Source of the DNA: a virus
Direction: 5' to 3' (one strand)
Virus record (IMG/VR): IMGVR_UViG_3300049830_000142
Span: 32,001-96,000 of that record
Length of the DNA stretch: 64,000 nucleotides
The notes beneath the pieces are model-generated. The model had not been told where the DNA came from. It made no database searches and was given only the letters and a program-made list of their open reading frames with translations. Below are positions 1-64,000 of this stretch, in pieces (positions within the stretch are counted from its first letter, which is position 1; each line of letters starts with the position of its first letter). Both the position numbers and the translations under genes were made by a program.

Positions 1-381
1 TTGTGGTTGTTCTTCGCGCTCATCCATATTCTCAAAGTATTCGAGAAAGATTACCAAATCTCCTCGTTGTGTCCAGTTGTCATTTCTATTGATAACTTGG
101 TAGCGCTTAGTGTTATTGTAAAATTCTTGTAAGAGAGTGCGATCTTCGTCGTCAGCACATGGTTTCAGGAATACACACTTATAGACCTGAGTCTTCTCTT
201 CTGCAACTTGATGCTGCCTAATACCCAGCTGAGTCTCGTAAGCATCTATCATCTTCTCAGGGTCAGTGCCTTTGAAAAGATCTCTGACTACTTCGGCTTC
301 AGTCCTAGGCTTCCATTCTAGTTCACTCAATGAACCAGTTAGCATGAAATTTTCTCTTTGTTTGATGTCTTTTGCTTTCAT
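1..381 (-). CDS. hypothetical protein, 3' end off window (MKAKDIKQRENFML...)
   Basis: Hand-translated: ATG at 381 overlaps the TAA of 381..737 (TAATG); open to position 1. Confidence 0.75.
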   Translation of the reverse strand, partial: MKAKDIKQRENFMLTGSLSELEWKPRTEAEVVRDLFKGTDPEKMIDAYETQLGIRQHQVAEEKTQVYKCVFLKPCADDEDRTLLQEFYNNTKRYQVINRNDNWTQRGDLVIFLEYFENMDEREEQPQ

Positions 382-737
382 TAGAGTGTGTTCGGATGTT
401 CAACCTTACCTTGCAAAGACTTGGCAGCTTCCAAATACTGGTCGCGTTCCCTCTGCTTCTTCAGCTGTTGGTTAGTACTATCCTCGTTAGCTAAGTGCCC
501 GGCATACAAACCTGTACCGGCTAGCATACCTACGCCAGCTAATGAAGCTCCATATGCATTAAAAGTATTCTTCAGAGCATTAGGAATGTTAGTGGTCCAC
601 CATGCTAAGTCAGCAGCGCCGCCAGCAGTCTTTTGAAGCTTACCACCTAAATGGTCTTCAAAGTCAGCCAATGACTTTCCGCTCTTAGCCAACTCAATCA
701 TGAGTGCTGTCTTAACTAGTTGTGCACGATCGTTCAT
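381..737 (-). CDS. K-x-A motif protein with Gly/Ala-rich hydrophobic segment, putative internal head protein
   Basis: LVKTA, LQKTAGG; ASLAGVGMLAGTGLYAG; own promoter. Confidence 0.75.
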   Translation of the reverse strand: MNDRAQLVKTALMIELAKSGKSLADFEDHLGGKLQKTAGGAADLAWWTTNIPNALKNTFNAYGASLAGVGMLAGTGLYAGHLANEDSTNQQLKKQRERDQYLEAAKSLQGKVEHPNTL

Positions 738-771
738 ATTAGTATCTTACCTTAAAATTTGTTTGTGTCAA
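738..771 (-). promoter_or_regulatory. sigma70-like promoter, leaderless
   Basis: TTGACA-N16-TAAGAT-N6-ATG(737). Confidence 0.7.
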
Positions 772-1054
772 TTTGGTAACTCTTTGATTTATCATCATAG
801 TTAGCAAATCTAGGCCTATTGATATAGTCGTAAATCAATACTCCAATACCAAACCCTGCTGCAGACAATAGTGTCTGGGCCATTTTACTTAGCTTAGCAT
901 ATTTGGCTGCCGCCAAACCAAGAGCTGCACCACCTACGCCAGACAAAGCCTTTTCCAACTTTCTTTTATTTTCTTCCTTAGAAAGTTCCTGCTTTTGTGA
1001 GCTACCTAGGCCAGTATCACTGTGCGCTAAGTTGATGATTGATTCAATATCCAT
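752..1054 (-). CDS. small membrane protein with two Gly/Ala-rich helices
   Basis: SGVGGAALGLAAA and LLSAAGFGIGVLIY segments; tightly packed with neighbours. Confidence 0.75.
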   Translation of the reverse strand: MDIESIINLAHSDTGLGSSQKQELSKEENKRKLEKALSGVGGAALGLAAAKYAKLSKMAQTLLSAAGFGIGVLIYDYINRPRFANYDDKSKSYQIDTNKF

Positions 1055-2004
1055 TATTTACCTGGAAACATTACTGCTTCTGGGTTGTTGATAGCTTTAG
1101 GCATTACACTACGACCTAGTACATTCATACCAGCCATTAGTCCGCCTGGCAACAACATCCTTTGCGATAGTTTTCCACCCTCTTCATCTTCCTGAGCATT
1201 CTCTTCAGAAGTGTTGATTAGGTTACGCTTAGCTAAGTGGTATAACCCACCCGCACCAGCACCTACAGCGCCAGCACTAAGCATATTAGATAGACCAGGT
1301 CCTATTGCATTCTTTAGACCACCAGACATTTCACCTGTACCTAAGAATGGTTCTGCTGCATTTGGATTTGCGTCGCCGTATTCAGTCACAGCACCGCCTA
1401 TCCTACCCGGAGCAGTCAATAGTTTACCTGGGGCATTAGCCAACCACTGCGCGCCTTGTCCTAAAGCGTGGTTGGCATTATCGAAAAAACCGTCAGCTTC
1501 CTTACTCATATCTTCCAACTCTTGAAGCATGCCTTCTTTGACACTTTCAATGTTGACGTTGATAGGAGCGTGAGGTTGCTTTAACATCGCCTTTGCTTTC
1601 CTTGGTTTAGGAATAGCCTTCCACTTAGCATCACCTTCGTGCCTTAGTGTATAGGTCGGGTTGTCTCTACCTTCTTGTAGAGTAAAATAAATGCTGCCTG
1701 GGTCAGACCTATGAACCTGAGCCTTACCTCTTGAGCTTGCATTAGTATACATGTCTGGCAATGGCACATCAGGCATCTTTTCTAGCTCAGTATCCATGTC
1801 TTGCAGATTCCCTTTGAAGCTGTAAGTGTTGGTACCATCAGAAAGATGTACATGTCCGTCACCCTTAGCAAAGTGCCAAGTAGACTGTGATGTAGTATGC
1901 GGAAATAAATTTCCGTTCTTCATGTCGAAGATGTTTGCTCCCTGCTTGTGCAGTCTAAGCATATCTTCTACACCCTTTGCAAATTCGTCGAGGTGGAGTT
2001 CCAT
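1054..2004 (-). CDS. K-x-A protein: globular N-domain plus C-terminal Gly-zipper module
   Basis: LHKQG, MSKEA; AGAVGAGAGGLY...RMLLPGGLMAG. Confidence 0.8.
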   Translation of the reverse strand: MELHLDEFAKGVEDMLRLHKQGANIFDMKNGNLFPHTTSQSTWHFAKGDGHVHLSDGTNTYSFKGNLQDMDTELEKMPDVPLPDMYTNASSRGKAQVHRSDPGSIYFTLQEGRDNPTYTLRHEGDAKWKAIPKPRKAKAMLKQPHAPINVNIESVKEGMLQELEDMSKEADGFFDNANHALGQGAQWLANAPGKLLTAPGRIGGAVTEYGDANPNAAEPFLGTGEMSGGLKNAIGPGLSNMLSAGAVGAGAGGLYHLAKRNLINTSEENAQEDEEGGKLSQRMLLPGGLMAGMNVLGRSVMPKAINNPEAVMFPGK

Positions 2005-2005
2005 A

Positions 2006-2245
2006 TTAAATAGTAGGTGTAAGCTTTGGAGTACTCAAGTCAAGTTGTTGTCCCATCATACCACCAGCACCTGGCATCATCATACCAGTAGGTGCGCCTA
2101 GAGAGTTACCGGGCATAGCTGGTGTCATTGATGGTGCTGAGCCCATTTGTACGGGTGGAGCAGCTTGACTGAATGACGTATTGGGTTGTTGTGAAAAACC
2201 CATAGCATTAGCTTCCTTCAAAATTTGTGATAAATAGAGCTTCAT
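2006..2245 (-). CDS. short Met/Pro/Gly-rich low-complexity protein
   Basis: ILKEA then M/P/G/Q-rich tract; fills the gap between neighbours exactly. Confidence 0.7.
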   Translation of the reverse strand: MKLYLSQILKEANAMGFSQQPNTSFSQAAPPVQMGSAPSMTPAMPGNSLGAPTGMMMPGAGGMMGQQLDLSTPKLTPTI

Positions 2246-2246
2246 A

Positions 2247-2957
2247 TTACTTAGGCATTTGTGGTGGTTTTACTACAGGGCCTGTTGGTGGGTTAGCAAC
2301 TGGAGCTACAGGAGGTTCAACATGTGGAGGAGGCTCAACTGGAGCAGCACCTGGAGCTGGGCTTGCAGAGGTCGGAGCCGGTTCTGCTTTAGGAGGTGTT
2401 CCACCCGCAGGCTTGTTAAACTGACTCATGAAGTTTTGGTTAGTTCCCATAGCACCTAGACCGGCACCACCTAAACCACCAAGCATCATACCCATCATAG
2501 GGTGTTTCATTAGAGCACCGAGCAATAGCCCAATCAATCCACCACCTACACCACCAGTAGCCATGCCGGACAAAGCGTTCGGATTGGATTTTAAGTAACC
2601 GGAAATACCTTCAGGCATCCACTTCTGCCCTTGTAGCCAATTCTGTGCTTCACCCATACCGCCACCAGTCATACCACTCATATAACTGTTAATGCCACCA
2701 AGCAAACCTTCAGCACCAGCCTTCTTATAGAGTTGGTCACGCATCTGGGATAGACGAATCAATTCCATCGCTACTTTAGTTTTGTAGAGAGGATCCTTAG
2801 ATTCTTCGGCTAACTCATCCCAAGCCGCTGCCCATTTCTCAACGATGTCATCCGCCTCTTTAATGTAGCCCCTCAAAAATGGAATATCGCAGCCGTGTTC
2901 AGCTGCTACTTTAAGGAAGCCTTCCTCAAATTGAATGTACTCTGCTGTCTTGATCAT
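2247..2957 (-). CDS. K-x-A leader protein with Gly zipper and Pro-rich tail
   Basis: FEEGFLKVAA leader; GGVGGGLIGLLLG...MLGGLGGAGLG; PAPGAAPVEPPP tail. Confidence 0.8.
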   Translation of the reverse strand: MIKTAEYIQFEEGFLKVAAEHGCDIPFLRGYIKEADDIVEKWAAAWDELAEESKDPLYKTKVAMELIRLSQMRDQLYKKAGAEGLLGGINSYMSGMTGGGMGEAQNWLQGQKWMPEGISGYLKSNPNALSGMATGGVGGGLIGLLLGALMKHPMMGMMLGGLGGAGLGAMGTNQNFMSQFNKPAGGTPPKAEPAPTSASPAPGAAPVEPPPHVEPPVAPVANPPTGPVVKPPQMPK

Positions 2958-2992
2958 AGTTATATGTTATCTTAAATTATTCTTGCTGCCTA
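2958..2992 (-). promoter_or_regulatory. sigma70-like promoter, leaderless
   Basis: TAGGCA-N17-TAACAT-N6-ATG(2957). Confidence 0.55.
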
Positions 2993-2999
2993 GCTTAAA

Positions 3000-4085
3000 T
3001 TAGTTCCAACCCATGGTGTCGTAAATACCAGGTATTTCTTGCGTAGGTGCTGGTTTAGGCTCCTGGTAAACAGGTTCCTTGATCCCTAGCTCTTTGATCT
3101 TAGCCATGTATTCTTGGTAAGCTCGGTCATTCAGATGCTTGTAGACTGGAGTAGCTAGATCACCAGCACCTGCATTGTTTTTCCAGAAATGAGTGTTACC
3201 ACCTAAAGCAGCCCAACCTGAAGGACTAGTCATAGCTTGCTGAGCTTGAGCGCCAGTATTACTTCTATACCAGCTATACAAATTGTCTAGGCTAGAGTTA
3301 CGAGTCTCAGGATTCATACTCTTGATACCTTCCCTGTTATTCTCTAACCAAGCTGCGTTACCACCGGATTCGTTTACAAAGTCTTGTGCACTTTGAGTTC
3401 CGTGGTTAAGTGCAACCTGACCTGCGGTACCCACGGCTGTTGCTGCTAAAGCTGGACCACCTAACAACATACTTGCCGCTCTACCTCCAACCACTTCAGG
3501 AGCGGCGGTAGCGGCTCCTCTTAACAGACTCTTTCCTAAGATAGGATTACTTGCTGCTGAGGTTAGACCTTTCTGCAACATGTTTTTACCTAGCGTAGGA
3601 ACAGAGCCGAGGAGTTGAGAACCTGAGTCAAGAGCACCACCACCAAATTGTAAAGCTTTGTAACCAGCACCTGCCTGGTTATTAGGATCAAGGGCATCTG
3701 ACATCATGCTTAATCCATTTACTCCTAACATACCACGGTTTAGCCAAGGAGCGACTTTAGAGACACCTGGTAAAGCTTTCATAGAGTTAGCCGCTGCCCA
3801 AGGAACCATTAGCTTCTCTGCACCTTGGTTAGCAAGCTGTGTAGTCTTACCCATAACTGAGTCGGATGGGGCTTCACTGAAATCTGTAGGCTTAGGATCG
3901 TAAGGAGCTTTTGGCATTCCTTTGTTAGCCATAGCATTCAAACCATAACCAGCTAAGCCCAGACCACCAGCCATAGCACCCATTCCTAACGGAGTGGAGT
4001 ACCATGGTTTCTTTTTTTGGGGTTCTACGTTTGCCTGTTTATTCAGCTCAAACAATATACCTTGGTAGAAAGCCGTGTTATTCAT
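3000..4085 (-). CDS. Gly/Ala-rich K-x-A protein, putative ejection/internal protein
   Basis: AFYQGILFELNKQA leader; several Gly/Ala-rich hydrophobic segments. Confidence 0.8.
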   Translation of the reverse strand: MNNTAFYQGILFELNKQANVEPQKKKPWYSTPLGMGAMAGGLGLAGYGLNAMANKGMPKAPYDPKPTDFSEAPSDSVMGKTTQLANQGAEKLMVPWAAANSMKALPGVSKVAPWLNRGMLGVNGLSMMSDALDPNNQAGAGYKALQFGGGALDSGSQLLGSVPTLGKNMLQKGLTSAASNPILGKSLLRGAATAAPEVVGGRAASMLLGGPALAATAVGTAGQVALNHGTQSAQDFVNESGGNAAWLENNREGIKSMNPETRNSSLDNLYSWYRSNTGAQAQQAMTSPSGWAALGGNTHFWKNNAGAGDLATPVYKHLNDRAYQEYMAKIKELGIKEPVYQEPKPAPTQEIPGIYDTMGWN

Positions 4086-4891
4086 GAACGCAATACGTGT
4101 AATGCAACTGCTGACTTAAGCTCTTTATACTTAGTTTCTAGCTCTGGTGGCAAGTTATCAGCGAATTGGATTAGTTCCTTGATTCGATAGTACCATCTGT
4201 CGCCAAGCATAGCTCTTAACGTCATTCTAAAGGTTTCGTCACTTAATTGCAAGCCCTCAACTATCTTCTTTAATCTACGTCTATAACTGTTGGTGTACTG
4301 ATCTATTGTCATACATTTGCCTTGAGTCGGTAATTTCCAGGAATAGAAGAAACGGATATACTTATCTCTGGCTTGTCTAGATAATGGGATATTGCCGATC
4401 AAGTAGTACATATAGGCGTCTTGAGTCTTACGTACTGGTGTCATGAAGATTCGTCCTAAGCCCAGTTCTTCTCCGATAGCCATAAGCTGCTCATTAGATG
4501 TACGCCAAGATTCAGGCAAGGAGTCTTCGTACTTAGCTTTGTATTGTCGGTGGAAGTCGAGGTCAGCTCTCTTCTTAGTTTTGCAATATAACTTGTAATA
4601 GAACTCAGATTGGTCAAAGGCTATCCAATCGAAGGACAAGCTCATCTCAGGCATTTCTACGGCTACGTGAGCGTGCATCTTTCCTTCATCGGCTCTAGTC
4701 ACGACATATACGCCTTTAGGATATAGCAGCTTCAATGTTGAATGTAACTTTGTGATCTTATCACCAAACGCTTTGCTGTCGTAACTTTCCTTTCTAACAG
4801 CCGTGATTAGTATATCACCGATCTGGGCTGGACAGGAAAGTCCCGTGAAGGCTGTTTTTAATTTTTCGACATACTCTTTCCTGTTGTACAT
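4082..4891 (-). CDS. divergent HUH endonuclease (rolling-circle Rep-like)
   Basis: GKMHAHVAV (HUH motif II) after YVVTR; GLGRIFMTPVRKTQDAYMYYL resembles the motif III region. Confidence 0.6.
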   Translation of the reverse strand: MYNRKEYVEKLKTAFTGLSCPAQIGDILITAVRKESYDSKAFGDKITKLHSTLKLLYPKGVYVVTRADEGKMHAHVAVEMPEMSLSFDWIAFDQSEFYYKLYCKTKKRADLDFHRQYKAKYEDSLPESWRTSNEQLMAIGEELGLGRIFMTPVRKTQDAYMYYLIGNIPLSRQARDKYIRFFYSWKLPTQGKCMTIDQYTNSYRRRLKKIVEGLQLSDETFRMTLRAMLGDRWYYRIKELIQFADNLPPELETKYKELKSAVALHVLRS

Positions 4892-4927
4892 GATTGGTTA
4901 ATATACGCTATCTGTTTTTGTTGTCAA
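4892..4927 (-). promoter_or_regulatory. sigma70-like promoter
   Basis: TTGACA-N16-TATATT-N8-ATG(4891). Confidence 0.7.
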
Positions 4928-4939
4928 ATTCTAATAGCT

Positions 4940-4969
4940 AAAAAAAAGGAAAACGGGTAAGGTTTTCCT
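4940..4969 (-). terminator. intrinsic terminator ending the leftward paralog operon
   Basis: 8-bp stem AGGAAAAC/GTTTTCCT followed by a T run on minus. Confidence 0.75.
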
Positions 4970-5003
4970 AGTTAGGTTCTCGGCATTGGGAAGTGCAGAG
5001 AGC

Positions 5004-5339
5004 TTAGAGCAGAAGCTGCCTAAGCAAGTCGTCAGAACTATCGGCTTCACCGGTTCTCTTCTTTATTCCTTTTAGGTGTTTGATAACACCCGACATCGGA
5101 CTAAACATGAGATCATCAGGATAATTCCATCTCTTAGCATTCTCAGCATGCCTAATACGGAATGCTGGGTCTACTATGAGCTGGGTTAGCTTGAGGAAAT
5201 CATCACGAGTCCAACAGCTGCCTTTTACACTTAGGTTCTCTAAAGTGTAATTGTTCAGTTGTTGGATGAGTTTTAGTTTAGTAAGAGAGTCAGAATTAAA
5301 GAGGAGAGTAGTGTTAAGTTTAGGAGTGGTCTTGGCCAT
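5004..5339 (-). CDS. hypothetical protein, weak paralog of the two upstream genes
   Basis: Start moved to MAKTTPK (5339) because 5341-5475 is a separate gene; LTKLKLIQQL and DDLLRQLL motifs. Confidence 0.7.
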   Translation of the reverse strand: MAKTTPKLNTTLLFNSDSLTKLKLIQQLNNYTLENLSVKGSCWTRDDFLKLTQLIVDPAFRIRHAENAKRWNYPDDLMFSPMSGVIKHLKGIKKRTGEADSSDDLLRQLLL

Positions 5340-5340
5340 G

Positions 5341-5475
5341 TTAGATGTCGTCGAATACGTGTTTGTCTCCCGTAGCATCCTTTTCAGAATACACAGGTCT
5401 TTTGGAGCCGAAGAAGTAGAGACATAGATAGACTATGACTACGACGGCGATAGTGATAACCAGTATTGTTTTCAT
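5341..5475 (-). CDS. 44-aa single-pass membrane protein (not in ORF track)
   Basis: MKTILVITIAVVVIVYLCLYFFGSKRP...; ATGA overlap with upstream stop. Confidence 0.75.
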   Translation of the reverse strand: MKTILVITIAVVVIVYLCLYFFGSKRPVYSEKDATGDKHVFDDI

Positions 5476-5843
5476 TTCATCAATTGTTTGATTAGTTGTA
5501 GATCGTCTAGGCTAATAGACAATCTTAGTTGTTCAGTGCGAGAGTTGTTGTGATAATAAGTAGCGCAGTAATCTTGGACAACCATGCATTCTTTGATAGT
5601 GTTGCATTGCTTCAGCTTAGTTAAGAAGCGTACCATAGCTAGTCCTCGACCGTCAGGTATCTCAAAGGCCCAGGAGGCAGCTTTAGGATCCATTATGAAC
5701 GCGTTTAGTCTCAAGAAGTCATACAGGATGCTCCAGCTATACAAGAAGCTCTGAGAAGCTTTGGTGACAGCATGGATAGTCCTAAGCTTCATCTCAGGAC
5801 TAAGATTCTGGATGTACTCAATGTTGAAGGTTTCGTTGTTCAT
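5472..5843 (-). CDS. hypothetical protein, paralog family
   Basis: FNIEYIQNLSPEMKLRTIHAVTK; RFLTKLKQ. Confidence 0.75.
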   Translation of the reverse strand: MNNETFNIEYIQNLSPEMKLRTIHAVTKASQSFLYSWSILYDFLRLNAFIMDPKAASWAFEIPDGRGLAMVRFLTKLKQCNTIKECMVVQDYCATYYHNNSRTEQLRLSISLDDLQLIKQLMK

Positions 5844-6270
5844 CGGTTAGGATTATGGTTTGAAGACGTTGCAGATCTATCTCTGAAGGAAAGATGTATG
5901 TGAGCTGGGCTTTCTCCCATTCCTGGTCCTTAGAGACGGCTTTGAGATCCTTAGCTCTCTTTAGTTGTCGGAGCTTGATTAGGAAGCGATTGCCTTGTAA
6001 TGAGTCGTCTAATGTTATTCCATTAGGATCGTCATAGAAGTCCTGAGCATCTCTACTATTGAAATCATCCTCATCATCAAAAGAGTAGGTACGGATGTCA
6101 GAGTCAGGAGTGGAAAGAGCTCTGATAAGGTTTAGACATGAGGAATAGGCAGTATGGGTATTGATGTAACTGTCTATGGAACTCAGTTTGGTTAGGGTGC
6201 TGATAAGTCTCATTCTTTCATCAAAGGAAAGGGACTTGATAGAGGGGATATTGAAGAATGGTTTTGGCAT
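5818..6270 (-). CDS. hypothetical protein, paralog family
   Basis: FNIPSIKSLSFDERMRLISTLTK; RFLIKLRQ. Confidence 0.75.
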   Translation of the reverse strand: MPKPFFNIPSIKSLSFDERMRLISTLTKLSSIDSYINTHTAYSSCLNLIRALSTPDSDIRTYSFDDEDDFNSRDAQDFYDDPNGITLDDSLQGNRFLIKLRQLKRAKDLKAVSKDQEWEKAQLTYIFPSEIDLQRLQTIILTDEQRNLQH

Positions 6271-6349
6271 GAGATTAGTACTGGGAAGGGGAATGTGGTA
6301 ATAAAGGTAAAGACGAATCCTCTACTACTAATATCTAAAAAATTGGACT

Positions 6350-6565
6350 TATACGACTCATCACCTCTCCCAACGACTGGGTAAGCAACCATTGCTGGTC
6401 GCCTACCCTTTATCGTCGGGATACTTGGTTAGACTGAGGAACCGTAGCAGGAGATGGTGGACAGAGGTTTTGACACCCCCGCCCACCAATCCCTTCTGCA
6501 ACGCAGAACTCAAGGCTTGCGCCGAGCTCTGCTAGGAGGTCTAACCAAGGACTGTGAGGACTCCC
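6350..6565 (-). ncRNA. candidate structured non-coding RNA, unassigned family
   Basis: Nested helices incl. perfect 11-bp 6424-6434/6539-6549 and 13-bp hairpin 6379-6408; two GCAA tetraloops and G-U pairs on minus. Confidence 0.65.
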
Positions 6566-6573
6566 CGGTAAAT

Positions 6574-6729
6574 TTACTTCGCAGAAGGAGTTACCGTATG
6601 TGCCGTATGGGTCTTGATGATCCCAGGCTGCGCGTCGTTTTGGGGGTTCAGATTGCCCGGATTACGAATAACCCAGCCACCGGCGAACCCACACAGGAGC
6701 ATTATTGAGGCGATAACCGTGAATTTCAT
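6574..6729 (-). CDS. 51-aa protein with N-terminal hydrophobic segment (not in ORF track)
   Basis: MKFTVIASIMLLCGFAGGWVIRNPG...SAK*. Confidence 0.6.
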   Translation of the reverse strand: MKFTVIASIMLLCGFAGGWVIRNPGNLNPQNDAQPGIIKTHTAHTVTPSAK

Positions 6730-6779
6730 GGTCTTAATATTTTCTTACATTGTTTATGTTGCAGTTGGCAGAATACCTT

Positions 6780-6854
6780 CCCCCGGGCTTGTGAAGGCCC
6801 AGAATACTCTGTCAAGACATTATACCGTGTATTAGCCTAGTTCTGGCCCGGGGG
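6780..6854. repeat. imperfect inverted repeat
   Basis: CCCCCGGGC (6780-6788)/GCCCGGGGG (6846-6854) with inner CCAGAA/TTCTGG. Confidence 0.6.
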
Positions 6855-6969
6855 TGTCTAAACCACATATATGTACGCGATAGGCGATATACCCCTCCCC
6901 CTAAGCTTATAATCGGAAATCAAGGTATAATGAATTGAGAAGGGCTTTTATAGCCTAGAAAATTAAAGT

Positions 6970-7131
6970 ATGTCAAATACCCCTCCCCCTGCAAAGGTGG
7001 CCTCGTCCGATCCTTTGTTTGGTCTACGCCCCGACGAAATTAACATCTGCATGATAGACCCTAAGTTACGGGAGAAGGTCTTTCATGCTCTAAACAATCC
7101 CCCTCCCGTAGAAAGCAAAAAAACGACATGA
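6970..7131 (+). CDS. 53-aa hypothetical protein (not in ORF track)
   Basis: MSNTPPPAKV...SKKTT*; ATGA overlap with 7128. Confidence 0.6.
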   Translation: MSNTPPPAKVASSDPLFGLRPDEINICMIDPKLREKVFHALNNPPPVESKKTT

Positions 7132-7406
7132 ATAAACTAATGCGGAGGTTAGCGAGACCTTCAACATATTTCATACTCGCAGCAGTATTAATGATTATGC
7201 TGCTTACTCCTCACAGCGACTATACGCACTCCTATCCTCATACCTTGTCCGGGTTGATAGGTTTGTGGTTATCTATAGTCTTACTGCTCTCCGGTATTTG
7301 GTTGGACAACAGCCTGAACATCACTCCTAAACATAAATTGCCTCATATGACATGCTTATTTGTGGGATTTGCTGTCATCGAAACAATCCTCCACTACTGC
7401 AACTAA
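7128..7406 (+). CDS. small multi-pass membrane protein
   Basis: Three hydrophobic segments. Confidence 0.7.
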   Translation: MNKLMRRLARPSTYFILAAVLMIMLLTPHSDYTHSYPHTLSGLIGLWLSIVLLLSGIWLDNSLNITPKHKLPHMTCLFVGFAVIETILHYCN

Positions 7407-7430
7407 ACAACAACCAAAAAAACTAAACTT

Positions 7431-7781
7431 ATGTCTGCATATCAGTTCAATTATAATGGTCATCTCCTTCCAATCAATCAACGCGACGTTGGCCGCCGCC
7501 CGCTTAGCAACAGTGCTACTGTTAACAACTTACCTGTTCACGCAGTTCCTAACCGGCCTGTCTTAAAGCTGTCATCCATTACAATGTATGGACTTTCGGT
7601 TCGTGAAGGTAAGGTTACACGATACGTTGCAGTAGTCATTGGCCACTACGAGCAAGGTGTTCATATTGAAAAACGTTACGCCGATGATGTTCCGGCTGGG
7701 AATGACCTTCCGCAAGAAATCCTCATGCCATTACAGTTTCATGAAACTGTGCCAGTAGCTGTGCAAGTTCGCCGCGCTTAA
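7431..7781 (+). CDS. hypothetical protein
   Basis: ORF with A-rich leader in a co-oriented early cluster. Confidence 0.7.
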   Translation: MSAYQFNYNGHLLPINQRDVGRRPLSNSATVNNLPVHAVPNRPVLKLSSITMYGLSVREGKVTRYVAVVIGHYEQGVHIEKRYADDVPAGNDLPQEILMPLQFHETVPVAVQVRRA

Positions 7782-7785
7782 ACAA

Positions 7786-7815
7786 TTGGAAGGATGGCTG
7801 ACACCATCCTTCCAA
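7786..7815. other. perfect 12-bp intergenic hairpin (terminator or mRNA processing/stability site)
   Basis: TTGGAAGGATGG-ctgaca-CCATCCTTCCAA. Confidence 0.6.
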
Positions 7816-7834
7816 CAACCTAAAAAAATTAATT

Positions 7835-8041
7835 ATGAAAGCAATCTTACTTCTACTAAAAATTGTTGGTGTCGTGTTAATGGCTTGAGGTTTTGTGGCT
7901 TTTGTGTATGGCCTAAACGCTGTTTTGGGCCTACCTAAACTGCCACTTGATACCTGTGTGTTCTATCTCGGCCAAGGGTTTGTCCTAATACTGTTTGGTT
8001 GCCTTTGTTGGGGACGAGGCCAACCTAAAAATAAGTTATGA
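7835..8041 (+). pseudogene. membrane protein gene interrupted by in-frame TGA (7886-7888)
   Basis: MKAILLLLKIVGVVLMA*GFVAFVYGLNAVLG...KNKL*; ends in ATGA overlap with 8038. Confidence 0.6.
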
Positions 8042-8463
8042 TCAACATCCGACTGAAGTTCTCGGCAGAAGATTTGCGCCGCATTCAACAGGCTGTCAAG
8101 ACTGACAATCCTGCCTTAATACCGTTCAACCAGAATTACGTGACTCTAGTGCACGCAGCTACGGAGGAAGATTTGGCAAAATGGAAACCGCTCCTACAGC
8201 CTTCACGAATGGTTGTCATGTTTCTGTGCAATGTTCACTGGAATCCTGCTTTGCAATGTGTTTCAGTTTCATGGCATGGTCAGGACTTGCATGACATGTT
8301 TGCACCAGGCGCTAATCACATTCTTCCTTTACGTGGTGTTAAAGGCACCTATATCACCGACTGTCAGACGATGGTCGAAACTCCAGGCGGCTTTGACACA
8401 GCAGAAGCGTTTCATGTAACGTTCATGGGATATGTCATTGCTGAAGCCACTAACCTCAACTAA
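8038..8463 (+). CDS. hypothetical protein
   Basis: ORF coupled to upstream gene. Confidence 0.7.
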   Translation: MINIRLKFSAEDLRRIQQAVKTDNPALIPFNQNYVTLVHAATEEDLAKWKPLLQPSRMVVMFLCNVHWNPALQCVSVSWHGQDLHDMFAPGANHILPLRGVKGTYITDCQTMVETPGGFDTAEAFHVTFMGYVIAEATNLN

Positions 8464-8470
8464 ACAAAAA

Positions 8471-8545
8471 ATGAAAATCATCGGATTCGCGGTGCTTACG
8501 GCGTTCTTCCTTTTATGGGTCGTCGTAAACCACGCATCACATTAA
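8471..8545 (+). CDS. 24-aa transmembrane micropeptide (not in ORF track)
   Basis: MKIIGFAVLTAFFLLWVVVNHASH*, fills intergenic gap. Confidence 0.55.
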   Translation: MKIIGFAVLTAFFLLWVVVNHASH

Positions 8546-8552
8546 CAAAACT

Positions 8553-9185
8553 ATGATCCCGGACAAAGAGTTCGATCTGGTCTATGGTAAAGAATCTTCT
8601 GGCAGTTTGGGGTATTACGGAATTAAAATCTCTGTGTGTGCCTTCAGACCGTTGACCGACGCTGAAAAAGCGGAACAGAAGAAAGATCATGGCTTCCTGA
8701 AGTTGGAAGTCAAAAAATTGGAACACGTTTCAGACTCTACTTACAAGGCTCTGCAACTTGTTGAAGACGAAGTCATGGCGGCGTTGGCCGCTTCAAACCC
8801 TGACGAAATGCATAGTGCAGCCCAAGATAAGGCGAATCTCTTCGCACTGTTTCCTGGGTTGATTTTCGGTCAGGACATCCCAAATGGGTATTGTAGTCAA
8901 GGTTGCTGCCGGCACAAACCTTGGTTTAGAATCACAACAGCGATCGGCACGTTCAAGATTGGTTGGCGTAAGCGCGTCATCAACCTTGATTGGTCTGAAA
9001 CAGTCTGCACTAAGTCTGGTGAAGAGCTGTTTCCAAACGAAGATGTAACTAAGAGTGGTTGTGGCGAACACTACATCCATGCCTACGGTTACGACAAAGC
9101 CAGGGAGTATATCAAAGCAATCTTCGCAAGCGTCGTTGTTGCCCCTTCCCTCCCTGAACAACCACCAACCAAAAAACTGGAGTAG
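8553..9185 (+). CDS. phage hypothetical protein
   Basis: IGWRKRVINLDW and YIHAYGYDKAREY motifs; A-rich leader. Confidence 0.75.
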   Translation: MIPDKEFDLVYGKESSGSLGYYGIKISVCAFRPLTDAEKAEQKKDHGFLKLEVKKLEHVSDSTYKALQLVEDEVMAALAASNPDEMHSAAQDKANLFALFPGLIFGQDIPNGYCSQGCCRHKPWFRITTAIGTFKIGWRKRVINLDWSETVCTKSGEELFPNEDVTKSGCGEHYIHAYGYDKAREYIKAIFASVVVAPSLPEQPPTKKLE

Positions 9186-9187
9186 CT

Positions 9188-9490
9188 ATGGACGAAAACA
9201 TTGGCAAAAAACTACTCAGCTATCTCGTCCTGTTCATCGCGATAATTGTAATGGCTTTTGGGTTAACGATGCTCTTGGAGAACCTTAGGCAGCGTAAACA
9301 CGATGAAGTTTGGCGGGCGGAAGCAGCTGAGTCGCAGACTTATACTGAAGGATTTTGCGCAGGTATGAGAGCGACCTTAAACAACGTTAAACTCGCAAAC
9401 ACTAATGTAGAATTGGCACCTATATTGGATGAAATGAACCGCCAGTACACGCTATACCATTCAAATAGTTTGGCGCGTGTAAAACCGTAA
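9188..9490 (+). CDS. single-pass membrane protein
   Basis: LLSYLVLFIAIIVMAFGLTMLL. Confidence 0.7.
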   Translation: MDENIGKKLLSYLVLFIAIIVMAFGLTMLLENLRQRKHDEVWRAEAAESQTYTEGFCAGMRATLNNVKLANTNVELAPILDEMNRQYTLYHSNSLARVKP

Positions 9491-9507
9491 AACATCTGCA
9501 ACAAAAC

Positions 9508-9969
9508 ATGAAAATACTCAAACTCGGAAAAAAAGCACATTGCCGGCGCATCAACGGCAAGGCCACACCCACTCACATGATCATTGACCGCGATGGTGGT
9601 CGTCGTTATGTGGTGCAGCCTGAAGGTCTGAAAGCGGACAAGACACCTTATGACCGGATGAACTCTGTGGCTGAATCGGAATTCACGGATGCAAACAAGA
9701 TGGACGTGCCAGATATTGATCCGGCTTACTTCGACATGGAAGTCGAAGACACCATGACTGGCTACAAAGGTGTTATCACGCACTTCATTTTCCATCTCGG
9801 CGGCTGTGTCCACGCTGCGGTCCAAAGCCAGAAGCCTAGCAAGACTGGGCCTACCTGGAACATCGAGGAAGTGGACGTCCGGAAGTTGAAAGGCAAGGGC
9901 ATCAAAAAGCTGCTTGACGCCGTCACTAAGGCTGACCGGCCTAGCCCGGACATGAACTTCGTGCTCTGA
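9508..9969 (+). CDS. small protein with two tandem SH3-like repeats
   Basis: KLG..RINGKAT...YVVQP..L vs EDTMTGYKGVIT...AAVQSQK...DVRKL. Confidence 0.65.
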   Translation: MKILKLGKKAHCRRINGKATPTHMIIDRDGGRRYVVQPEGLKADKTPYDRMNSVAESEFTDANKMDVPDIDPAYFDMEVEDTMTGYKGVITHFIFHLGGCVHAAVQSQKPSKTGPTWNIEEVDVRKLKGKGIKKLLDAVTKADRPSPDMNFVL

Positions 9970-10012
9970 TTCGTAACAAGGTTGGTGGCACCTGGAAGCC
10001 ACCTCTCCATTT

Positions 10013-10618
10013 ATGGAAAATAAACCAACAGCCAGCGTGTCTGACTTAGTTGATCAGCTTGCGAGTAGCCTAGTAATTACACCTAGGTTGATTGGACAAT
10101 CTTGTGTTAACTCCAAAGTGTCGCGTGGTAAACGAATGGGACTATATTTTGTTCAAAGCGGTAAGTGTCATTATTGTCGTAACTTTACAAAGCTTGATAA
10201 GTGGACTGTTGACCATAAAATACCACTTATCAGAGGTGGAACTAACGATGTAAGTAATCTCGTTGGGTGCTGCAGTTCTTGCAACCACTTAAAAGACTGG
10301 TTAACAGATGTGGAGTTCTCCACAATACCTCATGAGCTTATTGTGGAGGTTACGTCAGAAATTGATAGGCGCGAACCTGTATTCAGAACTATCAATGACA
10401 ACGTGCTTCTTGACACAGCTCGCAGGTTAGAGACGGCGGTGAGTAAAAACGATATGACCGCGGTGAAACATCTAAACAATTACCTGGTAAGCTGCATACA
10501 ACAACGACAGCAACAACGACAGAAATATGGTAAGGAGGTCCCCTCAATAATCGGACCTATCCTTAAGAGTGCCTCGGAAAAATTGGCAGAATGCAAACAG
10601 CTGTCTACAAGTGTGTGA
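10013..10618 (+). CDS. HNH endonuclease
   Basis: CHYC...TVDHKIPLIRGGTNDVSNLVGCCSSCNHLK. Confidence 0.9.
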   Translation: MENKPTASVSDLVDQLASSLVITPRLIGQSCVNSKVSRGKRMGLYFVQSGKCHYCRNFTKLDKWTVDHKIPLIRGGTNDVSNLVGCCSSCNHLKDWLTDVEFSTIPHELIVEVTSEIDRREPVFRTINDNVLLDTARRLETAVSKNDMTAVKHLNNYLVSCIQQRQQQRQKYGKEVPSIIGPILKSASEKLAECKQLSTSV

Positions 10619-10642
10619 GGGAATATGGCACTGCCAAACTAA

Positions 10643-10667
10643 GGGAGGCTTCGGCCTCTCTTTTTTT
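10643..10667 (+). terminator. intrinsic terminator
   Basis: GGGAGGC-TTCG-GCCTCTC-T7. Confidence 0.9.
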
Positions 10668-10680
10668 AGCTAACAATAAT

Positions 10681-10713
10681 TTGACAACAAACAAGCATGG
10701 AGTATATTACATT
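10681..10713 (+). promoter_or_regulatory. sigma70-like promoter, leaderless
   Basis: TTGACA-N16-TATATT-N5-ATG(10714). Confidence 0.75.
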
Positions 10714-11154
10714 ATGATAGAGATTTACACGGATGGTGGCAACAGCTCTAAGAAGAAGGCAGGTGGTTGTAGCGCTGTCATCTGTAAAGGACCTGAGATC
10801 TTAAAGGAGCTCTCTCAAGGTTATGATAACAACCCTACTAATAACATGATGGAGTTGGGTGGAGTTATCTTAGGATTGACCTATATGCTCGAGCATCCTG
10901 AGCTAGGTAAGGAAGTCACTGTCATTAGTGATAGTGAGTATATTGTTAAAGGAGCCTCTACTTGGTTAGAGAACTGGAAGAAGAAAGACTGGAAAGGTAT
11001 GGGTGGTCCAGTTAAGAATAAGCCTCTCTGGGAAGCTGTAGACTATCTTAAGTCACAGCTCACTATAACCTGGAAATGGGTGAGAGGACATGACGGTAAT
11101 GCCAGAAATGAAATAGCCGATAAGTTGGCAGTCAAAGCATACAAAGATTTATAA
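10714..11154 (+). CDS. rnhA: ribonuclease HI
   Basis: IYTDGG, TNNMMELGGV, VISDSEY, WKWVRGHDGNARNEIADKLA; start moved to 10714. Confidence 0.95.
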   Translation: MIEIYTDGGNSSKKKAGGCSAVICKGPEILKELSQGYDNNPTNNMMELGGVILGLTYMLEHPELGKEVTVISDSEYIVKGASTWLENWKKKDWKGMGGPVKNKPLWEAVDYLKSQLTITWKWVRGHDGNARNEIADKLAVKAYKDL

Positions 11155-11724
11155 GAGTTTACAGTTCTCTTGTATCTTTTTAACTTGATTGTAAAATTCA
11201 GTACTGGTTAAAGTACCTTTCATCTTATTACAAATCCAGCAGCAGGCTACACAATTGCTAACTGTGTAGCCTATGGTGTTGTTAACTCTATCAATACCAT
11301 TATGTAAGTAAGTACCATTTGCACTACGATTTTTATATTCTTGTGTAGGCAATTGGTTGCAATAATGACAATTTTCTTTTGTAATTTTTTCGAATAGTTC
11401 CATATCTATGTCAAAGGCTAAACCACGTTTTAATGCGCCTTGACGATATTTAGAATACAACGCATTTTTTGAAGCCTGACCCACTGCTATTTTATTACTT
11501 TCTCCTAATTTTTTTGTAAGTTCCGCATGGAAACATCCACAAGACGTTGCATGTCCTGTTCTTACTGAATTAAACCTAGTTGTATGTGTTTTACCGCAGT
11601 CACATTTGAATAAACCTATCCTATGTTGGCTCTTTTTAACGCATACTGGTGGGTTAACCTCTCGAATATAGGTAAGTCTCCCGAATCTTTCGCCTTTAGC
11701 TATCTTAATTCTATTTATACTCAT
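11149..11724 (-). CDS. HNH-type homing endonuclease with N-terminal GERFGRL domain
   Basis: GERFGRLTYI; CHYC...GIDRVNNTIGYTVSNCVACCWICNKMK; AT-rich; opposite strand to neighbours. Confidence 0.85.
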   Translation of the reverse strand: MSINRIKIAKGERFGRLTYIREVNPPVCVKKSQHRIGLFKCDCGKTHTTRFNSVRTGHATSCGCFHAELTKKLGESNKIAVGQASKNALYSKYRQGALKRGLAFDIDMELFEKITKENCHYCNQLPTQEYKNRSANGTYLHNGIDRVNNTIGYTVSNCVACCWICNKMKGTLTSTEFYNQVKKIQENCKLL

Positions 11725-11759
11725 ATTCATATTCTAGACAACACTAATATAGGCGTCAA
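11725..11759 (-). promoter_or_regulatory. sigma70-like promoter, leaderless
   Basis: TTGACG-N17-TAGAAT-N6-ATG(11724). Confidence 0.75.
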
Positions 11760-11767
11760 TTAATAAT

Positions 11768-11801
11768 TTGACATCTATGTATAATGAGGTATATTTAATT
11801 T
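11768..11801 (+). promoter_or_regulatory. sigma70-like promoter, leaderless
   Basis: TTGACA-N16-TATATT-N6-ATG(11802). Confidence 0.75.
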
Positions 11802-12059
11802 ATGAATATCCAAGAATATCCTATTGTTGAAAAATCTGTGTATAGCGGTGTAGCGTTAGGTGTGCAGCATCTTCTCAAAGATGTGTCTAATTTTAATAAA
11901 CCAGAAGTTGTTGTAGATACTATTGTCTATCATGTTATGAGCGAACTATGTGACGTAATAGACTTTGGTCAGACTGCTCTAAAGTTTTCTCCAGCGTTAA
12001 TGACAAAGATGTGGCAGGCGGCTCAAGAACAGGCTGAGAAAGAAGCACCGAAAGCTTAA
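11802..12059 (+). CDS. hypothetical protein
   Basis: ORF with dedicated promoter. Confidence 0.75.
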   Translation: MNIQEYPIVEKSVYSGVALGVQHLLKDVSNFNKPEVVVDTIVYHVMSELCDVIDFGQTALKFSPALMTKMWQAAQEQAEKEAPKA

Positions 12060-12060
12060 A

Positions 12061-12094
12061 TTGACGACAGCTACAGATTTGCTATCATTAGTAT
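12061..12094 (+). promoter_or_regulatory. sigma70-like promoter, leaderless
   Basis: TTGACG-N16-TATCAT-N6-ATG(12095). Confidence 0.7.
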
Positions 12095-12484
12095 ATGAGT
12101 AAGCACAAACACGTAGAGAAGCCTAAGATTGCTTCCAAGGTTCTAACTATCGCAGCCGTAGCCATTGTCACTTTTGCCCTAGGCTTTGGTTGTAGGAAAC
12201 CAGCCAAGCCTAGCTTACCCGACCCAATCGTCGTTACTAACACCGTTACGTTAACTAACATCATAACGGCTACTAATCTAGTCACTAGTTTAGTTACTGT
12301 AACAAACACTATTGTTAAAGCAGATTTAGTGACACATGTACGCAACATCACTAATGAGACAACTCTCTACAAGTATGTTAGTGTTACCAATAGTGTAGTA
12401 CCTAAGACTTCCCCTTGGTGGGCCTATCGCCCTCACACCAATCCACCTCCTAAGAAGATGTACCCGGTGTTGATTAAGGAGTAA
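12095..12484 (+). CDS. membrane-anchored or lipoprotein-like protein with (V/I)TN repeats
   Basis: Hydrophobic segment ending GFGC; VTNTVTLTNIITATNLVT... Confidence 0.75.
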   Translation: MSKHKHVEKPKIASKVLTIAAVAIVTFALGFGCRKPAKPSLPDPIVVTNTVTLTNIITATNLVTSLVTVTNTIVKADLVTHVRNITNETTLYKYVSVTNSVVPKTSPWWAYRPHTNPPPKKMYPVLIKE

Positions 12485-12510
12485 CCCTCCCCTCCCCCTC
12501 CTCTAATTTC

Positions 12511-12706
12511 GGGTTATTCCATGGTATTATGAAATGAGGGTGTAATAGCCTTCGCTGAAAAGCACTGAAGAAACGTGGGTGAGCTAGGATCATAACCTGG
12601 CTCACCTTTCTCTATTGTGGAGAACTTCTTAAGCTAAGTAAGCCATATACACTACCTCGGGTGTATATGATAATAGTCGTTTGAAAGCGGCAAGAGGTCT
12701 TCAGTT
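12511..12706 (+). ncRNA. candidate structured RNA or 5' leader, unassigned family
   Basis: Five tandem hairpins closed by ACTGAAGA(12564-71)/TCTTCAGT(12698-705); G-U pairs on plus. Confidence 0.6.
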
Positions 12707-13009
12707 ATGTCAAACATACAATTCGAAAATTTCATAAGGCTCGCTTTGACTATGCGGGCTGTAAAAAGTGTCGTTAACGGTAAGGCCGACTTCAAAGAGA
12801 TCTCTCGCGTCGCTAGCAGCCTTGTGCGCCATTCGATATCTTTAGATAAACCAGTCATTGAGCTAATTAGCTACTTTCACTATTTTTATAGTCGTGGGCG
12901 CGACACCCGTATCGCCTCATTGATGGCTGTCATGCATGCGCTTCACCCTTTTAATGCTGATGGCAAACCGTTACATATTAGCATAATACCTTTTCAGGAA
13001 TTTGACTAA
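12707..13009 (+). CDS. hypothetical protein
   Basis: ORF directly after the structured element. Confidence 0.65.
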   Translation: MSNIQFENFIRLALTMRAVKSVVNGKADFKEISRVASSLVRHSISLDKPVIELISYFHYFYSRGRDTRIASLMAVMHALHPFNADGKPLHISIIPFQEFD

Positions 13010-13050
13010 TAACTTACACAGAATTTGAAATTTCAAAACAAAATCAAAAA

Positions 13051-13410
13051 ATGAAAACTTCAAGAGTGCTGTATGACCCAACATACACTCCAGTCAACTA
13101 TCAAGCCGCTTGTCTACTGTCACGGTCCAAGAATCCTGACGAAGACATTGCTGGCCTCTTTAATTCTGTAATGTCGAACATTCCACCCGAGTATCGTCTA
13201 CAAATGATTAAACGGGCTTTCACCTTGCAGTTACAGAGACATCCCATTCCTCCTGGAACGACATTGTTGACGCTGACTGATGTTTTGCCACAACCTGTTG
13301 TTGTGGACATTCTTCGAAAAACACTGGCATCGCTGCACCATTACAACGCCCGATTCCTAAGAGTGGGTGTTGTTCGTGCATATGCCTATTACTCACAATC
13401 GCTAGACTAA
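13051..13410 (+). CDS. hypothetical protein
   Basis: ORF with A-rich leader. Confidence 0.7.
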   Translation: MKTSRVLYDPTYTPVNYQAACLLSRSKNPDEDIAGLFNSVMSNIPPEYRLQMIKRAFTLQLQRHPIPPGTTLLTLTDVLPQPVVVDILRKTLASLHHYNARFLRVGVVRAYAYYSQSLD

Positions 13411-13441
13411 ACAAATAACCTCTGCAAACAAAAATAAAACT

Positions 13442-13657
13442 ATGAAAACAATATCATTAGAAATATGCCAGAAAACGGAGTTTCAATTCGTCGGACGGTG
13501 GTTACAGCACGACGACGAGCTAGTCAAGTTTAAGCTCGACTTACTAAAATCATGGGATAAGCTTGTGGCAGGACTGGCTTTAATAACTGACTTACACCCA
13601 ACTGAGGAGATTATTAACAAACATCTTTTTACGTTGGTTTTTGAAAAAAAATGGTAA
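13442..13657 (+). CDS. hypothetical protein
   Basis: ORF with A-rich leader. Confidence 0.65.
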   Translation: MKTISLEICQKTEFQFVGRWLQHDDELVKFKLDLLKSWDKLVAGLALITDLHPTEEIINKHLFTLVFEKKW

Positions 13658-13856
13658 ACCTATTCAAATCAAGGATAACGATAACTATTTAGTCATCGTG
13701 TTCAATGTGATTACAGCTGCCTCCGAATTTTTAGCGAATGACGAGGTGATAGTTTGTAGTAAGAAACACCCTGGGCAAATCCCGCCAGGCAGCATTGTAT
13801 GGCCTGACTGTGAAGTTAGTGAAGAGCTATTCGAGTTGCTGTTTAAGCCAAATTAA
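13641..13856 (+). CDS. hypothetical protein
   Basis: ORF overlapping upstream gene end. Confidence 0.6.
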   Translation: MKKNGKPIQIKDNDNYLVIVFNVITAASEFLANDEVIVCSKKHPGQIPPGSIVWPDCEVSEELFELLFKPN

Positions 13857-13863
13857 CAATCAC

Positions 13864-13889
13864 AAAGGGGACTGCAAACCCTTTTTTTT
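13864..13889 (+). terminator. intrinsic terminator at convergent junction
   Basis: AAAGGG-N9-CCCTTT plus T run. Confidence 0.65.
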
Positions 13890-15696
13890 AGCTAAGAGGA
13901 TTCCTAGACCAGTAGTTCTGATCTCCCTCAGTCATCATGTGGAGGATCTCGTCATTCATCTGCTCTTTACGATTAGCCAAAGCTCTGATGTATTGATCAA
14001 CACCACCCGGCTGTTTATTAAACGTCATTCTATCCCAGAAAGAAGGCTGTGGTTGGGCTAAGTAACGTTGCACTAGTAGATTCTGTTTATCGGCTGGCAA
14101 GTCGTCATGAGAGTGGAAACGAGCACCTCTACCAATGATCTGCTTTTCCTTAGCTACATTAAAGTGTGGGTCAAGCATCTGGATTAATCTAGTACCTCTA
14201 AGATCCAATCCTTCTGCACCAGCTGAGCTAATTAGCAAAGCCCTTATCTTATTAGCATTGTAATCCCTGACCATCTGCTCACGTTGTGCTGGGTTAACAG
14301 CACCTGAGAACTCGCCATAAGGAATGTTGTTCTTTTGCAACAGCTGTTCATAAGGCTTTAGACCACTCTGCAAATAGTTACTATAGACCACACCTTTATA
14401 ACTAGGGTCTTTAGCCATCTGTTGTTTAAGGAAACGGAAAGCATTGTCAATCTTAGGCTGCTGTAACTCATTCTTTCTAGTAGTGAAACCAGAGGTAGTA
14501 TTACTAACCTGTCTCACACCTCCTAAGAATGCTCGCATAGGCTCGAGCTCACCTTTACCTGGGGGCAAACCATTCCTGACTTTCCATCTCACCCACCAAG
14601 GAGCTTTACCCATGATAGAGTTGTAGATGTCTTGTTGATGCTGACCCATAGGCACAGCAACTTCTTTTTCAGTTACACTAGGGTAGCCTTCGTGTGGCGC
14701 GGCGTAGTAGTCTACGTACTTATCTAAAACTTTCTTCAACTCATCTCTGTTTTGAAGATGTTGTTCAACACCAGGCTTAACACCCATGAGCTTTCCTAAG
14801 ATACCTGGACTGACTTCCTCTTGCTTAAAGTACTTTTGATTGAAAGCTCCGGGAGAAGAAGGCAACACATCTTTACCAGCCGCTAAGTTAACTATGTTAG
14901 CTAAATCTGCTGGATTGTTATAGAGTGGTGTGCCTGAGAGTAGTAGACGTTTCTTAGGATGAGTCCTCTGAAGAGCTTGGTAAAGCTGGCTATTAGGATT
15001 ACGAGCTTTCTGCACTTCATCTACAATCTGTAATCCTTTATCATACATCGGAGTCTTGAGAGTGGGGTTCGCCAATCTCTGCTGACTTACGATGTTGACG
15101 TCTCTCGGAACACTACCTGTCCACTTCCTAAGCTCTTTACGATAGTTTTCTTGTAGAGCTGCTGGAACAACTACGTCAGTCGGCATCTTCAAAGACTTAT
15201 AGGCTTCGATACTAGACTTAGTTTTACCTGAACCAGTAGAATGAAATAGTACTAAACCTCTAGTACCTGGCTGATTAATCTTACGGACTACTCTAGCTTG
15301 TTGAGGAGGCATGTTAGCATCCCTCTCCTTGTCAAACTCAGTCCAGTCAGCTTTCTTTATAGCTCTATTACTTAACTGACGGTTACCTCCAATTACGGGG
15401 TAACCTTGGCGTCTCAATTTTTTAGCTAACAGTTCTTCAGCCTTCTCAGCTTCAAAGAAACTTAGTCTATTCTTATGAAATTCAGGTCTTAGCTTCAGAC
15501 CATGATTCTTCACCCAAGTGTTAGCTTTCAAGCCTTCCTTATGTTTCTTAAACCTTTCTTCAGCAGAAAGGCCGGACATACCTACGTAGAGCGGAGGTTT
15601 GTCTGGGTTATAGCTAGGATTAAGATCTCGTACTTTTTTTCTGTCTAGTACTTTCTTATCCAACTCAACCACATAAACGTTGTGAATTCCTGCCAT
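13888..15696 (-). CDS. GIY-YIG-like nuclease domain fused to SNF2/NPH-I-like SF2 helicase
   Basis: NVYVVEL...LYVGMSG...ERF N-domain; HSTGSGKT, DEVQ, SGTP, GAEGLDLRG, QIIGRGAR helicase motifs. Confidence 0.85.
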   Translation of the reverse strand: MAGIHNVYVVELDKKVLDRKKVRDLNPSYNPDKPPLYVGMSGLSAEERFKKHKEGLKANTWVKNHGLKLRPEFHKNRLSFFEAEKAEELLAKKLRRQGYPVIGGNRQLSNRAIKKADWTEFDKERDANMPPQQARVVRKINQPGTRGLVLFHSTGSGKTKSSIEAYKSLKMPTDVVVPAALQENYRKELRKWTGSVPRDVNIVSQQRLANPTLKTPMYDKGLQIVDEVQKARNPNSQLYQALQRTHPKKRLLLSGTPLYNNPADLANIVNLAAGKDVLPSSPGAFNQKYFKQEEVSPGILGKLMGVKPGVEQHLQNRDELKKVLDKYVDYYAAPHEGYPSVTEKEVAVPMGQHQQDIYNSIMGKAPWWVRWKVRNGLPPGKGELEPMRAFLGGVRQVSNTTSGFTTRKNELQQPKIDNAFRFLKQQMAKDPSYKGVVYSNYLQSGLKPYEQLLQKNNIPYGEFSGAVNPAQREQMVRDYNANKIRALLISSAGAEGLDLRGTRLIQMLDPHFNVAKEKQIIGRGARFHSHDDLPADKQNLLVQRYLAQPQPSFWDRMTFNKQPGGVDQYIRALANRKEQMNDEILHMMTEGDQNYWSRNPLS

Positions 15697-16391
15697 TATT
15701 GTTTAGCCATATTTTGGCTTTTCAAAAATTGTTCTATCAGACTAATCCTACCTGCATTTCTCTCAGGTGTTTGTTGGTTAACTAAAGAATTTTGCATTTC
15801 TTTTGCTGTATTCTCATAGTTGTTTGCCTTTAATGATTCTAGTAGTTTTGGCCACTTTGTCAAACTACCTGTTTGATAGCCTAAGTCAACTACTGAATCT
15901 TTGACTGGTTGTGGAGTTGAACCCCAATTATTACCAACCAACTTCCCAATACTAGCATCTACATTGTTAACTTTATTAGTCAAGGCGCTGGCAGCTTCAG
16001 GTTCAGTTACCTTACCTAACTGCAGCATTTTAGGATCAGTTGAGCCATAGCCTATTGTCTTATGTCCTAAAGTGTCATTGTAAGGTTCACTACGAAATCC
16101 TTCTTCCTGTTTTAACCTAGCATAAATATCAGGGCTTGAAGCAACTCTTGGTGCTGTAGACACGGGTGGAATAGAGACAGGTTGTGCTCTATGTAATGGT
16201 GTCATAGTACCATCTGAATGCCTGGTAACCGGATTCTGGATAGACTTGGCAACGTCACCGGCTATCCTAGTTTGCGCAGGTTGTAATCCTACTTTAGGCG
16301 CTTGCTGCACATTTACTCCTGTACTAACTGAATTAGTCAGGACAGCTGCTTTGATCATGCCAGTCAAGAATGCATTAAAGACTTTACTCAT
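15696..16391 (-). CDS. GH24 (T4-type) lysozyme with N-terminal KAA leader
   Basis: EEGFRSEPYNDTLGHKTIGYG catalytic E-D-T pattern; AFLTGMIKAA leader. Confidence 0.85.
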   Translation of the reverse strand: MSKVFNAFLTGMIKAAVLTNSVSTGVNVQQAPKVGLQPAQTRIAGDVAKSIQNPVTRHSDGTMTPLHRAQPVSIPPVSTAPRVASSPDIYARLKQEEGFRSEPYNDTLGHKTIGYGSTDPKMLQLGKVTEPEAASALTNKVNNVDASIGKLVGNNWGSTPQPVKDSVVDLGYQTGSLTKWPKLLESLKANNYENTAKEMQNSLVNQQTPERNAGRISLIEQFLKSQNMAKQ

Positions 16392-16406
16392 AATAGATCT
16401 TCACTT

Positions 16407-16458
16407 ATGTTAGCTTAATATAACCGACATTGCAAACCGTAAGTTAGTCAGGTACACT
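16407..16458. promoter_or_regulatory. bidirectional promoter sharing a palindromic -35
   Basis: TTGCAA at 16430-35; 17 nt to TACACT (16453-58, +) and 17 nt to TAACAT (16407-12, -). Confidence 0.6.
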
Positions 16459-16464
16459 ATTTAT

Positions 16465-16500
16465 ATGCCAAATGACAAGGAATATTTCAAAGACTCATAA
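16465..16500 (+). other. 11-codon upstream ORF (MPNDKEYFKDS*) before the RNAP gene
   Basis: ATG exactly 6 nt after the -10 box; stop 8 nt before RNAP ATG. Confidence 0.4.
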
Positions 16501-16508
16501 ACGTTAAT

Positions 16509-19466
16509 ATGCGCTATACTGTATTAGACAAAGGCAACTTCAAGAAAGTAGATAAGCTGGACGACGACCATCTATCATTTCCTAGTTCCCGAGACCTATT
16601 TTCCATGCCCAGTAACCTTATCACAGGATTGGGTGGTGTGTCTGGTGGTCGTATTTTGCTAGGTGCCAAGGCTTCACTACAAAGCATTCCTCTAGTCAAC
16701 CCAGAAAGACCTTTAGTAGAAAGCTCAGATGACAATGACAAAGAGAGTACTCAAGAAAAGTTTGGTAAGCATTATCTGTCAGTCACGGCTACAAAACCTG
16801 GTATAGTTGATGAAGTGACTGATGAGCATATCAAAGTAAAGAATAAGGATGGTAGTCACAGTACTTATCAGCTTTACAAGAATTTTAACTTAGGACGTAA
16901 AAGCTTCATTACTAACACTGCGATAGTGAAGGCTGGTCATCAAGTGAAGACAGACGAGGTGTTGGCTCACTCCAACTACACCGACCCTAAAGGTAACATG
17001 GCATTAGGTGTTAATTTGACTACCGCTATCATGCCATTTAGATCCGACAACTTCGAGGATGCTTATGCTGTGACTGAGTCAGGTGCTAAAAAGTTGGCAG
17101 CGGAACAGATGCTAAAATATCATCTAGAAAAGAAATTTGGTGTTGATGCAGACAAGAATAAATTTATTGCGCTATTCCCAAACAAGTATACCAATGATCA
17201 AATCAAAGGTATTGACTCTGATGGTGTAATCAAACCTGGTACTGTAGTTCATGCAGGTGACCCAGTTCTATTAGCTTTTTCTCCTAGAGCACTTAAAAGC
17301 ACAGACTTAGCATTAGGTAAACTAAGCAAAGTATTGAAGCACGCTTTCAAAGATAACTCTGAGATCTGGGACTATGAACATCCTGGTACAGTCGTAGATG
17401 TATCTAAGCACGGTGAGTTGATTACAGTTCACATTAAAACTGAGCGTAGTCTATTACCTGGTGATAAGATTGGTAGTATCTTCGGTGCAAAAGGTGTAGC
17501 CACAATTATACCAGACTCACAATCTCCGACTACTCCTGATGGCAAGCCTGTGGATATTATGCTTAACTCAATGAGCATTACATCTAGAGTAGCCCCAGCT
17601 CTAGCCGTTACACTAGGACTAGGCAAACTAGCTCAAAAGAAAAAGGAAGTGATCAAGATGGACCAGTTCACTAAAGAATCGTCAATTGGTAAAGTTCTTA
17701 AAGTACTGGCCAAGAATGACATTTCAGATACCGAGACTGGTAGGAATATTGAGGCTGTTGTTGGACCTCTTTATTATAATCGTCTTACTCACATCTCTGA
17801 GGACAAGCTCAGTACGAGGTCGCAGGGTACAGGCTACTCGTTCGACATGCAGCCTAGCAAAACGACTGGCGAATCTAGTAAAAGGATCGGTAACCTTGGT
17901 ACTACTGCCTTGCTTAGCCATGATGTTAAACATGTATTGGAAGACATTGGTACCGTTAAAGGTACAAAGAACGATGATTTCTGGAGAGCCCTTAAACTAG
18001 GCCAGACTCCACCACCACCTAAAGTACCTTTCATTTTCAACAAGTTTATTGCTAGCTTACAGTCTGCTGGGGTAAACGTGAAACGAGATGGCAGTGTATT
18101 TAACATCATGCCAATGACCGACAAGGATACGTTGGCTATCAGTAATGGTGAAATCAAAAAGCCTACGATGTTCAAACCTCATCAAGATGAACTAGTGCAT
18201 GAACCAGGTGGTCTATTCGATCCTAATACAGTCGGTATCTTGGGTGACAAGTTCAATCATATTAGTCTTAACCATTCCGTACCTAATCCTATCAGCGAAG
18301 ACTATCTTCGTAAATTGTTAGGAGTCACTAAACTCAAGTTTAATGCTATGGTGGTAGATGGTACGATGGAAAAAGAATTAGGCAAGATGAACCTCGACAA
18401 CAAGATTACTGAAATGCGTCAGTATATCGAGGGCGGTAAAAAGACTAAACGTGATGATGCTGTAAAGATTTTGGAATTTTTGACTACGTTAAAGAAGAAG
18501 GGTATCAAGATTAGCGATTTGATGTTGACCAAGATTCCTATCTTACCAGCACAGTTCAGACCAGCTAGTAAGATGGGTGACGTTGTATTGACTAGCGATG
18601 TAAACAACCTTTACAAAGATCTTATCCTAAATAACAATTCTTTGAAAGATACGGCACATATACCTGAAGAGTTGATCAGCAAACTAAAGCAAGATCAGTA
18701 TGACGGTGTAAAGGCTGTGTTTGGTTTGGGTGATCCTATTAATAAGAAGCATGCTGATAAGAATGTAAAAGGTATCTTAGCTACTATGCTAGGTCTAAAA
18801 GGCGGTACTGCTAAATCAACGATGTTCCAGAGCAAGGTCGTTAATAAATCATTGGACTTAGTAGGTAGAGCAGTTTTGACTCCTGACACTAGGCTAGACG
18901 TGGATCAAGCTAGCGTCCCTCAAGATTTGCTGTGGCAGGTATACAAACCTTTCGTAATTCGTAGATTAGTCATGAAAGGCGTCCCAGCTGTATCTGCTGT
19001 AGACTATGTCAAAAAGCACAGTTCGTTGGCAGTTCAAGCTTTGAAAGAAGAGATGGCTGAGAGACCTGGTATTGTAACTCGTGACCCAGCTTGGCACAAA
19101 TTTAACTTGATGGGTTTTCATCTCATCCCTAATCCTAATCCTAAGGACAAGACACTAAAACTAAACCCATTAGTGTTCAAAGGATTCGGTGCTGACAACG
19201 ACGGTGACCAGCTAAACATCCACGTACCGGCTACTGAAGAAGCTAGGAAAGAAGTATTGGCAAAAATGTTACCTAGCAAGAACTTGTTATCAGCCAAGTC
19301 ATTTAGCCCAGTACTCATTCCATCAAACGAATCAGCTCTAGGTTTATATTCGCTTAGCACTGAGAAGAATACTAAAGCAGCCCGTAAATATAAGACGGAG
19401 GCGGAGGTGGTGAAAGCCTATAACTCAGGTCACTTAGAAGAGGGTGACCAGATAGAAATAGGATAA
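16509..19466 (+). CDS. rpoBC: RNA polymerase beta(C-half)-beta'(N-half) fusion, catalytic subunit
   Basis: beta motifs NFEDA, GDKIGSIFGAKG, LTHISEDK, KVPFIF; beta' motifs PILPAQFRP, SDVNNLY, DLVGRAV, RDPAWH, ADNDGDQ. Confidence 0.92.
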   Translation: MRYTVLDKGNFKKVDKLDDDHLSFPSSRDLFSMPSNLITGLGGVSGGRILLGAKASLQSIPLVNPERPLVESSDDNDKESTQEKFGKHYLSVTATKPGIVDEVTDEHIKVKNKDGSHSTYQLYKNFNLGRKSFITNTAIVKAGHQVKTDEVLAHSNYTDPKGNMALGVNLTTAIMPFRSDNFEDAYAVTESGAKKLAAEQMLKYHLEKKFGVDADKNKFIALFPNKYTNDQIKGIDSDGVIKPGTVVHAGDPVLLAFSPRALKSTDLALGKLSKVLKHAFKDNSEIWDYEHPGTVVDVSKHGELITVHIKTERSLLPGDKIGSIFGAKGVATIIPDSQSPTTPDGKPVDIMLNSMSITSRVAPALAVTLGLGKLAQKKKEVIKMDQFTKESSIGKVLKVLAKNDISDTETGRNIEAVVGPLYYNRLTHISEDKLSTRSQGTGYSFDMQPSKTTGESSKRIGNLGTTALLSHDVKHVLEDIGTVKGTKNDDFWRALKLGQTPPPPKVPFIFNKFIASLQSAGVNVKRDGSVFNIMPMTDKDTLAISNGEIKKPTMFKPHQDELVHEPGGLFDPNTVGILGDKFNHISLNHSVPNPISEDYLRKLLGVTKLKFNAMVVDGTMEKELGKMNLDNKITEMRQYIEGGKKTKRDDAVKILEFLTTLKKKGIKISDLMLTKIPILPAQFRPASKMGDVVLTSDVNNLYKDLILNNNSLKDTAHIPEELISKLKQDQYDGVKAVFGLGDPINKKHADKNVKGILATMLGLKGGTAKSTMFQSKVVNKSLDLVGRAVLTPDTRLDVDQASVPQDLLWQVYKPFVIRRLVMKGVPAVSAVDYVKKHSSLAVQALKEEMAERPGIVTRDPAWHKFNLMGFHLIPNPNPKDKTLKLNPLVFKGFGADNDGDQLNIHVPATEEARKEVLAKMLPSKNLLSAKSFSPVLIPSNESALGLYSLSTEKNTKAARKYKTEAEVVKAYNSGHLEEGDQIEIG

Positions 19467-19496
19467 TTGTAGACTACGACAAATTTCCCTGGTATT

Positions 19497-19721
19497 ATGA
19501 TTGTAACTAAAGACTTGTGGCTCACGCTCACTCCAAAACAAAGGTTGGAGAAGTTAACGGAAGCCCTCTCACAATTGAAAGAAATTGGCACAAAGAATAG
19601 TAGACTCAAGGTAAAAGTTGACCAAGGAAGATTGGCCAACGCTAAGAAAGACCTCGAAGCTTTTGTGATTAACGTCGTGACCTGGGAATCTGATAGACAG
19701 CTACAAAAATATCATGGATAA
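19497..19721 (+). CDS. hypothetical protein
   Basis: ORF, coiled-coil-like. Confidence 0.6.
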   Translation: MIVTKDLWLTLTPKQRLEKLTEALSQLKEIGTKNSRLKVKVDQGRLANAKKDLEAFVINVVTWESDRQLQKYHG

Positions 19722-20217
19722 AGTTTGCCATAAGTGCGATGAATCAAAACCAACGACAGAATTTCGTAATAGAAAATCTGCAGCGGATGGCTTATCCTAT
19801 TATTGTAAGAGTTGCCTACAAACTAATGACAAGGGTTACTACAAGAAAAACCATGCAAAGTGTATACAAGCTGGTGTGAAATATACACGTAATCGTAGAA
19901 AAACAGATATAACCTTTAGATTACGTGCATTACTGAATAACAGAACTAGAATAGCAATAACGTCCAATTTGAAACAATCAAGTACAATTAAACTGCTTGG
20001 ATGTACCATCCTACAAGCAAGAAAATACATAGAGTCGCAATTTAAGCCTGGTATGAATTGGAGTAACCATTCATTAACAGGTTGGCACATTGATCATAAA
20101 TTACCTTGTGCAGCCTTCGATTTAACGAAAGAATCAGAGCAAAGAAAGTGTTTTCATTACACTAATCTCCAACCTCTTTGGGCTCATGAAAATCTTTCAA
20201 AAAGTGATAATATTTAA
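19714..20217 (+). CDS. HNH homing endonuclease (WHIDH..PC..FDL family)
   Basis: CHKC N-terminal motif; WHIDHKLPCAAFDL...CFHYTNLQPLWA.ENL.K. Confidence 0.88.
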   Translation: MDKVCHKCDESKPTTEFRNRKSAADGLSYYCKSCLQTNDKGYYKKNHAKCIQAGVKYTRNRRKTDITFRLRALLNNRTRIAITSNLKQSSTIKLLGCTILQARKYIESQFKPGMNWSNHSLTGWHIDHKLPCAAFDLTKESEQRKCFHYTNLQPLWAHENLSKSDNI

Positions 20218-20219
20218 TT

Positions 20220-20849
20220 ATGCCAACATACGGACAAATTCTACAAGATTTAGATTGCTCACTTACTAAGCGAGCTTTCATTCCTTCTCCAACTGGTGGA
20301 GGCGGTGGACAACCTGGACAGCAACCACAAGGTGGACAGCCTCCTGGTCAAGGCGATCCAGCACAGCAACAGGAGATGCAACAATTTGCACAACAAATAC
20401 AACAACAGCAAGCGGCTCAAGGTGGGCAAGGCGGTCAACAACCACAAGGTCAGCCAGGTCAAGGTGACCCTTCTCAAGGCAAGCCTCAAGATCCTAATGC
20501 ACCTCCTGGAGGCGATCTATCTCCTAAGGGTATGGCTCAGAGTTTGAAGAACACTGCAGTAACAGTTACTGTAGCGGACTTGCTCGACCTCGTATCTGGT
20601 GGCAAGGCAAGTCAAGCACATCTCAAGACTGAATCAATGAAAGTCCAACACGGCTTTAAGCACAGGGAGATGTTGCAGAAGGAACAGGACAAACAGCAGC
20701 AGAAAGAACAGGAACGCCAGCAGCAGGCTCAGATGCAGGCTCAACAGCAGCAAGGCATGATGGGCGGCGGTATTTATGGCGGCGGCCCAATGGACGGGCA
20801 AAATGCTCCTGGACAACCAGGTCAACCACCTCAACAAGGAGGCATGTAA
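20220..20849 (+). CDS. Gln/Gly/Pro-rich low-complexity protein with K-x-A leader
   Basis: LTKRAF then GQP/QQ tracts. Confidence 0.8.
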   Translation: MPTYGQILQDLDCSLTKRAFIPSPTGGGGGQPGQQPQGGQPPGQGDPAQQQEMQQFAQQIQQQQAAQGGQGGQQPQGQPGQGDPSQGKPQDPNAPPGGDLSPKGMAQSLKNTAVTVTVADLLDLVSGGKASQAHLKTESMKVQHGFKHREMLQKEQDKQQQKEQERQQQAQMQAQQQQGMMGGGIYGGGPMDGQNAPGQPGQPPQQGGM

Positions 20850-20852
20850 TTT

Positions 20853-21479
20853 ATGGATAAGCTAGAACAAGGATACATCGACGGATTTGTTAAAGCTGCA
20901 AATGCACTTAGCGCAGGTATTGTGGCCGGCGTTAAACAACCTATGGAAAGCGCTGAGTCAGCTATAGCTAGGCTACAAAGTCAGAAAACAAAAGATTTCG
21001 TTATGCCTAATAGGAAAAACTTGCTAGGCCAACCTTTAAGTGGTGGTCCTGGATTAAATGCTCCTAACGGTATCAAAGATAAGTTGCATAGCCTATGGAA
21101 TGACCCTAAGAGCAATACTATAGGTGACATGTCATTAAGGAAAGCTACTGGATTAGGTGCAGGATTAGGTGCAGGAACAATTGCAGCTAGCCAAGGTGCA
21201 GGTGCTCTAACCTCAGGTATGGGTGGACATCCTTCTGACTTAGCCCAACGTACTCAAGAAGCTACGCAAGGTCCTTCTATTGATCCTAGTGGTCTTTATG
21301 AAATGCTAAAGCAACATCTGTCTAAACATGAAGTAGGTTACGGTGTAGGTGGTGCAGCTCTTGGTTTAGGTGGCTTAGGCTACTACTTGAGCAAGCATAA
21401 AAATAAAAAGAAAATAGACGAAGGTCAAATACCTTTTAGCTCAGGCGAAGACGAACCAGGCGTAGAGACCAATGAATAA
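20853..21479 (+). CDS. KAA-leader Gly-zipper membrane protein
   Basis: GYIDGFVKAA; GLGAGLGAG; GVGGAALGLGGLGYY followed by a Lys cluster. Confidence 0.8.
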   Translation: MDKLEQGYIDGFVKAANALSAGIVAGVKQPMESAESAIARLQSQKTKDFVMPNRKNLLGQPLSGGPGLNAPNGIKDKLHSLWNDPKSNTIGDMSLRKATGLGAGLGAGTIAASQGAGALTSGMGGHPSDLAQRTQEATQGPSIDPSGLYEMLKQHLSKHEVGYGVGGAALGLGGLGYYLSKHKNKKKIDEGQIPFSSGEDEPGVETNE

Positions 21480-21826
21480 TGAACTTCACTTTACTACAGT
21501 CTTTCTTGGAGCAGTCTTACAACTCAGCCAATCCTAAGATTAAAAGAGCAGCTGAGACTTTGACTGACCAGATGGTGGCCGCTAAAGAGACGGAAGAGAT
21601 TGAGCAGCCGACACTACATTCTGAGGAACGTAATCAGCCGTTGAATAACAGACCTAAGGACGAGATCGATAAACATCTATCTACTTGGATGCCTGATATC
21701 GTAAAACCTGATCCTGAAGTATCTGAATTCGGTAAAGCGGCTTCTATGTTTGACTTATACAGTAAAAAGTTGAATACTAAGCCTACACTATTTCAAAGAT
21801 ATGGCTTACACAACAACGGTAGGTAA
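21479..21826 (+). CDS. hypothetical protein
   Basis: ORF with KRAA, GKAA motifs. Confidence 0.7.
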   Translation: MNFTLLQSFLEQSYNSANPKIKRAAETLTDQMVAAKETEEIEQPTLHSEERNQPLNNRPKDEIDKHLSTWMPDIVKPDPEVSEFGKAASMFDLYSKKLNTKPTLFQRYGLHNNGR

Positions 21827-23711
21827 AATCCTACTGAAACATTACAGTCCGGCGGCGACACACGCATTCCTAGATAGTAAGGAGCTTGACAAAAAGAACA
21901 TCGGAGCTTTCTTTGCTAACTTAGCTGAGAAGCATCCGGAGGAGTACATGAAGACTGTCTCTGACCTAACGAGACTAGGCTTCGAGTCAGCTACTAGATT
22001 AGGTAGCACAGTTAGACTAGGCGACCTTGCTCCCCCAGATTTCAAGGACGAGGAGTTCAAAAAACTTCACGCCGAGATCGCAGGTATTCAGGCTAAGAAA
22101 CTTACTAAGGTAAAACAGAATGACGAAATCATTACTGCCCTTAACAAGTTCTCAGGCGACATTGACAAAAGGTTAGTTGAGCATGGTGTCAAAGAAGGTA
22201 AGACATTGGCGAAGGTTGTTAGGGCCGGTGCTCGTGGTAGCCCATCCCAGTATCGTCAAACTATTTTTTCTCCCGTAGCTGTCAATGATAACAAGGGCAG
22301 CGTTCTTACTGATTTCGTAATCGACAGGTCTTTTGCTGAAGGCCTCACCTTACCACAATACTTGGCGCATACCTTCGGTGCTCGTCAAGCTTCTGCAGCT
22401 ACTAAACTAGCTGTTGCTGACGCTGGTTACTTAGGTAAACAATTGGCCAGAGCTGGTATGACGATGAAAGTCGAGATGCATGACTGTGGTACTGATAGTG
22501 GTATTGCAATCAAAGTCGAAGACAAAGATTACCTCGGTACTTATTTAGCCAAGGCGGTTGATAAATATAATCATAACAACGAAGTCACTTCTTCGATGTT
22601 AGCTGACCTCAAAACAAAAGGGGTTGCTGACATTATTGTCCGTAGTCCTATCACTTGCCAAGCTAGTCACGACTCTCATCCAGGTGCAGTATGCCAACTA
22701 TGCGCAGGTAGACGTGAAAAAGGATTACCTGAGATTGGATCTTTCTTAGGAGTTGTGGCTGGAACTACTTTAGCTGAACCGCTATCACAAGGTATGTTAA
22801 ACTCCAAACACTCTGGTGGTTCAGCGAGAACTGCTACGTCATTTGGCGGTTTCAAATACGTTAACCAACTATTCAACATACCTGACTCTTTTGTACATGA
22901 GGCTCCGCTAGCTAACCATGACGGTGTTATTGAAGAAGTCAGACCAGCTCCTCAAGGTGGTAACTATGTCGTAGTCAAACATGTTAACGGCAAGACTGAA
23001 GAACACTACGTTCATCCTGACCTCAACGTATTCATCAAACCTGGCACTGCTGTCGAAGCCGGTGATGTATTAAGTGATGGTATTCCTAATCCAGCCAAGA
23101 TCGTTAAACACAAAGGTATTGGTGAGGGTAGAGTCTACTTTGCTAACGCAGTAAAGAATACATTTGAAAACAGCCAGCTAGGTGGTATCAACAAACGTAA
23201 CTTTGACATCATCAGCAAAGGTATCATTACGCACGTCAAAATTACCAACCCTAAAGGGTTGGGCGACCACTTGCCAGATACTATCGTCAATTACCATAGT
23301 TTAGAGAAGGCTTATACTCCTAGACACGATAGCCGCAAAGTTAGAGTAGACCAGGCAAAGGGATTATACTTGGAAATTCCTGCATTACACTATACAATAG
23401 GTACTAAGCTAACAAGCCATATGATGGACAACCTAAAGAAGCATGGTGTATCATATGTGACAGTACACGATGACAGTCCTGGGTTTGAACCTGAGATGCA
23501 ACGTTTGCTAGATGTTCCAGCCCACGAGCATGATTGGATGCACGCGCTGTACAGCACAAATTTGGAACGCAGATTAGTTAAAGCAGTTAATACTGGAGCT
23601 TCAAGCAGTATTGCTGGCCCTTCGCCTATACCTGGCCTGGCTTATGCCGTCGGCTTTGGTAAGAAGTCTGAGGAAGTCGAGCAAACTGAAGAAGCCTTAA
23701 GTTTCGAATAA
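21801..23711 (+). CDS. rpoC: RNA polymerase beta' C-terminal subunit
   Basis: TTVGKILL; bridge helix GLTLPQYLAHTFGAR..AGYLGKQL; DCGT; RSPITC...CQLCAG; trigger loop AEPLSQGMLNSKHSGG. Confidence 0.92.
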   Translation: MAYTTTVGKILLKHYSPAATHAFLDSKELDKKNIGAFFANLAEKHPEEYMKTVSDLTRLGFESATRLGSTVRLGDLAPPDFKDEEFKKLHAEIAGIQAKKLTKVKQNDEIITALNKFSGDIDKRLVEHGVKEGKTLAKVVRAGARGSPSQYRQTIFSPVAVNDNKGSVLTDFVIDRSFAEGLTLPQYLAHTFGARQASAATKLAVADAGYLGKQLARAGMTMKVEMHDCGTDSGIAIKVEDKDYLGTYLAKAVDKYNHNNEVTSSMLADLKTKGVADIIVRSPITCQASHDSHPGAVCQLCAGRREKGLPEIGSFLGVVAGTTLAEPLSQGMLNSKHSGGSARTATSFGGFKYVNQLFNIPDSFVHEAPLANHDGVIEEVRPAPQGGNYVVVKHVNGKTEEHYVHPDLNVFIKPGTAVEAGDVLSDGIPNPAKIVKHKGIGEGRVYFANAVKNTFENSQLGGINKRNFDIISKGIITHVKITNPKGLGDHLPDTIVNYHSLEKAYTPRHDSRKVRVDQAKGLYLEIPALHYTIGTKLTSHMMDNLKKHGVSYVTVHDDSPGFEPEMQRLLDVPAHEHDWMHALYSTNLERRLVKAVNTGASSSIAGPSPIPGLAYAVGFGKKSEEVEQTEEALSFE

Positions 23712-23712
23712 T

Positions 23713-25185
23713 ATGTCCTCAATCAACGATACTTGCAAGAACTGGTTAGATAAGCAAGGCTCAGCTTTTTCAGAAAGTTTCAAGGGCTTAGGCTCTCTCG
23801 CATTCAAGCATCTTAAGCAGTCACCTGGTTATGTTGCGAGCACAGCTAAGGTCGGTTTAGGCTTAGGCGTTGGAGCTGCGTTAGGTGAAACTGGTCTTAG
23901 AACTGCCAACAACTGGGCACATGGAGATCCTAGCTTAGGCGCACCAACTTCTACACAACATGCTTTAAGTAGCTTTTATGATAGTCTAGGTACTGGTGCT
24001 CATATTAATCCAGCCATTGCGGCTGTATCCAATAAAGTACTAGACTCAGTTGATGTAAATCCTAAAGCACAAGAATTTTTGTCAGCCGCAGCTAACATTA
24101 CCAATCCTGCTGTACGTAAAGTTTTGATGGGTGACGTTGTTAACGCAGCTGGGCAAGCCTCTGGAGCTGTTGCAGAAAATGTAGGCGGTACAGTAGGTAA
24201 CGCTTTAGGTCAAGGAGTGGGTCACGGTATGGCTGCTGGTTTCTGGGAGAACTTAAAGCATAATCCTATTCCTACTGTAACTGGTGCTGCAGCTGTTAGC
24301 GCAGGACCTTTGATAGCTTATGACATGTTGACTAAGAAGAGAAGACAACAAGAAGCTAAGCGTAATAAAGCAATTCTCCGTTATATCCTTCACCATGAAA
24401 AGGGTGGTTTACAAAAGTCCGGAAATATAGCGCAATCTATAGAATCTGGTGTGAAAGGAATAGCTAGTTCCCCTTTTTTCAAAAAGTTTGTTTATAGACC
24501 TACCGGCATCCCTGCTGATAAAGGTCATATAATGGATGCTTACATGGCCTTCAAAGGACACGTACCAGGTAAAGTAGCTGACAAACTTAAGGAATATCCT
24601 CAGACTCTTTTTAACAATACTGTAACGAGACATCCTATTTCAACTCTTGTAGGCGGTGGTGCAGGCGTTGGCTTTGCACAAACAATGGCTGAGTCTGCTA
24701 CTAAAGAGCGCGCCAATGATTACTCAACAGCTGGCGGTGCTTATGGGCATATGATTAAGAACATGACCGCTGTACCTGGATCGGTTGTTGAAGGTGTAGA
24801 GGGAGGCCTCATGCGTAGTTCAGCGTTACCTCGTGGAGATAAATCTCAATCAGTGGCTAAGATAAACGAGATAATTAGTAACTTTACTAATCCTAATAAA
24901 GATTACGCTTTACCACCGGTTGACCCTAGCTATCGCCCACCACACATGCAATTTTCTCCTGAGCAACTAGAACAGCTAAGAAATGCTGATTTAGGCTTAG
25001 GTGTTGATAAGGGTAAACCTTTAGGTTGGGGACCTTATGCTGCGCTCACCGGTTTGTTTGCAGCACCTGCAGCAGCTTACGGAACATACAAACACTTTGC
25101 AAACAAGAAGGTTGACAAAGCGGTTGACAAAGCTGATAGGATGCAAAATCAGTTAGAGCATGTTAACAAGCTAGTTGAAACATAA
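23713..25185 (+). CDS. large Gly/Ala-rich protein with two K-x-G-led membrane modules
   Basis: LDKQG and LQKSG; hydrophobic helices followed by basic clusters. Confidence 0.8.
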   Translation: MSSINDTCKNWLDKQGSAFSESFKGLGSLAFKHLKQSPGYVASTAKVGLGLGVGAALGETGLRTANNWAHGDPSLGAPTSTQHALSSFYDSLGTGAHINPAIAAVSNKVLDSVDVNPKAQEFLSAAANITNPAVRKVLMGDVVNAAGQASGAVAENVGGTVGNALGQGVGHGMAAGFWENLKHNPIPTVTGAAAVSAGPLIAYDMLTKKRRQQEAKRNKAILRYILHHEKGGLQKSGNIAQSIESGVKGIASSPFFKKFVYRPTGIPADKGHIMDAYMAFKGHVPGKVADKLKEYPQTLFNNTVTRHPISTLVGGGAGVGFAQTMAESATKERANDYSTAGGAYGHMIKNMTAVPGSVVEGVEGGLMRSSALPRGDKSQSVAKINEIISNFTNPNKDYALPPVDPSYRPPHMQFSPEQLEQLRNADLGLGVDKGKPLGWGPYAALTGLFAAPAAAYGTYKHFANKKVDKAVDKADRMQNQLEHVNKLVET

Positions 25186-25188
25186 CAA

Positions 25189-25223
25189 TTGCCTTACGTT
25201 CCATTATAATTTACTATTAGCAT
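25189..25223 (+). promoter_or_regulatory. sigma70-like promoter, leaderless
   Basis: TTGCCT-N17-TACTAT-N6-ATG(25224). Confidence 0.65.
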
Positions 25224-27470
25224 ATGAACAGCCAGATTAAATTAGCTGCTGGAGATCAAGAGTTTGAGCAGGCCTTTTTTCAATTAGCCTATGACAAACT
25301 ACAAGGAAAACTAAGCAACCTAGTACCTTTCTTAGTAGGATTTCAGCTAGTCAAGAAGTCCGACAATGATACCAAAGCAGTCGGTGTATTCGGTTTTAAG
25401 AGCAACAATGGACAGATCCTATTTGTTCCTGCCTTCTTCGTGAATGGCAAGATCAAGGAGCTGGAAATCCTCTATAGCCGTAACAACAACCAGTTTTATC
25501 CGCTCAATGAAGATTTCGCTGAGCTCTTTTTGAAAGACGATGTTACCGGTATTGGTACTCCTAGTAACGAGAGAAAAGAAGATGTACAACGCGATATACC
25601 TAGCGCTAACATGCGCAAGATTATCTTCCCTCCTAGGACAGGTCGTGTTAGCTATGCTGAAGCCAAGGACTTGGATGAAAAGAATCCTGAAGTATTGTCT
25701 AAGGCTGCTGACTGTTTGTTAAGCAAGAAAAGCTATAACAAAGGTCCAGAGCTAATCGACTTCGTCAAATCAGCAGACAACAAGGTCAAGGAAGCGTTCT
25801 TCTTTATGTTAAACAAGAATGCTGAGTTTGCAGACGCTGTGCGCTCATTCTATCCTGACTCAGCTATCGCAGATTCTCTAACCGTAGCTCCTGTAATTAA
25901 GGAAGCCAAAGCTAAGAAGCTCAAAGTATATGACTTTGAAGCTGACACTGATCTCGACAAACTCCCAGCCTCTAATAAGAAAGAGTTAGTGACCAAAGGT
26001 GTTACTATCGTAGATAATAGGTTAGACGAGGATACTTCTAAGCTAGGTATCTTCAAAGTCAAAGAGTCATTTTCAAATCCTACTCAAACTGGATTCTATC
26101 CTTATATCACTGAGTTAGGAACTATCCGTTACGGTCTAGTATTAACAAATCTTTCAGCTTTCATGGGTGGCTATAACTATCCTAGAGCTATTGTAGTAGA
26201 CTTGCAATCTCCTCGCAAAGGCCAGGCTTACGAAGTTGAGTTATCAGGCATCTTCATCAAAGATCAGATCCACGTTAAAGATCTTTCAGACGCAATGAAG
26301 TTGTTAGAGGAGCCGGCTGAAGCATTGCCTAGTTACGAAGACTATATTCTCATTAACGAGAATTTGCATACTACAGAACCTTTCAGGATTATCGAGAACT
26401 ACAAAGACAGTTCAGGTGTCCGCAGAATCAAGATTGAACCTTCTTGGATGTGCGACGCTTCTCCTCGTCCTAATAGCTTTGATCCTAAGACTAAGGGTAA
26501 GCAGAACGAAGTAGTATTGGTTTTGACTAAGAAGGTTGGTGACAGACTTGAGCATCGTAACCATGCAGTCTACGTCCCTAAAAGTTTCAAGCTATTGAAG
26601 CTACACCTTAGCGACTACTACAGCCCTGAGATAGACTACAATCTCCCTAAAGATGAACGTGATAGGAAGCGTAGTACTATTGAAAAGGACAAGGCTGAAA
26701 TCAAAGCTGGTGCTCCTGGTGGCTTAAGCAGCCTAAATAGTTTCCTACACTCCAACAATACGTTCCCACTCACCATTCATACCAATGGTTCTGAGTACTT
26801 CCTTAACGTAAGTGGTGCTAAGGCTAAGTTTGAAAATCCTCTCGAAGCTAAGATCGCAATGGTCACTGAACTTGGTTTGAGAGAGAAGGATGCTGAAGCT
26901 GCTATCACTGATCTTATACCTAACAAAAAGAGAGACGGTATCGTTAAAGTTTCAGTAACTGGTGAAAATATTCTCAATTTACAAGACGAAACACCTGAGA
27001 ACAACGAGTTTGGACAACCCACTTACTACGGTACTCCTTGGGTAGACCAACATGACGCTTCAGATGGCTACGCTAAAGACCCGACAGAACAAGGTTTAGG
27101 TGTTAAACCAGATGACGCATCACTAAGCACTACTATTAGTCGTGCTGTTAACTTAGCACAACAAGGTCAGAAGGATGTGTTTGATACACAGACTATTGGT
27201 GCTTTGGCTAAGTATACAGACAGCAATAACAAGGTCTTGGAGTATGTACCTAGCTTCGTGTCTTCACTAGATAAACTTGGTCGTATGTTGTTTCTAGCTT
27301 ACTGGGACACTGATACTTTTGAAGACATGTATGGTAAAGACGAATTACCTGAGCTCATTGAGCTAGTCAAAAGCGTATTCAACAATTTAGGAGATCTCGT
27401 CATCTTCTTGAAACGTAAAGTTCCTGACTTGTCTATCAACGACAATGAACAGAGTAAGAACGACATCTAA
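25224..27470 (+). CDS. large hypothetical head-region protein
   Basis: 748 aa, IKLAA leader; no family recognised. Confidence 0.8.
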   Translation: MNSQIKLAAGDQEFEQAFFQLAYDKLQGKLSNLVPFLVGFQLVKKSDNDTKAVGVFGFKSNNGQILFVPAFFVNGKIKELEILYSRNNNQFYPLNEDFAELFLKDDVTGIGTPSNERKEDVQRDIPSANMRKIIFPPRTGRVSYAEAKDLDEKNPEVLSKAADCLLSKKSYNKGPELIDFVKSADNKVKEAFFFMLNKNAEFADAVRSFYPDSAIADSLTVAPVIKEAKAKKLKVYDFEADTDLDKLPASNKKELVTKGVTIVDNRLDEDTSKLGIFKVKESFSNPTQTGFYPYITELGTIRYGLVLTNLSAFMGGYNYPRAIVVDLQSPRKGQAYEVELSGIFIKDQIHVKDLSDAMKLLEEPAEALPSYEDYILINENLHTTEPFRIIENYKDSSGVRRIKIEPSWMCDASPRPNSFDPKTKGKQNEVVLVLTKKVGDRLEHRNHAVYVPKSFKLLKLHLSDYYSPEIDYNLPKDERDRKRSTIEKDKAEIKAGAPGGLSSLNSFLHSNNTFPLTIHTNGSEYFLNVSGAKAKFENPLEAKIAMVTELGLREKDAEAAITDLIPNKKRDGIVKVSVTGENILNLQDETPENNEFGQPTYYGTPWVDQHDASDGYAKDPTEQGLGVKPDDASLSTTISRAVNLAQQGQKDVFDTQTIGALAKYTDSNNKVLEYVPSFVSSLDKLGRMLFLAYWDTDTFEDMYGKDELPELIELVKSVFNNLGDLVIFLKRKVPDLSINDNEQSKNDI

Positions 27471-27473
27471 TTT

Positions 27474-27776
27474 ATGACAAAATTACAAGAAGCTTTTTTG
27501 AATGGGTTTATCAAGGCCGCTGCAGGTGCTGGACCAGCCCCAATGCCTCCGCTAGGCTCACCAAATCAGCAACCAGGTCAACCACAGCCTATGCCGCAAC
27601 AAGGACAACCTGCACAGATGCCACAACAAGGTGGAATTACACCTATGCAGCAACCACAGCAAGCGGGCGGAAACAAAATGTTCTATCAGCTATTGAGTCA
27701 ATTTAAGCAGCAGAATCCTGTACCACAAGCGCCGCAAGCAGTTCCAAACCAACATTTGCAGCCTCAGATGGTCTAA
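27474..27776 (+). CDS. KAA-leader Gln/Pro/Met-rich low-complexity protein
   Basis: AFLNGFIKAA then QP-rich tract. Confidence 0.75.
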   Translation: MTKLQEAFLNGFIKAAAGAGPAPMPPLGSPNQQPGQPQPMPQQGQPAQMPQQGGITPMQQPQQAGGNKMFYQLLSQFKQQNPVPQAPQAVPNQHLQPQMV

Positions 27777-27785
27777 TGAAAAATT

Positions 27786-28862
27786 ATGTCTGCTCCTATA
27801 GTGCCAATAAGCAAAGTTGGTACGCCATTCCAAAGTCCTAATTGGCGTTATCAAGCTACGCTTAATCCTGAGAAATTTGGCTTTGAAAAATATTGTTCAA
27901 AACCAGATGAAGCTAACGCAGGAAACTTAAAGAGGCTTATAGTAAATGGTGTACAGCCGGTTGACGTTTACAAGCTGCCTGTTTACATTAGGCAAATCGA
28001 AGATCAGTTAACACCTGAGTTAAAGCAGGAGTTAGTTAAAGTCTGGAACAAGCATTATTTTCGACGCAGGGAACGAAAAGTAACTTTTAACGTAGCCGGG
28101 CATCGTGGCTTGTTGAACTGGAACGTAAAGGGAATAAAAAAGATAAACGATGATTACTTTAGAAGGTTGATCGCTCATTGCTTTAACATTGAAGGCAACG
28201 AGTATATTTCGGATGCTATAAAATTTTACAAGAATCCGGGCAACGTCATGAACTGTAAGTGGATGAACTACAGTATCTATGGTGGTAAGACTGACGATGA
28301 ATTAGCGTTGCAATGGCACAAACCTAAGGCGTTCATAGAAGCTCTTAGGATGATCTTTTTTGATTACTCCGGTTGGCCTAAGGATAAGTTAGTACAATAC
28401 AGCTGCCTTAGACAATTGGTTTGTAACAAGGAAATTGATGACCAAGATTATCATGCTTTCAAGAGAATTTACGATTTAGGTGACTTAGGATTAAGAAGTA
28501 TCCTAGGCCATCAAGTCCTGGACGAAAAAGAACGTGAAACGGTGAAGCTGTATTTGTCTGGTGCTGGCATCGATAACTTGATGGATCAGCGTTTTGCTAT
28601 CACTAACTTGAAAGAGTCTATCAGCTTTAACAGGTCTGTGGCTGAATTGGCTAACGTAAGCATAAACAGGATTGAGGCTGAACAAAGAGCCAATATCATG
28701 AACTTGACCTCTCAACGTATGCAAAAGGAGTTGGGTATCAATGACAATGATAAGCTGGCATTCGAGGATACAGCTCTCTTAACCAGTATGCGAGAGATGA
28801 TGATGATTGACAAACCAGGCAGTTATCCTAAGTTTATCGACGTAATTGAAGTCAAGCCGTAA
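27786..28862 (+). CDS. hypothetical protein, possible HTH DNA-binding protein
   Basis: 358-aa ORF; GKTDDELALQWHKPKAFIEAL is HTH-like. Confidence 0.7.
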   Translation: MSAPIVPISKVGTPFQSPNWRYQATLNPEKFGFEKYCSKPDEANAGNLKRLIVNGVQPVDVYKLPVYIRQIEDQLTPELKQELVKVWNKHYFRRRERKVTFNVAGHRGLLNWNVKGIKKINDDYFRRLIAHCFNIEGNEYISDAIKFYKNPGNVMNCKWMNYSIYGGKTDDELALQWHKPKAFIEALRMIFFDYSGWPKDKLVQYSCLRQLVCNKEIDDQDYHAFKRIYDLGDLGLRSILGHQVLDEKERETVKLYLSGAGIDNLMDQRFAITNLKESISFNRSVAELANVSINRIEAEQRANIMNLTSQRMQKELGINDNDKLAFEDTALLTSMREMMMIDKPGSYPKFIDVIEVKP

Positions 28863-28872
28863 CCTTAATGAA

Positions 28873-28901
28873 TTGACTAGGATAGTCAGACATATTAACA
28901 T
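28873..28901 (+). promoter_or_regulatory. sigma70-like promoter
   Basis: TTGACT-N17-TAACAT. Confidence 0.55.
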
Positions 28902-28921
28902 AGTAGTAATAAATACATTTT

Positions 28922-30310
28922 ATGGAAACACCAGACTCATTAGTAAAACACGCTGTTCAAGAGATTGTCCAGGAGATTAATAGTGGACTATCACCACAAG
29001 CAGCTACGACTAAGGTAGCCAAGGTTCTTGAGCTCAAGCCTAATTTTATTAAGCGCAGCTGCGAAGCTATCAACGTCGCGTTGCACCACAACCATTTTAA
29101 GAATCACCCGAACGAAAAAGCGGCCGATTTCGATACTGTTGACTCTCAGCAAATCATCGACGAAGTTTATTCCACTAAAGAGAAGACTGCTTCTGAATTC
29201 CGTTCAGAGTTATTTTCTTCTTTTCAAATACCTGAGACCGCTCCTAAGTTCTCCCGTTATTTAGAAGCCGGACCTCACAAAGAAGCTTTCGCCAAATTTG
29301 TGTCTGCACCAGATGCAGGCAAGACTCCTATGAGTGAAAAGGGAGTTTATAACAAAGCTGCTAACTACATCAAGGATTTGAAAAAGACGGCTTACGACGC
29401 TGAAGGTGCTAAGCTTGGAGCTAAGTTTGAGGTTGAACAAAGTTTCTGTAACATCTTGAGAAAGTTTGCCGAAGACCCAGCCTACCGTTCTAGTTGGGAT
29501 CAATTTGAGACTAGTGTATTTGCTAAGCACGGCAGTGTTTCCACAGGCTATCTAGATTTGCTTTACAAAACCGCTAAGCTAAATGAAGAGCGCGGTAAGC
29601 AAGATTCAACCATTAAGCTAGCATCACTCTGCAAAGAAGTTGAGCTATTTACGAAGTTCCTAGATAAGGTTGCAGCACTCAAGGAAGCTACCGCAGCTTC
29701 AGAAGATGCAGCATATAACCTTAAGTATGAAGAAGACTATCTTAGAGACGCATTTCATAATCGTGGCTGTGAGCTGAACAAGTCTGCGTTCTCTGATGAC
29801 TCTTTGCTTGAAAAGGTTGAGAAGTCAATAAAAGCTGAACGTAGAAAGATTGCTGAAGTAAACCAGCAAGATCCTGTACTCCTTTACATCGCTGAAAAGA
29901 AAGCTGGTGTCGAGACTGAGTTTGATGGCCGTATCAAGTCTGCCATTGATTTGGTGGACATGGTAAAAGGTCCTATAGGTGGCGTAGCTAAGCCAAACCT
30001 AAGCGCTAGCACAAACACACCTGACGCAAACCGTGAACGTGCTTTAATGTTGCAGGAGTTGGTATCTACCGATCCTATCATCAGTAAATTTCCTACACAT
30101 CACGTTGTAGATGCTTATCAGCAGATGCTAAGGATTGCTCCAGAACTAAGTAGTGAAAGAGAAGTCACTCGTGCATTCTTAAGGCAGGCTGGTGCTACAC
30201 AAGCTATCGATCCGTTCCAAGCTGAGCAGTTGATTAAGGCTAACACTTCATTGTTTAAGCAACATCAACTACAAAAAGGAATTCAACCGTCACCTGAGAA
30301 AATAAGCTAA
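28922..30310 (+). CDS. helical K-x-A-rich protein, putative prohead core/internal protein
   Basis: About 15 K-x-A motifs (KHA, KTAS, KLAS, KVAA, KSAF...). Confidence 0.8.
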   Translation: METPDSLVKHAVQEIVQEINSGLSPQAATTKVAKVLELKPNFIKRSCEAINVALHHNHFKNHPNEKAADFDTVDSQQIIDEVYSTKEKTASEFRSELFSSFQIPETAPKFSRYLEAGPHKEAFAKFVSAPDAGKTPMSEKGVYNKAANYIKDLKKTAYDAEGAKLGAKFEVEQSFCNILRKFAEDPAYRSSWDQFETSVFAKHGSVSTGYLDLLYKTAKLNEERGKQDSTIKLASLCKEVELFTKFLDKVAALKEATAASEDAAYNLKYEEDYLRDAFHNRGCELNKSAFSDDSLLEKVEKSIKAERRKIAEVNQQDPVLLYIAEKKAGVETEFDGRIKSAIDLVDMVKGPIGGVAKPNLSASTNTPDANRERALMLQELVSTDPIISKFPTHHVVDAYQQMLRIAPELSSEREVTRAFLRQAGATQAIDPFQAEQLIKANTSLFKQHQLQKGIQPSPEKIS

Positions 30311-30312
30311 TT

Positions 30313-30678
30313 ATGGCAAAGCTACGTATTTTACAGACAATAGTTAACGAGAACTTTAACTTCGTCTTTACTATCGACACTGATAGCATTGGCGATGATG
30401 ACTTTGCTCGTGTAAAGAAGTTTGGTGCACCTAGTATTAACTTTGGCGGTGCCTTCACTAACGGTACTCAGTCATATACTTTGCCTGATGCGTTCTACGA
30501 TTTCCCTGGTGACTTCCCTGTAAATGTATCATTCTCAGGTACTACACCATTTAACACTGCGGTAGAAGCTAACCTAGATTTGTACAGGACAACGATGACA
30601 ACTAGAATCACTACTGCTATCACTACACTAAGAGGTTTGTCAGATGGCTTCACTGGTGAATTTATTACCAATATTTAA
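30313..30678 (+). CDS. hypothetical protein, probably structural
   Basis: Thr/Phe-rich beta-type ORF in head region. Confidence 0.75.
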   Translation: MAKLRILQTIVNENFNFVFTIDTDSIGDDDFARVKKFGAPSINFGGAFTNGTQSYTLPDAFYDFPGDFPVNVSFSGTTPFNTAVEANLDLYRTTMTTRITTAITTLRGLSDGFTGEFITNI

Positions 30679-30680
30679 TT

Positions 30681-31322
30681 ATGCCAATGGATCAATCAAC
30701 ACAACATTTACTAAGTGGCTTACTAACTGACGCTGGCATTGGTGCTGGTGTAGGTGCGGCAGGTATGGGTGCTGCTGAAGCACTTTCACCTGAACAAGAA
30801 GGTCACAAGAAGAGCATTCTAAAAAGCATGCTATTAGGTGGTGCAATGGGAGGTCTTACTGGTGCTGGTACAAGAGCTTTTGCCGATACTGTAAGCCCCG
30901 ATCTTCAACACGATCCTCGTACTATGCTAGCTTCAATGTTTGAAAACAAACAGGCTCCTGCTCCAGAAGAACACAGTATCATCGGTAACCTAGGTAATGC
31001 GGCAGCTGGACATCCGGCTATTGCAGGTTTAACTGGTGGTGTATTAGGCGGTGGTCTATCTGCTTATCGTAAGAGCGGTATTAACAAAGAAATGGTTGCA
31101 GGTGGTCAGGTGCCTAAGAGTTTACAAGACTACATCAACACTCCAAGAGGTTTACGCTTAGGGCGTTTCCCAACTATGCATCCAGCATCTCACGGTGCTT
31201 TAGCAGGTGTAGGTACTTATGCTGTAAGCAAGCTTCTAAACCAGAATGAAGTAAACAAAGATTTGTACAGCAAGGTAAACAATCCTAATGCTTTGAGTGA
31301 ACACCTCAGTCAACCACAGTAA
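30681..31322 (+). CDS. Gly-zipper hairpin membrane protein
   Basis: GIGAGVGAAG..EQEGHKKSILKSMLLGGAMGG. Confidence 0.8.
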   Translation: MPMDQSTQHLLSGLLTDAGIGAGVGAAGMGAAEALSPEQEGHKKSILKSMLLGGAMGGLTGAGTRAFADTVSPDLQHDPRTMLASMFENKQAPAPEEHSIIGNLGNAAAGHPAIAGLTGGVLGGGLSAYRKSGINKEMVAGGQVPKSLQDYINTPRGLRLGRFPTMHPASHGALAGVGTYAVSKLLNQNEVNKDLYSKVNNPNALSEHLSQPQ

Positions 31323-31325
31323 CCT

Positions 31326-32687
31326 ATGATAAAGTTCACCAGCAACAACGACTGGGTATTCAATTGTGAGAGCGTAGCAATACTGCGTGATTTCTCCCGT
31401 GACCTAGTTAAAAGGGCCAGTGCTAAGAATCTTGCGAACTACGAAAAAGATCCTAAGCAAGAGCACCTTCACATTATTGCTGTAGGAGCTTACGAAGGAA
31501 CTGGTTTCAACCGTAATGGTGACGCTTTCCTAGAAGAGGACTGCAAAAAGAACCATCACTATTTTTCTAAGAGTAACAGAGCTGTCCATCGCCACCACAA
31601 GAACAAGCCTAACGATCCTAAGTATGGTAATATCAAAGCTGCATCATACAACGATAAGATGCGCAGAATTGAGTTAGTTGTAGGATTGGACAAAGGCGCT
31701 TGCGCAGACATTTTACATGAGCAGGAGACGACTGGTAACACTAACTGGTCTATGGCTTCTAAGCAAGCCGAAGACATCTGTTCATGGTGTGGTCATCATG
31801 CCAAGACTGACAATGACCGTTGTAACCACTTGCCTACTAACATAGGTGAGTTGAATAAGAAGGGTGAGATGTGCGGTATGATCAATCCAGACCCTAGGTG
31901 GTTTGAGATTAGTTATGTGCGCAGACCTGCTGACAGAATTGGTATGAGCTTAGGAAAGGTAGCTTCTGAGATCACTTACAAGTCAGCCGCTTCTTATCTT
32001 AACATCTATGGTGATCTTTATATCCCGGACGATGTACTACTAAGCAAGAAAGCTAGTGACAAACGTGAGCTTTTGAGCAAGCTAGCTGAGATAGAAAAGC
32101 ATATTGATGCAATATCTCATAGCAATCCAGACAACTCTAAAGATAAGTTCATCAAAGATCATGGACACAAGATTAAGCATTCTCCTAATATTGCTCCTGA
32201 CAATATTGAGTCCCTCAGAACGATGGAGCCTAGCATGGTCCTTAAGACACTTGCTGACCATGGTATCGTATTCAGCCCAGAAGATTTTAGCCGTTACCTG
32301 TTCGACAACCAAGTAAAGCCTGGTCATGTAGAAGGTATGAAGAGTCACTTACCACACATCTTCAATCATCTACATAACGAAGACGCTGGCAAAGCAGTGA
32401 ACGATGAGAAGTTTGATCCTGGAGCCGGTACTCCTCCAGCTGAACTAAAGAACTTGGGCGGCAAACTACATGAAGGACATTCTTTACATGAAGGACCTGC
32501 TATTAGACGTGTCATGCACATTGGTGGAGGTAGTCTATCTCCTCATCACGAAGCAACTAAACAAGCAGCTGACCTAGAATTTGCTAAGCAGTACGCTACA
32601 TATAAGTTGGCTGCCCTTAGCTATATGAACGAACAGGGTAAGCTAACTGATGATGTAATCTTAAACGCAGTATTGCAGAACCAGTAA
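31326..32687 (+). CDS. prohead maturation protease with C-terminal extension
   Basis: FNRNGDAF, HRHHKN, WSMAS, CSWC...CNH, FEISYVRRPAD; upstream of scaffold/capsid. Confidence 0.75.
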   Translation: MIKFTSNNDWVFNCESVAILRDFSRDLVKRASAKNLANYEKDPKQEHLHIIAVGAYEGTGFNRNGDAFLEEDCKKNHHYFSKSNRAVHRHHKNKPNDPKYGNIKAASYNDKMRRIELVVGLDKGACADILHEQETTGNTNWSMASKQAEDICSWCGHHAKTDNDRCNHLPTNIGELNKKGEMCGMINPDPRWFEISYVRRPADRIGMSLGKVASEITYKSAASYLNIYGDLYIPDDVLLSKKASDKRELLSKLAEIEKHIDAISHSNPDNSKDKFIKDHGHKIKHSPNIAPDNIESLRTMEPSMVLKTLADHGIVFSPEDFSRYLFDNQVKPGHVEGMKSHLPHIFNHLHNEDAGKAVNDEKFDPGAGTPPAELKNLGGKLHEGHSLHEGPAIRRVMHIGGGSLSPHHEATKQAADLEFAKQYATYKLAALSYMNEQGKLTDDVILNAVLQNQ

Positions 32688-32688
32688 T

Positions 32689-33102
32689 ATGACACGCACT
32701 TATCAGACGATGAACCTAAACAACATAACCGAAAAGTTAGAGTTAGCTGAGATGGTTCAAAATAATGCGTTACTCGCTTCTAGCGCTGGTATTTGGCAAC
32801 TTAATCTAACTACTGACAATGTAATCTGGGATAACCGAATGCTTGAGATCTTTGAGTTTGACGAAGATTATTTCAAAAACAGTTATCACGGTTTTGAGGA
32901 ACTAATTTTACCTGAATATCATGAAGAGATTAGAGCTAAGTTATTGGCATGTCAAACCGGTATTGCTCCATTTTGCTCAGTCTATAAAGTAAAGTCAAAG
33001 AACTCCAAAGGTTACAAGACTGTTTTAGGTAAGGGCAATATTGTAATAGAAGAAGATGAGACTAGGATGATGCACGGTATCTGTGTCGAAATCTTGGAAT
33101 AA
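32689..33102 (+). CDS. stand-alone PAS domain protein (PAS_3-like)
   Basis: SAGIWQLNLTTDNVIWDNRMLEIF...LILPEY...YKVK...YKTVLGKG...MHGICVEI. Confidence 0.8.
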   Translation: MTRTYQTMNLNNITEKLELAEMVQNNALLASSAGIWQLNLTTDNVIWDNRMLEIFEFDEDYFKNSYHGFEELILPEYHEEIRAKLLACQTGIAPFCSVYKVKSKNSKGYKTVLGKGNIVIEEDETRMMHGICVEILE

Positions 33103-33106
33103 TTTT

Positions 33107-33355
33107 ATGCTTAAGTCAACTATGAGAGTGTTGCGTAGGTATCCGTTAGTTACTGCGGTACTAGACTATTTTCTTGCTAAACTGCAAGTCATTATCATTT
33201 CAGTTGTAGTGGCTCTCATTACCTTAGTCTATCAGCATCACGCTACACATAACCAGATCTGGAATGAGACTGGTAATCATTTTCAAGACTTAGTAAAGAT
33301 CGTTCAGCAACAGGATTTGGTAATCAAAGAGCTAACGAATAACATATATGAATAA
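33107..33355 (+). CDS. single-pass membrane/coiled-coil protein, holin-like candidate
   Basis: LQVIIISVVVALITLVY then amphipathic coil; ATG at 33107 preferred over GTG 33083. Confidence 0.6.
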   Translation: MLKSTMRVLRRYPLVTAVLDYFLAKLQVIIISVVVALITLVYQHHATHNQIWNETGNHFQDLVKIVQQQDLVIKELTNNIYE

Positions 33356-33770
33356 GGAAGCATTTGATCGTGGCTTTGTTAAAGCTGCTCTCGATAACGG
33401 CATAAATATTTTGCAGGCCACTGAACTACTAAAGTTAGCAGACGGCAATCAAGCGTTGATGACAGGTATTGGTGGATTAGCCGGTGGCTTAGGCGGAGGC
33501 CTAGGAGGTGCACTAAAAGGTTTTGGAATGGGTGCGCCAATAGGTGCTATTTATGGTGGACTGCGTGAGCATGAAAAACCTGAAAATCAGAGGCATACGG
33601 TTAAGGCTATGTTAGATAAAGGATTACTTGGTGGTAGCTTAGGAGCAGGCGCAGGTGGATTAGTCGGCGGAGGTATGGGAGCTATAGGTGGTGCAGCTGC
33701 TGGTTACAATATGGGAAACTTTCAGCAGACACTCGAACAGCTAGGACAATTACCTGTGTTAAATAAATAA
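33348..33770 (+). CDS. KAA-leader Gly-zipper protein
   Basis: AFDRGFVKAA; long GxxxG repeats. Confidence 0.8.
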   Translation: MNKEAFDRGFVKAALDNGINILQATELLKLADGNQALMTGIGGLAGGLGGGLGGALKGFGMGAPIGAIYGGLREHEKPENQRHTVKAMLDKGLLGGSLGAGAGGLVGGGMGAIGGAAAGYNMGNFQQTLEQLGQLPVLNK

Positions 33771-33772
33771 TT

Positions 33773-34441
33773 ATGTCAGAACTGAAATGTAAAAAGTTTG
33801 AATGCTTAGAGTGTAAAAAATCTTTTCAAAAGATAGATTATTTAGGAACGGTGAAATACTGTTCTAGACTTTGTGGTAATATAGCTAAAGCAAAAAATCG
33901 TAATAAAAAAGCTACTGTAAAATGCAAAGAATGCCGCAAACCATTTTTAGCTCAAGAAGGTAGGCTTAAGAGTGGAAAAGGTAAGTTTTGTTCCACCGGA
34001 TGTTTTAGGACATACCAAAATAAAAAGGTACAGTTGCAATGTAAGAATTGCGATAAACTTTACAAAAGAAGTCCTAGTATATCTAAGGTATCTAGATTCT
34101 GCTGTCGTAGGTGCTGTACAATTTATACGCTTAAGAGCATGCCGAACAAAGAAACATCCATAGAAATTAAGATAAGAAAATTTCTAGATGAATCAAAGAT
34201 ACCGTATAAAGCACAGGTAGGTATAGGTAATATCACTGTAGCAGATTTTGTTTCTGGTAAAAATGTTTTTATGGCAGATGGAGACTATTGGCATAATTTA
34301 CCTAGGCGTCAATACCGTGATAAAAAAATCAATGACAAACTAACTAAATTAGGTTATTCTGTACATAGATTTTGGGAACACGACATACATAACAATTTTG
34401 ATCAAGTTAAGGAAAGGATAATGCATGCCAGCTGTCAGTAA
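33773..34441 (+). CDS. Vsr/DUF559-like endonuclease with N-terminal Cys repeats, homing-endonuclease-like
   Basis: Repeated CxxC...CSxxC; ADF..DGDYWH..RDKKIND..GYSVHRFWEHDI; AT-rich. Confidence 0.8.
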   Translation: MSELKCKKFECLECKKSFQKIDYLGTVKYCSRLCGNIAKAKNRNKKATVKCKECRKPFLAQEGRLKSGKGKFCSTGCFRTYQNKKVQLQCKNCDKLYKRSPSISKVSRFCCRRCCTIYTLKSMPNKETSIEIKIRKFLDESKIPYKAQVGIGNITVADFVSGKNVFMADGDYWHNLPRRQYRDKKINDKLTKLGYSVHRFWEHDIHNNFDQVKERIMHASCQ

Positions 34442-35324
34442 AAGTCAACAAAGGTTATTCGGCATGATTCATGCATATCAAACCGGTAAACTAAAAAAGG
34501 CTCCTTCTAAGATCAAGCATGTCGCATCGAATATTTCTATGACAAGCGCAACACATTTTGCAGAGACTAAGCATAAGGGCTTACGTAATAAAGTGAAGAA
34601 GATCGCAAACAATATGGATTTGGTACTAAATCATCCTAGTGCACCAAAATTATCTAAACGCAGACATAACATGTTAAATGACTATGGTAGATATCTTAAC
34701 GGCGAACTAGAAAATGATCCTACAGAAAAAAAGGCAGGTTGGTACGAAGACTTCCGTAGAAACGAAGTTAACCATGTAGTTGGCCACTACTCTCCTAAAG
34801 AATTAAAAGACATGAAAGGACTTGACGTTAAGCATGGTAGTCATCCGGACGAAGCCGAAGACAAACAATTAATTAAGGAAGTTGTGAAACCATCAGCAAT
34901 TAAGAAACAAGCATTTGAAAGAGGATTCATCAAAGCAGCCACTGACTTAGGTGTTAATCCATTACTAGCAGTAAATTTATTGAAGAAGGCATGGAACCTA
35001 CCCGAAGCCGCAAGCGATATAACAGGCATTGCAGATCCAGCTAAACTACAAGCACTTGAAATAGGTGCTGCAGGTCAAGCTGTGGGCGGTGCAGGTTTAG
35101 GTGGACTAGCTGGTGCAGGTTTAGGTGGACTAGCTGGTTACTTTGGCGGTCGCAATAAAGAACATCCGGAACAAGATCATTCAATGCGCGATATGCTATT
35201 GGGCGGTCTAGGTGGTGCCGGTCTTGGTGCGGCTGGTGGTGGACTGTATGGAGGAATGCACGGTGCTAAGCCTTTGCAGGAGTACATTCAAAGTCATCCA
35301 CGCATTATGGATCCACAACAGTAA
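34425..35324 (+). CDS. mosaic K-x-A protein: MPAxSKxQQ domain, acidic linker, KAA/Gly-zipper module
   Basis: MPAVSKSQQRLFG; KQAFERGFIKAA; GGLAGAGLGG..RDMLLGGLGGAG. Confidence 0.8.
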   Translation: MPAVSKSQQRLFGMIHAYQTGKLKKAPSKIKHVASNISMTSATHFAETKHKGLRNKVKKIANNMDLVLNHPSAPKLSKRRHNMLNDYGRYLNGELENDPTEKKAGWYEDFRRNEVNHVVGHYSPKELKDMKGLDVKHGSHPDEAEDKQLIKEVVKPSAIKKQAFERGFIKAATDLGVNPLLAVNLLKKAWNLPEAASDITGIADPAKLQALEIGAAGQAVGGAGLGGLAGAGLGGLAGYFGGRNKEHPEQDHSMRDMLLGGLGGAGLGAAGGGLYGGMHGAKPLQEYIQSHPRIMDPQQ

Positions 35325-35332
35325 AATAACTG

Positions 35333-35373
35333 TTTACAACACTTAGGAAACTCAGTAATATTATAACAACGAC
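35333..35373 (+). promoter_or_regulatory. promoter of scaffold/capsid operon
   Basis: TTTACA-N17-TAATAT; CAGTAATAT...AACGAC shared with sheath promoter. Confidence 0.65.
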
Positions 35374-35387
35374 CAACGGATTAATTT

Positions 35388-36218
35388 ATGAACGAACTTT
35401 ACGCACAAGCATTTGTTAAGCAAGCTACAGCTAATGGTCTTCCACAACAGAAGATCGCAGCTATTCTAAGCCGCGCAGAACAAATTGCACAAAGACAGAC
35501 TAAGACTGCTTCAGTTAAGTCAAACCAAAATTTTGACTTAGTTACCAGCCTTCTAAAAGCAGCAGGTATGGAGAAGAACGCTTCTTCAATCAGCTTTACA
35601 CACGGCATCCTTAATGAAGCTTTCATGAACGGTGCTAATCTTAACGAAGCTGTTCAGTTTACCAAAACAGCTCTAGACGCATCTGCAAAGCGCGTACAAT
35701 TTATGCAGAAGGTTGCGGCAATCGCAAACCATCCTACGCTCAGCCAATGGGCTGAAGGTTTTCTCGGCAGTGCAAAACTAGCCGGCATGACACAGGATGA
35801 CGCAGTAGCTCTCATGGTTGACCTCGTCGACAAAGAGAAGCGTGCTGGCGGTGATGACGCAATGTTCAAGCAACCTACTGATGGCGCTCCGGCTCCGGAA
35901 AGTGATCCAGCAGCAGGCGCACCTCCAATGGGCGGCGCAGGTGGTCCTCCTCCAGGAGATCCATCGGGTGGTCAAGGCCAGCCTGGCGGCGGTGATCCTC
36001 AGATCGCTCAAATTTTACAAGAACTCCAGAGCTTGCCTCCGGAAGTTCAGCAACAAGTTATCCAACAGCTTTTATCAGCCATAGGCGGCGGCCAAGGCGG
36101 ACCAGGACCAGCAGGAGCACCTCCGATGGGTGGTCCCGCAGGCGCACCTCCTCCAGGAGCTCCTCCGATGGGTGGCCCAGGTGGCCCACCTCCAGCCGGC
36201 CCTCAAGGTCCTGCCTAA
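35388..36218 (+). CDS. K-x-A-rich protein with Pro/Gly low-complexity tail
   Basis: KQA, KTAS, KNAS, KVAA, KLAG, KRAG; GAPPMGG x3. Confidence 0.8.
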   Translation: MNELYAQAFVKQATANGLPQQKIAAILSRAEQIAQRQTKTASVKSNQNFDLVTSLLKAAGMEKNASSISFTHGILNEAFMNGANLNEAVQFTKTALDASAKRVQFMQKVAAIANHPTLSQWAEGFLGSAKLAGMTQDDAVALMVDLVDKEKRAGGDDAMFKQPTDGAPAPESDPAAGAPPMGGAGGPPPGDPSGGQGQPGGGDPQIAQILQELQSLPPEVQQQVIQQLLSAIGGGQGGPGPAGAPPMGGPAGAPPPGAPPMGGPGGPPPAGPQGPA

Positions 36219-36253
36219 TGATAAATATTAACAAATAACCATCAAATAACTAT

Positions 36254-37432
36254 ATGGGAAAGATCACTAAACACGCCGAATTTATGGAGACACTCCAGAC
36301 TATGATTAGCAAAGAAGCTTCAGGCCCGGCTAAGTCTACTGGTGCAGCAGATGTCACTGGTAAACCCGGCGCTGACACACACTATCAATCAGTACCGAAA
36401 GAGACTGAGCACGTTGACAAGAATAAAGAAGGTCATCCTGAACACAACCCTCAAGAATTTAAGCAAGAGAAGGGCCATAAGGAAGGCGACATTACTGGCA
36501 AGGGTGGCAAGACTGCTGAGGCAACTAAAGAAGCCGCAGCTGTTACTCCTCCTGACACCAAAGCTCCTGCCGCAGCTAAGGAAGATAGTTCAACTACTAT
36601 CTCTCAAACTGAACAGAAGAAGATGGCGTCAGCCGAAGCTCCTGCTCACGAGAAGCTCGCACAACTAGGCGAACAACTATTGGCAGCTATTAGCGAGATG
36701 CAGAAGTCCGCTTCTGGTCCTGCTAAGTCCACTGGTGCCGCAGACGTCACTGGTAAGCCTGGTGCTGATACTCACTACCAATCTGTTTCTAAGGAACACG
36801 AGAAGGTTGACAAGAACAAAGAAGGCAAGCCTGAAAATAATCCTCAAGAATTCAAGCAAGAAAAGGGTCACAAAGAAAAAGATATCACTGGTAAGGGTGG
36901 TAAGACTGCTGAAGAACTTGAACTTGACAAGGAAGCTAGCTTTGCACTTGGTCGCGAATTTGCTCGCTCATACTTGAGCAAGACTGCGTCTGTAGAAGCT
37001 CCTATCTATAAGGAAGCTGGTCGTCGTGACTTCGAGGCTCTGATCGCTCAAGCATCAGCTGAACTTGATACTGAAGGTAAGTCTAAGCAAGCCCAAATTT
37101 CTAAACAAGCTGCTGTTGAAGACGAATCACTTCAGATTAAGCAAGCTGAGGAAGCTGGCGCTCAGTACTTCCAACAGTTGCTAAAGCAAGCTCAGGCAGA
37201 AGAACAGGCAAACTTGGTTAAGTCCGCTTTCGAACAGAAAGTAGCTCAGATCAACGCTGCTAAGGAAGCCGCAGAAAAGAAGGCTAACGAACTTACTGCT
37301 AAGATCGCAGCTTACGAAACTGAAAAAGAAAAAGTAGCTGAAGAAGCTAAGTTGGACGCTAAACTCGCTCAATGGGGTAGGTTCGTCGTAGAAGACGTTA
37401 TCACTCGCCTCAAGAATGAGCCTGTTAAGTAA
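36254..37432 (+). CDS. prohead scaffolding protein
   Basis: Charged, Ala/Glu/Lys-rich coiled coil upstream of capsid; internal 70-aa duplication. Confidence 0.7.
   Translation: MGKITKHAEFMETLQTMISKEASGPAKSTGAADVTGKPGADTHYQSVPKETEHVDKNKEGHPEHNPQEFKQEKGHKEGDITGKGGKTAEATKEAAAVTPPDTKAPAAAKEDSSTTISQTEQKKMASAEAPAHEKLAQLGEQLLAAISEMQKSASGPAKSTGAADVTGKPGADTHYQSVSKEHEKVDKNKEGKPENNPQEFKQEKGHKEKDITGKGGKTAEELELDKEASFALGREFARSYLSKTASVEAPIYKEAGRRDFEALIAQASAELDTEGKSKQAQISKQAAVEDESLQIKQAEEAGAQYFQQLLKQAQAEEQANLVKSAFEQKVAQINAAKEAAEKKANELTAKIAAYETEKEKVAEEAKLDAKLAQWGRFVVEDVITRLKNEPVK
36311..36913 (+). repeat. 210-bp in-frame direct repeat (36311-36520 and 36704-36913)
   Basis: 63/70 identical residues, many synonymous differences. 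Confidence 0.95.
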
Positions 37433-37589
37433 ATTACAAGGTAGATTACACGGTAAGCCGGAAGATTCGAAACCTTCCGGCGAACCAAAGACTGTAAGCT
37501 CTTTAGAGAGCCTACCTGAGGACGAGCAACTGAAGGTTCTCGATTACCTGAACACAGTCAAAGATTTACATAAAGAACATGGACAATAA
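37416..37589 (+). CDS. 57-aa hypothetical protein (not in ORF track)
   Basis: MSLLSKLQGR...LPEDEQLKVLDYLNTVKDLHKEHGQ*; overlaps both neighbours. Confidence 0.6.
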   Translation: MSLLSKLQGRLHGKPEDSKPSGEPKTVSSLESLPEDEQLKVLDYLNTVKDLHKEHGQ

Positions 37590-37974
37590 ATTCTTGCATC
37601 AAGCAGCGATGTTCGTTAAACTAGCAATAGAAGTTAACGAGGATCTGCAAGATAAGCTCTTGACGAAAGTCAAAGAAGCAACCGTTCGTGAGTTAGACAA
37701 GGAGAAATACCGTGTCGCACTAACTAAAGCTGCAGACGCTCTTTATGATTCGGATTTCCTAACGGACGAACACGAAAAAAGAACTTTTCTAAGGAAGGCA
37801 GCAGAAGACCCAGTCTATGTGTTGCGTACATTAGAAAAAGTTTGCGAGGCGGCAGACGTTGCCCAGATCGGCAAGCCTGCGCGAGTAGCAGCCAGACCCA
37901 AGGAAGCAGAGTACGATCCAGTTTATGAAGCTGCATTCGGATTTTCCGGAAGCAGAGGTATCGTAGACGAATAA
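37579..37974 (+). CDS. hypothetical head-region protein
   Basis: FVKLA, VKEA, RKAA; helical. Confidence 0.75.
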   Translation: MDNKFLHQAAMFVKLAIEVNEDLQDKLLTKVKEATVRELDKEKYRVALTKAADALYDSDFLTDEHEKRTFLRKAAEDPVYVLRTLEKVCEAADVAQIGKPARVAARPKEAEYDPVYEAAFGFSGSRGIVDE

Positions 37975-38002
37975 CTCTAATAACAACAAATTAAGGACAA
38001 AT

Positions 38003-38671
38003 ATGATTAACGTAAAGAAAGGACCAGCTCACTCACTAGGTCAGTCAGACCTAAGAGGTGCTATCACTTCCAATACTGGTACTGTTATCGCTGGTGCTCT
38101 ATGCTACTTGGCAAACGGTACTACTTATAACAGCATTACTCCAGCAGCCGGCTCAGTTGCCTTGGCTGGTGGTGCTGCCGCAGTATCTGCAACCCAAGGT
38201 TGCCCAGGTATTCGTGGATTCGCAATCAATAGCATCACCGATGGTGACGTAATTGAAAGCGGTAAACTCGCTCTATACCTACTCGATGGTCAGTCAATCA
38301 TCGAAACAGATCAGGTAGACTATACTGGTGACAGCGGCACACTTACTGCCACTACATATCCAATTGGTACACCTCTTTACCAAAGCCAGACCGCTGCAGG
38401 TAAAGTATCTAAACTAACATCAGGCACACCTGGTCCAGTTATTGGATACGTCGAAGGTATTCGCTACTTGCAACTTTCACAGCCCGGCGCTACGAATGCA
38501 AGTGCAGGTACCCAAAGCTATACATCCGCAACTGAAGCTGCAGCTTACAACGCTGCTAACGCTTCTGGTGCAACTAACTTCCCAGTTTACACAGCAACCA
38601 CTGGTACTGCGTCATTCAAGCCGCAAACCAACGTCGCTGTTCTAGCCATCAAGTTGGCTTCAGGTAACTAA
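38003..38671 (+). CDS. capsid decoration/cement protein
   Basis: Directly upstream of capsid; small-residue-rich beta protein; TAAGGA SD-like site. Confidence 0.6.
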   Translation: MINVKKGPAHSLGQSDLRGAITSNTGTVIAGALCYLANGTTYNSITPAAGSVALAGGAAAVSATQGCPGIRGFAINSITDGDVIESGKLALYLLDGQSIIETDQVDYTGDSGTLTATTYPIGTPLYQSQTAAGKVSKLTSGTPGPVIGYVEGIRYLQLSQPGATNASAGTQSYTSATEAAAYNAANASGATNFPVYTATTGTASFKPQTNVAVLAIKLASGN

Positions 38672-38688
38672 TCTATAAAGGAATAATT

Positions 38689-39651
38689 ATGTCACTAGAA
38701 AAAATCGCAGATATCAAGGTGTTCAATGATACCTTCGTAGATATGTTGGAAGGTGGTAACGAGAAGAAGGCTGCTCAATCAGCTCTAACTTTTACCCGCA
38801 ACAAGCTACGTGAAAACTCATTCTCTGAGAAGATCCTAACTCCTATCGACATCGCTAACGATGAACTCGATAAGAGCGAGAATCCTGAGCTCCATGTTAA
38901 GTGGTGCGACAGGGAACCAGATCAGCCGCCCGCAGTAACTGTGCCTTTGGGTAACGTTCCTGATGGCTACCAGTTCTCTGGTACGCGCTATCCTGTGTAC
39001 TTCTCACGTTTAATGAGCCCAGTATTCCAGAAGGACATCGACAAATTGCGTGGTTACGACTACGACATTCGCCAAATCCTCTTGGAGAACAGCACCAAAG
39101 ACTTGGCTACCGAAGTCGATAGCAAGTTCTTGGAAAAAGTTAACCAGGTTCTCGGTGTTGCTAACACAGCTAACACCTTCACTGCAACCGGTCTTCCTAG
39201 CTACATCACCCTATCCGGTGGTCTAACTCGTACCAACATGGTAGAAGCTGTTAAGGCTTACCAGCGCCTACGCGTTCCGTTTGGTCCGATGCAGCCTGAT
39301 GGTGGTGCAAGCAAGGGTATCATGCTCTTGAACAACGTAACCGCAGCTGACCTACTCAAACTAGAACGTAGCGAAGTCGGTGGTGACGAAGCTCAGAGGG
39401 CTTACCTAGAAGGTACTACTCCAGCCACCGTGCTCGGTCTCAAGTCAATCTTGACCATCAAGCGCGAATTGGTACCGGATGGTACTATCTACTTCTTCTC
39501 TTCTGAGGAGTTCCTAGGTAAGTATTTCCGCCTACAGCCTTTGACTGTATTCATGGAAACTAAGGCGTTCTTCCTACAGTTCTTCCAGTACATGAACATA
39601 GGTATGAGCATCGGTAACCCTAAGGGTGCCTTCCGTGTAGACTTCAACTAA
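38689..39651 (+). CDS. major capsid protein (HK97 fold)
   Basis: KLRENSFSEKIL...REP...DIRQIL..KDLATEVDSKFL; position after scaffold; followed by strong terminator. Confidence 0.8.
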   Translation: MSLEKIADIKVFNDTFVDMLEGGNEKKAAQSALTFTRNKLRENSFSEKILTPIDIANDELDKSENPELHVKWCDREPDQPPAVTVPLGNVPDGYQFSGTRYPVYFSRLMSPVFQKDIDKLRGYDYDIRQILLENSTKDLATEVDSKFLEKVNQVLGVANTANTFTATGLPSYITLSGGLTRTNMVEAVKAYQRLRVPFGPMQPDGGASKGIMLLNNVTAADLLKLERSEVGGDEAQRAYLEGTTPATVLGLKSILTIKRELVPDGTIYFFSSEEFLGKYFRLQPLTVFMETKAFFLQFFQYMNIGMSIGNPKGAFRVDFN

Positions 39652-39669
39652 GCTACTAATCAGATTCAC

Positions 39670-39700
39670 AACCCTCGTAAGGAAACTTGCGAGGGTTTTT
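39670..39700 (+). terminator. intrinsic terminator after capsid gene
   Basis: AACCCTCGTAAG-GAAA-CTTGCGAGGGTT-TTT. Confidence 0.9.
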
Positions 39701-39721
39701 AGTTTATGGTAATATTGATAT
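39687..39721 (+). promoter_or_regulatory. promoter overlapping terminator, leaderless
   Basis: TTGCGA-N17-(TGg)TAATAT-N6-ATG(39722). Confidence 0.6.
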
Positions 39722-40324
39722 ATGGCCAGAGGTGACTACAGGTACGCAGGAATATATATAATTACTAACTTAGTAAACAGCAAAGTTTACGTAGGTAGTA
39801 GTATAAATATAGCTGATAGAATTCATTGTCATCAGTCTCACTTCCGATCAAAAATTCATCATAACAAGCATTTATTGGCGGCAGTAATACAATACGGTAT
39901 AGAAAATTTTAGTTTTGAGTTGTGGGAAAAATGTGATGTTAAGATATTACAAACCCGAGAAGCTTACTGGATTTCCGCATTTAACGCATCTGATAAAGAA
40001 TTTGGATATAACAATAGTACTGATACTAATTGTCCAGCCAGAGGAAGAAAACAGCCTAAGGAGGAAATACAAAGACGATTGGACAACGGTATACTGAAAA
40101 CAAGAAAATTTGTTGATTCCATAGGCAAAATATTTGAAACTAATAATACTAAGAATTTTGCAGCAAAACAAAACTTAAAGTATGAGTCATTAACATCTGT
40201 AGCCAATGGTAATAGATACTCATACTTAGGTTGGAGAGTAGCAACTAATAATACTATAGGAATACCCTATAAGGATATAAGAATCGGTAAACCTAAATTT
40301 GGTCGTAAAATACCTACATTATAA
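39722..40324 (+). CDS. GIY-YIG homing endonuclease
   Basis: GIYIITN...VYVGSS..R...H...E...YN; AT-rich. Confidence 0.9.
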   Translation: MARGDYRYAGIYIITNLVNSKVYVGSSINIADRIHCHQSHFRSKIHHNKHLLAAVIQYGIENFSFELWEKCDVKILQTREAYWISAFNASDKEFGYNNSTDTNCPARGRKQPKEEIQRRLDNGILKTRKFVDSIGKIFETNNTKNFAAKQNLKYESLTSVANGNRYSYLGWRVATNNTIGIPYKDIRIGKPKFGRKIPTL

Positions 40325-40327
40325 ATT

Positions 40328-40768
40328 ATGGCAGCCACAAAGCTTGATGAAACTTCGATAAGATTATTCCTCATGGACCGCAAGGAACTTAATCCATTAC
40401 TAAGAGGTGTACGCTGGGATTCGCCTGATATAGATGGTGCTATAGCTCGTTGCTGTGACTACTTTAACGAGACACCGCCATTCGTTGTCTCATACAATCC
40501 AATCAATTTTCCTTACAGATACACTCTATTGTTAGGAGTAGCAGGCCATCTATTGAAGAGCGCAAGTATTAATGAAGCCAGCAATCAACTAGACTATGCT
40601 GCGGATGGCATCACTATTCAAGACAAGAACAAGGCTGAGATCTTCGCTAAACTAGGAGGCCTTATGTGGGACGAATTCAAAGAAAAGGTTCAAGCTATCA
40701 AAATCGCTGCAAATGTTGGTATGGCTTTTGGTACTGAGTTTAGTGAACTAATCTATGTCGCACACTAA
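40328..40768 (+). CDS. head-tail adaptor/neck protein
   Basis: Helical ORF after capsid; FNETPP and LDYAADGITI motifs. Confidence 0.6.
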   Translation: MAATKLDETSIRLFLMDRKELNPLLRGVRWDSPDIDGAIARCCDYFNETPPFVVSYNPINFPYRYTLLLGVAGHLLKSASINEASNQLDYAADGITIQDKNKAEIFAKLGGLMWDEFKEKVQAIKIAANVGMAFGTEFSELIYVAH

Positions 40769-41012
40769 TGCCAAAGATATTCTTAATGAACGCTTTGCAC
40801 TTAACCTAAAGAAATGGGTTAACCAGCGAAAGATTAAGAGTGAATTGGCAGGTCTAGATTTGTTTAATAAAGACAAAGCTGTAAACGTTATTCTCCAAGT
40901 CGTAAAGGAAAACCCTAGATGGTTCTATCACGAAAAGTCTGACAACAAATCTAATTGGGAGATAGCATACGAGTATTTCAAAAGGTTAGGATCATATGTC
41001 CACAAACGTTAA
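40755..41012 (+). CDS. hypothetical protein
   Basis: ORF overlapping both neighbours. Confidence 0.55.
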   Translation: MSHTNAKDILNERFALNLKKWVNQRKIKSELAGLDLFNKDKAVNVILQVVKENPRWFYHEKSDNKSNWEIAYEYFKRLGSYVHKR

Positions 41013-41802
41013 TCCATTTAAGAACATCCAGATTTCATTGACTCGTAAAGAAGTCATTGTTCAGTATTCTATTGATCCAGCTTTTCCAGGTAGAGCTCCT
41101 TTCAAATATGAGTTACTAGCCTTTGAAGATGAAACGTTCGACAAGATCATCTATACCATTCCTAGCTCCACGTTCTATGTAGTTGACGATACGAACCAGA
41201 GGCAGAACGCAGAGCCTAGCTACTTCTACAAACTTAGATTGACTGACAAAAACAACGTTCAGTATCTTAGTAATTTCTTTGGCTGGCATCCTTCTGACAG
41301 CATTACTCAGCATCACTATTTGATCGCATCTGAGATTAGTAGAAGAGAGCGAATTAGGTTTAACTATGCCGGACTATTCGCCTACATCTTAAAACGCAAA
41401 GACTATTCTGCAGCTCAAGCTTGTGAAGTGGATGACATTACTGGTGAACCTATAACAGATGGCACCGATACGTATGGCGTCGGAACTTTAGGAGGTTACT
41501 ACGCACCAGTCTTAACTAGGCTAAGTATTGAGAATAGAGATTCTAAGCAAGACTATGACGAGAATGGTAGAGGTACGCAGAATACGGAAGTCGTCACTGC
41601 TCGAAGTGCTGGGTTCCCTTTCATAGACCAGCACGATCTCATAGTTACACCTGATGGCAAGCGATTCACTGTCACCAACCCTAACAGCAAATACTTCCCA
41701 GGCACTACACTAATCATTTTACAGATGGCGGAGTTTAGGTTAATACCGGTAACCGACACGACCTATAACATCCCGGTTCCACCATTCCCTATCAATGAGT
41801 AA
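40996..41802 (+). CDS. head closure/neck protein
   Basis: Position; GTLGGYYAP and FPFIDQHDLIV..DGKRFTV beta-barrel-like motifs. Confidence 0.6.
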   Translation: MSTNVNPFKNIQISLTRKEVIVQYSIDPAFPGRAPFKYELLAFEDETFDKIIYTIPSSTFYVVDDTNQRQNAEPSYFYKLRLTDKNNVQYLSNFFGWHPSDSITQHHYLIASEISRRERIRFNYAGLFAYILKRKDYSAAQACEVDDITGEPITDGTDTYGVGTLGGYYAPVLTRLSIENRDSKQDYDENGRGTQNTEVVTARSAGFPFIDQHDLIVTPDGKRFTVTNPNSKYFPGTTLIILQMAEFRLIPVTDTTYNIPVPPFPINE

Positions 41803-42445
41803 CATAATCGAAAAGTGTGATGAAGATGACTGCAAGATTGTTCTAAGCAATTATACGGTGCCTAGGATAGTTTACCAGATCCTCAAACTTTACATGATGA
41901 ATAACAAGCCTGAGGATGTAGGTGTGATCCTAAAACAAAAGTTCGATCCCGACCAAACTAAATCAGACATCTTGCTAGACATCGGCTTTAACTGGAAGAG
42001 TCAGGTTATGGGTAAGGTTCCTGCAATCTTCGTACAAAGGGAAGACGCTACTTACAAGACTCCTACATTTGGTGAAGGTGTAGCAACTGATCAACAGACT
42101 GGTCGAGATACTAGGGTAGCAATTGTATCGTTGCCCGTCATAATAACTTGTGTAGCCGCTGAACCTGTAGCTGTCGTAGAACAGTTAGCGGAGTACATGA
42201 AGCAACCTTTGCTTTACTTTAGGAGAGAAATTCAGGTAGACTATGGTATAAGATCTTTCATTCTAGAGAAGGTGACAGCTCCTAAACTGTTGCCTGAAGG
42301 AAAGAACAACTTTTACGTGAATTTACAAGTGAACGTCGACTATAACGATGGCTGGACTATAAGCAGAAACAGCCTGAAGTTAAAAAGAATCGACTTAACT
42401 TTGTTCGATCAACTAAACACCTTCCTTCAAGAGGTTAGAGTGTAA
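41795..42445 (+). CDS. tail terminator/completion protein
   Basis: Position before sheath; PAIFVQR motif. Confidence 0.6.
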   Translation: MSNIIEKCDEDDCKIVLSNYTVPRIVYQILKLYMMNNKPEDVGVILKQKFDPDQTKSDILLDIGFNWKSQVMGKVPAIFVQREDATYKTPTFGEGVATDQQTGRDTRVAIVSLPVIITCVAAEPVAVVEQLAEYMKQPLLYFRREIQVDYGIRSFILEKVTAPKLLPEGKNNFYVNLQVNVDYNDGWTISRNSLKLKRIDLTLFDQLNTFLQEVRV

Positions 42446-42463
42446 ACTATGATAAAAAAACAG

Positions 42464-42504
42464 TTGCCTAAGAACAAATAACACAGTAATATAATAATAA
42501 CGAC
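42464..42504 (+). promoter_or_regulatory. promoter of tail sheath operon
   Basis: TTGCCT-N17-TAATAT; CAGTAATAT...AACGAC shared with 35353. Confidence 0.65.
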
Positions 42505-42540
42505 AGCGAATAACACATTCAACTAGGAGACAAATAATTT

Positions 42541-43950
42541 ATGGCATACTACGTACCATCACTGCTAATCAACCAGGAATTCACACAAATTCCTACGTTT
42601 ACGCAGAGCCCGCTTTCAGCTTTGATCATTGGTCCCATTTTTACAATTAATGGTGTCAATACGATTACTGTAGGCGCAGGCGGAACAGGTTACACTTCAG
42701 CACCTACTGTAGTCATCACTGACACAACTGGTCATGGTGCTACCGCAACAGCTTCTGTTACTTCAGGCGCTGTAACAACGATCACAGTCAACAACAAAGG
42801 TTTCAACTATACTAACCCTACGATTACTTTTGTAGGTGCAGGTACTGGTGCAACTGCAACTGCTGCACTATCAACTACTCGCTCTTCAACGGTATTTACT
42901 GAAAATTCAATTACCACAGCAATCGGTGCAGTAAATAGTCATGCAGATATTTTGACACAGCTCGGTGATATCGCTCCAGGAAATCCATTGGCATACGCAT
43001 GCTATATGGCACTCCTCAATTCTAACAACACTACCGTATACTACGGTGCTGTTGGTACTAACGACTTGTCCGGTTACACGACTGTACTAAGCAATCTCGC
43101 AACTAAGAGCAACAACTACTACGGTATCGTTCCTCTCAGCACTGACTCAACAATCACAGCAGCGGTCATTGGTCACGTAAATGCAATGAGCGCAGCTTCA
43201 GCAGCTAAATGGAGAACTTGCTGGTTGACTGCCTCACTATCTGGTTCAGGTAGTATTCAATCTCAGGTAGATGCTCTAGCAGCTTCTATCACAACTGTAA
43301 ACAGTGCACAGACTGTAATCAGCAGCGCAAATGGGAACACTGGCCCTCGTCGTATCCATTACGTATTCCCTGACACATTCTATGTCGATCCAACTACTTC
43401 AGTAGCTGGTTATTTCCTATCTGCTGCACTAGCCGGTCTTCGTAGCGGATCTGTTCCTCATCAGAGCTTGACTAACACTCAAGTCATTGGACCTTATTAT
43501 CTAGACAAATGTGTAACTACTTTGACATCCACTCAGTTGGATACGCTAGCTGCCGCTGGTACATGGATCGTTACCCAGAATGCAAAGGGTGGCGTCGCTT
43601 ATACTCGTCAACAGCTAACCGCTGACAACTCTGGCAACCTTAACTTCGCTGAAGACAGCGTCGTAGCTAACGTAGACAGCATTAGCTATGGTTTGCAAGC
43701 CGCTCTCGCACCTTTCGTAGGTGTATACAACATTACTCCAGCCTCTGTTCTCAAGATCAAGGCTGCTGTCGATGCTGAACTAAATTATCGTCTAACTAGC
43801 ACTTACACTGAACGTGCAGGTAACCAGTTGAATGGTTACACTATCGTAAAAGTTGTGCAGAATGCGACGATTCTGGACCAGGTTGACGTTGTAGTTCAAC
43901 TACAAGTCCCATATCCAGCTAACTTTATCACAATTACGTTGAGCATCTAA
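42541..43950 (+). CDS. contractile tail sheath protein
   Basis: ALAGLRSG..PHQSLTN; C-terminal VVVQLQVPYPANFITITL. Confidence 0.85.
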   Translation: MAYYVPSLLINQEFTQIPTFTQSPLSALIIGPIFTINGVNTITVGAGGTGYTSAPTVVITDTTGHGATATASVTSGAVTTITVNNKGFNYTNPTITFVGAGTGATATAALSTTRSSTVFTENSITTAIGAVNSHADILTQLGDIAPGNPLAYACYMALLNSNNTTVYYGAVGTNDLSGYTTVLSNLATKSNNYYGIVPLSTDSTITAAVIGHVNAMSAASAAKWRTCWLTASLSGSGSIQSQVDALAASITTVNSAQTVISSANGNTGPRRIHYVFPDTFYVDPTTSVAGYFLSAALAGLRSGSVPHQSLTNTQVIGPYYLDKCVTTLTSTQLDTLAAAGTWIVTQNAKGGVAYTRQQLTADNSGNLNFAEDSVVANVDSISYGLQAALAPFVGVYNITPASVLKIKAAVDAELNYRLTSTYTERAGNQLNGYTIVKVVQNATILDQVDVVVQLQVPYPANFITITLSI

Positions 43951-44150
43951 TGCGAATTATAGTAGCGGGAGGATTGAAAAAGCCAATCCTCCTAGATACA
44001 ACTGAGGCTACAGCATTACTAATTTCAGATGAGGAAGGAAGACCAAACGTGATCTTCAAACTCCTCGAAAATGGAACAGGCTGGATTCGTTATACTAAGG
44101 GTGAAGACGCAAACTTCGCCGAAGTAGCGAGAGACTTAGGACTTATTTAA
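43950..44150 (+). CDS. hypothetical protein
   Basis: TAATG coupling to sheath. Confidence 0.65.
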   Translation: MRIIVAGGLKKPILLDTTEATALLISDEEGRPNVIFKLLENGTGWIRYTKGEDANFAEVARDLGLI

Positions 44151-44164
44151 CAACAATATAACAT

Positions 44165-44638
44165 ATGGCAAATCAAGATATTTTCGGTAAACCGAATTTT
44201 AAGCAAGTATACCCTGTAACAGCAGATCAAGTTCAAATTATTTGGGCTGGTGTCTCAGTTATGCAGGCTACTAACGTGCAGATTCAGTACCAACAGAACG
44301 TCACCCGCAGGTACACACTATCTAGCCCTCAGAACCAAGCAGCAATCATCCCAGGACGTCCTATTGGTACGCTCACTATGGGACGCTTGTTTGTTACTGC
44401 GGAACAAGATCTATTCAAACTACCTGGTTGGAACGTCTGTCAACCGCCTGCTACACTTTGGATTAAGTGCGCGGCAGCTAACACCGGAAGTTGCACTACA
44501 GTATCACCTGTAGAGTACACTCTCTATGGTGCTTATGCGACAGGCTATTCATTCTCAGCTAATGCAGATGACTTGCAGGTTATCGACAACATCACTGTAG
44601 AGTTCCTACAGATGAATGCTTCCGGTTTCACGTCCTAA
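44165..44638 (+). CDS. tail tube protein
   Basis: Follows sheath; QNVTRRY..GRPIGTLTMGRL..YTLYGAYATGYSFS. Confidence 0.8.
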   Translation: MANQDIFGKPNFKQVYPVTADQVQIIWAGVSVMQATNVQIQYQQNVTRRYTLSSPQNQAAIIPGRPIGTLTMGRLFVTAEQDLFKLPGWNVCQPPATLWIKCAAANTGSCTTVSPVEYTLYGAYATGYSFSANADDLQVIDNITVEFLQMNASGFTS

Positions 44639-44667
44639 GTTATAAAGTCCTAGCTCTAAGTTTGCGC

Positions 44668-44706
44668 TTAGCCCTGTCTAAAAACGATTAGACAGGGCTA
44701 ATTTTT
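44668..44706 (+). terminator. intrinsic terminator after tube gene
   Basis: 14-bp stem TTAGCCCTGTCTAA/TTAGACAGGGCTAA plus T5. Confidence 0.85.
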
Positions 44707-44722
44707 CTGATATACTAACTCC

Positions 44723-47059
44723 ATGCCACAAGGACAACAAGAAGCAGGTAAGAACTACGCGCCCTATGTTAACAGTGACTTGTTCATAGGCACTGTAACT
44801 AGCTGTGACCCGGCAACGCATTGTGTAGTTGTATCTCCTGACGGTGAATCTGGACTACTCCATTATCAAGCCCACTGTTTAGCCAGCACTTATTCTAGTG
44901 CTTTAGGTTTCGTAGAATCAATTTTGCCTGGCGTAGGTACTAGAGTACTATGCTTTGGTAGAGGTGACAGCACGGCAGTAATCGGTGCATTTCCTAACCA
45001 TGAAGCGCATGGAACGTTATCTGCCGCAGCGTTAGCGAACAAAACAGTATTAGCTTCATCAGAACCTATTAACGACTCTGTACATAGTTTTGGTTATGCC
45101 TCACACATCACTAAAGCGGCTGTACATAACAACAATCTTCCAACCGACACTATACAGGGTGAAAAAGTTATAGCCAACGAATTTGGTGTAATGATGGGGT
45201 TGTTCAAACTCTTTGCTACACTAAGAGCATCTGAACTCTCTCAAGTACAATGTCATTTTTTAGATGACTTAGTACGTATCATTAGTCATAACTTCCAGCA
45301 CTATACAGCATTAGGGGAACTGAAAGTATTTCACGATGGCAAAGGCATACATTTGGAAGTCGGGGCAACACATAGCCCTGATGAAAGTATGGGTAATGCA
45401 CAAGATCCAAGCATTATTCAAATCGGTAAAGAAACTGATACGGACTATCAAAGGTTCTATAAGTTAAACGATTCTCAAGCAAACATGCTTGAGCGTATGA
45501 AACTCTTCGTAGGTAAACTCGGAGATTTTATTAACCTGCTCATAGTCAAGCCAGCTAACGTATCACATGCGTTTAATGGTAACGTACCTACACAACCTGA
45601 CACTGGTCTTCTACAAGTCAAAGCTAGCTTAGACGGTACATTAGTTATACGAAGTGCTAACGGTATCTATTTGGAAAAGACTGACTGGATCAGAGTACCG
45701 ACTAGGATTAGGACAGCCGAAGATCCAAACGGTGATGATGGTGCTACACTAGGCTATACTGAGAAGACTGACTACACTTTTGACGAGACTTACGTAACGG
45801 CTGATGCAGCTTATAACGATACTGCATTTCTCTATTACTTGCAGCTTAGGGATTACTTAGCCTACATAAACGAAGAGATCGGTTACAGTAATTTCAAGAA
45901 GCATGAAAAGGATTTCTACGTAAACGATGACATAGCTAAGGAAGCTGACTTAGCTAACATGACTTTTGTTGATCCTTTGACTGGTAGTACATTTAAGAAA
46001 AACAAAAGTTGGATAGCATTGATGAAGAACGGTGGTGTTAGTTTAGCTGATGCTTGGGGAAGTTCTATCAATATGGAGGGTGGTAACATTTACATCCAAC
46101 CAGCCAAAGATCTCATAGTTCAGCCTAATCGTAACCTCATAGCTAAGGTAGGCAAGAACGTTAGTATTGCAGCACAGAACGAACTAGACTTGAGCAGCAC
46201 ATCTGGAGGTCTAAGAGTCAAAACTAATCTAAGCCAGTATTTCTACAGTGATAAGAGCGGTATCGTATTGCATGCTAATGGTCCAGACCTTTCAGAAAAT
46301 ACTTATCCTTATCCTGACAGTGATGCAATAGCTGGTGTAGCAGGTGTAGTGTTTAACGCACCTAAATCATCTGTTAGTGCCTATGGTCAGCAAGTTAATC
46401 TGCAAGCCAAGTTTCAATTAGTAGAACAAGCCGCTGAGATCATTAGTCATAGTACATCCAGGACTCGTATACTAAGCGATCAACAGGCACTAGTTTCCGC
46501 TCCTTTTGCGGGGGTCTTCGCTAAGCAAGAGCTGACTATCTTTAGTGATGGCGGTTGCATAGCCATGGGTCTAGGCAGCACTACCGTAGGCTTAGAAGGA
46601 CAAGTTACAGGTATTGTGAACTTTATGGGAGGACAGATTCCTGTAAACGGATACATCAAGTCCTCAGACCAATTTATTACCGACATTAAGAAAACAGAAA
46701 AAGATGTCAACGATTTCAAGCCTGCTGAAGTTCTGCAAGTATTTCAGAGCAAGGACGATTTCAATTTACTTCAATTTAAGTTCCTTCCTACTTCATTATA
46801 CAACCTCGAAGACTCGGACGTTATCCCACAAACCCTATCACAACAGAACGACACAAAGATGAACGGATTGTTGCAGAAATGGGTTGAAACTCCGATCAAT
46901 GATTCATATCCTTATCCAGGCAGTGACAAAGCAGAGTCTTATGTTACCGCAGAGAGCAAGAACGTTTCTGACATGACCTTGGCTAACAAAGCCGTGGATC
47001 TGTTGAATAACTCAACACTAGCTGTCAAAAACGTGTTCTCGGATTACAAGTCATACTAA
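44723..47059 (+). CDS. baseplate central spike (gp5/VgrG-like)
   Basis: N-terminal OB-fold-like GTVTSCD..PGVGTRVL; beta-helix-like repeats; extended -10 TGaTATACT-N6-ATG upstream. Confidence 0.7.
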   Translation: MPQGQQEAGKNYAPYVNSDLFIGTVTSCDPATHCVVVSPDGESGLLHYQAHCLASTYSSALGFVESILPGVGTRVLCFGRGDSTAVIGAFPNHEAHGTLSAAALANKTVLASSEPINDSVHSFGYASHITKAAVHNNNLPTDTIQGEKVIANEFGVMMGLFKLFATLRASELSQVQCHFLDDLVRIISHNFQHYTALGELKVFHDGKGIHLEVGATHSPDESMGNAQDPSIIQIGKETDTDYQRFYKLNDSQANMLERMKLFVGKLGDFINLLIVKPANVSHAFNGNVPTQPDTGLLQVKASLDGTLVIRSANGIYLEKTDWIRVPTRIRTAEDPNGDDGATLGYTEKTDYTFDETYVTADAAYNDTAFLYYLQLRDYLAYINEEIGYSNFKKHEKDFYVNDDIAKEADLANMTFVDPLTGSTFKKNKSWIALMKNGGVSLADAWGSSINMEGGNIYIQPAKDLIVQPNRNLIAKVGKNVSIAAQNELDLSSTSGGLRVKTNLSQYFYSDKSGIVLHANGPDLSENTYPYPDSDAIAGVAGVVFNAPKSSVSAYGQQVNLQAKFQLVEQAAEIISHSTSRTRILSDQQALVSAPFAGVFAKQELTIFSDGGCIAMGLGSTTVGLEGQVTGIVNFMGGQIPVNGYIKSSDQFITDIKKTEKDVNDFKPAEVLQVFQSKDDFNLLQFKFLPTSLYNLEDSDVIPQTLSQQNDTKMNGLLQKWVETPINDSYPYPGSDKAESYVTAESKNVSDMTLANKAVDLLNNSTLAVKNVFSDYKSY

Positions 47060-47060
47060 T

Positions 47061-47561
47061 ATGGAAGAAACTAAAGTAGAACAGACAGTCGTTGATCCTC
47101 TTAAAGAGGTCAAGGCTAAGTTAACGGACGCGGAGAAGGAATCCTTCTTCAAAGCATTTTTAGCAGATGCACCTTATGAAGCTGAGGAATCTCTCTTCAA
47201 CGGTAAGCTCATCGTCAAGTTTAAGACGCTAAGCGTAGGTGAAAATAACTTGGTGATGCAGCAGTTACAGTTTGATAGAGACAACGGTACAGCTAAGAAT
47301 AGTGATGCCTATCTTATTCAAGTCATCCAATATAGGATAGCGGCTAGCATGACACATTTCGACAAGCAACCGTTCGCTATTGAGATCAACGAAGAAACAA
47401 GTCCTACCGACGTAAAGGCTGGACAGACTTATCTTATCAAGAGATTGGAAGTAATGAAGGAATGGCCTACATTTAAGGTCAGCTCTTTGACAGATGCTTT
47501 CAACAGGTTTGAGAAGAAGGTCAGGGCTTTGACAGAGGAGAGCTTCAAAGAAAATTTTTAA
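47061..47561 (+). CDS. tail assembly chaperone (short form)
   Basis: Before tape measure; ends on A AAT TTT TAA. Confidence 0.75.
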   Translation: MEETKVEQTVVDPLKEVKAKLTDAEKESFFKAFLADAPYEAEESLFNGKLIVKFKTLSVGENNLVMQQLQFDRDNGTAKNSDAYLIQVIQYRIAASMTHFDKQPFAIEINEETSPTDVKAGQTYLIKRLEVMKEWPTFKVSSLTDAFNRFEKKVRALTEESFKENF

Positions 47562-47605
47562 CGGGCCGCCGTGTTAACGCCCTTACTAGAGGGTACATGA
47601 GCGGC
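47552..47605 (+). promoter_or_regulatory. programmed -1 ribosomal frameshift site
   Basis: Slippery heptamer AAATTTT (47552-58); -1 frame open into 47597 ORF; downstream GC-rich pairing. Confidence 0.75.
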
Positions 47606-47923
47606 AAGTTGACCTTCCAATACCCTAGGCCACTAAGTAAGCTTAGGGAAGAATTCCTAGTCACTTACCTAGACAACCAAGTGGTGGCAGACCTCAGGAA
47701 AACTGAGGCATTGCTAACCGCTCATCTCATTCCTTTGCCTATTAAAGGCAAGAACATAGGTAAAGAGGTATATGAGATATTCAAGACTTATACCGAAATA
47801 CTTTTGCCAATTGCCAAAAAACAAGCTAAAATTGATAATATAAGCAAAGATGACTTGAAGGCTATTAGCGCAAACCTCCGTCAACTCACAAAAAGTCTTA
47901 AAAAGAAGAAGCCCACTAAATAA
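47597..47923 (+). CDS. C-terminal extension of frameshifted tail chaperone (GT-like)
   Basis: In the -1 frame of 47061..47561 with no intervening stop. Confidence 0.7.
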   Translation: MSGKLTFQYPRPLSKLREEFLVTYLDNQVVADLRKTEALLTAHLIPLPIKGKNIGKEVYEIFKTYTEILLPIAKKQAKIDNISKDDLKAISANLRQLTKSLKKKKPTK

Positions 47924-47925
47924 CC

Positions 47926-50900
47926 ATGGACGACCACTTTATAAATTTGCCGGGTGAGATGCCTAATACGCTAGACCCTTACGCAGGTCAGCACCAGTAT
48001 TCTCCTAACCCATTCATGGGTGGTGGTAGGATGCCGTTCGGTATTGGTAGCATCTTGATGTCGGCCTTCGGCAATAAGATGTGGCCTATCCCAATGCCGG
48101 GCACATCACAAGGTGTTTACGATGCGGTATGGCAGCGTGAGCATGATATGCAGATGATGCATGTCGCTCGTCAAACGGTGTCTAGTTGGTATCCATTTCA
48201 AAACATGGGTGGCATGAACCAAAACAGCATGCTCACTCAAGCAGTATCTTCTTTGATGAGTCAGCCTGATGGTTTGGCTGCTACTATTATGAGCCCAGTG
48301 CTGGGAGGTAATCCTGTGCAAGCTCAGATGGCCGCCTATGCTAATCTACAAGGTATTGGTGCCGCTGGTCTAGGAACTGTCGCTGGTGTGACAGGAACTC
48401 AGATTAGAGGTGGTGCCGACGCATTTGAATCCCAATTCTATAACCAGGACATCAAGAAGATCAATAAAGATTTGGGTGACAAAAAGAAAGCCGCAATATT
48501 GGCCAACATTAAACGAGCTAATATCTTAGGTTTGTCAGATCAACAAGGCACTGACCTATTCAATGAAAGCCGTAACAATGAGATTGTTCCCGGCACTACA
48601 GCCTATAGTAGGATTAACAGAGCTGGTATTACACTAGACGGTCTACAAAGCAAGATCTCTAGTATGGAAAGTACTGGCGATATCCAGAAGTATTTAGAAG
48701 GTGCTGACTTAGGTGACATGACTAGCAGGTTCAAGGAGCAGTTCGGCTCTGCTGTATCAGGTAGTGCAGAAGACCGTGCTAAAGCTTTTGCTGAAGGAAT
48801 ATCTGGTGTAGGTGAAAGTTTGAAAGGTAAGACGTCAGATGTTCAGGCTGTTGTAGACGCTCTCAAACAACTGCAGACCGAAGGCAAGTCTAAGGAGCAA
48901 GTCATGAAAGACGTAGATGCTCTTAAAGATAAATTTAAGTTAGATGACTCTGCAGCTGACATAGTTAGAAAAGGTGTAGAGGAAGGTATGCAGAAGGGTA
49001 GTCAGATACTTTCTAAAGCTGTGGGAGAGAAACTACAGCAGAAGCCTATTAGCGAAGCTGCAAAAGATATTCAGTCTGTGGCTAACTCAATGCTGATGCA
49101 GAAGATCACTAGAGGTGTCAACTATGCTAATACATTAGGATTCAACTACGAAGATTTAGTAGGTGCTAGAGATGAAGCTATTAGACAAAGGTTTGTTGGT
49201 GGCCCTGGTACTGACTTAAATAAACTAAGCGCTCAATTTGGTGGTGGCCAGATGGTTAAGACAATGGACGCTATGAGAAGCGCTTTTGGTAATGACCTCA
49301 CCGGTAAACAGCTTATACAAAAAGCAAATGAGTTCGTAGGTTATAGCAATTATGATCTTAACAAGACCGAAGATCAGAAGGACTTGGAAGATAATTTAAG
49401 AACATTGAAAGCTACAGCTAGAGTTACTGGTATTGACTTTGACACTATCATGAATGTTGAAGGTCAGGCTCAGAATGCTGCAGCTATGAACCCTTTGACC
49501 GCTCACTTAGGCGGTCGTGAGCTAGGTCCGATGGTTAGCCAAGCTGCACAACAGGTATTAGCTATGTCATCTCAGATGTCTAGTGAAGACGTCAGATACT
49601 TGGGTGGGCCTGCCAACATGTTTAGAAGTGCTGTCGAAGGGCAGATCTTAAGCTCTCAACAGCCTATCGCTACACAACTAGCTGCGATGGATACTTACTT
49701 TGTAGGAAATGACAAAGCTCAAGAAGCTGTCAGAAGCTATGCTAAGAACGGCGATATGACGGCCGGCGGTTGGGCTAGATTCCAGGAAGACTTGGCTAAT
49801 CAAACTGGTGTTAACGGCGTAGACTTACAACGCTACTCACAGTATAATCCGTCAGCTACTAGAAAAGGATTCCAGGGAGAAGGTGGAGCGGCATTTAGAA
49901 AAGCTGGTGGGCAAGCTACGGTACAGGGAATTCTACAAGGCTTAGACTTTTATTACGGTGGTGGTGAAGCTGGTGCCTCGATGAAGGATGAAGCTCAGAA
50001 GCTTATCCAAACAGGTCAATTCGGAAAGCTATTGACTGACAAGCGCTTTAATATGGCTGAGTTTGCTCCAGCTTGGGAAGATGCTTTGAAGAAGAACTAC
50101 CTCTACGATTACGCTGTCGGAAACAACAGCAAATTCAAAGCTGCTGATGACCAGGTTCAGGAGAGAGTCAAATCTTCTGTAGAGCTAGAGAAGATAGTAT
50201 CCTACAAAATGGGTAAGCTAAACGCTCCAACTATACAACGTGTCGTTCAGGCTATTGCTAGTGGTGACATGAGCCGAGATGGTCTTAAACCCTTAGCTTC
50301 AGCACTAGGCATTGGTGATGAATTTTTACAGAACGCAGATCTAGTCAAGAACACAGACTATATCCAGAAGATGACAGCAGCTGGTAGTGTTGAAGACTTG
50401 TTAAATATATCTCAGGATGTCTTACATAAGTCCGGTGTATCTACCCAGACTACTAGAGAGTTAGGTGCATTCAGTGAGTTAGCTAAGAAGTACAATATCA
50501 ATAGTGATGACGTAACGAAGATTAGAGCTAGTGGTGGTACTCTGAATGAGCTAAAAAAGATCATTGGTAATAAGTCTGCCATGACTACTGAAGATCAAGC
50601 CAGAGAATTTTATAGGTTAGCCGGTACAGCTGATCAGCAAATGGCTTCAGGTGGTTTGCTTGATAAGTACTCAGGAGATTTCTCCAAAGATAGTTTGACG
50701 GCAGCTATGAAGAAGCCACTAGTTGACCAGGTTGTTGACTATGTCGGTGGTACTGATGAACGCGCTAAAGCCTTCAATGATTGGATGCAGAAGACTGGTG
50801 AACAGCTAAGCAGCGGTCAAGTGATGGAAGGAGATGCAGGCAGTGCTAACCGAGTAAAACTAGGTAAGGCTATCCAAGCATTGGGTGGTAAGAAAGGTGA

Positions 50901-51276
50901 AACTGAAGGCAAAGTATTTGATGTTTTGGCTGGTGTCGCTGGTCAAGGTGACTCTGGATTCCAGAACATAGATGGTACTTATAAACTTACTGGTGCATTA
51001 GGCCAGTTTGGTCAGGCAGTCTATGGTAAGGAAGAGACATTCACTTCTGAGGATGATGCAAAGAAAGCTGTTAGTTCTCTAAGAGCTATCGCTGATTCAG
51101 ACTCAACAGTAACTGGCATCGTGTCTGAAAAGGGTGCGGCTGACGAGACTGTGAAGCAAATGAAGGAGCAATCTGAGGCAGCAATCACTACAGCTTCAGG
51201 CGTAACAAAGATCTTAGGTAGCATCACTGAAATGACAGCTGCACTAAACCGTATCAACGGAACACTAAGCAAATAA
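47926..51276 (+). CDS. tape measure protein
   Basis: 1116 aa, helical Ala/Gly/Gln-rich, after chaperones. Confidence 0.8.
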   Translation: MDDHFINLPGEMPNTLDPYAGQHQYSPNPFMGGGRMPFGIGSILMSAFGNKMWPIPMPGTSQGVYDAVWQREHDMQMMHVARQTVSSWYPFQNMGGMNQNSMLTQAVSSLMSQPDGLAATIMSPVLGGNPVQAQMAAYANLQGIGAAGLGTVAGVTGTQIRGGADAFESQFYNQDIKKINKDLGDKKKAAILANIKRANILGLSDQQGTDLFNESRNNEIVPGTTAYSRINRAGITLDGLQSKISSMESTGDIQKYLEGADLGDMTSRFKEQFGSAVSGSAEDRAKAFAEGISGVGESLKGKTSDVQAVVDALKQLQTEGKSKEQVMKDVDALKDKFKLDDSAADIVRKGVEEGMQKGSQILSKAVGEKLQQKPISEAAKDIQSVANSMLMQKITRGVNYANTLGFNYEDLVGARDEAIRQRFVGGPGTDLNKLSAQFGGGQMVKTMDAMRSAFGNDLTGKQLIQKANEFVGYSNYDLNKTEDQKDLEDNLRTLKATARVTGIDFDTIMNVEGQAQNAAAMNPLTAHLGGRELGPMVSQAAQQVLAMSSQMSSEDVRYLGGPANMFRSAVEGQILSSQQPIATQLAAMDTYFVGNDKAQEAVRSYAKNGDMTAGGWARFQEDLANQTGVNGVDLQRYSQYNPSATRKGFQGEGGAAFRKAGGQATVQGILQGLDFYYGGGEAGASMKDEAQKLIQTGQFGKLLTDKRFNMAEFAPAWEDALKKNYLYDYAVGNNSKFKAADDQVQERVKSSVELEKIVSYKMGKLNAPTIQRVVQAIASGDMSRDGLKPLASALGIGDEFLQNADLVKNTDYIQKMTAAGSVEDLLNISQDVLHKSGVSTQTTRELGAFSELAKKYNINSDDVTKIRASGGTLNELKKIIGNKSAMTTEDQAREFYRLAGTADQQMASGGLLDKYSGDFSKDSLTAAMKKPLVDQVVDYVGGTDERAKAFNDWMQKTGEQLSSGQVMEGDAGSANRVKLGKAIQALGGKKGETEGKVFDVLAGVAGQGDSGFQNIDGTYKLTGALGQFGQAVYGKEETFTSEDDAKKAVSSLRAIADSDSTVTGIVSEKGAADETVKQMKEQSEAAITTASGVTKILGSITEMTAALNRINGTLSK

Positions 51277-51277
51277 T

Positions 51278-51769
51278 ATGGCTGCATACTACTACACTCT
51301 CTCAAGTTCTAACAGTGACGTGTTCCATGGTAACCAAGTGGTTCACCACGGTATCAATATTCCTTTCTTGGAGAACCTTATCAATGCTAACTCCATGGTT
51401 ATCGTGAATGAGGTGACTATCCAGAACAGGGATACCGTTCAATACTTTTTGACTTTCAATGATGTAGTCTCATGGTTCTACTTTGGTAAAGGTCTAGGCT
51501 CTCTTTCAGTGAGCGGTGTGGTCTTGGCTGGTTGTCATAGCGCCGCCAATGATTTTCCAGGTGTGCAGGACCTATACAACGCTATAGGTAAGATCAGAGG
51601 TAAGGCACAGACTATTTTATTTGGTGGGTTCTCATTCAAGTGTGTTCTATCAAACTATACTTTCAGGGCTAATGCAGATGAAGCTTCGGTCAATATGATC
51701 GACTTCAATCTACAGATGGAAATCGTCGACCATCAGATCCCTGGTCCTTCCTATAACCCTAGCTGCTAA
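51278..51769 (+). CDS. tube-like baseplate/tail initiator protein
   Basis: After TMP; FGKGLGSLSVSG motif parallels tube protein. Confidence 0.6.
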   Translation: MAAYYYTLSSSNSDVFHGNQVVHHGINIPFLENLINANSMVIVNEVTIQNRDTVQYFLTFNDVVSWFYFGKGLGSLSVSGVVLAGCHSAANDFPGVQDLYNAIGKIRGKAQTILFGGFSFKCVLSNYTFRANADEASVNMIDFNLQMEIVDHQIPGPSYNPSC

Positions 51770-53481
51770 TGAATTCAAATATCAGCATTGAGCTAACCAC
51801 AACAGACGCTGGTTTGGCTACACTAATCAAAAACGTACGTATTACCGGTGCTACGTTATCCTATGGCATCAATAAGCTGCCTATAGCTCACGTACATATT
51901 GATACAACAGTTAGCGATGATTTGACTAGCTCACTACAGATCCTTTGTGACTTCGATAAGTTTAGAAGAAAAACACTGTCGTTGACTGTCAAGACCGGTG
52001 GGCTAGTATATGACGCAGGTTGTCTAGAGTTTGACGGTATACTAGACGGTATTAGCATCTCACAACAACCTGGAGGTTTGAGCGCTTCATTAGTCATCAA
52101 ACACCAATTTGTATTACTGAATGAGGTCTACCCTAGATTGCTTGGTCTAAGCGCTGGTAGTTCCAATATGTTCTCAGTAATGAGACCTATACTCTATGAT
52201 CCGAACCAGTTTGGTCCTGGCTCAGAAAATAACCATTTCCTCATACCTGACATGCAGTTGTATGGATTGATCACTGGTAAAGACCCGAACAACAAAGTTA
52301 ACACTGGTCTACCTCTGATACCGTTCATCATCGAAGTATTCAAGGCTGTAGTAAAAAATCAATCACTCTACAACATCGGTCCTAACACGCCAGCATTCCA
52401 AAGTATCAGTAACGCTTTGCGAGATGTGATCAAAGAGCAACAGATCAACGCAGATAAGACTGGTGAGCTATTTAAGCTAGTAATGAAACTACTTGGACAG
52501 GTCAACACAGAGTATAGCAGTCTGTTATCACTGTCAGGTAATGACCATTTGCTTAGCGCAGCTAGCCCAACGATCGCAGCTAAAGTAATAGGTGACATAG
52601 CTCAGTTAGACGACACTATCTACAATTCAATGGTTCGTTACGTAGGTCAATATGGTTGCTGTTTTGTAGTGTCTAACGACACTGCTTATGTAGTGCCTGA
52701 TGCATCTTTTCTTAGAGTTGAAGTAGACCCATCATTGATTAAAAACAGTAGGTCTTTACAAACTAATATAGCTTACCCAGCAGACTACGAAACTTTCTCC
52801 TTCAACGATACTGGTGAGAACACTATCAAAGGTGTATATGTTGTTCCTGAACCACTAGGTATGAACGGTACCTGGGCTGTGGGTGGTATCAATGTCATGA
52901 GTGGTAGATACGTTGATCCTAATCCAGGTGTAAAGGGAAACATTGTTGTAAAGACTTTGCCTCAAATAGCTTGTTCTTATATTAGCAGGATAGCTTCACA
53001 AGGTAGTATGGGTGTACAGAAGATAGTCCATACTGGTAACAGCTTGATTGATGGAGCAATTGATACTGTAGAAGCTTATGCTAGTATGCAGCTTCACAAA
53101 ATACAAACTGCTTTAGAGTATGGACAGATGCAGGCGTTCATCAATGCCTGGGCTCAGTCTGAGTATTGCAGGATCAAGTACGAAGATAGAACTGGTTATC
53201 TATCAATGCCATTTAACAACAACTGGGTGCCTGGAGCTCCTGGTGCTGCGCTAGCCAAACATCCTGGTACTTGGGTCCAGTTCTACGTCACTGACGTAAC
53301 ACATACTTTCAACCTAATGCCTAACAACTCCGGCACAGCTACTACCAACGTATCATTCAAAGGTGGTAGACCAGGACTTGTAGCAGGATATACTGGACTA
53401 ACGACTGTCCCTCTGTATAATTACAGTTACGCGCTTAGTCAGAACTTTGCAGACCAGTTCTTGGCTGACATAACACCATGA
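51769..53481 (+). CDS. baseplate hub protein (gp27-like)
   Basis: LSYGINKLPIAHV, FDGILDG, YVTDVTHTF motifs; position. Confidence 0.65.
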   Translation: MNSNISIELTTTDAGLATLIKNVRITGATLSYGINKLPIAHVHIDTTVSDDLTSSLQILCDFDKFRRKTLSLTVKTGGLVYDAGCLEFDGILDGISISQQPGGLSASLVIKHQFVLLNEVYPRLLGLSAGSSNMFSVMRPILYDPNQFGPGSENNHFLIPDMQLYGLITGKDPNNKVNTGLPLIPFIIEVFKAVVKNQSLYNIGPNTPAFQSISNALRDVIKEQQINADKTGELFKLVMKLLGQVNTEYSSLLSLSGNDHLLSAASPTIAAKVIGDIAQLDDTIYNSMVRYVGQYGCCFVVSNDTAYVVPDASFLRVEVDPSLIKNSRSLQTNIAYPADYETFSFNDTGENTIKGVYVVPEPLGMNGTWAVGGINVMSGRYVDPNPGVKGNIVVKTLPQIACSYISRIASQGSMGVQKIVHTGNSLIDGAIDTVEAYASMQLHKIQTALEYGQMQAFINAWAQSEYCRIKYEDRTGYLSMPFNNNWVPGAPGAALAKHPGTWVQFYVTDVTHTFNLMPNNSGTATTNVSFKGGRPGLVAGYTGLTTVPLYNYSYALSQNFADQFLADITP

Positions 53482-54116
53482 AACACGACAAACTAATAGA
53501 AGACCACAAAAAGCTCATAGCCTATGAGGCTGGCAAATACAGTAAATTCGTGCCCTATGACGTTGTGTTAGCTGAGGCCTATAAACTGGCTTGGAAAGCT
53601 GCTGAAGGGTTTGATCCTAAAAAGGATACTAAGTTTAGCACTCACCTCACTAACCAGCTTAAGAAGCTGAGCCGTATTTCAACGATGTATGGCAGTACTG
53701 TAAGATTGCCGGAAAACAAGCAATTTAAGCTACAGCATATCAATAATGCTGAAAAGGAGTTGGAGGATCAGCTAGGTAGGCCACCGTCAGCATTGGAGAC
53801 TAGTGAGTATACTCACATACCACTAGTACACTTAAACAAGATTAAGCAGGGTAGAGCTCACGAAGTCAATATAAGCTCTCTACAACATACTCCAGTATTC
53901 GTTAATAATACGAATGACGACTGGCTACATTTCGTGTATCACGATCTAACTGATATAGATCGTATTATTTTTGAGCACAAGACTGGGTTCAATGGTAAAG
54001 AAGTGTTAAACAACGAAGCAATCGCTAAACTACTCAACATATCACCTAGTGCAGTTGGAAACAGAGCTAAGATGATAACAGACAAAGTTCAGAAGGGTTG
54101 GGAAGGTGATGACTAA
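53478..54116 (+). CDS. sigma70-family RNA polymerase sigma factor
   Basis: Region 2 AAEGFDPKKDTKFSTHL, VRLP, region 3 LGRPPS..E, region 4 HTH NEAIAKLLNISPSAV. Confidence 0.85.
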   Translation: MKHDKLIEDHKKLIAYEAGKYSKFVPYDVVLAEAYKLAWKAAEGFDPKKDTKFSTHLTNQLKKLSRISTMYGSTVRLPENKQFKLQHINNAEKELEDQLGRPPSALETSEYTHIPLVHLNKIKQGRAHEVNISSLQHTPVFVNNTNDDWLHFVYHDLTDIDRIIFEHKTGFNGKEVLNNEAIAKLLNISPSAVGNRAKMITDKVQKGWEGDD

Positions 54117-54624
54117 GGAAGAGCGCCAGAACTATAATAGGGCTTACAGAAATAAGCATAAAGAAGAATTAGATCGAAAATCTAAGGCTTATAGGTTAAT
54201 CTATAATAAAGAACATAGAGAAGAGATACGTAGTCGAAATAGGCTATGGAAAGAAAAGAATAAAGATAAATGTAGAATATCAAATACAGCGTATGTAAAG
54301 GCTAGGATAAAAATTGATCCAACATTCAAGCTACTACGATATGCACGTACTCGAATCTATATTGCTTTGAAGAGACAATTAGCTGGTAAAGAGTTATCAA
54401 CGTTAAATTTAACTGGTTGTTCAACTGAAGATCTAAAGTCACATATTGAGAAACAATTTAAGGAAAACATGGCTTGGACAAACTATGGTACTTGGCATGT
54501 TGATCATATCAAACCTTGTTGTAAATTTGATTTGTCAAATCGATTAGAGCAACAAAAGTGTTTTCACTATTCTAATTTACAACCACTGTGGGCAAAAGAT
54601 AACTTAGAAAAACGAGGAAAATAA
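54106..54624 (+). CDS. HNH homing endonuclease (WHIDH..PC..FDL family)
   Basis: WHVDHIKPCCKFDL...CFHYSNLQPLWAKDNL. Confidence 0.88.
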   Translation: MMTKEERQNYNRAYRNKHKEELDRKSKAYRLIYNKEHREEIRSRNRLWKEKNKDKCRISNTAYVKARIKIDPTFKLLRYARTRIYIALKRQLAGKELSTLNLTGCSTEDLKSHIEKQFKENMAWTNYGTWHVDHIKPCCKFDLSNRLEQQKCFHYSNLQPLWAKDNLEKRGK

Positions 54625-55028
54625 TGGCTGACAAGACATACAAAGATCATGCTGAAGGTGTCAGAGGTTGGATGAGTGAGACGGCTGACGCTGAACTTAC
54701 TGACCCAGGTTCAAGGAAGTGGTGTATCTTAGAGTTGACAAGTTTAACTCCTAGTGAAGTGGGCACTTACTTTAGTAGTGCAAAACCGAACCAAGATTTC
54801 AAAGATGAAGTAGACAAGGATCAGGTAACTGGTATCCCGGTCGCACAACATCAGATTGAGTCAGACCAGTTGTATTCTTTGGCTAAGTGTATGGCTTACC
54901 GCCATCAACCTAGACTAAGGCATTACAGGGATGACATAGAGAACAAAGATATCAGGACTAGGACGTCTATCGCCTTTGCTTTGGCGAAGATGAACCTGTT
55001 AACTGATTCAATGAAGAATAGCACATAA
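54624..55028 (+). CDS. hypothetical baseplate-region protein
   Basis: TAATG coupling. Confidence 0.65.
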   Translation: MADKTYKDHAEGVRGWMSETADAELTDPGSRKWCILELTSLTPSEVGTYFSSAKPNQDFKDEVDKDQVTGIPVAQHQIESDQLYSLAKCMAYRHQPRLRHYRDDIENKDIRTRTSIAFALAKMNLLTDSMKNST

Positions 55029-55471
55029 TGGCTATACAAGGAACATCAACGGATTACACTGGCAGGCTCAGGGATATTTACATCTCTGGCACTCTAAACC
55101 CATTGTCAACCGCTACGCAAACAGTGCACTATAGTTTTGGCAAGCCTAGCAAGTTTGTCGCTGGTGTGCAGAAGTTGATTCAGAGATATTTAATTTCTTT
55201 GGTCAACTCAGGATTCGTTGAACAGCTGCAATCAATTAGCGGTAGCAACGTCTATACTGCTAAGAAGCTGTTCGGACTATACAACGCTGAGGTAGTAGAC
55301 TCTTTTAGGAATTATCAGAACAGCAATCCTTCAACTTTTTTGGACGAACAACTTGATACTGTACAGTTGACTAATTTGACTAGTACAGGAGCTAGTGTAA
55401 ACATTTCATTGCAGTTGAATACTAAAGCAGGCAGTAGCGTAACTTTCTTGTTACCGTTACCATTAAATTAA
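55028..55471 (+). CDS. baseplate wedge protein (gp25-like)
   Basis: GVQKLIQR..L; DEQLDTVQL; directly before baseplate J. Confidence 0.65.
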   Translation: MAIQGTSTDYTGRLRDIYISGTLNPLSTATQTVHYSFGKPSKFVAGVQKLIQRYLISLVNSGFVEQLQSISGSNVYTAKKLFGLYNAEVVDSFRNYQNSNPSTFLDEQLDTVQLTNLTSTGASVNISLQLNTKAGSSVTFLLPLPLN

Positions 55472-55472
55472 T

Positions 55473-57062
55473 ATGAGCGAGACCGCATCACAAACGTTGG
55501 CAAGACTAACCGCCTTTATTCAGGCGAACGCACCTACCATAGATCTATCTCCTGGCAGTGTACTGAACGAATTGATACTTGGCCTAGAAACACAAATACA
55601 GAACCAAGTGTATAATGACATTAACGCCATTTCACAAGGTAACGCCATCAGTTTTGCTTTGGCTAGTTTAGCTGACACTTACTCACCCATCATCGACAAC
55701 ATTGCTAGCAACTACAATGTTACTCGAACTGCCGGTGCTTACTCTGTCGGAAACATCAAGGCGTATGTAACGTCAAACTCTGCAACCTATACACTACCTT
55801 CCGGAACGTCATTCAATCAACCTGCATTAGGTTACACTTACCAGACTACGGCTCCCATCTCAATCACAAGCTTGTCATATAGCTCAGAAGTGAGTGGCTA
55901 TTCAATCATTGTACCAGTCACATCTACTGACATTGGTCTGCATACTATTTTGACTAACGGTGCTCCATTTGAACTGGGTACTGGTTCAGCTATTCCAGGT
56001 TTTGTACAAGCCTCAGCCTACGGTTCATTCTCAGCTGGTGTAAACGTCGAGACTGATAGAAAACTCATCACAAGATTTAGATCAGGCTTGGCTACGTCTA
56101 ACCTATTGACAGCAGCAAGCATCAACAATTATTTGACTAACAAGTATCCTAGCTTTAGTGGTGCGTATATCGCTGATGCTACTTCACCTGTCAACAACCG
56201 TTGTCAGAATAACTTGCTTAACCTTAAGATTCCTGGTGCTGTAGATGTATATGTAAAAACAAACGTAAACATCCCACAAGTCCCTGTATCTTTGCCAGGT
56301 ACATATCTAGGTTCTACCGATTTTTCAGCTAACACTTGGCAAGTCACTTTAGACAACAACGTTTCTGGTGGTTCTTATCTAGGCTTCTATCGCGTCGTTA
56401 GTGTGCAAGACGCTACCAGTGCTAACCTAGTCAACTTACCTTTCAATGTCACCTACAGCTATGACAGCCTAGCTTCCAACGTAATCACTGACGCAGCACA
56501 AGCTAGATACTCACCCTATCAAACAGCAACGATCAATATAGGTTATACTGGTGTGACCTCACCTAGCGGTAGACAGTTTTTGGTAACTGTATTGGCTCCA
56601 TACCAGTTACGTGCAATCCAAGAGACTTTCTTAGATAACAACAATCGAATCCCGGCAGCAGACTATCTGGTAAAAGGTGTAGTGCCTTGCATGGTTACTA
56701 TGTCTCTATCGTTAGTTGCGAACAAGACCGGACCTTTGGTTGATACAGTTGCGTTACAACGTGACTTATTCAACTATGTCAACAGCTTAGGTATTGGCGA
56801 GTCTATCGTCGTAAGTCAGATCGTAAACCTTTGTCACAAATATAACGTGGCTAGAGTAGATTTGCCTATCGTATTAAATGGTAGGATCTTGGCCCCATAT
56901 AACACTACGGGCGCTGCTGATCAAGATATCTTCATTGAGGGTAACGACTTTCTGCAAATACCAGATTATGAGCAGTATGGTGTGACTCAAGACAACACCG
57001 CGTTTTTCCTTAACTATTTCACAGATAACGGCAAGCCTAACATCAACCTGTCTGTCAAGTAA
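55473..57062 (+). CDS. baseplate J-like wedge protein (gp6-like)
   Basis: DLSPGSVL, RTAGAYSVG, AGVNVETD..L..R. Confidence 0.8.
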   Translation: MSETASQTLARLTAFIQANAPTIDLSPGSVLNELILGLETQIQNQVYNDINAISQGNAISFALASLADTYSPIIDNIASNYNVTRTAGAYSVGNIKAYVTSNSATYTLPSGTSFNQPALGYTYQTTAPISITSLSYSSEVSGYSIIVPVTSTDIGLHTILTNGAPFELGTGSAIPGFVQASAYGSFSAGVNVETDRKLITRFRSGLATSNLLTAASINNYLTNKYPSFSGAYIADATSPVNNRCQNNLLNLKIPGAVDVYVKTNVNIPQVPVSLPGTYLGSTDFSANTWQVTLDNNVSGGSYLGFYRVVSVQDATSANLVNLPFNVTYSYDSLASNVITDAAQARYSPYQTATINIGYTGVTSPSGRQFLVTVLAPYQLRAIQETFLDNNNRIPAADYLVKGVVPCMVTMSLSLVANKTGPLVDTVALQRDLFNYVNSLGIGESIVVSQIVNLCHKYNVARVDLPIVLNGRILAPYNTTGAADQDIFIEGNDFLQIPDYEQYGVTQDNTAFFLNYFTDNGKPNINLSVK

Positions 57063-58729
57063 TGAGCTTTCTTAGTTACGATCCTAATAGCAATCCAGGC
57101 AACCAAGCCACGGATAGCGTTTATCTATTCAATACCCTAGGCTACTTTTGGAGAAGAGCATTCAAAGACGTCAATGTAATCTCAGGCTTGATACAGGGAC
57201 AAGTTGAAGCAGCGAAACAAGCGTACACCCAAATGTTTCAATTGATCGATAGTTACAGCACTACCGACATCCCTGTATTTGAAAGACGTAACTGGTATCC
57301 TTTGACTATCAAGCTATCTGATCTAGACAACAACACTTTGCTATTTGGTGAAGGTGTCAAGTTTGGTGATACAGTTTCTTCCCAGAGCTATAAGTTTGGT
57401 ACGACTATACCGGCCGCCCCTAACACATACAGCGTAGTCATTGGTGATACTGTTAAACAAGCCACTTTTATCGTAGATCAGGTGGTCTCTCCCAACATGA
57501 CCTGGATGCCTGGTGTAGACTATGATATCATCAACGGTCGTGTTTTCTTCTACGCCAATCCATTTACCAGACCTAATGTAACTTCAGCGACCATCTACAA
57601 CTCTGATGGTACCGCAACTTCAGACAAGGTGATGATTCTATGGATCTACAATGCGGATCTAAACAGTGATAACTTAAAGAACAACATTGGCTTCATGTTT
57701 GGTGTAGATGTTCCTCACAATAGCCAAGGCAAATCAATTTTAGGCAGAGCTGTTAAACTCTATACTAACGGGCCTACAATCAATGACATCAAAGCCGTGG
57801 CTTTAGCTAGCCTAGGATTGCCCATCATAGATGAAGTATCTACCATTGCTAGTATCGCTATAGTAGGCAGCAATCGAGTCTTCACTACAGATACGGGTGT
57901 TTACAGCTATCCTACGAGCTACCAGCTAAAAAGTGGTATCACAACCGGTACGGTCCTACAGATAGGCGACGTACCGGTTAAAGCAGTTGAATTGTTTGAC
58001 CAAGTCAATAAAGCTAATTGGTGGCAAACTGAGCTAGGAGTCGATATAAGCACACCAAACGCCAGAACAGTGATTGACCCGACTGGAGCTTCATCTTCGC
58101 TTACAGTGCAATCTGGACGCGCTCTAGTACCTTTGGAGCTACCACCGTCAATGCTACTCATTTCCTCTGACTACGCGCTCAGGTTTATGAACACAGCTGA
58201 GCCAGTCTCATTAGATGGTGATCATCAGCTAGTGTTTCCTGTCCATGGCTCGTACTATGATGTCAAAAGGTTTCAGAATTCCTTGAAAAACAACGGAATG
58301 CTGGCTTTGGTGAACAGTCAAATTAGTCCAATACTATCACCAAGCAATCCAGTCAACGTAATTAACCCAGTTGACTTCATATTCAAAGCTTTCTTGAAGA
58401 GTGCTTCTGCGCTTCTTCGTGTTAAATTCTTAGATATCAATCAGTTAGGTATTTTTGAGGAGTTCTTTGGTGTTATCTACGACATGCTTCCACCCAACGT
58501 ATTGTTAATAGTCTTGTGTGATGTGGTCGTACCTGGAGATACATACCAAATGAACACAAATACTCTCGACAACAGTATGAGTACTTATTATCCTCTGCAA
58601 AAGACTAATGATGTAGTATCATTTAATTCAGGTTCAGGGTTAGTCATTAAGGACATGGCGACGAGCAGAGTCATCGTAGCCGACCCTATCACAGAAATAC
58701 GCCAAATCAGCCTTGTAGTTCCATCTTAA
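57062..58729 (+). CDS. baseplate wedge protein (gp7/I-like)
   Basis: After J; LYTNGPT...ALASLGLP. Confidence 0.65.
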   Translation: MSFLSYDPNSNPGNQATDSVYLFNTLGYFWRRAFKDVNVISGLIQGQVEAAKQAYTQMFQLIDSYSTTDIPVFERRNWYPLTIKLSDLDNNTLLFGEGVKFGDTVSSQSYKFGTTIPAAPNTYSVVIGDTVKQATFIVDQVVSPNMTWMPGVDYDIINGRVFFYANPFTRPNVTSATIYNSDGTATSDKVMILWIYNADLNSDNLKNNIGFMFGVDVPHNSQGKSILGRAVKLYTNGPTINDIKAVALASLGLPIIDEVSTIASIAIVGSNRVFTTDTGVYSYPTSYQLKSGITTGTVLQIGDVPVKAVELFDQVNKANWWQTELGVDISTPNARTVIDPTGASSSLTVQSGRALVPLELPPSMLLISSDYALRFMNTAEPVSLDGDHQLVFPVHGSYYDVKRFQNSLKNNGMLALVNSQISPILSPSNPVNVINPVDFIFKAFLKSASALLRVKFLDINQLGIFEEFFGVIYDMLPPNVLLIVLCDVVVPGDTYQMNTNTLDNSMSTYYPLQKTNDVVSFNSGSGLVIKDMATSRVIVADPITEIRQISLVVPS

Positions 58730-58732
58730 TCA

Positions 58733-58768
58733 TTGAGATAGACTAACAAAGGTGATATTATCAATTAT
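58733..58768 (+). promoter_or_regulatory. sigma70-like promoter, leaderless
   Basis: TTGAGA-N17-(TGa)TATTAT-N7-ATG(58769). Confidence 0.7.
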
Positions 58769-59320
58769 ATGGATCATCTCGACAAACCTTATGTTGTCAA
58801 CCATGACGCTTTCGGCCACGTAAAGATCTGGAAGCACAACGTCAAGGATGGCAGCACGCAACTAGTAGTAGAAAAACCGAACATGATAGTTTATGGTGGC
58901 GCGGATGTCGCGGCCAAGGCTCTAAGCGGTCAGCCTAACACAGGTATTACGCATATGTATGTGGGCATTAGCTCATCCAACACTGCAGCTACCGCCGCTC
59001 AGTTAACGGACAGCATTACTACATTTGGTACAATCAACACCAACTTCGTAAAGCTACCTATCGCTTTCTCACCCAGTTTCTCAAACGAGGCGAACTACAC
59101 CTCGAACCTAGTTTACTTCAGTGTATACATCACAGGTTCAACAGTGACCAATGGCTATTACATCAATTCTCTAGGGCTGGTCAACGCCAGCATTCCTACC
59201 ACCAATCCTAACACAACGGTTGGTGATAAACTATTCTCACGTATCACGTTCACACCTATCGCCTACGACAGCTCACATGGTCTCGCAATTTGTTGGGGGG
59301 TTACTTTTAGAGCATCATAA
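58769..59320 (+). CDS. baseplate/tail fibre attachment protein
   Basis: NMIVYGG, LFSRITF..I..DS motifs. Confidence 0.65.
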   Translation: MDHLDKPYVVNHDAFGHVKIWKHNVKDGSTQLVVEKPNMIVYGGADVAAKALSGQPNTGITHMYVGISSSNTAATAAQLTDSITTFGTINTNFVKLPIAFSPSFSNEANYTSNLVYFSVYITGSTVTNGYYINSLGLVNASIPTTNPNTTVGDKLFSRITFTPIAYDSSHGLAICWGVTFRAS

Positions 59321-59321
59321 T

Positions 59322-59900
59322 ATGACTAAAAAAGAGCAAGACCACAGATATTACTTAAAAAATAAAGAAAAGATAATAAAACAAGTAAAAGAGTATAGAA
59401 TTAACAACTCGGCAGTAGTTAAGGAGTATCAAAAGAAAAAGTATAGATTGAACAAAGAAACATATTTGGCTAAGAATAAAATTTATCGAGTGAAGAACCA
59501 TAAAAAAATTCTAGAAGGTAAAAAAAGATATAGGTTAGCAAATAAAAATAAAATTCTAGCGTATCAATCAAAGTACGAAGAACTACAAAGAAAGATTAAT
59601 CCAAAATTTAGAATAAAGGCAGCATTAAGAACTAGGATTCATAACGCAGTGAGAAAAGGATATAAAAGTGCTTCGACTGTACAACTGTTGGGCTGCACCG
59701 TTAAAGATCTAAAGAATCACCTAGAATTACAATTTCAACCAAACATGTCTTGGAGTAACTATGGAGAGTGGCATATTGATCATCGTAAACCCTGTGCCTC
59801 ATTTGATTTAACTAAAGAATCTGAACAAAGAAAGTGTTTTAATTACACTAATCTCCAGCCGCTTTGGGCAGAAGATAATTTAAGAAAAGGAGCAAGCTAA
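59322..59900 (+). CDS. HNH homing endonuclease (WHIDH..PC..FDL family)
   Basis: WHIDHRKPCASFDL...CFNYTNLQPLWAEDNL; start moved to 59322. Confidence 0.88.
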   Translation: MTKKEQDHRYYLKNKEKIIKQVKEYRINNSAVVKEYQKKKYRLNKETYLAKNKIYRVKNHKKILEGKKRYRLANKNKILAYQSKYEELQRKINPKFRIKAALRTRIHNAVRKGYKSASTVQLLGCTVKDLKNHLELQFQPNMSWSNYGEWHIDHRKPCASFDLTKESEQRKCFNYTNLQPLWAEDNLRKGAS

Positions 59901-59901
59901 T

Positions 59902-61752
59902 ATGTCAACGTGGAATCCTAGTGTATCTCAATTCACAGACGGTACGAGTCAAGTAAATGCCTCTACCGTAAATAACGTGGTCAACCAATTGGCTGCGAGG
60001 GATGAGTATCTATTCGAGATGCTGAACAACCAGTCTGACAAGACTGTGATGATTAGCTTTAACCAGCCTATCGTAGAAGGTCTTATCCCAGGCACTCCTG
60101 TATTCTTTGACAACAGCGCAGGTCAGGCTGTGCTAAAGTCTGCAAAGGCTGGATATGACTCTGGCATTGGAGGTCACCTTATTCCTAAGACTTCAGCCTT
60201 CGTATTTGGTATCATAGGAAATGTTTACAGCAACCAAAGCAATCCAGTTGTTTATGGTGACATCTATTTGCGTGGTCTGATCGATGGTAACGATGCTTCA
60301 AGACCTATCAATTTTAACGATTTGCTAGATGCTCAAAGCAGTCTACAAGGTATTGCTCCTGGTCCGCTGTACTTGTCTAGCACTGAAGCTGGCAAGTTAT
60401 CTATCTATGCTACCGGTGCTTCAATCTTTATTGGATACTACATCGGTTCAAACAAAGTTGTACTAGCTCCGAATATTGATTCTCTTAACCAGCTTTATTT
60501 TAACTACAAGGTATTCTTAAAATCCACACCTTGTGGAACTGCAACAAATACTTCTGGCACACTTTGGTCAATCACACATAACGTATCAGCTGCAGCAGAT
60601 ATGACGTCTACTGTAGGTTGGGTAAACGCTAGTGACGCAGCTACAGTATTATCTTTGACACCGCCTTCTGGTGCAGCGTTCTACTACAATCTTCCTTCTG
60701 ATGCAGCAATCAATGCATCAGGTTCAGGTTTGACTACGGAGCAGCAACAACATGCGCTACAACTAAAGAACGCATTGCCAGCTAATCCTGCCGCTTACAC
60801 GATGTTGTTTGTGAACGGTATTTTGCAGACTCAATATGATACTGACCACACAGATGGTAGCTATATCATCAACGAGAATGGTATTTGGTGGATGGTCAAT
60901 CAAACCAACTATGTTCCTTGGGCTGGTAGTCCAGGTAATGTAGAAATACAGCTACTGATTACTAAGCTCAACCCAGATTTTGCAGACAGTGTTGTCACTA
61001 GCTTAGAAAGCTCAAACTCAGCTTTAGTAGTGACTGGTAGTGATGGTCAGGCTGCAGCTCATGGTAACTTGACTATTGAGTTGGCTCTACCCATCGTCAA
61101 CGTTAATACTACTGGCAATGGTTACACTGTACAGCAACTTAGCTATAACAGCTCTTCAGGTATAACCACAGCTGAGGTAGCTCCAGTCGTCAATACACTT
61201 TCTACAGGCCCAGGACTAAGTCTTACATCAACTTCTCCAGGTCAGTACTCACTTTCACTAAACAATTTTTCATTGAGCGGTGAAGTGGCTGACATTGAAC
61301 CAGAAGAAGCTGATTACGTCTATAAAGGTTTGCATGCTTACCTAAGGATGAAGAATCCTCAGCCTAACCAAAAGTTAGGGTTCATAGGAAAACTTAGAAT
61401 TCCGGCTAGCGTACCTTCAGGAGCTAAACTAAACATCCAGCTAGTCTGCTTCTGTGACGCTGCAACAACTCAGCCAGGTTCTACAGCCAATTTTAGTTTT
61501 GAGTATAGCGTTAGCAACAACGGAACTGCTATCTCTAGCTCCACTACCTCCGCTACAGTTGGTGTAGCTGGAACCGTTCTAGCACCAGCACTTACTCAAG
61601 TGACGCTGTATAAGAATGGCAGCACACCTTACTTTAGCATTCCAAGTTCAGCATTCAGTGCCAACTCATACGTCAATTTTCGTATCTCTCGTGTAAACTC
61701 GACTTACACTAATCCGATATCTGTAATAGGTGTGCTATGGGCAATAGAATAA
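59902..61752 (+). CDS. baseplate/tail fibre-associated structural protein
   Basis: DGTSQVNASTVN..QLAARDEYL N-terminus; Ser/Thr/Gly-rich. Confidence 0.65.
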   Translation: MSTWNPSVSQFTDGTSQVNASTVNNVVNQLAARDEYLFEMLNNQSDKTVMISFNQPIVEGLIPGTPVFFDNSAGQAVLKSAKAGYDSGIGGHLIPKTSAFVFGIIGNVYSNQSNPVVYGDIYLRGLIDGNDASRPINFNDLLDAQSSLQGIAPGPLYLSSTEAGKLSIYATGASIFIGYYIGSNKVVLAPNIDSLNQLYFNYKVFLKSTPCGTATNTSGTLWSITHNVSAAADMTSTVGWVNASDAATVLSLTPPSGAAFYYNLPSDAAINASGSGLTTEQQQHALQLKNALPANPAAYTMLFVNGILQTQYDTDHTDGSYIINENGIWWMVNQTNYVPWAGSPGNVEIQLLITKLNPDFADSVVTSLESSNSALVVTGSDGQAAAHGNLTIELALPIVNVNTTGNGYTVQQLSYNSSSGITTAEVAPVVNTLSTGPGLSLTSTSPGQYSLSLNNFSLSGEVADIEPEEADYVYKGLHAYLRMKNPQPNQKLGFIGKLRIPASVPSGAKLNIQLVCFCDAATTQPGSTANFSFEYSVSNNGTAISSSTTSATVGVAGTVLAPALTQVTLYKNGSTPYFSIPSSAFSANSYVNFRISRVNSTYTNPISVIGVLWAIE

Positions 61753-62123
61753 AAAAAGGAAGAGATAAAAAGAAAATACAAAAAAGAATGCAGCAATATT
61801 ATCTTGATAATAAAGATAAGATAACAAAGTACAAGCAGCAATGGAGATCAGAAAATAAAGAAAAAGTTAAATGGTATCATATTAAGCAAACTTATGGTTT
61901 GACAGAAAAAGAATATAAACAATTACTAGACGACCAAGGTAGCAGTTGTAAACTTTGTAAAAAATTGTTCGATATAACTAATATAATTTGTGTAGACCAC
62001 TGTCATAAAACTGGAAAAATCAGAGGGTTACTTCATAAGAAATGTAATTCCATTATTGGCTTAGCAGATGATAGTATAGAACTGTTAGAGCTAAGTATTG
62101 GTTACCTCAAGAACACAAAATAA
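61737..62123 (+). CDS. endonuclease VII-like homing endonuclease
   Basis: YGLT..EY..L..Q...CKLC...VDHCHKTGKIRGLL...CNSIIG. Confidence 0.88.
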   Translation: MGNRIKKGRDKKKIQKRMQQYYLDNKDKITKYKQQWRSENKEKVKWYHIKQTYGLTEKEYKQLLDDQGSSCKLCKKLFDITNIICVDHCHKTGKIRGLLHKKCNSIIGLADDSIELLELSIGYLKNTK

Positions 62124-62124
62124 T

Positions 62125-62994
62125 ATGAATACTCTAGACTTTTTGAACCAAAATTCGTTGAGAAACTACCCCATAAAAGATGATTTAGGTAGAGTCAGTG
62201 ACGACGGAATTTTCACGATTCCGAATACCCTCATTGTCGACATCGCGTTGTGTGCACCAGGTCACGATACACTTAGCCTATACATCTCAAAAGTAAATGT
62301 TAGTTCTAAGAGTTTGTCTATCGAGTTAAGCGCAAATGGTGTTGGTATCTTTGGTGTGTTTCAAACTAATCTACCACTAAGCGGATACAACAACGATATT
62401 ACACTGACACCTGGAGTTCTATTTCCTCTAGCAGCTGGAGCAATCACCATAGGTTCTACAGATGACTTGATTGACTTACCATCTGGCAACTTTGCATTTA
62501 GTTACAGCAGCACAGCACTCTTGATGCGTACTTATGGTCCTAGCAGCCCTGGTCTATCATGGCTATCCTTTACAGACACAAAAGGTAACACATCTACTCT
62601 CACAGGCTATGTACAGGTAAACGGTCACAGCAATATTCAATTTAGGAATGGTAGCAACGTAGTATACGTAGATGCTGGTGAAAACTTAGGTCTAAATAAG
62701 GTTTGTATCAGCACCAAGACTCCGATAACTTCTATTAATGGAGTACCGCCGGACGCTACCGGTAATTTCACTTTAATACCTGAACAATGTGTTTCACTGA
62801 CACCAGCACAGAACGGTTTGTTTGTAGGCGACAACTGCGGACAGCCTTGTATGGGTTGCACTGAGATGGCTACATTAACTACACAAGTAAATAGCTTGGA
62901 GACCAGCATTATTGATATACGCAACTTTACCAATAATCTACAAGCCGCCATCACTCAAGCCACAACTCTACTTAATTATCAATGCCAGTGCTAA
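62125..62994 (+). CDS. Cys-rich tail/baseplate protein
   Basis: NQNSLRNYP; SINGVPPDATGNF; DNCGQPCMGC. Confidence 0.7.
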   Translation: MNTLDFLNQNSLRNYPIKDDLGRVSDDGIFTIPNTLIVDIALCAPGHDTLSLYISKVNVSSKSLSIELSANGVGIFGVFQTNLPLSGYNNDITLTPGVLFPLAAGAITIGSTDDLIDLPSGNFAFSYSSTALLMRTYGPSSPGLSWLSFTDTKGNTSTLTGYVQVNGHSNIQFRNGSNVVYVDAGENLGLNKVCISTKTPITSINGVPPDATGNFTLIPEQCVSLTPAQNGLFVGDNCGQPCMGCTEMATLTTQVNSLETSIIDIRNFTNNLQAAITQATTLLNYQCQC

Positions 62995-64000
62995 ATGAAC
63001 ACAATCGACTACCAGCAGCAATGTGGGTTAACCCGTTATCCTTTTCGTGATAATGCTACGTTAGTATGGACCTCAGGTTCTACTCACGGGGAACTCCCTA
63101 ATTCCATTTTTAGAGATGCGAAGCTAACAGTGTTTAGTGGAAGCATTTCTGCTCCTCAGTTAACTGCGATCTCATTCGACGGTGCAAATGCTATTGTGTC
63201 TTTAGGTGGATATACTTTAGTAGTTCCGGCTACTATCGGTATCAACACCTATACAGCCAAAAACTCAACTGCACTTCTTTGTGTAGACATCGACAATGAT
63301 GAGCTGACCAACTACTTCACTACAATTGGAGCGGGAGCTTATACATTTGATGCTTCATGCACATTATGCTTGTCATGCATAAAGGTTCTTCCTCCTAACA
63401 TCACCAGGTTTAAGCTGATCAATACTTTGCCCGCTTCAACAGCGACTATCTACGATAACAGTGTTGTTGGTAGTGGTGTACCGTTAGTAGAGGGAACAAA
63501 TGTAGGATTTACTGTTACTGATAATTTGTGTAACGTAGACGTGAACCGTGGTTTGGGGGCAGGTCAATACGATGGCTGTGGTAATGACTCTTCAAATCTT
63601 CTTACCATCAACACGCTAAGTCCAGACGCAAAAGGAAATTACTTAATTGGTAACGACTTCTGCTATTCAACTTATAGGACACCTGAAGGCTTACACTTAA
63701 AGAACACCTGCAAACCTCAGTGCACTTCTGATGACATACTTAACACAGCCGACTACTATAATAGAGTAGGTGATTTGACTAACCAGCTGTCCACATATGT
63801 AGGTGCAACTAACAACGGATACAATAGCTGGCTATCTACGATCGAGACTTTGGAATCTAACAAAAACACATATGCGCTTGGCTATGTATTGGCCAATGCA
63901 TCTACATCTGCTAATCGAGCAAAGCAATATCATAACATAGGCATTGGACTATATTATCCGCATTTCAAGTCACCAAGCAGTGTTCTTAAAGCTTCTTACA
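62995..64000 (+). CDS. Cys-rich tail/baseplate protein, paralog of previous gene, 3' end off window
   Basis: Hand-translated MNTIDYQQQCGLTRYPF...TINTLSPDAKGNY...NTCKPQC; open to 64000. Confidence 0.75.
   Translation, partial: MNTIDYQQQCGLTRYPFRDNATLVWTSGSTHGELPNSIFRDAKLTVFSGSISAPQLTAISFDGANAIVSLGGYTLVVPATIGINTYTAKNSTALLCVDIDNDELTNYFTTIGAGAYTFDASCTLCLSCIKVLPPNITRFKLINTLPASTATIYDNSVVGSGVPLVEGTNVGFTVTDNLCNVDVNRGLGAGQYDGCGNDSSNLLTINTLSPDAKGNYLIGNDFCYSTYRTPEGLHLKNTCKPQCTSDDILNTADYYNRVGDLTNQLSTYVGATNNGYNSWLSTIETLESNKNTYALGYVLANASTSANRAKQYHNIGIGLYYPHFKSPSSVLKASY

Follow-up and report, generated by a model that had tools for sequence, protein, structure and literature searches.

Background

Whole-subunit fusions of RNA polymerase are found in Helicobacter and Wolbachia, in which a complete rpoB is fused to a complete rpoC without loss of alpha, omega or the zinc-binding domain. 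The phage multisubunit RNA polymerases that have been characterised, those of phiKZ and AR9, consist of unfused pieces and have no sigma, and how an enzyme without alpha is assembled is still open (PMC7598289). Bacterial-like beta and beta-prime subunits that branch outside the cellular clades have been described from the mReC phages, which are uncultured large tailed phages (PMC7481178). Every mReC contig listed has one gene for beta (920-1563 aa) and another for beta-prime (902-1370 aa) (PMC7481178), and the survey that collected them filtered for the motif NADxDGD and for at least 800 aa per subunit (Weinheimer & Aylward 2020, PMC7481178). Moraphages are described as being without RNA polymerase (PMC12619734). 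In the published annotation of Salmonella phage Arash gp206 is named 'subunit beta' and a fusion is not mentioned (PMC10585845).

Here we describe the RNA polymerase of the phage represented by IMG/VR record IMGVR_UViG_3300049830_000142, of which a stretch of 64,000 nucleotides, hereafter the window, was analysed. The enzyme is of bacterial type and split over four genes, and this layout is real. Its central gene encodes the C-terminal part of beta and the N-terminal part of beta-prime in a single frame; the remaining parts of both subunits are encoded elsewhere (Table 1). Far from being unique, the layout is a derived variant within a large phage family that has hardly been studied. We hold the anatomy and the family placement of this four-gene fusion polymerase with high confidence.

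Table 1. Genes and segments of the polymerase and its neighbourhood. Coordinates follow window numbering (record positions 32,001-96,000) unless prefixed G000:C1.
Feature	Coordinates	Strand	Basis or remark
Beta-C/beta-prime-N fusion chain (P0001), catalytic core chain, 985 aa	16509-19466	+	Rpb2_6, Rpb1_1 and Rpb1_2 in one frame
Beta part of fusion, residues 1-~527	16509-18089	+	Alignment to 8i23_C; Foldseek
Beta-to-beta-prime junction	18066-18113	+	Conserved in alignment A1; AF2 model
Beta-prime N part of fusion, residues ~528-985	18090-19463	+	Pfam; phmmer alignment
Beta-prime clamp helices, residues ~685-745	18561-18743	+	AF2 model; predicted docking
Metal-binding loop GADNDGD	19188-19208	+	Alignment A1
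Beta-prime-C (P0002, 636 aa), separate subunit gene	21801-23711	+	Pfam; alignments; Arash gp216 ortholog
Probable sigma70-family factor, 212 aa	53478-54116	+	phrog_351; SigA alignment; Arash gp10 ortholog
SNF2-type helicase, 602 aa	13888-15696	-	Pfam SNF2-rel_dom and Helicase_C; Arash gp217 ortholog
Lysozyme gene between helicase and fusion genes	15696-16391		
Beta-N1, 232 aa	G000:C1:29367-30065	-	Outside window
Beta-N2, 227 aa, fork and rifampicin-pocket region	G000:C1:22176-22859	+	Outside window

Results

Anatomy of the fusion chain

The fusion gene consists of 985 open codons and its frame extends just 11 codons further 5'. Pfam places Rpb2_6 at residues 95-450 (E 1.7e-39), Rpb1_1 at 647-716 and Rpb1_2 at 782-918 (E 7.7e-16 for the latter). 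Upon screening PDB sequences with phmmer, residues 11-525 of the chain matched beta of 8i23_C (positions 622-1157, E 1.7e-42) and residues 608-983 matched beta-prime of 8i23_D (positions 186-561, E 1.1e-39). The beta part, equivalent to approximately residues 622-1157 of bacterial beta, carries the hybrid-binding domain, double-psi barrel, flap, wall and the end of the beta clamp. The beta-prime part reaches from about residue 20, as judged by eye, to about residue 550 of E. coli beta-prime, with an aligned stretch of 176-522, and comprises the catalytic double-psi barrel, the clamp helices and an N-terminal clamp from which the zinc-binding domain is missing. The region of that domain contains no Cys in 164 of 165 family members. 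The AF2 model of the chain (pLDDT 88.7, pTM 0.80) has bacterial beta chains as its top Foldseek matches, and Foldseek returned no solved chain that spans both halves of the model.

The initial annotation had read this frame, from the letters alone, as starting in mid-beta and running on without a stop into beta-prime up to the catalytic loop. Pfam and phmmer bear this out, and the motifs that were quoted in support (KVPFIF..SAGVNV, the catalytic loop and PVLIPSNE) are all present. It had also placed the rest of beta-prime in a gene of its own, which is the beta-prime-C gene of Table 1, and the N-terminal half of beta outside the window, where a search of the genome recovered it as two intact genes, 2-10 kb before the window start. 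Its claim that the layout is unlike that of cellular RNA polymerases, of the phiKZ and AR9 enzymes and of the Helicobacter and Wolbachia whole-subunit fusions holds as well.

The catalytic Lys is residue 328, in the motif IFGAKG, and is invariant in 75 sequences as well as in 164 of the 165 sequences of the larger family set. The metal loop reads GADNDGD as compared to the bacterial NADFDGD; all three Asp (D896, D898 and D900, invariant in alignment A1) are retained and a Gly occupies the first position. Across the 165 family members this position is variable, with G in 76, N in 64, A in 12 and T in 10. Since both barrels lie on one chain, the active centre is formed within one polypeptide, and each genome holds a single copy of the catalytic set.

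The junction

Approximately eight residues (..SAGVNVKRDGSVFNIMPMTD..) link the C-terminus of beta to the N-terminus of beta-prime. The junction is free of indels throughout alignment A1, relatives at 33-40% identity included, and at the DNA level the frame runs across it uninterrupted in 80 of 80 IMG/VR loci, as it does in hundreds of protein clusters of different origin, so that chance or sequencing error is excluded. A stop lost, or a frameshift introduced, between two adjacent genes during assembly or annotation could in principle have created the chain. Such an artefact has next to no probability, given that the 80 loci are independent and that the frame is also intact in cultured phages, that gp206 of Arash was covered by peptides for 100% (PMC10585845), and that the DNA of the junction (18040-18160) contains neither a homopolymer run nor another error-prone feature.

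The continuous frame could still encode a precursor that is cut near the junction, for instance by the prohead protease at packaging, which would yield separate beta-C and beta-prime-N chains of the phiKZ type. Proteolytic processing is indeed common among the internal head proteins of large phages, gp206 of Arash is found in virions, and the strong conservation of the junction could also mark a processing site. The link of about eight residues is modelled by AF2 as ordered strands (pLDDT 89-95), however, which leaves no exposed linker, and no protease motif was identified. In bacterial RNA polymerase the C-terminus of beta adjoins the N-terminus of beta-prime, and whole-subunit fusions, natural as well as engineered, are active. 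Cleavage thus appears improbable and the chain is regarded below as a lasting tether.

The detached parts of beta-prime and beta

P0002 carries the bridge helix and the trigger loop, the motifs of which are visible in the sequence. It matches Pfam Rpb1_5 (2.8e-17) plus the end of Rpb1_3. An alignment to M. smegmatis beta-prime (664-1182) spans its residues 4-496, and in one to cyanobacterial RpoC2 its residue 18 falls opposite residue 9. For the 490-aa ORF that follows the beta-prime-C gene, searches of Pfam, PHROGs and PDB came back empty.

The two small beta genes hold some 460 detached residues and lie on opposite strands, 18-26 kb upstream of the fusion gene. Residues 36-227, 233-469 and 484-1525 of Arash gp206 match three separate loci of the phage genome, and by PDB mapping the small genes correspond to residues 39-219 of B. 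subtilis beta and 421-572 of E. coli beta. A counterpart of B. subtilis beta ~220-370 was not found between beta-N1 and beta-N2 by sequence comparison, and the beta2 lobe has probably been lost across the whole family. Former intein sites were considered as the origin of the fission points but this is unsupported. Insertions of intein size concentrate at three places, the catalytic loop of beta-prime, the GxKG motif of beta and the fork motif, and no more than a handful are close to either fission point; extra intein-like sequence is absent from beta-N1, beta-N2 and the start of the fusion ORF.

Minimal two-barrel polymerases exist, such as YonO and those of crAss-like phages, and the seeming loss of the beta2 lobe throughout the family is in line with a process of reduction in which the beta-N genes are decaying remnants beside a minimal core of fusion chain and beta-prime-C. 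This is very improbable, since both genes are present and intact in all five subclade relatives checked, among which a 204-kb genome with terminal repeats, with order and orientation kept and with 44-78% identity. Moreover, the fork and rifampicin-pocket motifs, which line the active-site channel, are retained. Beta-N1 and beta-N2 are therefore treated as parts of the enzyme.

Family extent and origin of the fission

At least 557 IMG/VR contigs share the junction, as counted by a search with alignment A1; a single-protein query gave no loci. More than 150 protein clusters (50% identity) match at E<1e-165 and 324 at E<=1e-20, and the best 120 of these 324 contain 119 relatives, 111 of which are 900-1050 aa long. 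Cultured carriers of the junction are Salmonella phage Arash (gp206) and Vibrio phages D69, D148 and D181; gp206 is 31% identical to the fusion chain over 99% of its length. The architecture is not restricted to this phage: the fusions of Arash gp206 and Vibrio phage D69 had already been deposited in GenBank. The caveat of the initial annotation that the arrangement might be the described norm of a phage family proved half right: a large family does have it as its norm, but a literature search found no paper that describes a fusion of beta to beta-prime-N.

In most of the family the N-terminal part of beta has not been detached. A whole beta is fused to beta-prime-N (~1450-1530 aa) in 126 of 147 representative clusters and, at the DNA level, the N-part is in frame with the fusion in 62 of 80 IMG/VR loci and separated from it by a stop 9-38 codons upstream in 15 of 15 close relatives. 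The clade that lacks the N-part is monophyletic (support 1.0) and sister to whole fusions that include those of Arash and D69 (support 0.95) in a FastTree phylogeny with midpoint rooting and no cellular outgroup. These comparisons indicate that the beta-N fission is derived and confined to one subclade, with the whole-beta fusion as the wider family form, and that both the tether between beta and beta-prime and the split of beta-prime after the barrel date back to the ancestor of a very large phage family, to which Arash and Vibrio phage D69 belong. The picture of a core chain with peripheral pieces, as first drawn from the window, stands in that both barrels are on one chain and beta-prime-C and beta-N are separate; it was not built from scratch, as the 985-aa form appears to be a derived fission product of a whole-beta fusion.

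Absence of alpha and omega

A search for alpha and omega, which the initial annotation had also suggested, gave no match at E<=1 with PF01000, PF01193 and PF01192 in the record, Arash or D69; the same profiles were positive in 14 of 14 control genomes. For the record the absence is weak because it is approximately 62% complete according to CheckV, hence it rests mainly on the complete genomes of Arash and D69, where Pfam models may miss very divergent subunits.

Sigma factor, helicase and virion

The sigma ORF matches phrog_351 (sigma factor, 2.8e-15), its residues 3-116 match regions 2-3 of SigA (1.7e-6) and it is 35% identical to Arash gp10. Its Pfam scores for r2 (17.6 bits) and r3 (19 bits) are both under the cut-offs; homologs show r3 matches and sometimes r4_2/HTH matches. 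The sigma and fusion genes co-occur on the same long contigs. Complex prediction, as proposed in the initial annotation, docks sigma on the fusion chain with an ipSAE of 0.68 versus 0.00 for the best control, a pass that may reflect likeness to solved holoenzymes because sigma and clamp form a textbook pair. Of the solved complexes, 58 of 80 attain the ipSAE mark, against 2 of 110 mismatched pairs, and the docking runs had at least 92% contact agreement with a partner pLDDT of at least 76. The predicted interface involves clamp helices 685-729 and sigma residues 22-39. The clamp helices, located at residues 697-711 and 720-738 in the AF2 model, are where sigma region 2 is predicted to dock, and the sigma70-type factor is likely the initiation factor of the phage polymerase. 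Counts of sigma70-type promoters and terminators around the genes were not above those of shuffled sequence.

The helicase is 34% identical to Arash gp217 (E 2e-84), which adjoins the beta-prime-C gene in Arash. In the window the helicase gene is divergently transcribed near the fusion gene.

Within the family, data on virion packaging come from Arash alone. In mass spectrometry of its virions no protein had a higher spectral count than gp206, not even the capsid protein, and gp216, sigma gp10 and helicase gp217 were detected as well (PMC10585845). By homology with Arash, packaging of the enzyme, sigma and the SNF2 helicase in the virion of the phage seems somewhat more probable than its absence. 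The polymerase might instead be made after infection and serve middle and late transcription, with the early genes being read by a host polymerase that is redirected by the phage sigma. Arash falls outside the subclade, its authors allow that abundant intracellular enzymes might co-purify with the particles (PMC10585845), and binding of sigma to the host core enzyme is conceivable. These points are countered by the spectral count of gp206 and the joint detection of its partners, by the location of the RNA polymerase and sigma genes among structural genes in both phages, and by sigma, which co-varies with the polymerase on contigs and is predicted to dock on the clamp helices of the phage enzyme. 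We consider a purely post-infection role unlikely and proceed with a probably virion-carried enzyme.

Discussion

A model of the enzyme

We propose that the fusion acts as the central chain, in which beta-C is joined end to end with beta-prime-N, and that the active centre would be completed by beta-N1, beta-N2 and beta-prime-C. The first ~460 residues of beta would have been detached later into two scattered genes, a state that became fixed in the subclade. As intein halves are absent, the four products presumably assemble non-covalently. Whether the covalent tether replaces the missing assembly platform of alpha dimer and omega is a question on which we see the chances as even. Initiation would depend on the phage's own sigma70-type factor. 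Homology with Arash suggests that the enzyme may be carried in the virion and transcribe the early genes, and it is probably active in later stages too, because there is one catalytic set per genome.

A more tentative proposal, which we rate somewhat below even chances, is that the family represents a second, independent self-sufficient phage machine: sigma70-dependent, devoid of alpha and omega, carried in the virion, with the tether in the role of the alpha dimer and with detachable peripheral modules. Once the barrels are tethered, the beta protrusion, the fork and the beta-prime jaw and trigger might be such modules. If true, this is a natural dissection of which RNA polymerase parts need covalent linkage. 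The four-gene form is a natural experiment on tolerated beta cut sites.

The family is much larger and less divergent than the phiKZ and AR9 enzymes, has its catalytic subunits tethered and kept a recognisable sigma; alpha, omega and the zinc-binding domain are gone, and probably the beta2 lobe too. Owing to its filters for motif and length, the main metagenomic survey of phage RNA polymerases overlooked this family. Since the family includes cultured, purifiable Salmonella and Vibrio phages, biochemistry and cryo-EM are feasible, and the fusion sequences can be used as phylogenetic markers for widespread phages of 180-220 kb.

Comparison with known systems

The closest systems are Arash (gp206 and gp216; OQ632216, PMC10585845) and Vibrio phages D69, D148 and D181, which have the same junction and a separate beta-prime-C after the barrel. 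They share with the phage the lack of zinc-binding domain, alpha and omega, the single polymerase set, and orthologs of sigma (gp10) and the SNF2 helicase (gp217). Their chain of 1525-1527 aa has about 470 more N-terminal beta residues, which are two genes in the phage.

The phiKZ and AR9 enzymes are likewise two-barrel enzymes made of beta and beta-prime pieces only, without alpha and omega, and a virion form exists (PMC7598289, PMC7824862). Their beta-prime too has its break directly behind the barrel and close to the cyanobacterial site, and their beta occurs in N and C pieces. Unlike the phage, they lack a beta/beta-prime fusion, have two paralogous sets per genome, virion and non-virion, and use gp68/gp226 in the role of a sigma70-type factor. 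They are also far more divergent from bacterial subunits than the fusion chain, which matches bacterial chains at 1e-42; the match of phiR1-37 to the fusion chain has 22.5% identity and E 6e-9.

Assignment of the phage to the mReC group was rejected, since the supplement of that survey shows beta and beta-prime always as separate genes (PMC7481178). The mReC filter would moreover exclude the phage because of its GADNDGD chain and its 636-aa beta-prime-C.

In the Helicobacter and Wolbachia fusions, too, the C-terminus of beta is tethered end to end to the N-terminus of beta-prime. In the phage, by contrast, beta-prime is cut after the barrel (~E. coli 550) and beta is cut twice, the beta part of the fusion chain starting at about residue 620. 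Cyanobacterial and plastid RpoC1 (gamma)/RpoC2 have the beta-prime break at almost the same place, and the fusion aligns to gamma 196-546, but gamma is not fused to beta and cyanobacteria have a full alpha2-omega core. The crAss-like gp66 type, YonO and the tape-measure-fused RNA polymerase of P23-45 likewise have both barrels on one polypeptide. These single-chain enzymes show no readily detectable similarity to bacterial beta and beta-prime and need no further core subunits, whereas the fusion chain is plainly of bacterial type and needs three more pieces.

The fusion chain and its junction

The initial annotation described a 985-aa ORF whose beta part runs into a beta-prime part, and Pfam, PDB alignments and the junction DNA show this description to be accurate. 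The window covers bases 32001-96000 of the source IMG/VR virus record (134,588 bp, ~62% complete by CheckV). The 985 codons are open, with the open frame extending upstream by just 11 codons. In a PDB sequence search residues 11-525 matched beta 622-1157 of 8i23_C and residues 608-983 matched beta-prime 186-561 of 8i23_D. Read by eye, the gap between these alignments is the extreme beta-prime start (..IMPMTDKDTLAISNGEIKKP..GGLFDP..) and the four-Cys zinc-binding domain is gone from the beta-prime N-terminal stretch; therefore the beta C-terminus is linked to the beta-prime N-terminus by ~8 residues. No error-prone feature was found in the junction DNA, and the junction alignment is indel-free across relatives with identity as low as 33%. 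The AlphaFold2 model of the whole 985-aa chain (75-sequence alignment, pLDDT 88.7, pTM 0.80) has ordered strands at the junction; its Foldseek matches are bacterial beta chains over ~560-620 columns, with no solved chain spanning both halves.

The polymerase genes keep every catalytic element, with D896, D898, D900, K328, clamp helices, bridge helix and trigger loop conserved. The metal loop starts with Gly rather than the bacterial Asn, which is thought to contact the NTP ribose. Among 165 family members this residue is G in 76, N in 64, A in 12 and T in 10, approximate counts because inteins disturb the alignment at this site.

Features of the polymerase region (window coordinates; G000:C1, coordinates on the whole record)
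Feature	Coordinates	Strand	Size	Evidence or equivalent
Fusion ORF	16509-19466	+	985 aa
Rpb2_6, beta hybrid-binding domain	fusion residues 95-450			Pfam, E 1.7e-39
Rpb1_1, beta-prime clamp	fusion residues 647-716			Pfam
Rpb1_2, beta-prime catalytic barrel	fusion residues 782-918			Pfam
Metal loop	19188-19208
Beta-prime-C	21801-23711		636 aa	Rpb1_5, bridge helix, trigger loop
Beta-N1	G000:C1:29367-30065	-	232 aa	B. subtilis beta 39-219
Beta-N2	G000:C1:22176-22859	+	227 aa	E. coli beta 421-572, fork and rifampicin-pocket region
Sigma70-type protein	53478-54116		212 aa	phrog_351, 2.8e-15; regions 2-3 vs SigA, 1.7e-6; Arash gp10 ortholog
SNF2 helicase	13888-15696	-		Arash gp217 ortholog
Structural gene	25224-27470			Arash gp218
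Structural gene	31326-32687			Arash gp222
Likely major capsid protein	38689-39651	+		Arash gp226, 29% identity
Structural gene	42541-43950			Arash gp236
Endonuclease VII / HNH-like ORF	19714-20217	+	167 aa	phrog_1035, 9e-22
ORF after beta-prime-C	23713-25185	+	490 aa
ORF before beta-N2	G000:C1:21358-22176	+	272 aa

Separate polymerase pieces

The rest of beta-prime is indeed a separate gene, as first proposed, and its product aligns with M. smegmatis beta-prime 664-1182. Residue 18 of beta-prime-C pairs with RpoC2 residue 9 of cyanobacteria, which puts the break very near the site used in cyanobacteria and phiKZ. The beta N-half, correctly placed outside the window, was identified by Pfam (Rpb2_3) and tblastn with Arash gp206 as two small intact genes a short way upstream of the window, beta-N1 and beta-N2. 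The beta2 lobe, the bacterial segment separating their equivalents, has no counterpart in this phage. No additional stretch resembling an intein half is present in beta-N1, in beta-N2 or where the 985-aa ORF begins, so the polymerase pieces would join non-covalently.

Three neighbouring ORFs were also observed. The 490-aa ORF starts 2 bases past the beta-prime-C stop, has no Pfam, PHROGs or PDB match and no Arash homolog, and could encode a structural protein or else a polymerase partner particular to this lineage. The endonuclease-like ORF, which separates the two polymerase genes, may encode a homing endonuclease of the free-standing type; in Vibrio phage D69, too, a homing endonuclease is encoded close to the polymerase gene. 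The 272-aa ORF, outside the window, ends on the beta-N2 start codon, and its sequence, in which Cys and His are conserved, resembles that of a papain-type peptidase.

Relatives and origin of the split

In a tblastn search of GenBank phages 95-99% of the ORF was matched in a single piece by Salmonella phage Arash, whose gp206 (1525 aa) is annotated 'RNA polymerase subunit beta', and by Vibrio phages D69 (1527 aa, annotated 'hypothetical'), D148 and D181. In large protein collections 324 clusters match at E<=1e-20; among the best 120 of these 119 are relatives and 111 have 900-1050 aa at 52-84% identity, on contigs of up to 293 kb. Clustering at 50% identity gave more than 150 representatives with E<1e-165, and at least 557 IMG/VR contigs encode a relative.

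An N-terminal extension is present in 126 of 147 representatives, most of which contain collinear beta-N1 and beta-N2 homologs, hence the entire beta is fused to beta-prime-N; beta-prime-C is fused to the chain in none of the 147. At the DNA level the N-part is in the same frame at 62 of 80 IMG/VR loci, and a stop codon closes the frame 9-38 codons upstream at all 15 loci of 51-78% identity, yielding the 985-aa form. Five subclade genomes, including one of 204 kb with terminal repeats, have separate beta-N2 (+), beta-N1 (-) and fusion (+) genes in the order and orientation found here. In a FastTree phylogeny of the shared region the sequences lacking the N-part around our chain form one clade (support 1.0), whose sister comprises whole-fusion sequences including Arash and D69 (0.95). 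Another group lacking the N-part sits elsewhere, which suggests that fission occurred more than once. Because the tree was midpoint rooted and lacks a cellular outgroup, the polarity is likely, short of proven. The two-barrel chain of the initial annotation is real, but instead of a unique architecture it is likely the product of a fission, specific to one subclade, in a beta/beta-prime-N fusion that spans the family. The fusion is of interest for the size of the family, for its cultured members and for its bearing on RNAP assembly without alpha.

Two distant relatives (36-37% identity), at IMG/VR loci L052 (IMGVR_UViG_3300008108_000260) and L073, lack an in-frame N-part; at L052 beta-N1 and beta-N2 homology lies close by, out of frame. 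Either the chain was split independently there or the frame has shifted.

Insertions of 150-1300 aa, in most cases of intein size (330-530 aa), occur in about 60% of the representative relatives. Their hot spots are the beta-prime metal loop, with ~50 and another ~25 that were counted as C-terminal extensions, the beta GxKG motif, with 25, and the fork motif, with 26. These sites correspond to 19188-19208, 17478-17495 and G000:C1:~22680, and this phage has no intein-like insertion at any of the three motifs. Pfam matches to LAGLIDADG and intein-splicing domains were obtained for the close relatives P0008-P0010 and P0072.

Sigma70-type protein and probable virion association

Pfam searches for alpha and omega found neither subunit in this record, nor in Arash or D69, whose genomes are complete, while the same searches were positive in 14 of 14 control genomes. 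There is one catalytic set per genome, and members of the sigma family occur on the same long contigs as the polymerase. In controlled complex predictions sigma with fusion residues 300-985 reached an ipSAE of 0.68 against 0.00 for the best control, a mark that 58 of 80 solved complexes attained, against 2 of 110 mismatched pairs (runs with >=92% contact agreement, partner pLDDT >=76). Sigma residues 22-39 are predicted to face the fusion clamp helices 685-729. Since sigma2 and the clamp helices are a textbook pair, this pass denotes likeness to solved holoenzymes rather than proof of binding.

Arash (OQ632216) has two sigma-like genes, at 120974-121165 and 11892-12596; gp10 is found in virions and the second has the stronger region-2 match, and they could be stage-specific sigmas serving a single polymerase. 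Just one was detected in this 62%-complete record.

In Arash virion proteomics gp206 was the top protein by spectra with 100% coverage, and gp216, the beta-prime-C counterpart, gp10 and gp217 were also present, although, as its authors warn, enzymes present in abundance may be carried along when particles are purified (PMC10585845). Here the genes for polymerase, sigma and helicase lie within the block of structural genes. The polymerase would be a sigma-dependent, alpha- and omega-less enzyme with two tethered catalytic subunits, probably carried in the virion; we infer its packaging, the assembly of its pieces and the role of the tether.

Comparison with known polymerases

Whole subunits are fused in Helicobacter and Wolbachia. 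CrAss-like and YonO single-chain enzymes lack the fusion chain's kind of likeness to bacterial subunits. As to whether the arrangement is the described norm of a phage family, the fusion is family-wide, but a literature search outside subscription journals found no paper describing it, and the Arash paper gives gp206 simply as beta (PMC10585845). In the mReC phages of Weinheimer and Aylward beta and beta-prime are always separate genes (PMC7481178); that survey's filters, NADxDGD and >=800 aa per subunit, would leave out the genes of this phage. The phiKZ/AR9 enzymes likewise have a split beta-prime and lack alpha and omega. They differ by the absence of a fusion and of a sigma70-type factor, by the presence of two enzyme sets and by a much greater divergence (PMC7598289, PMC7824862).
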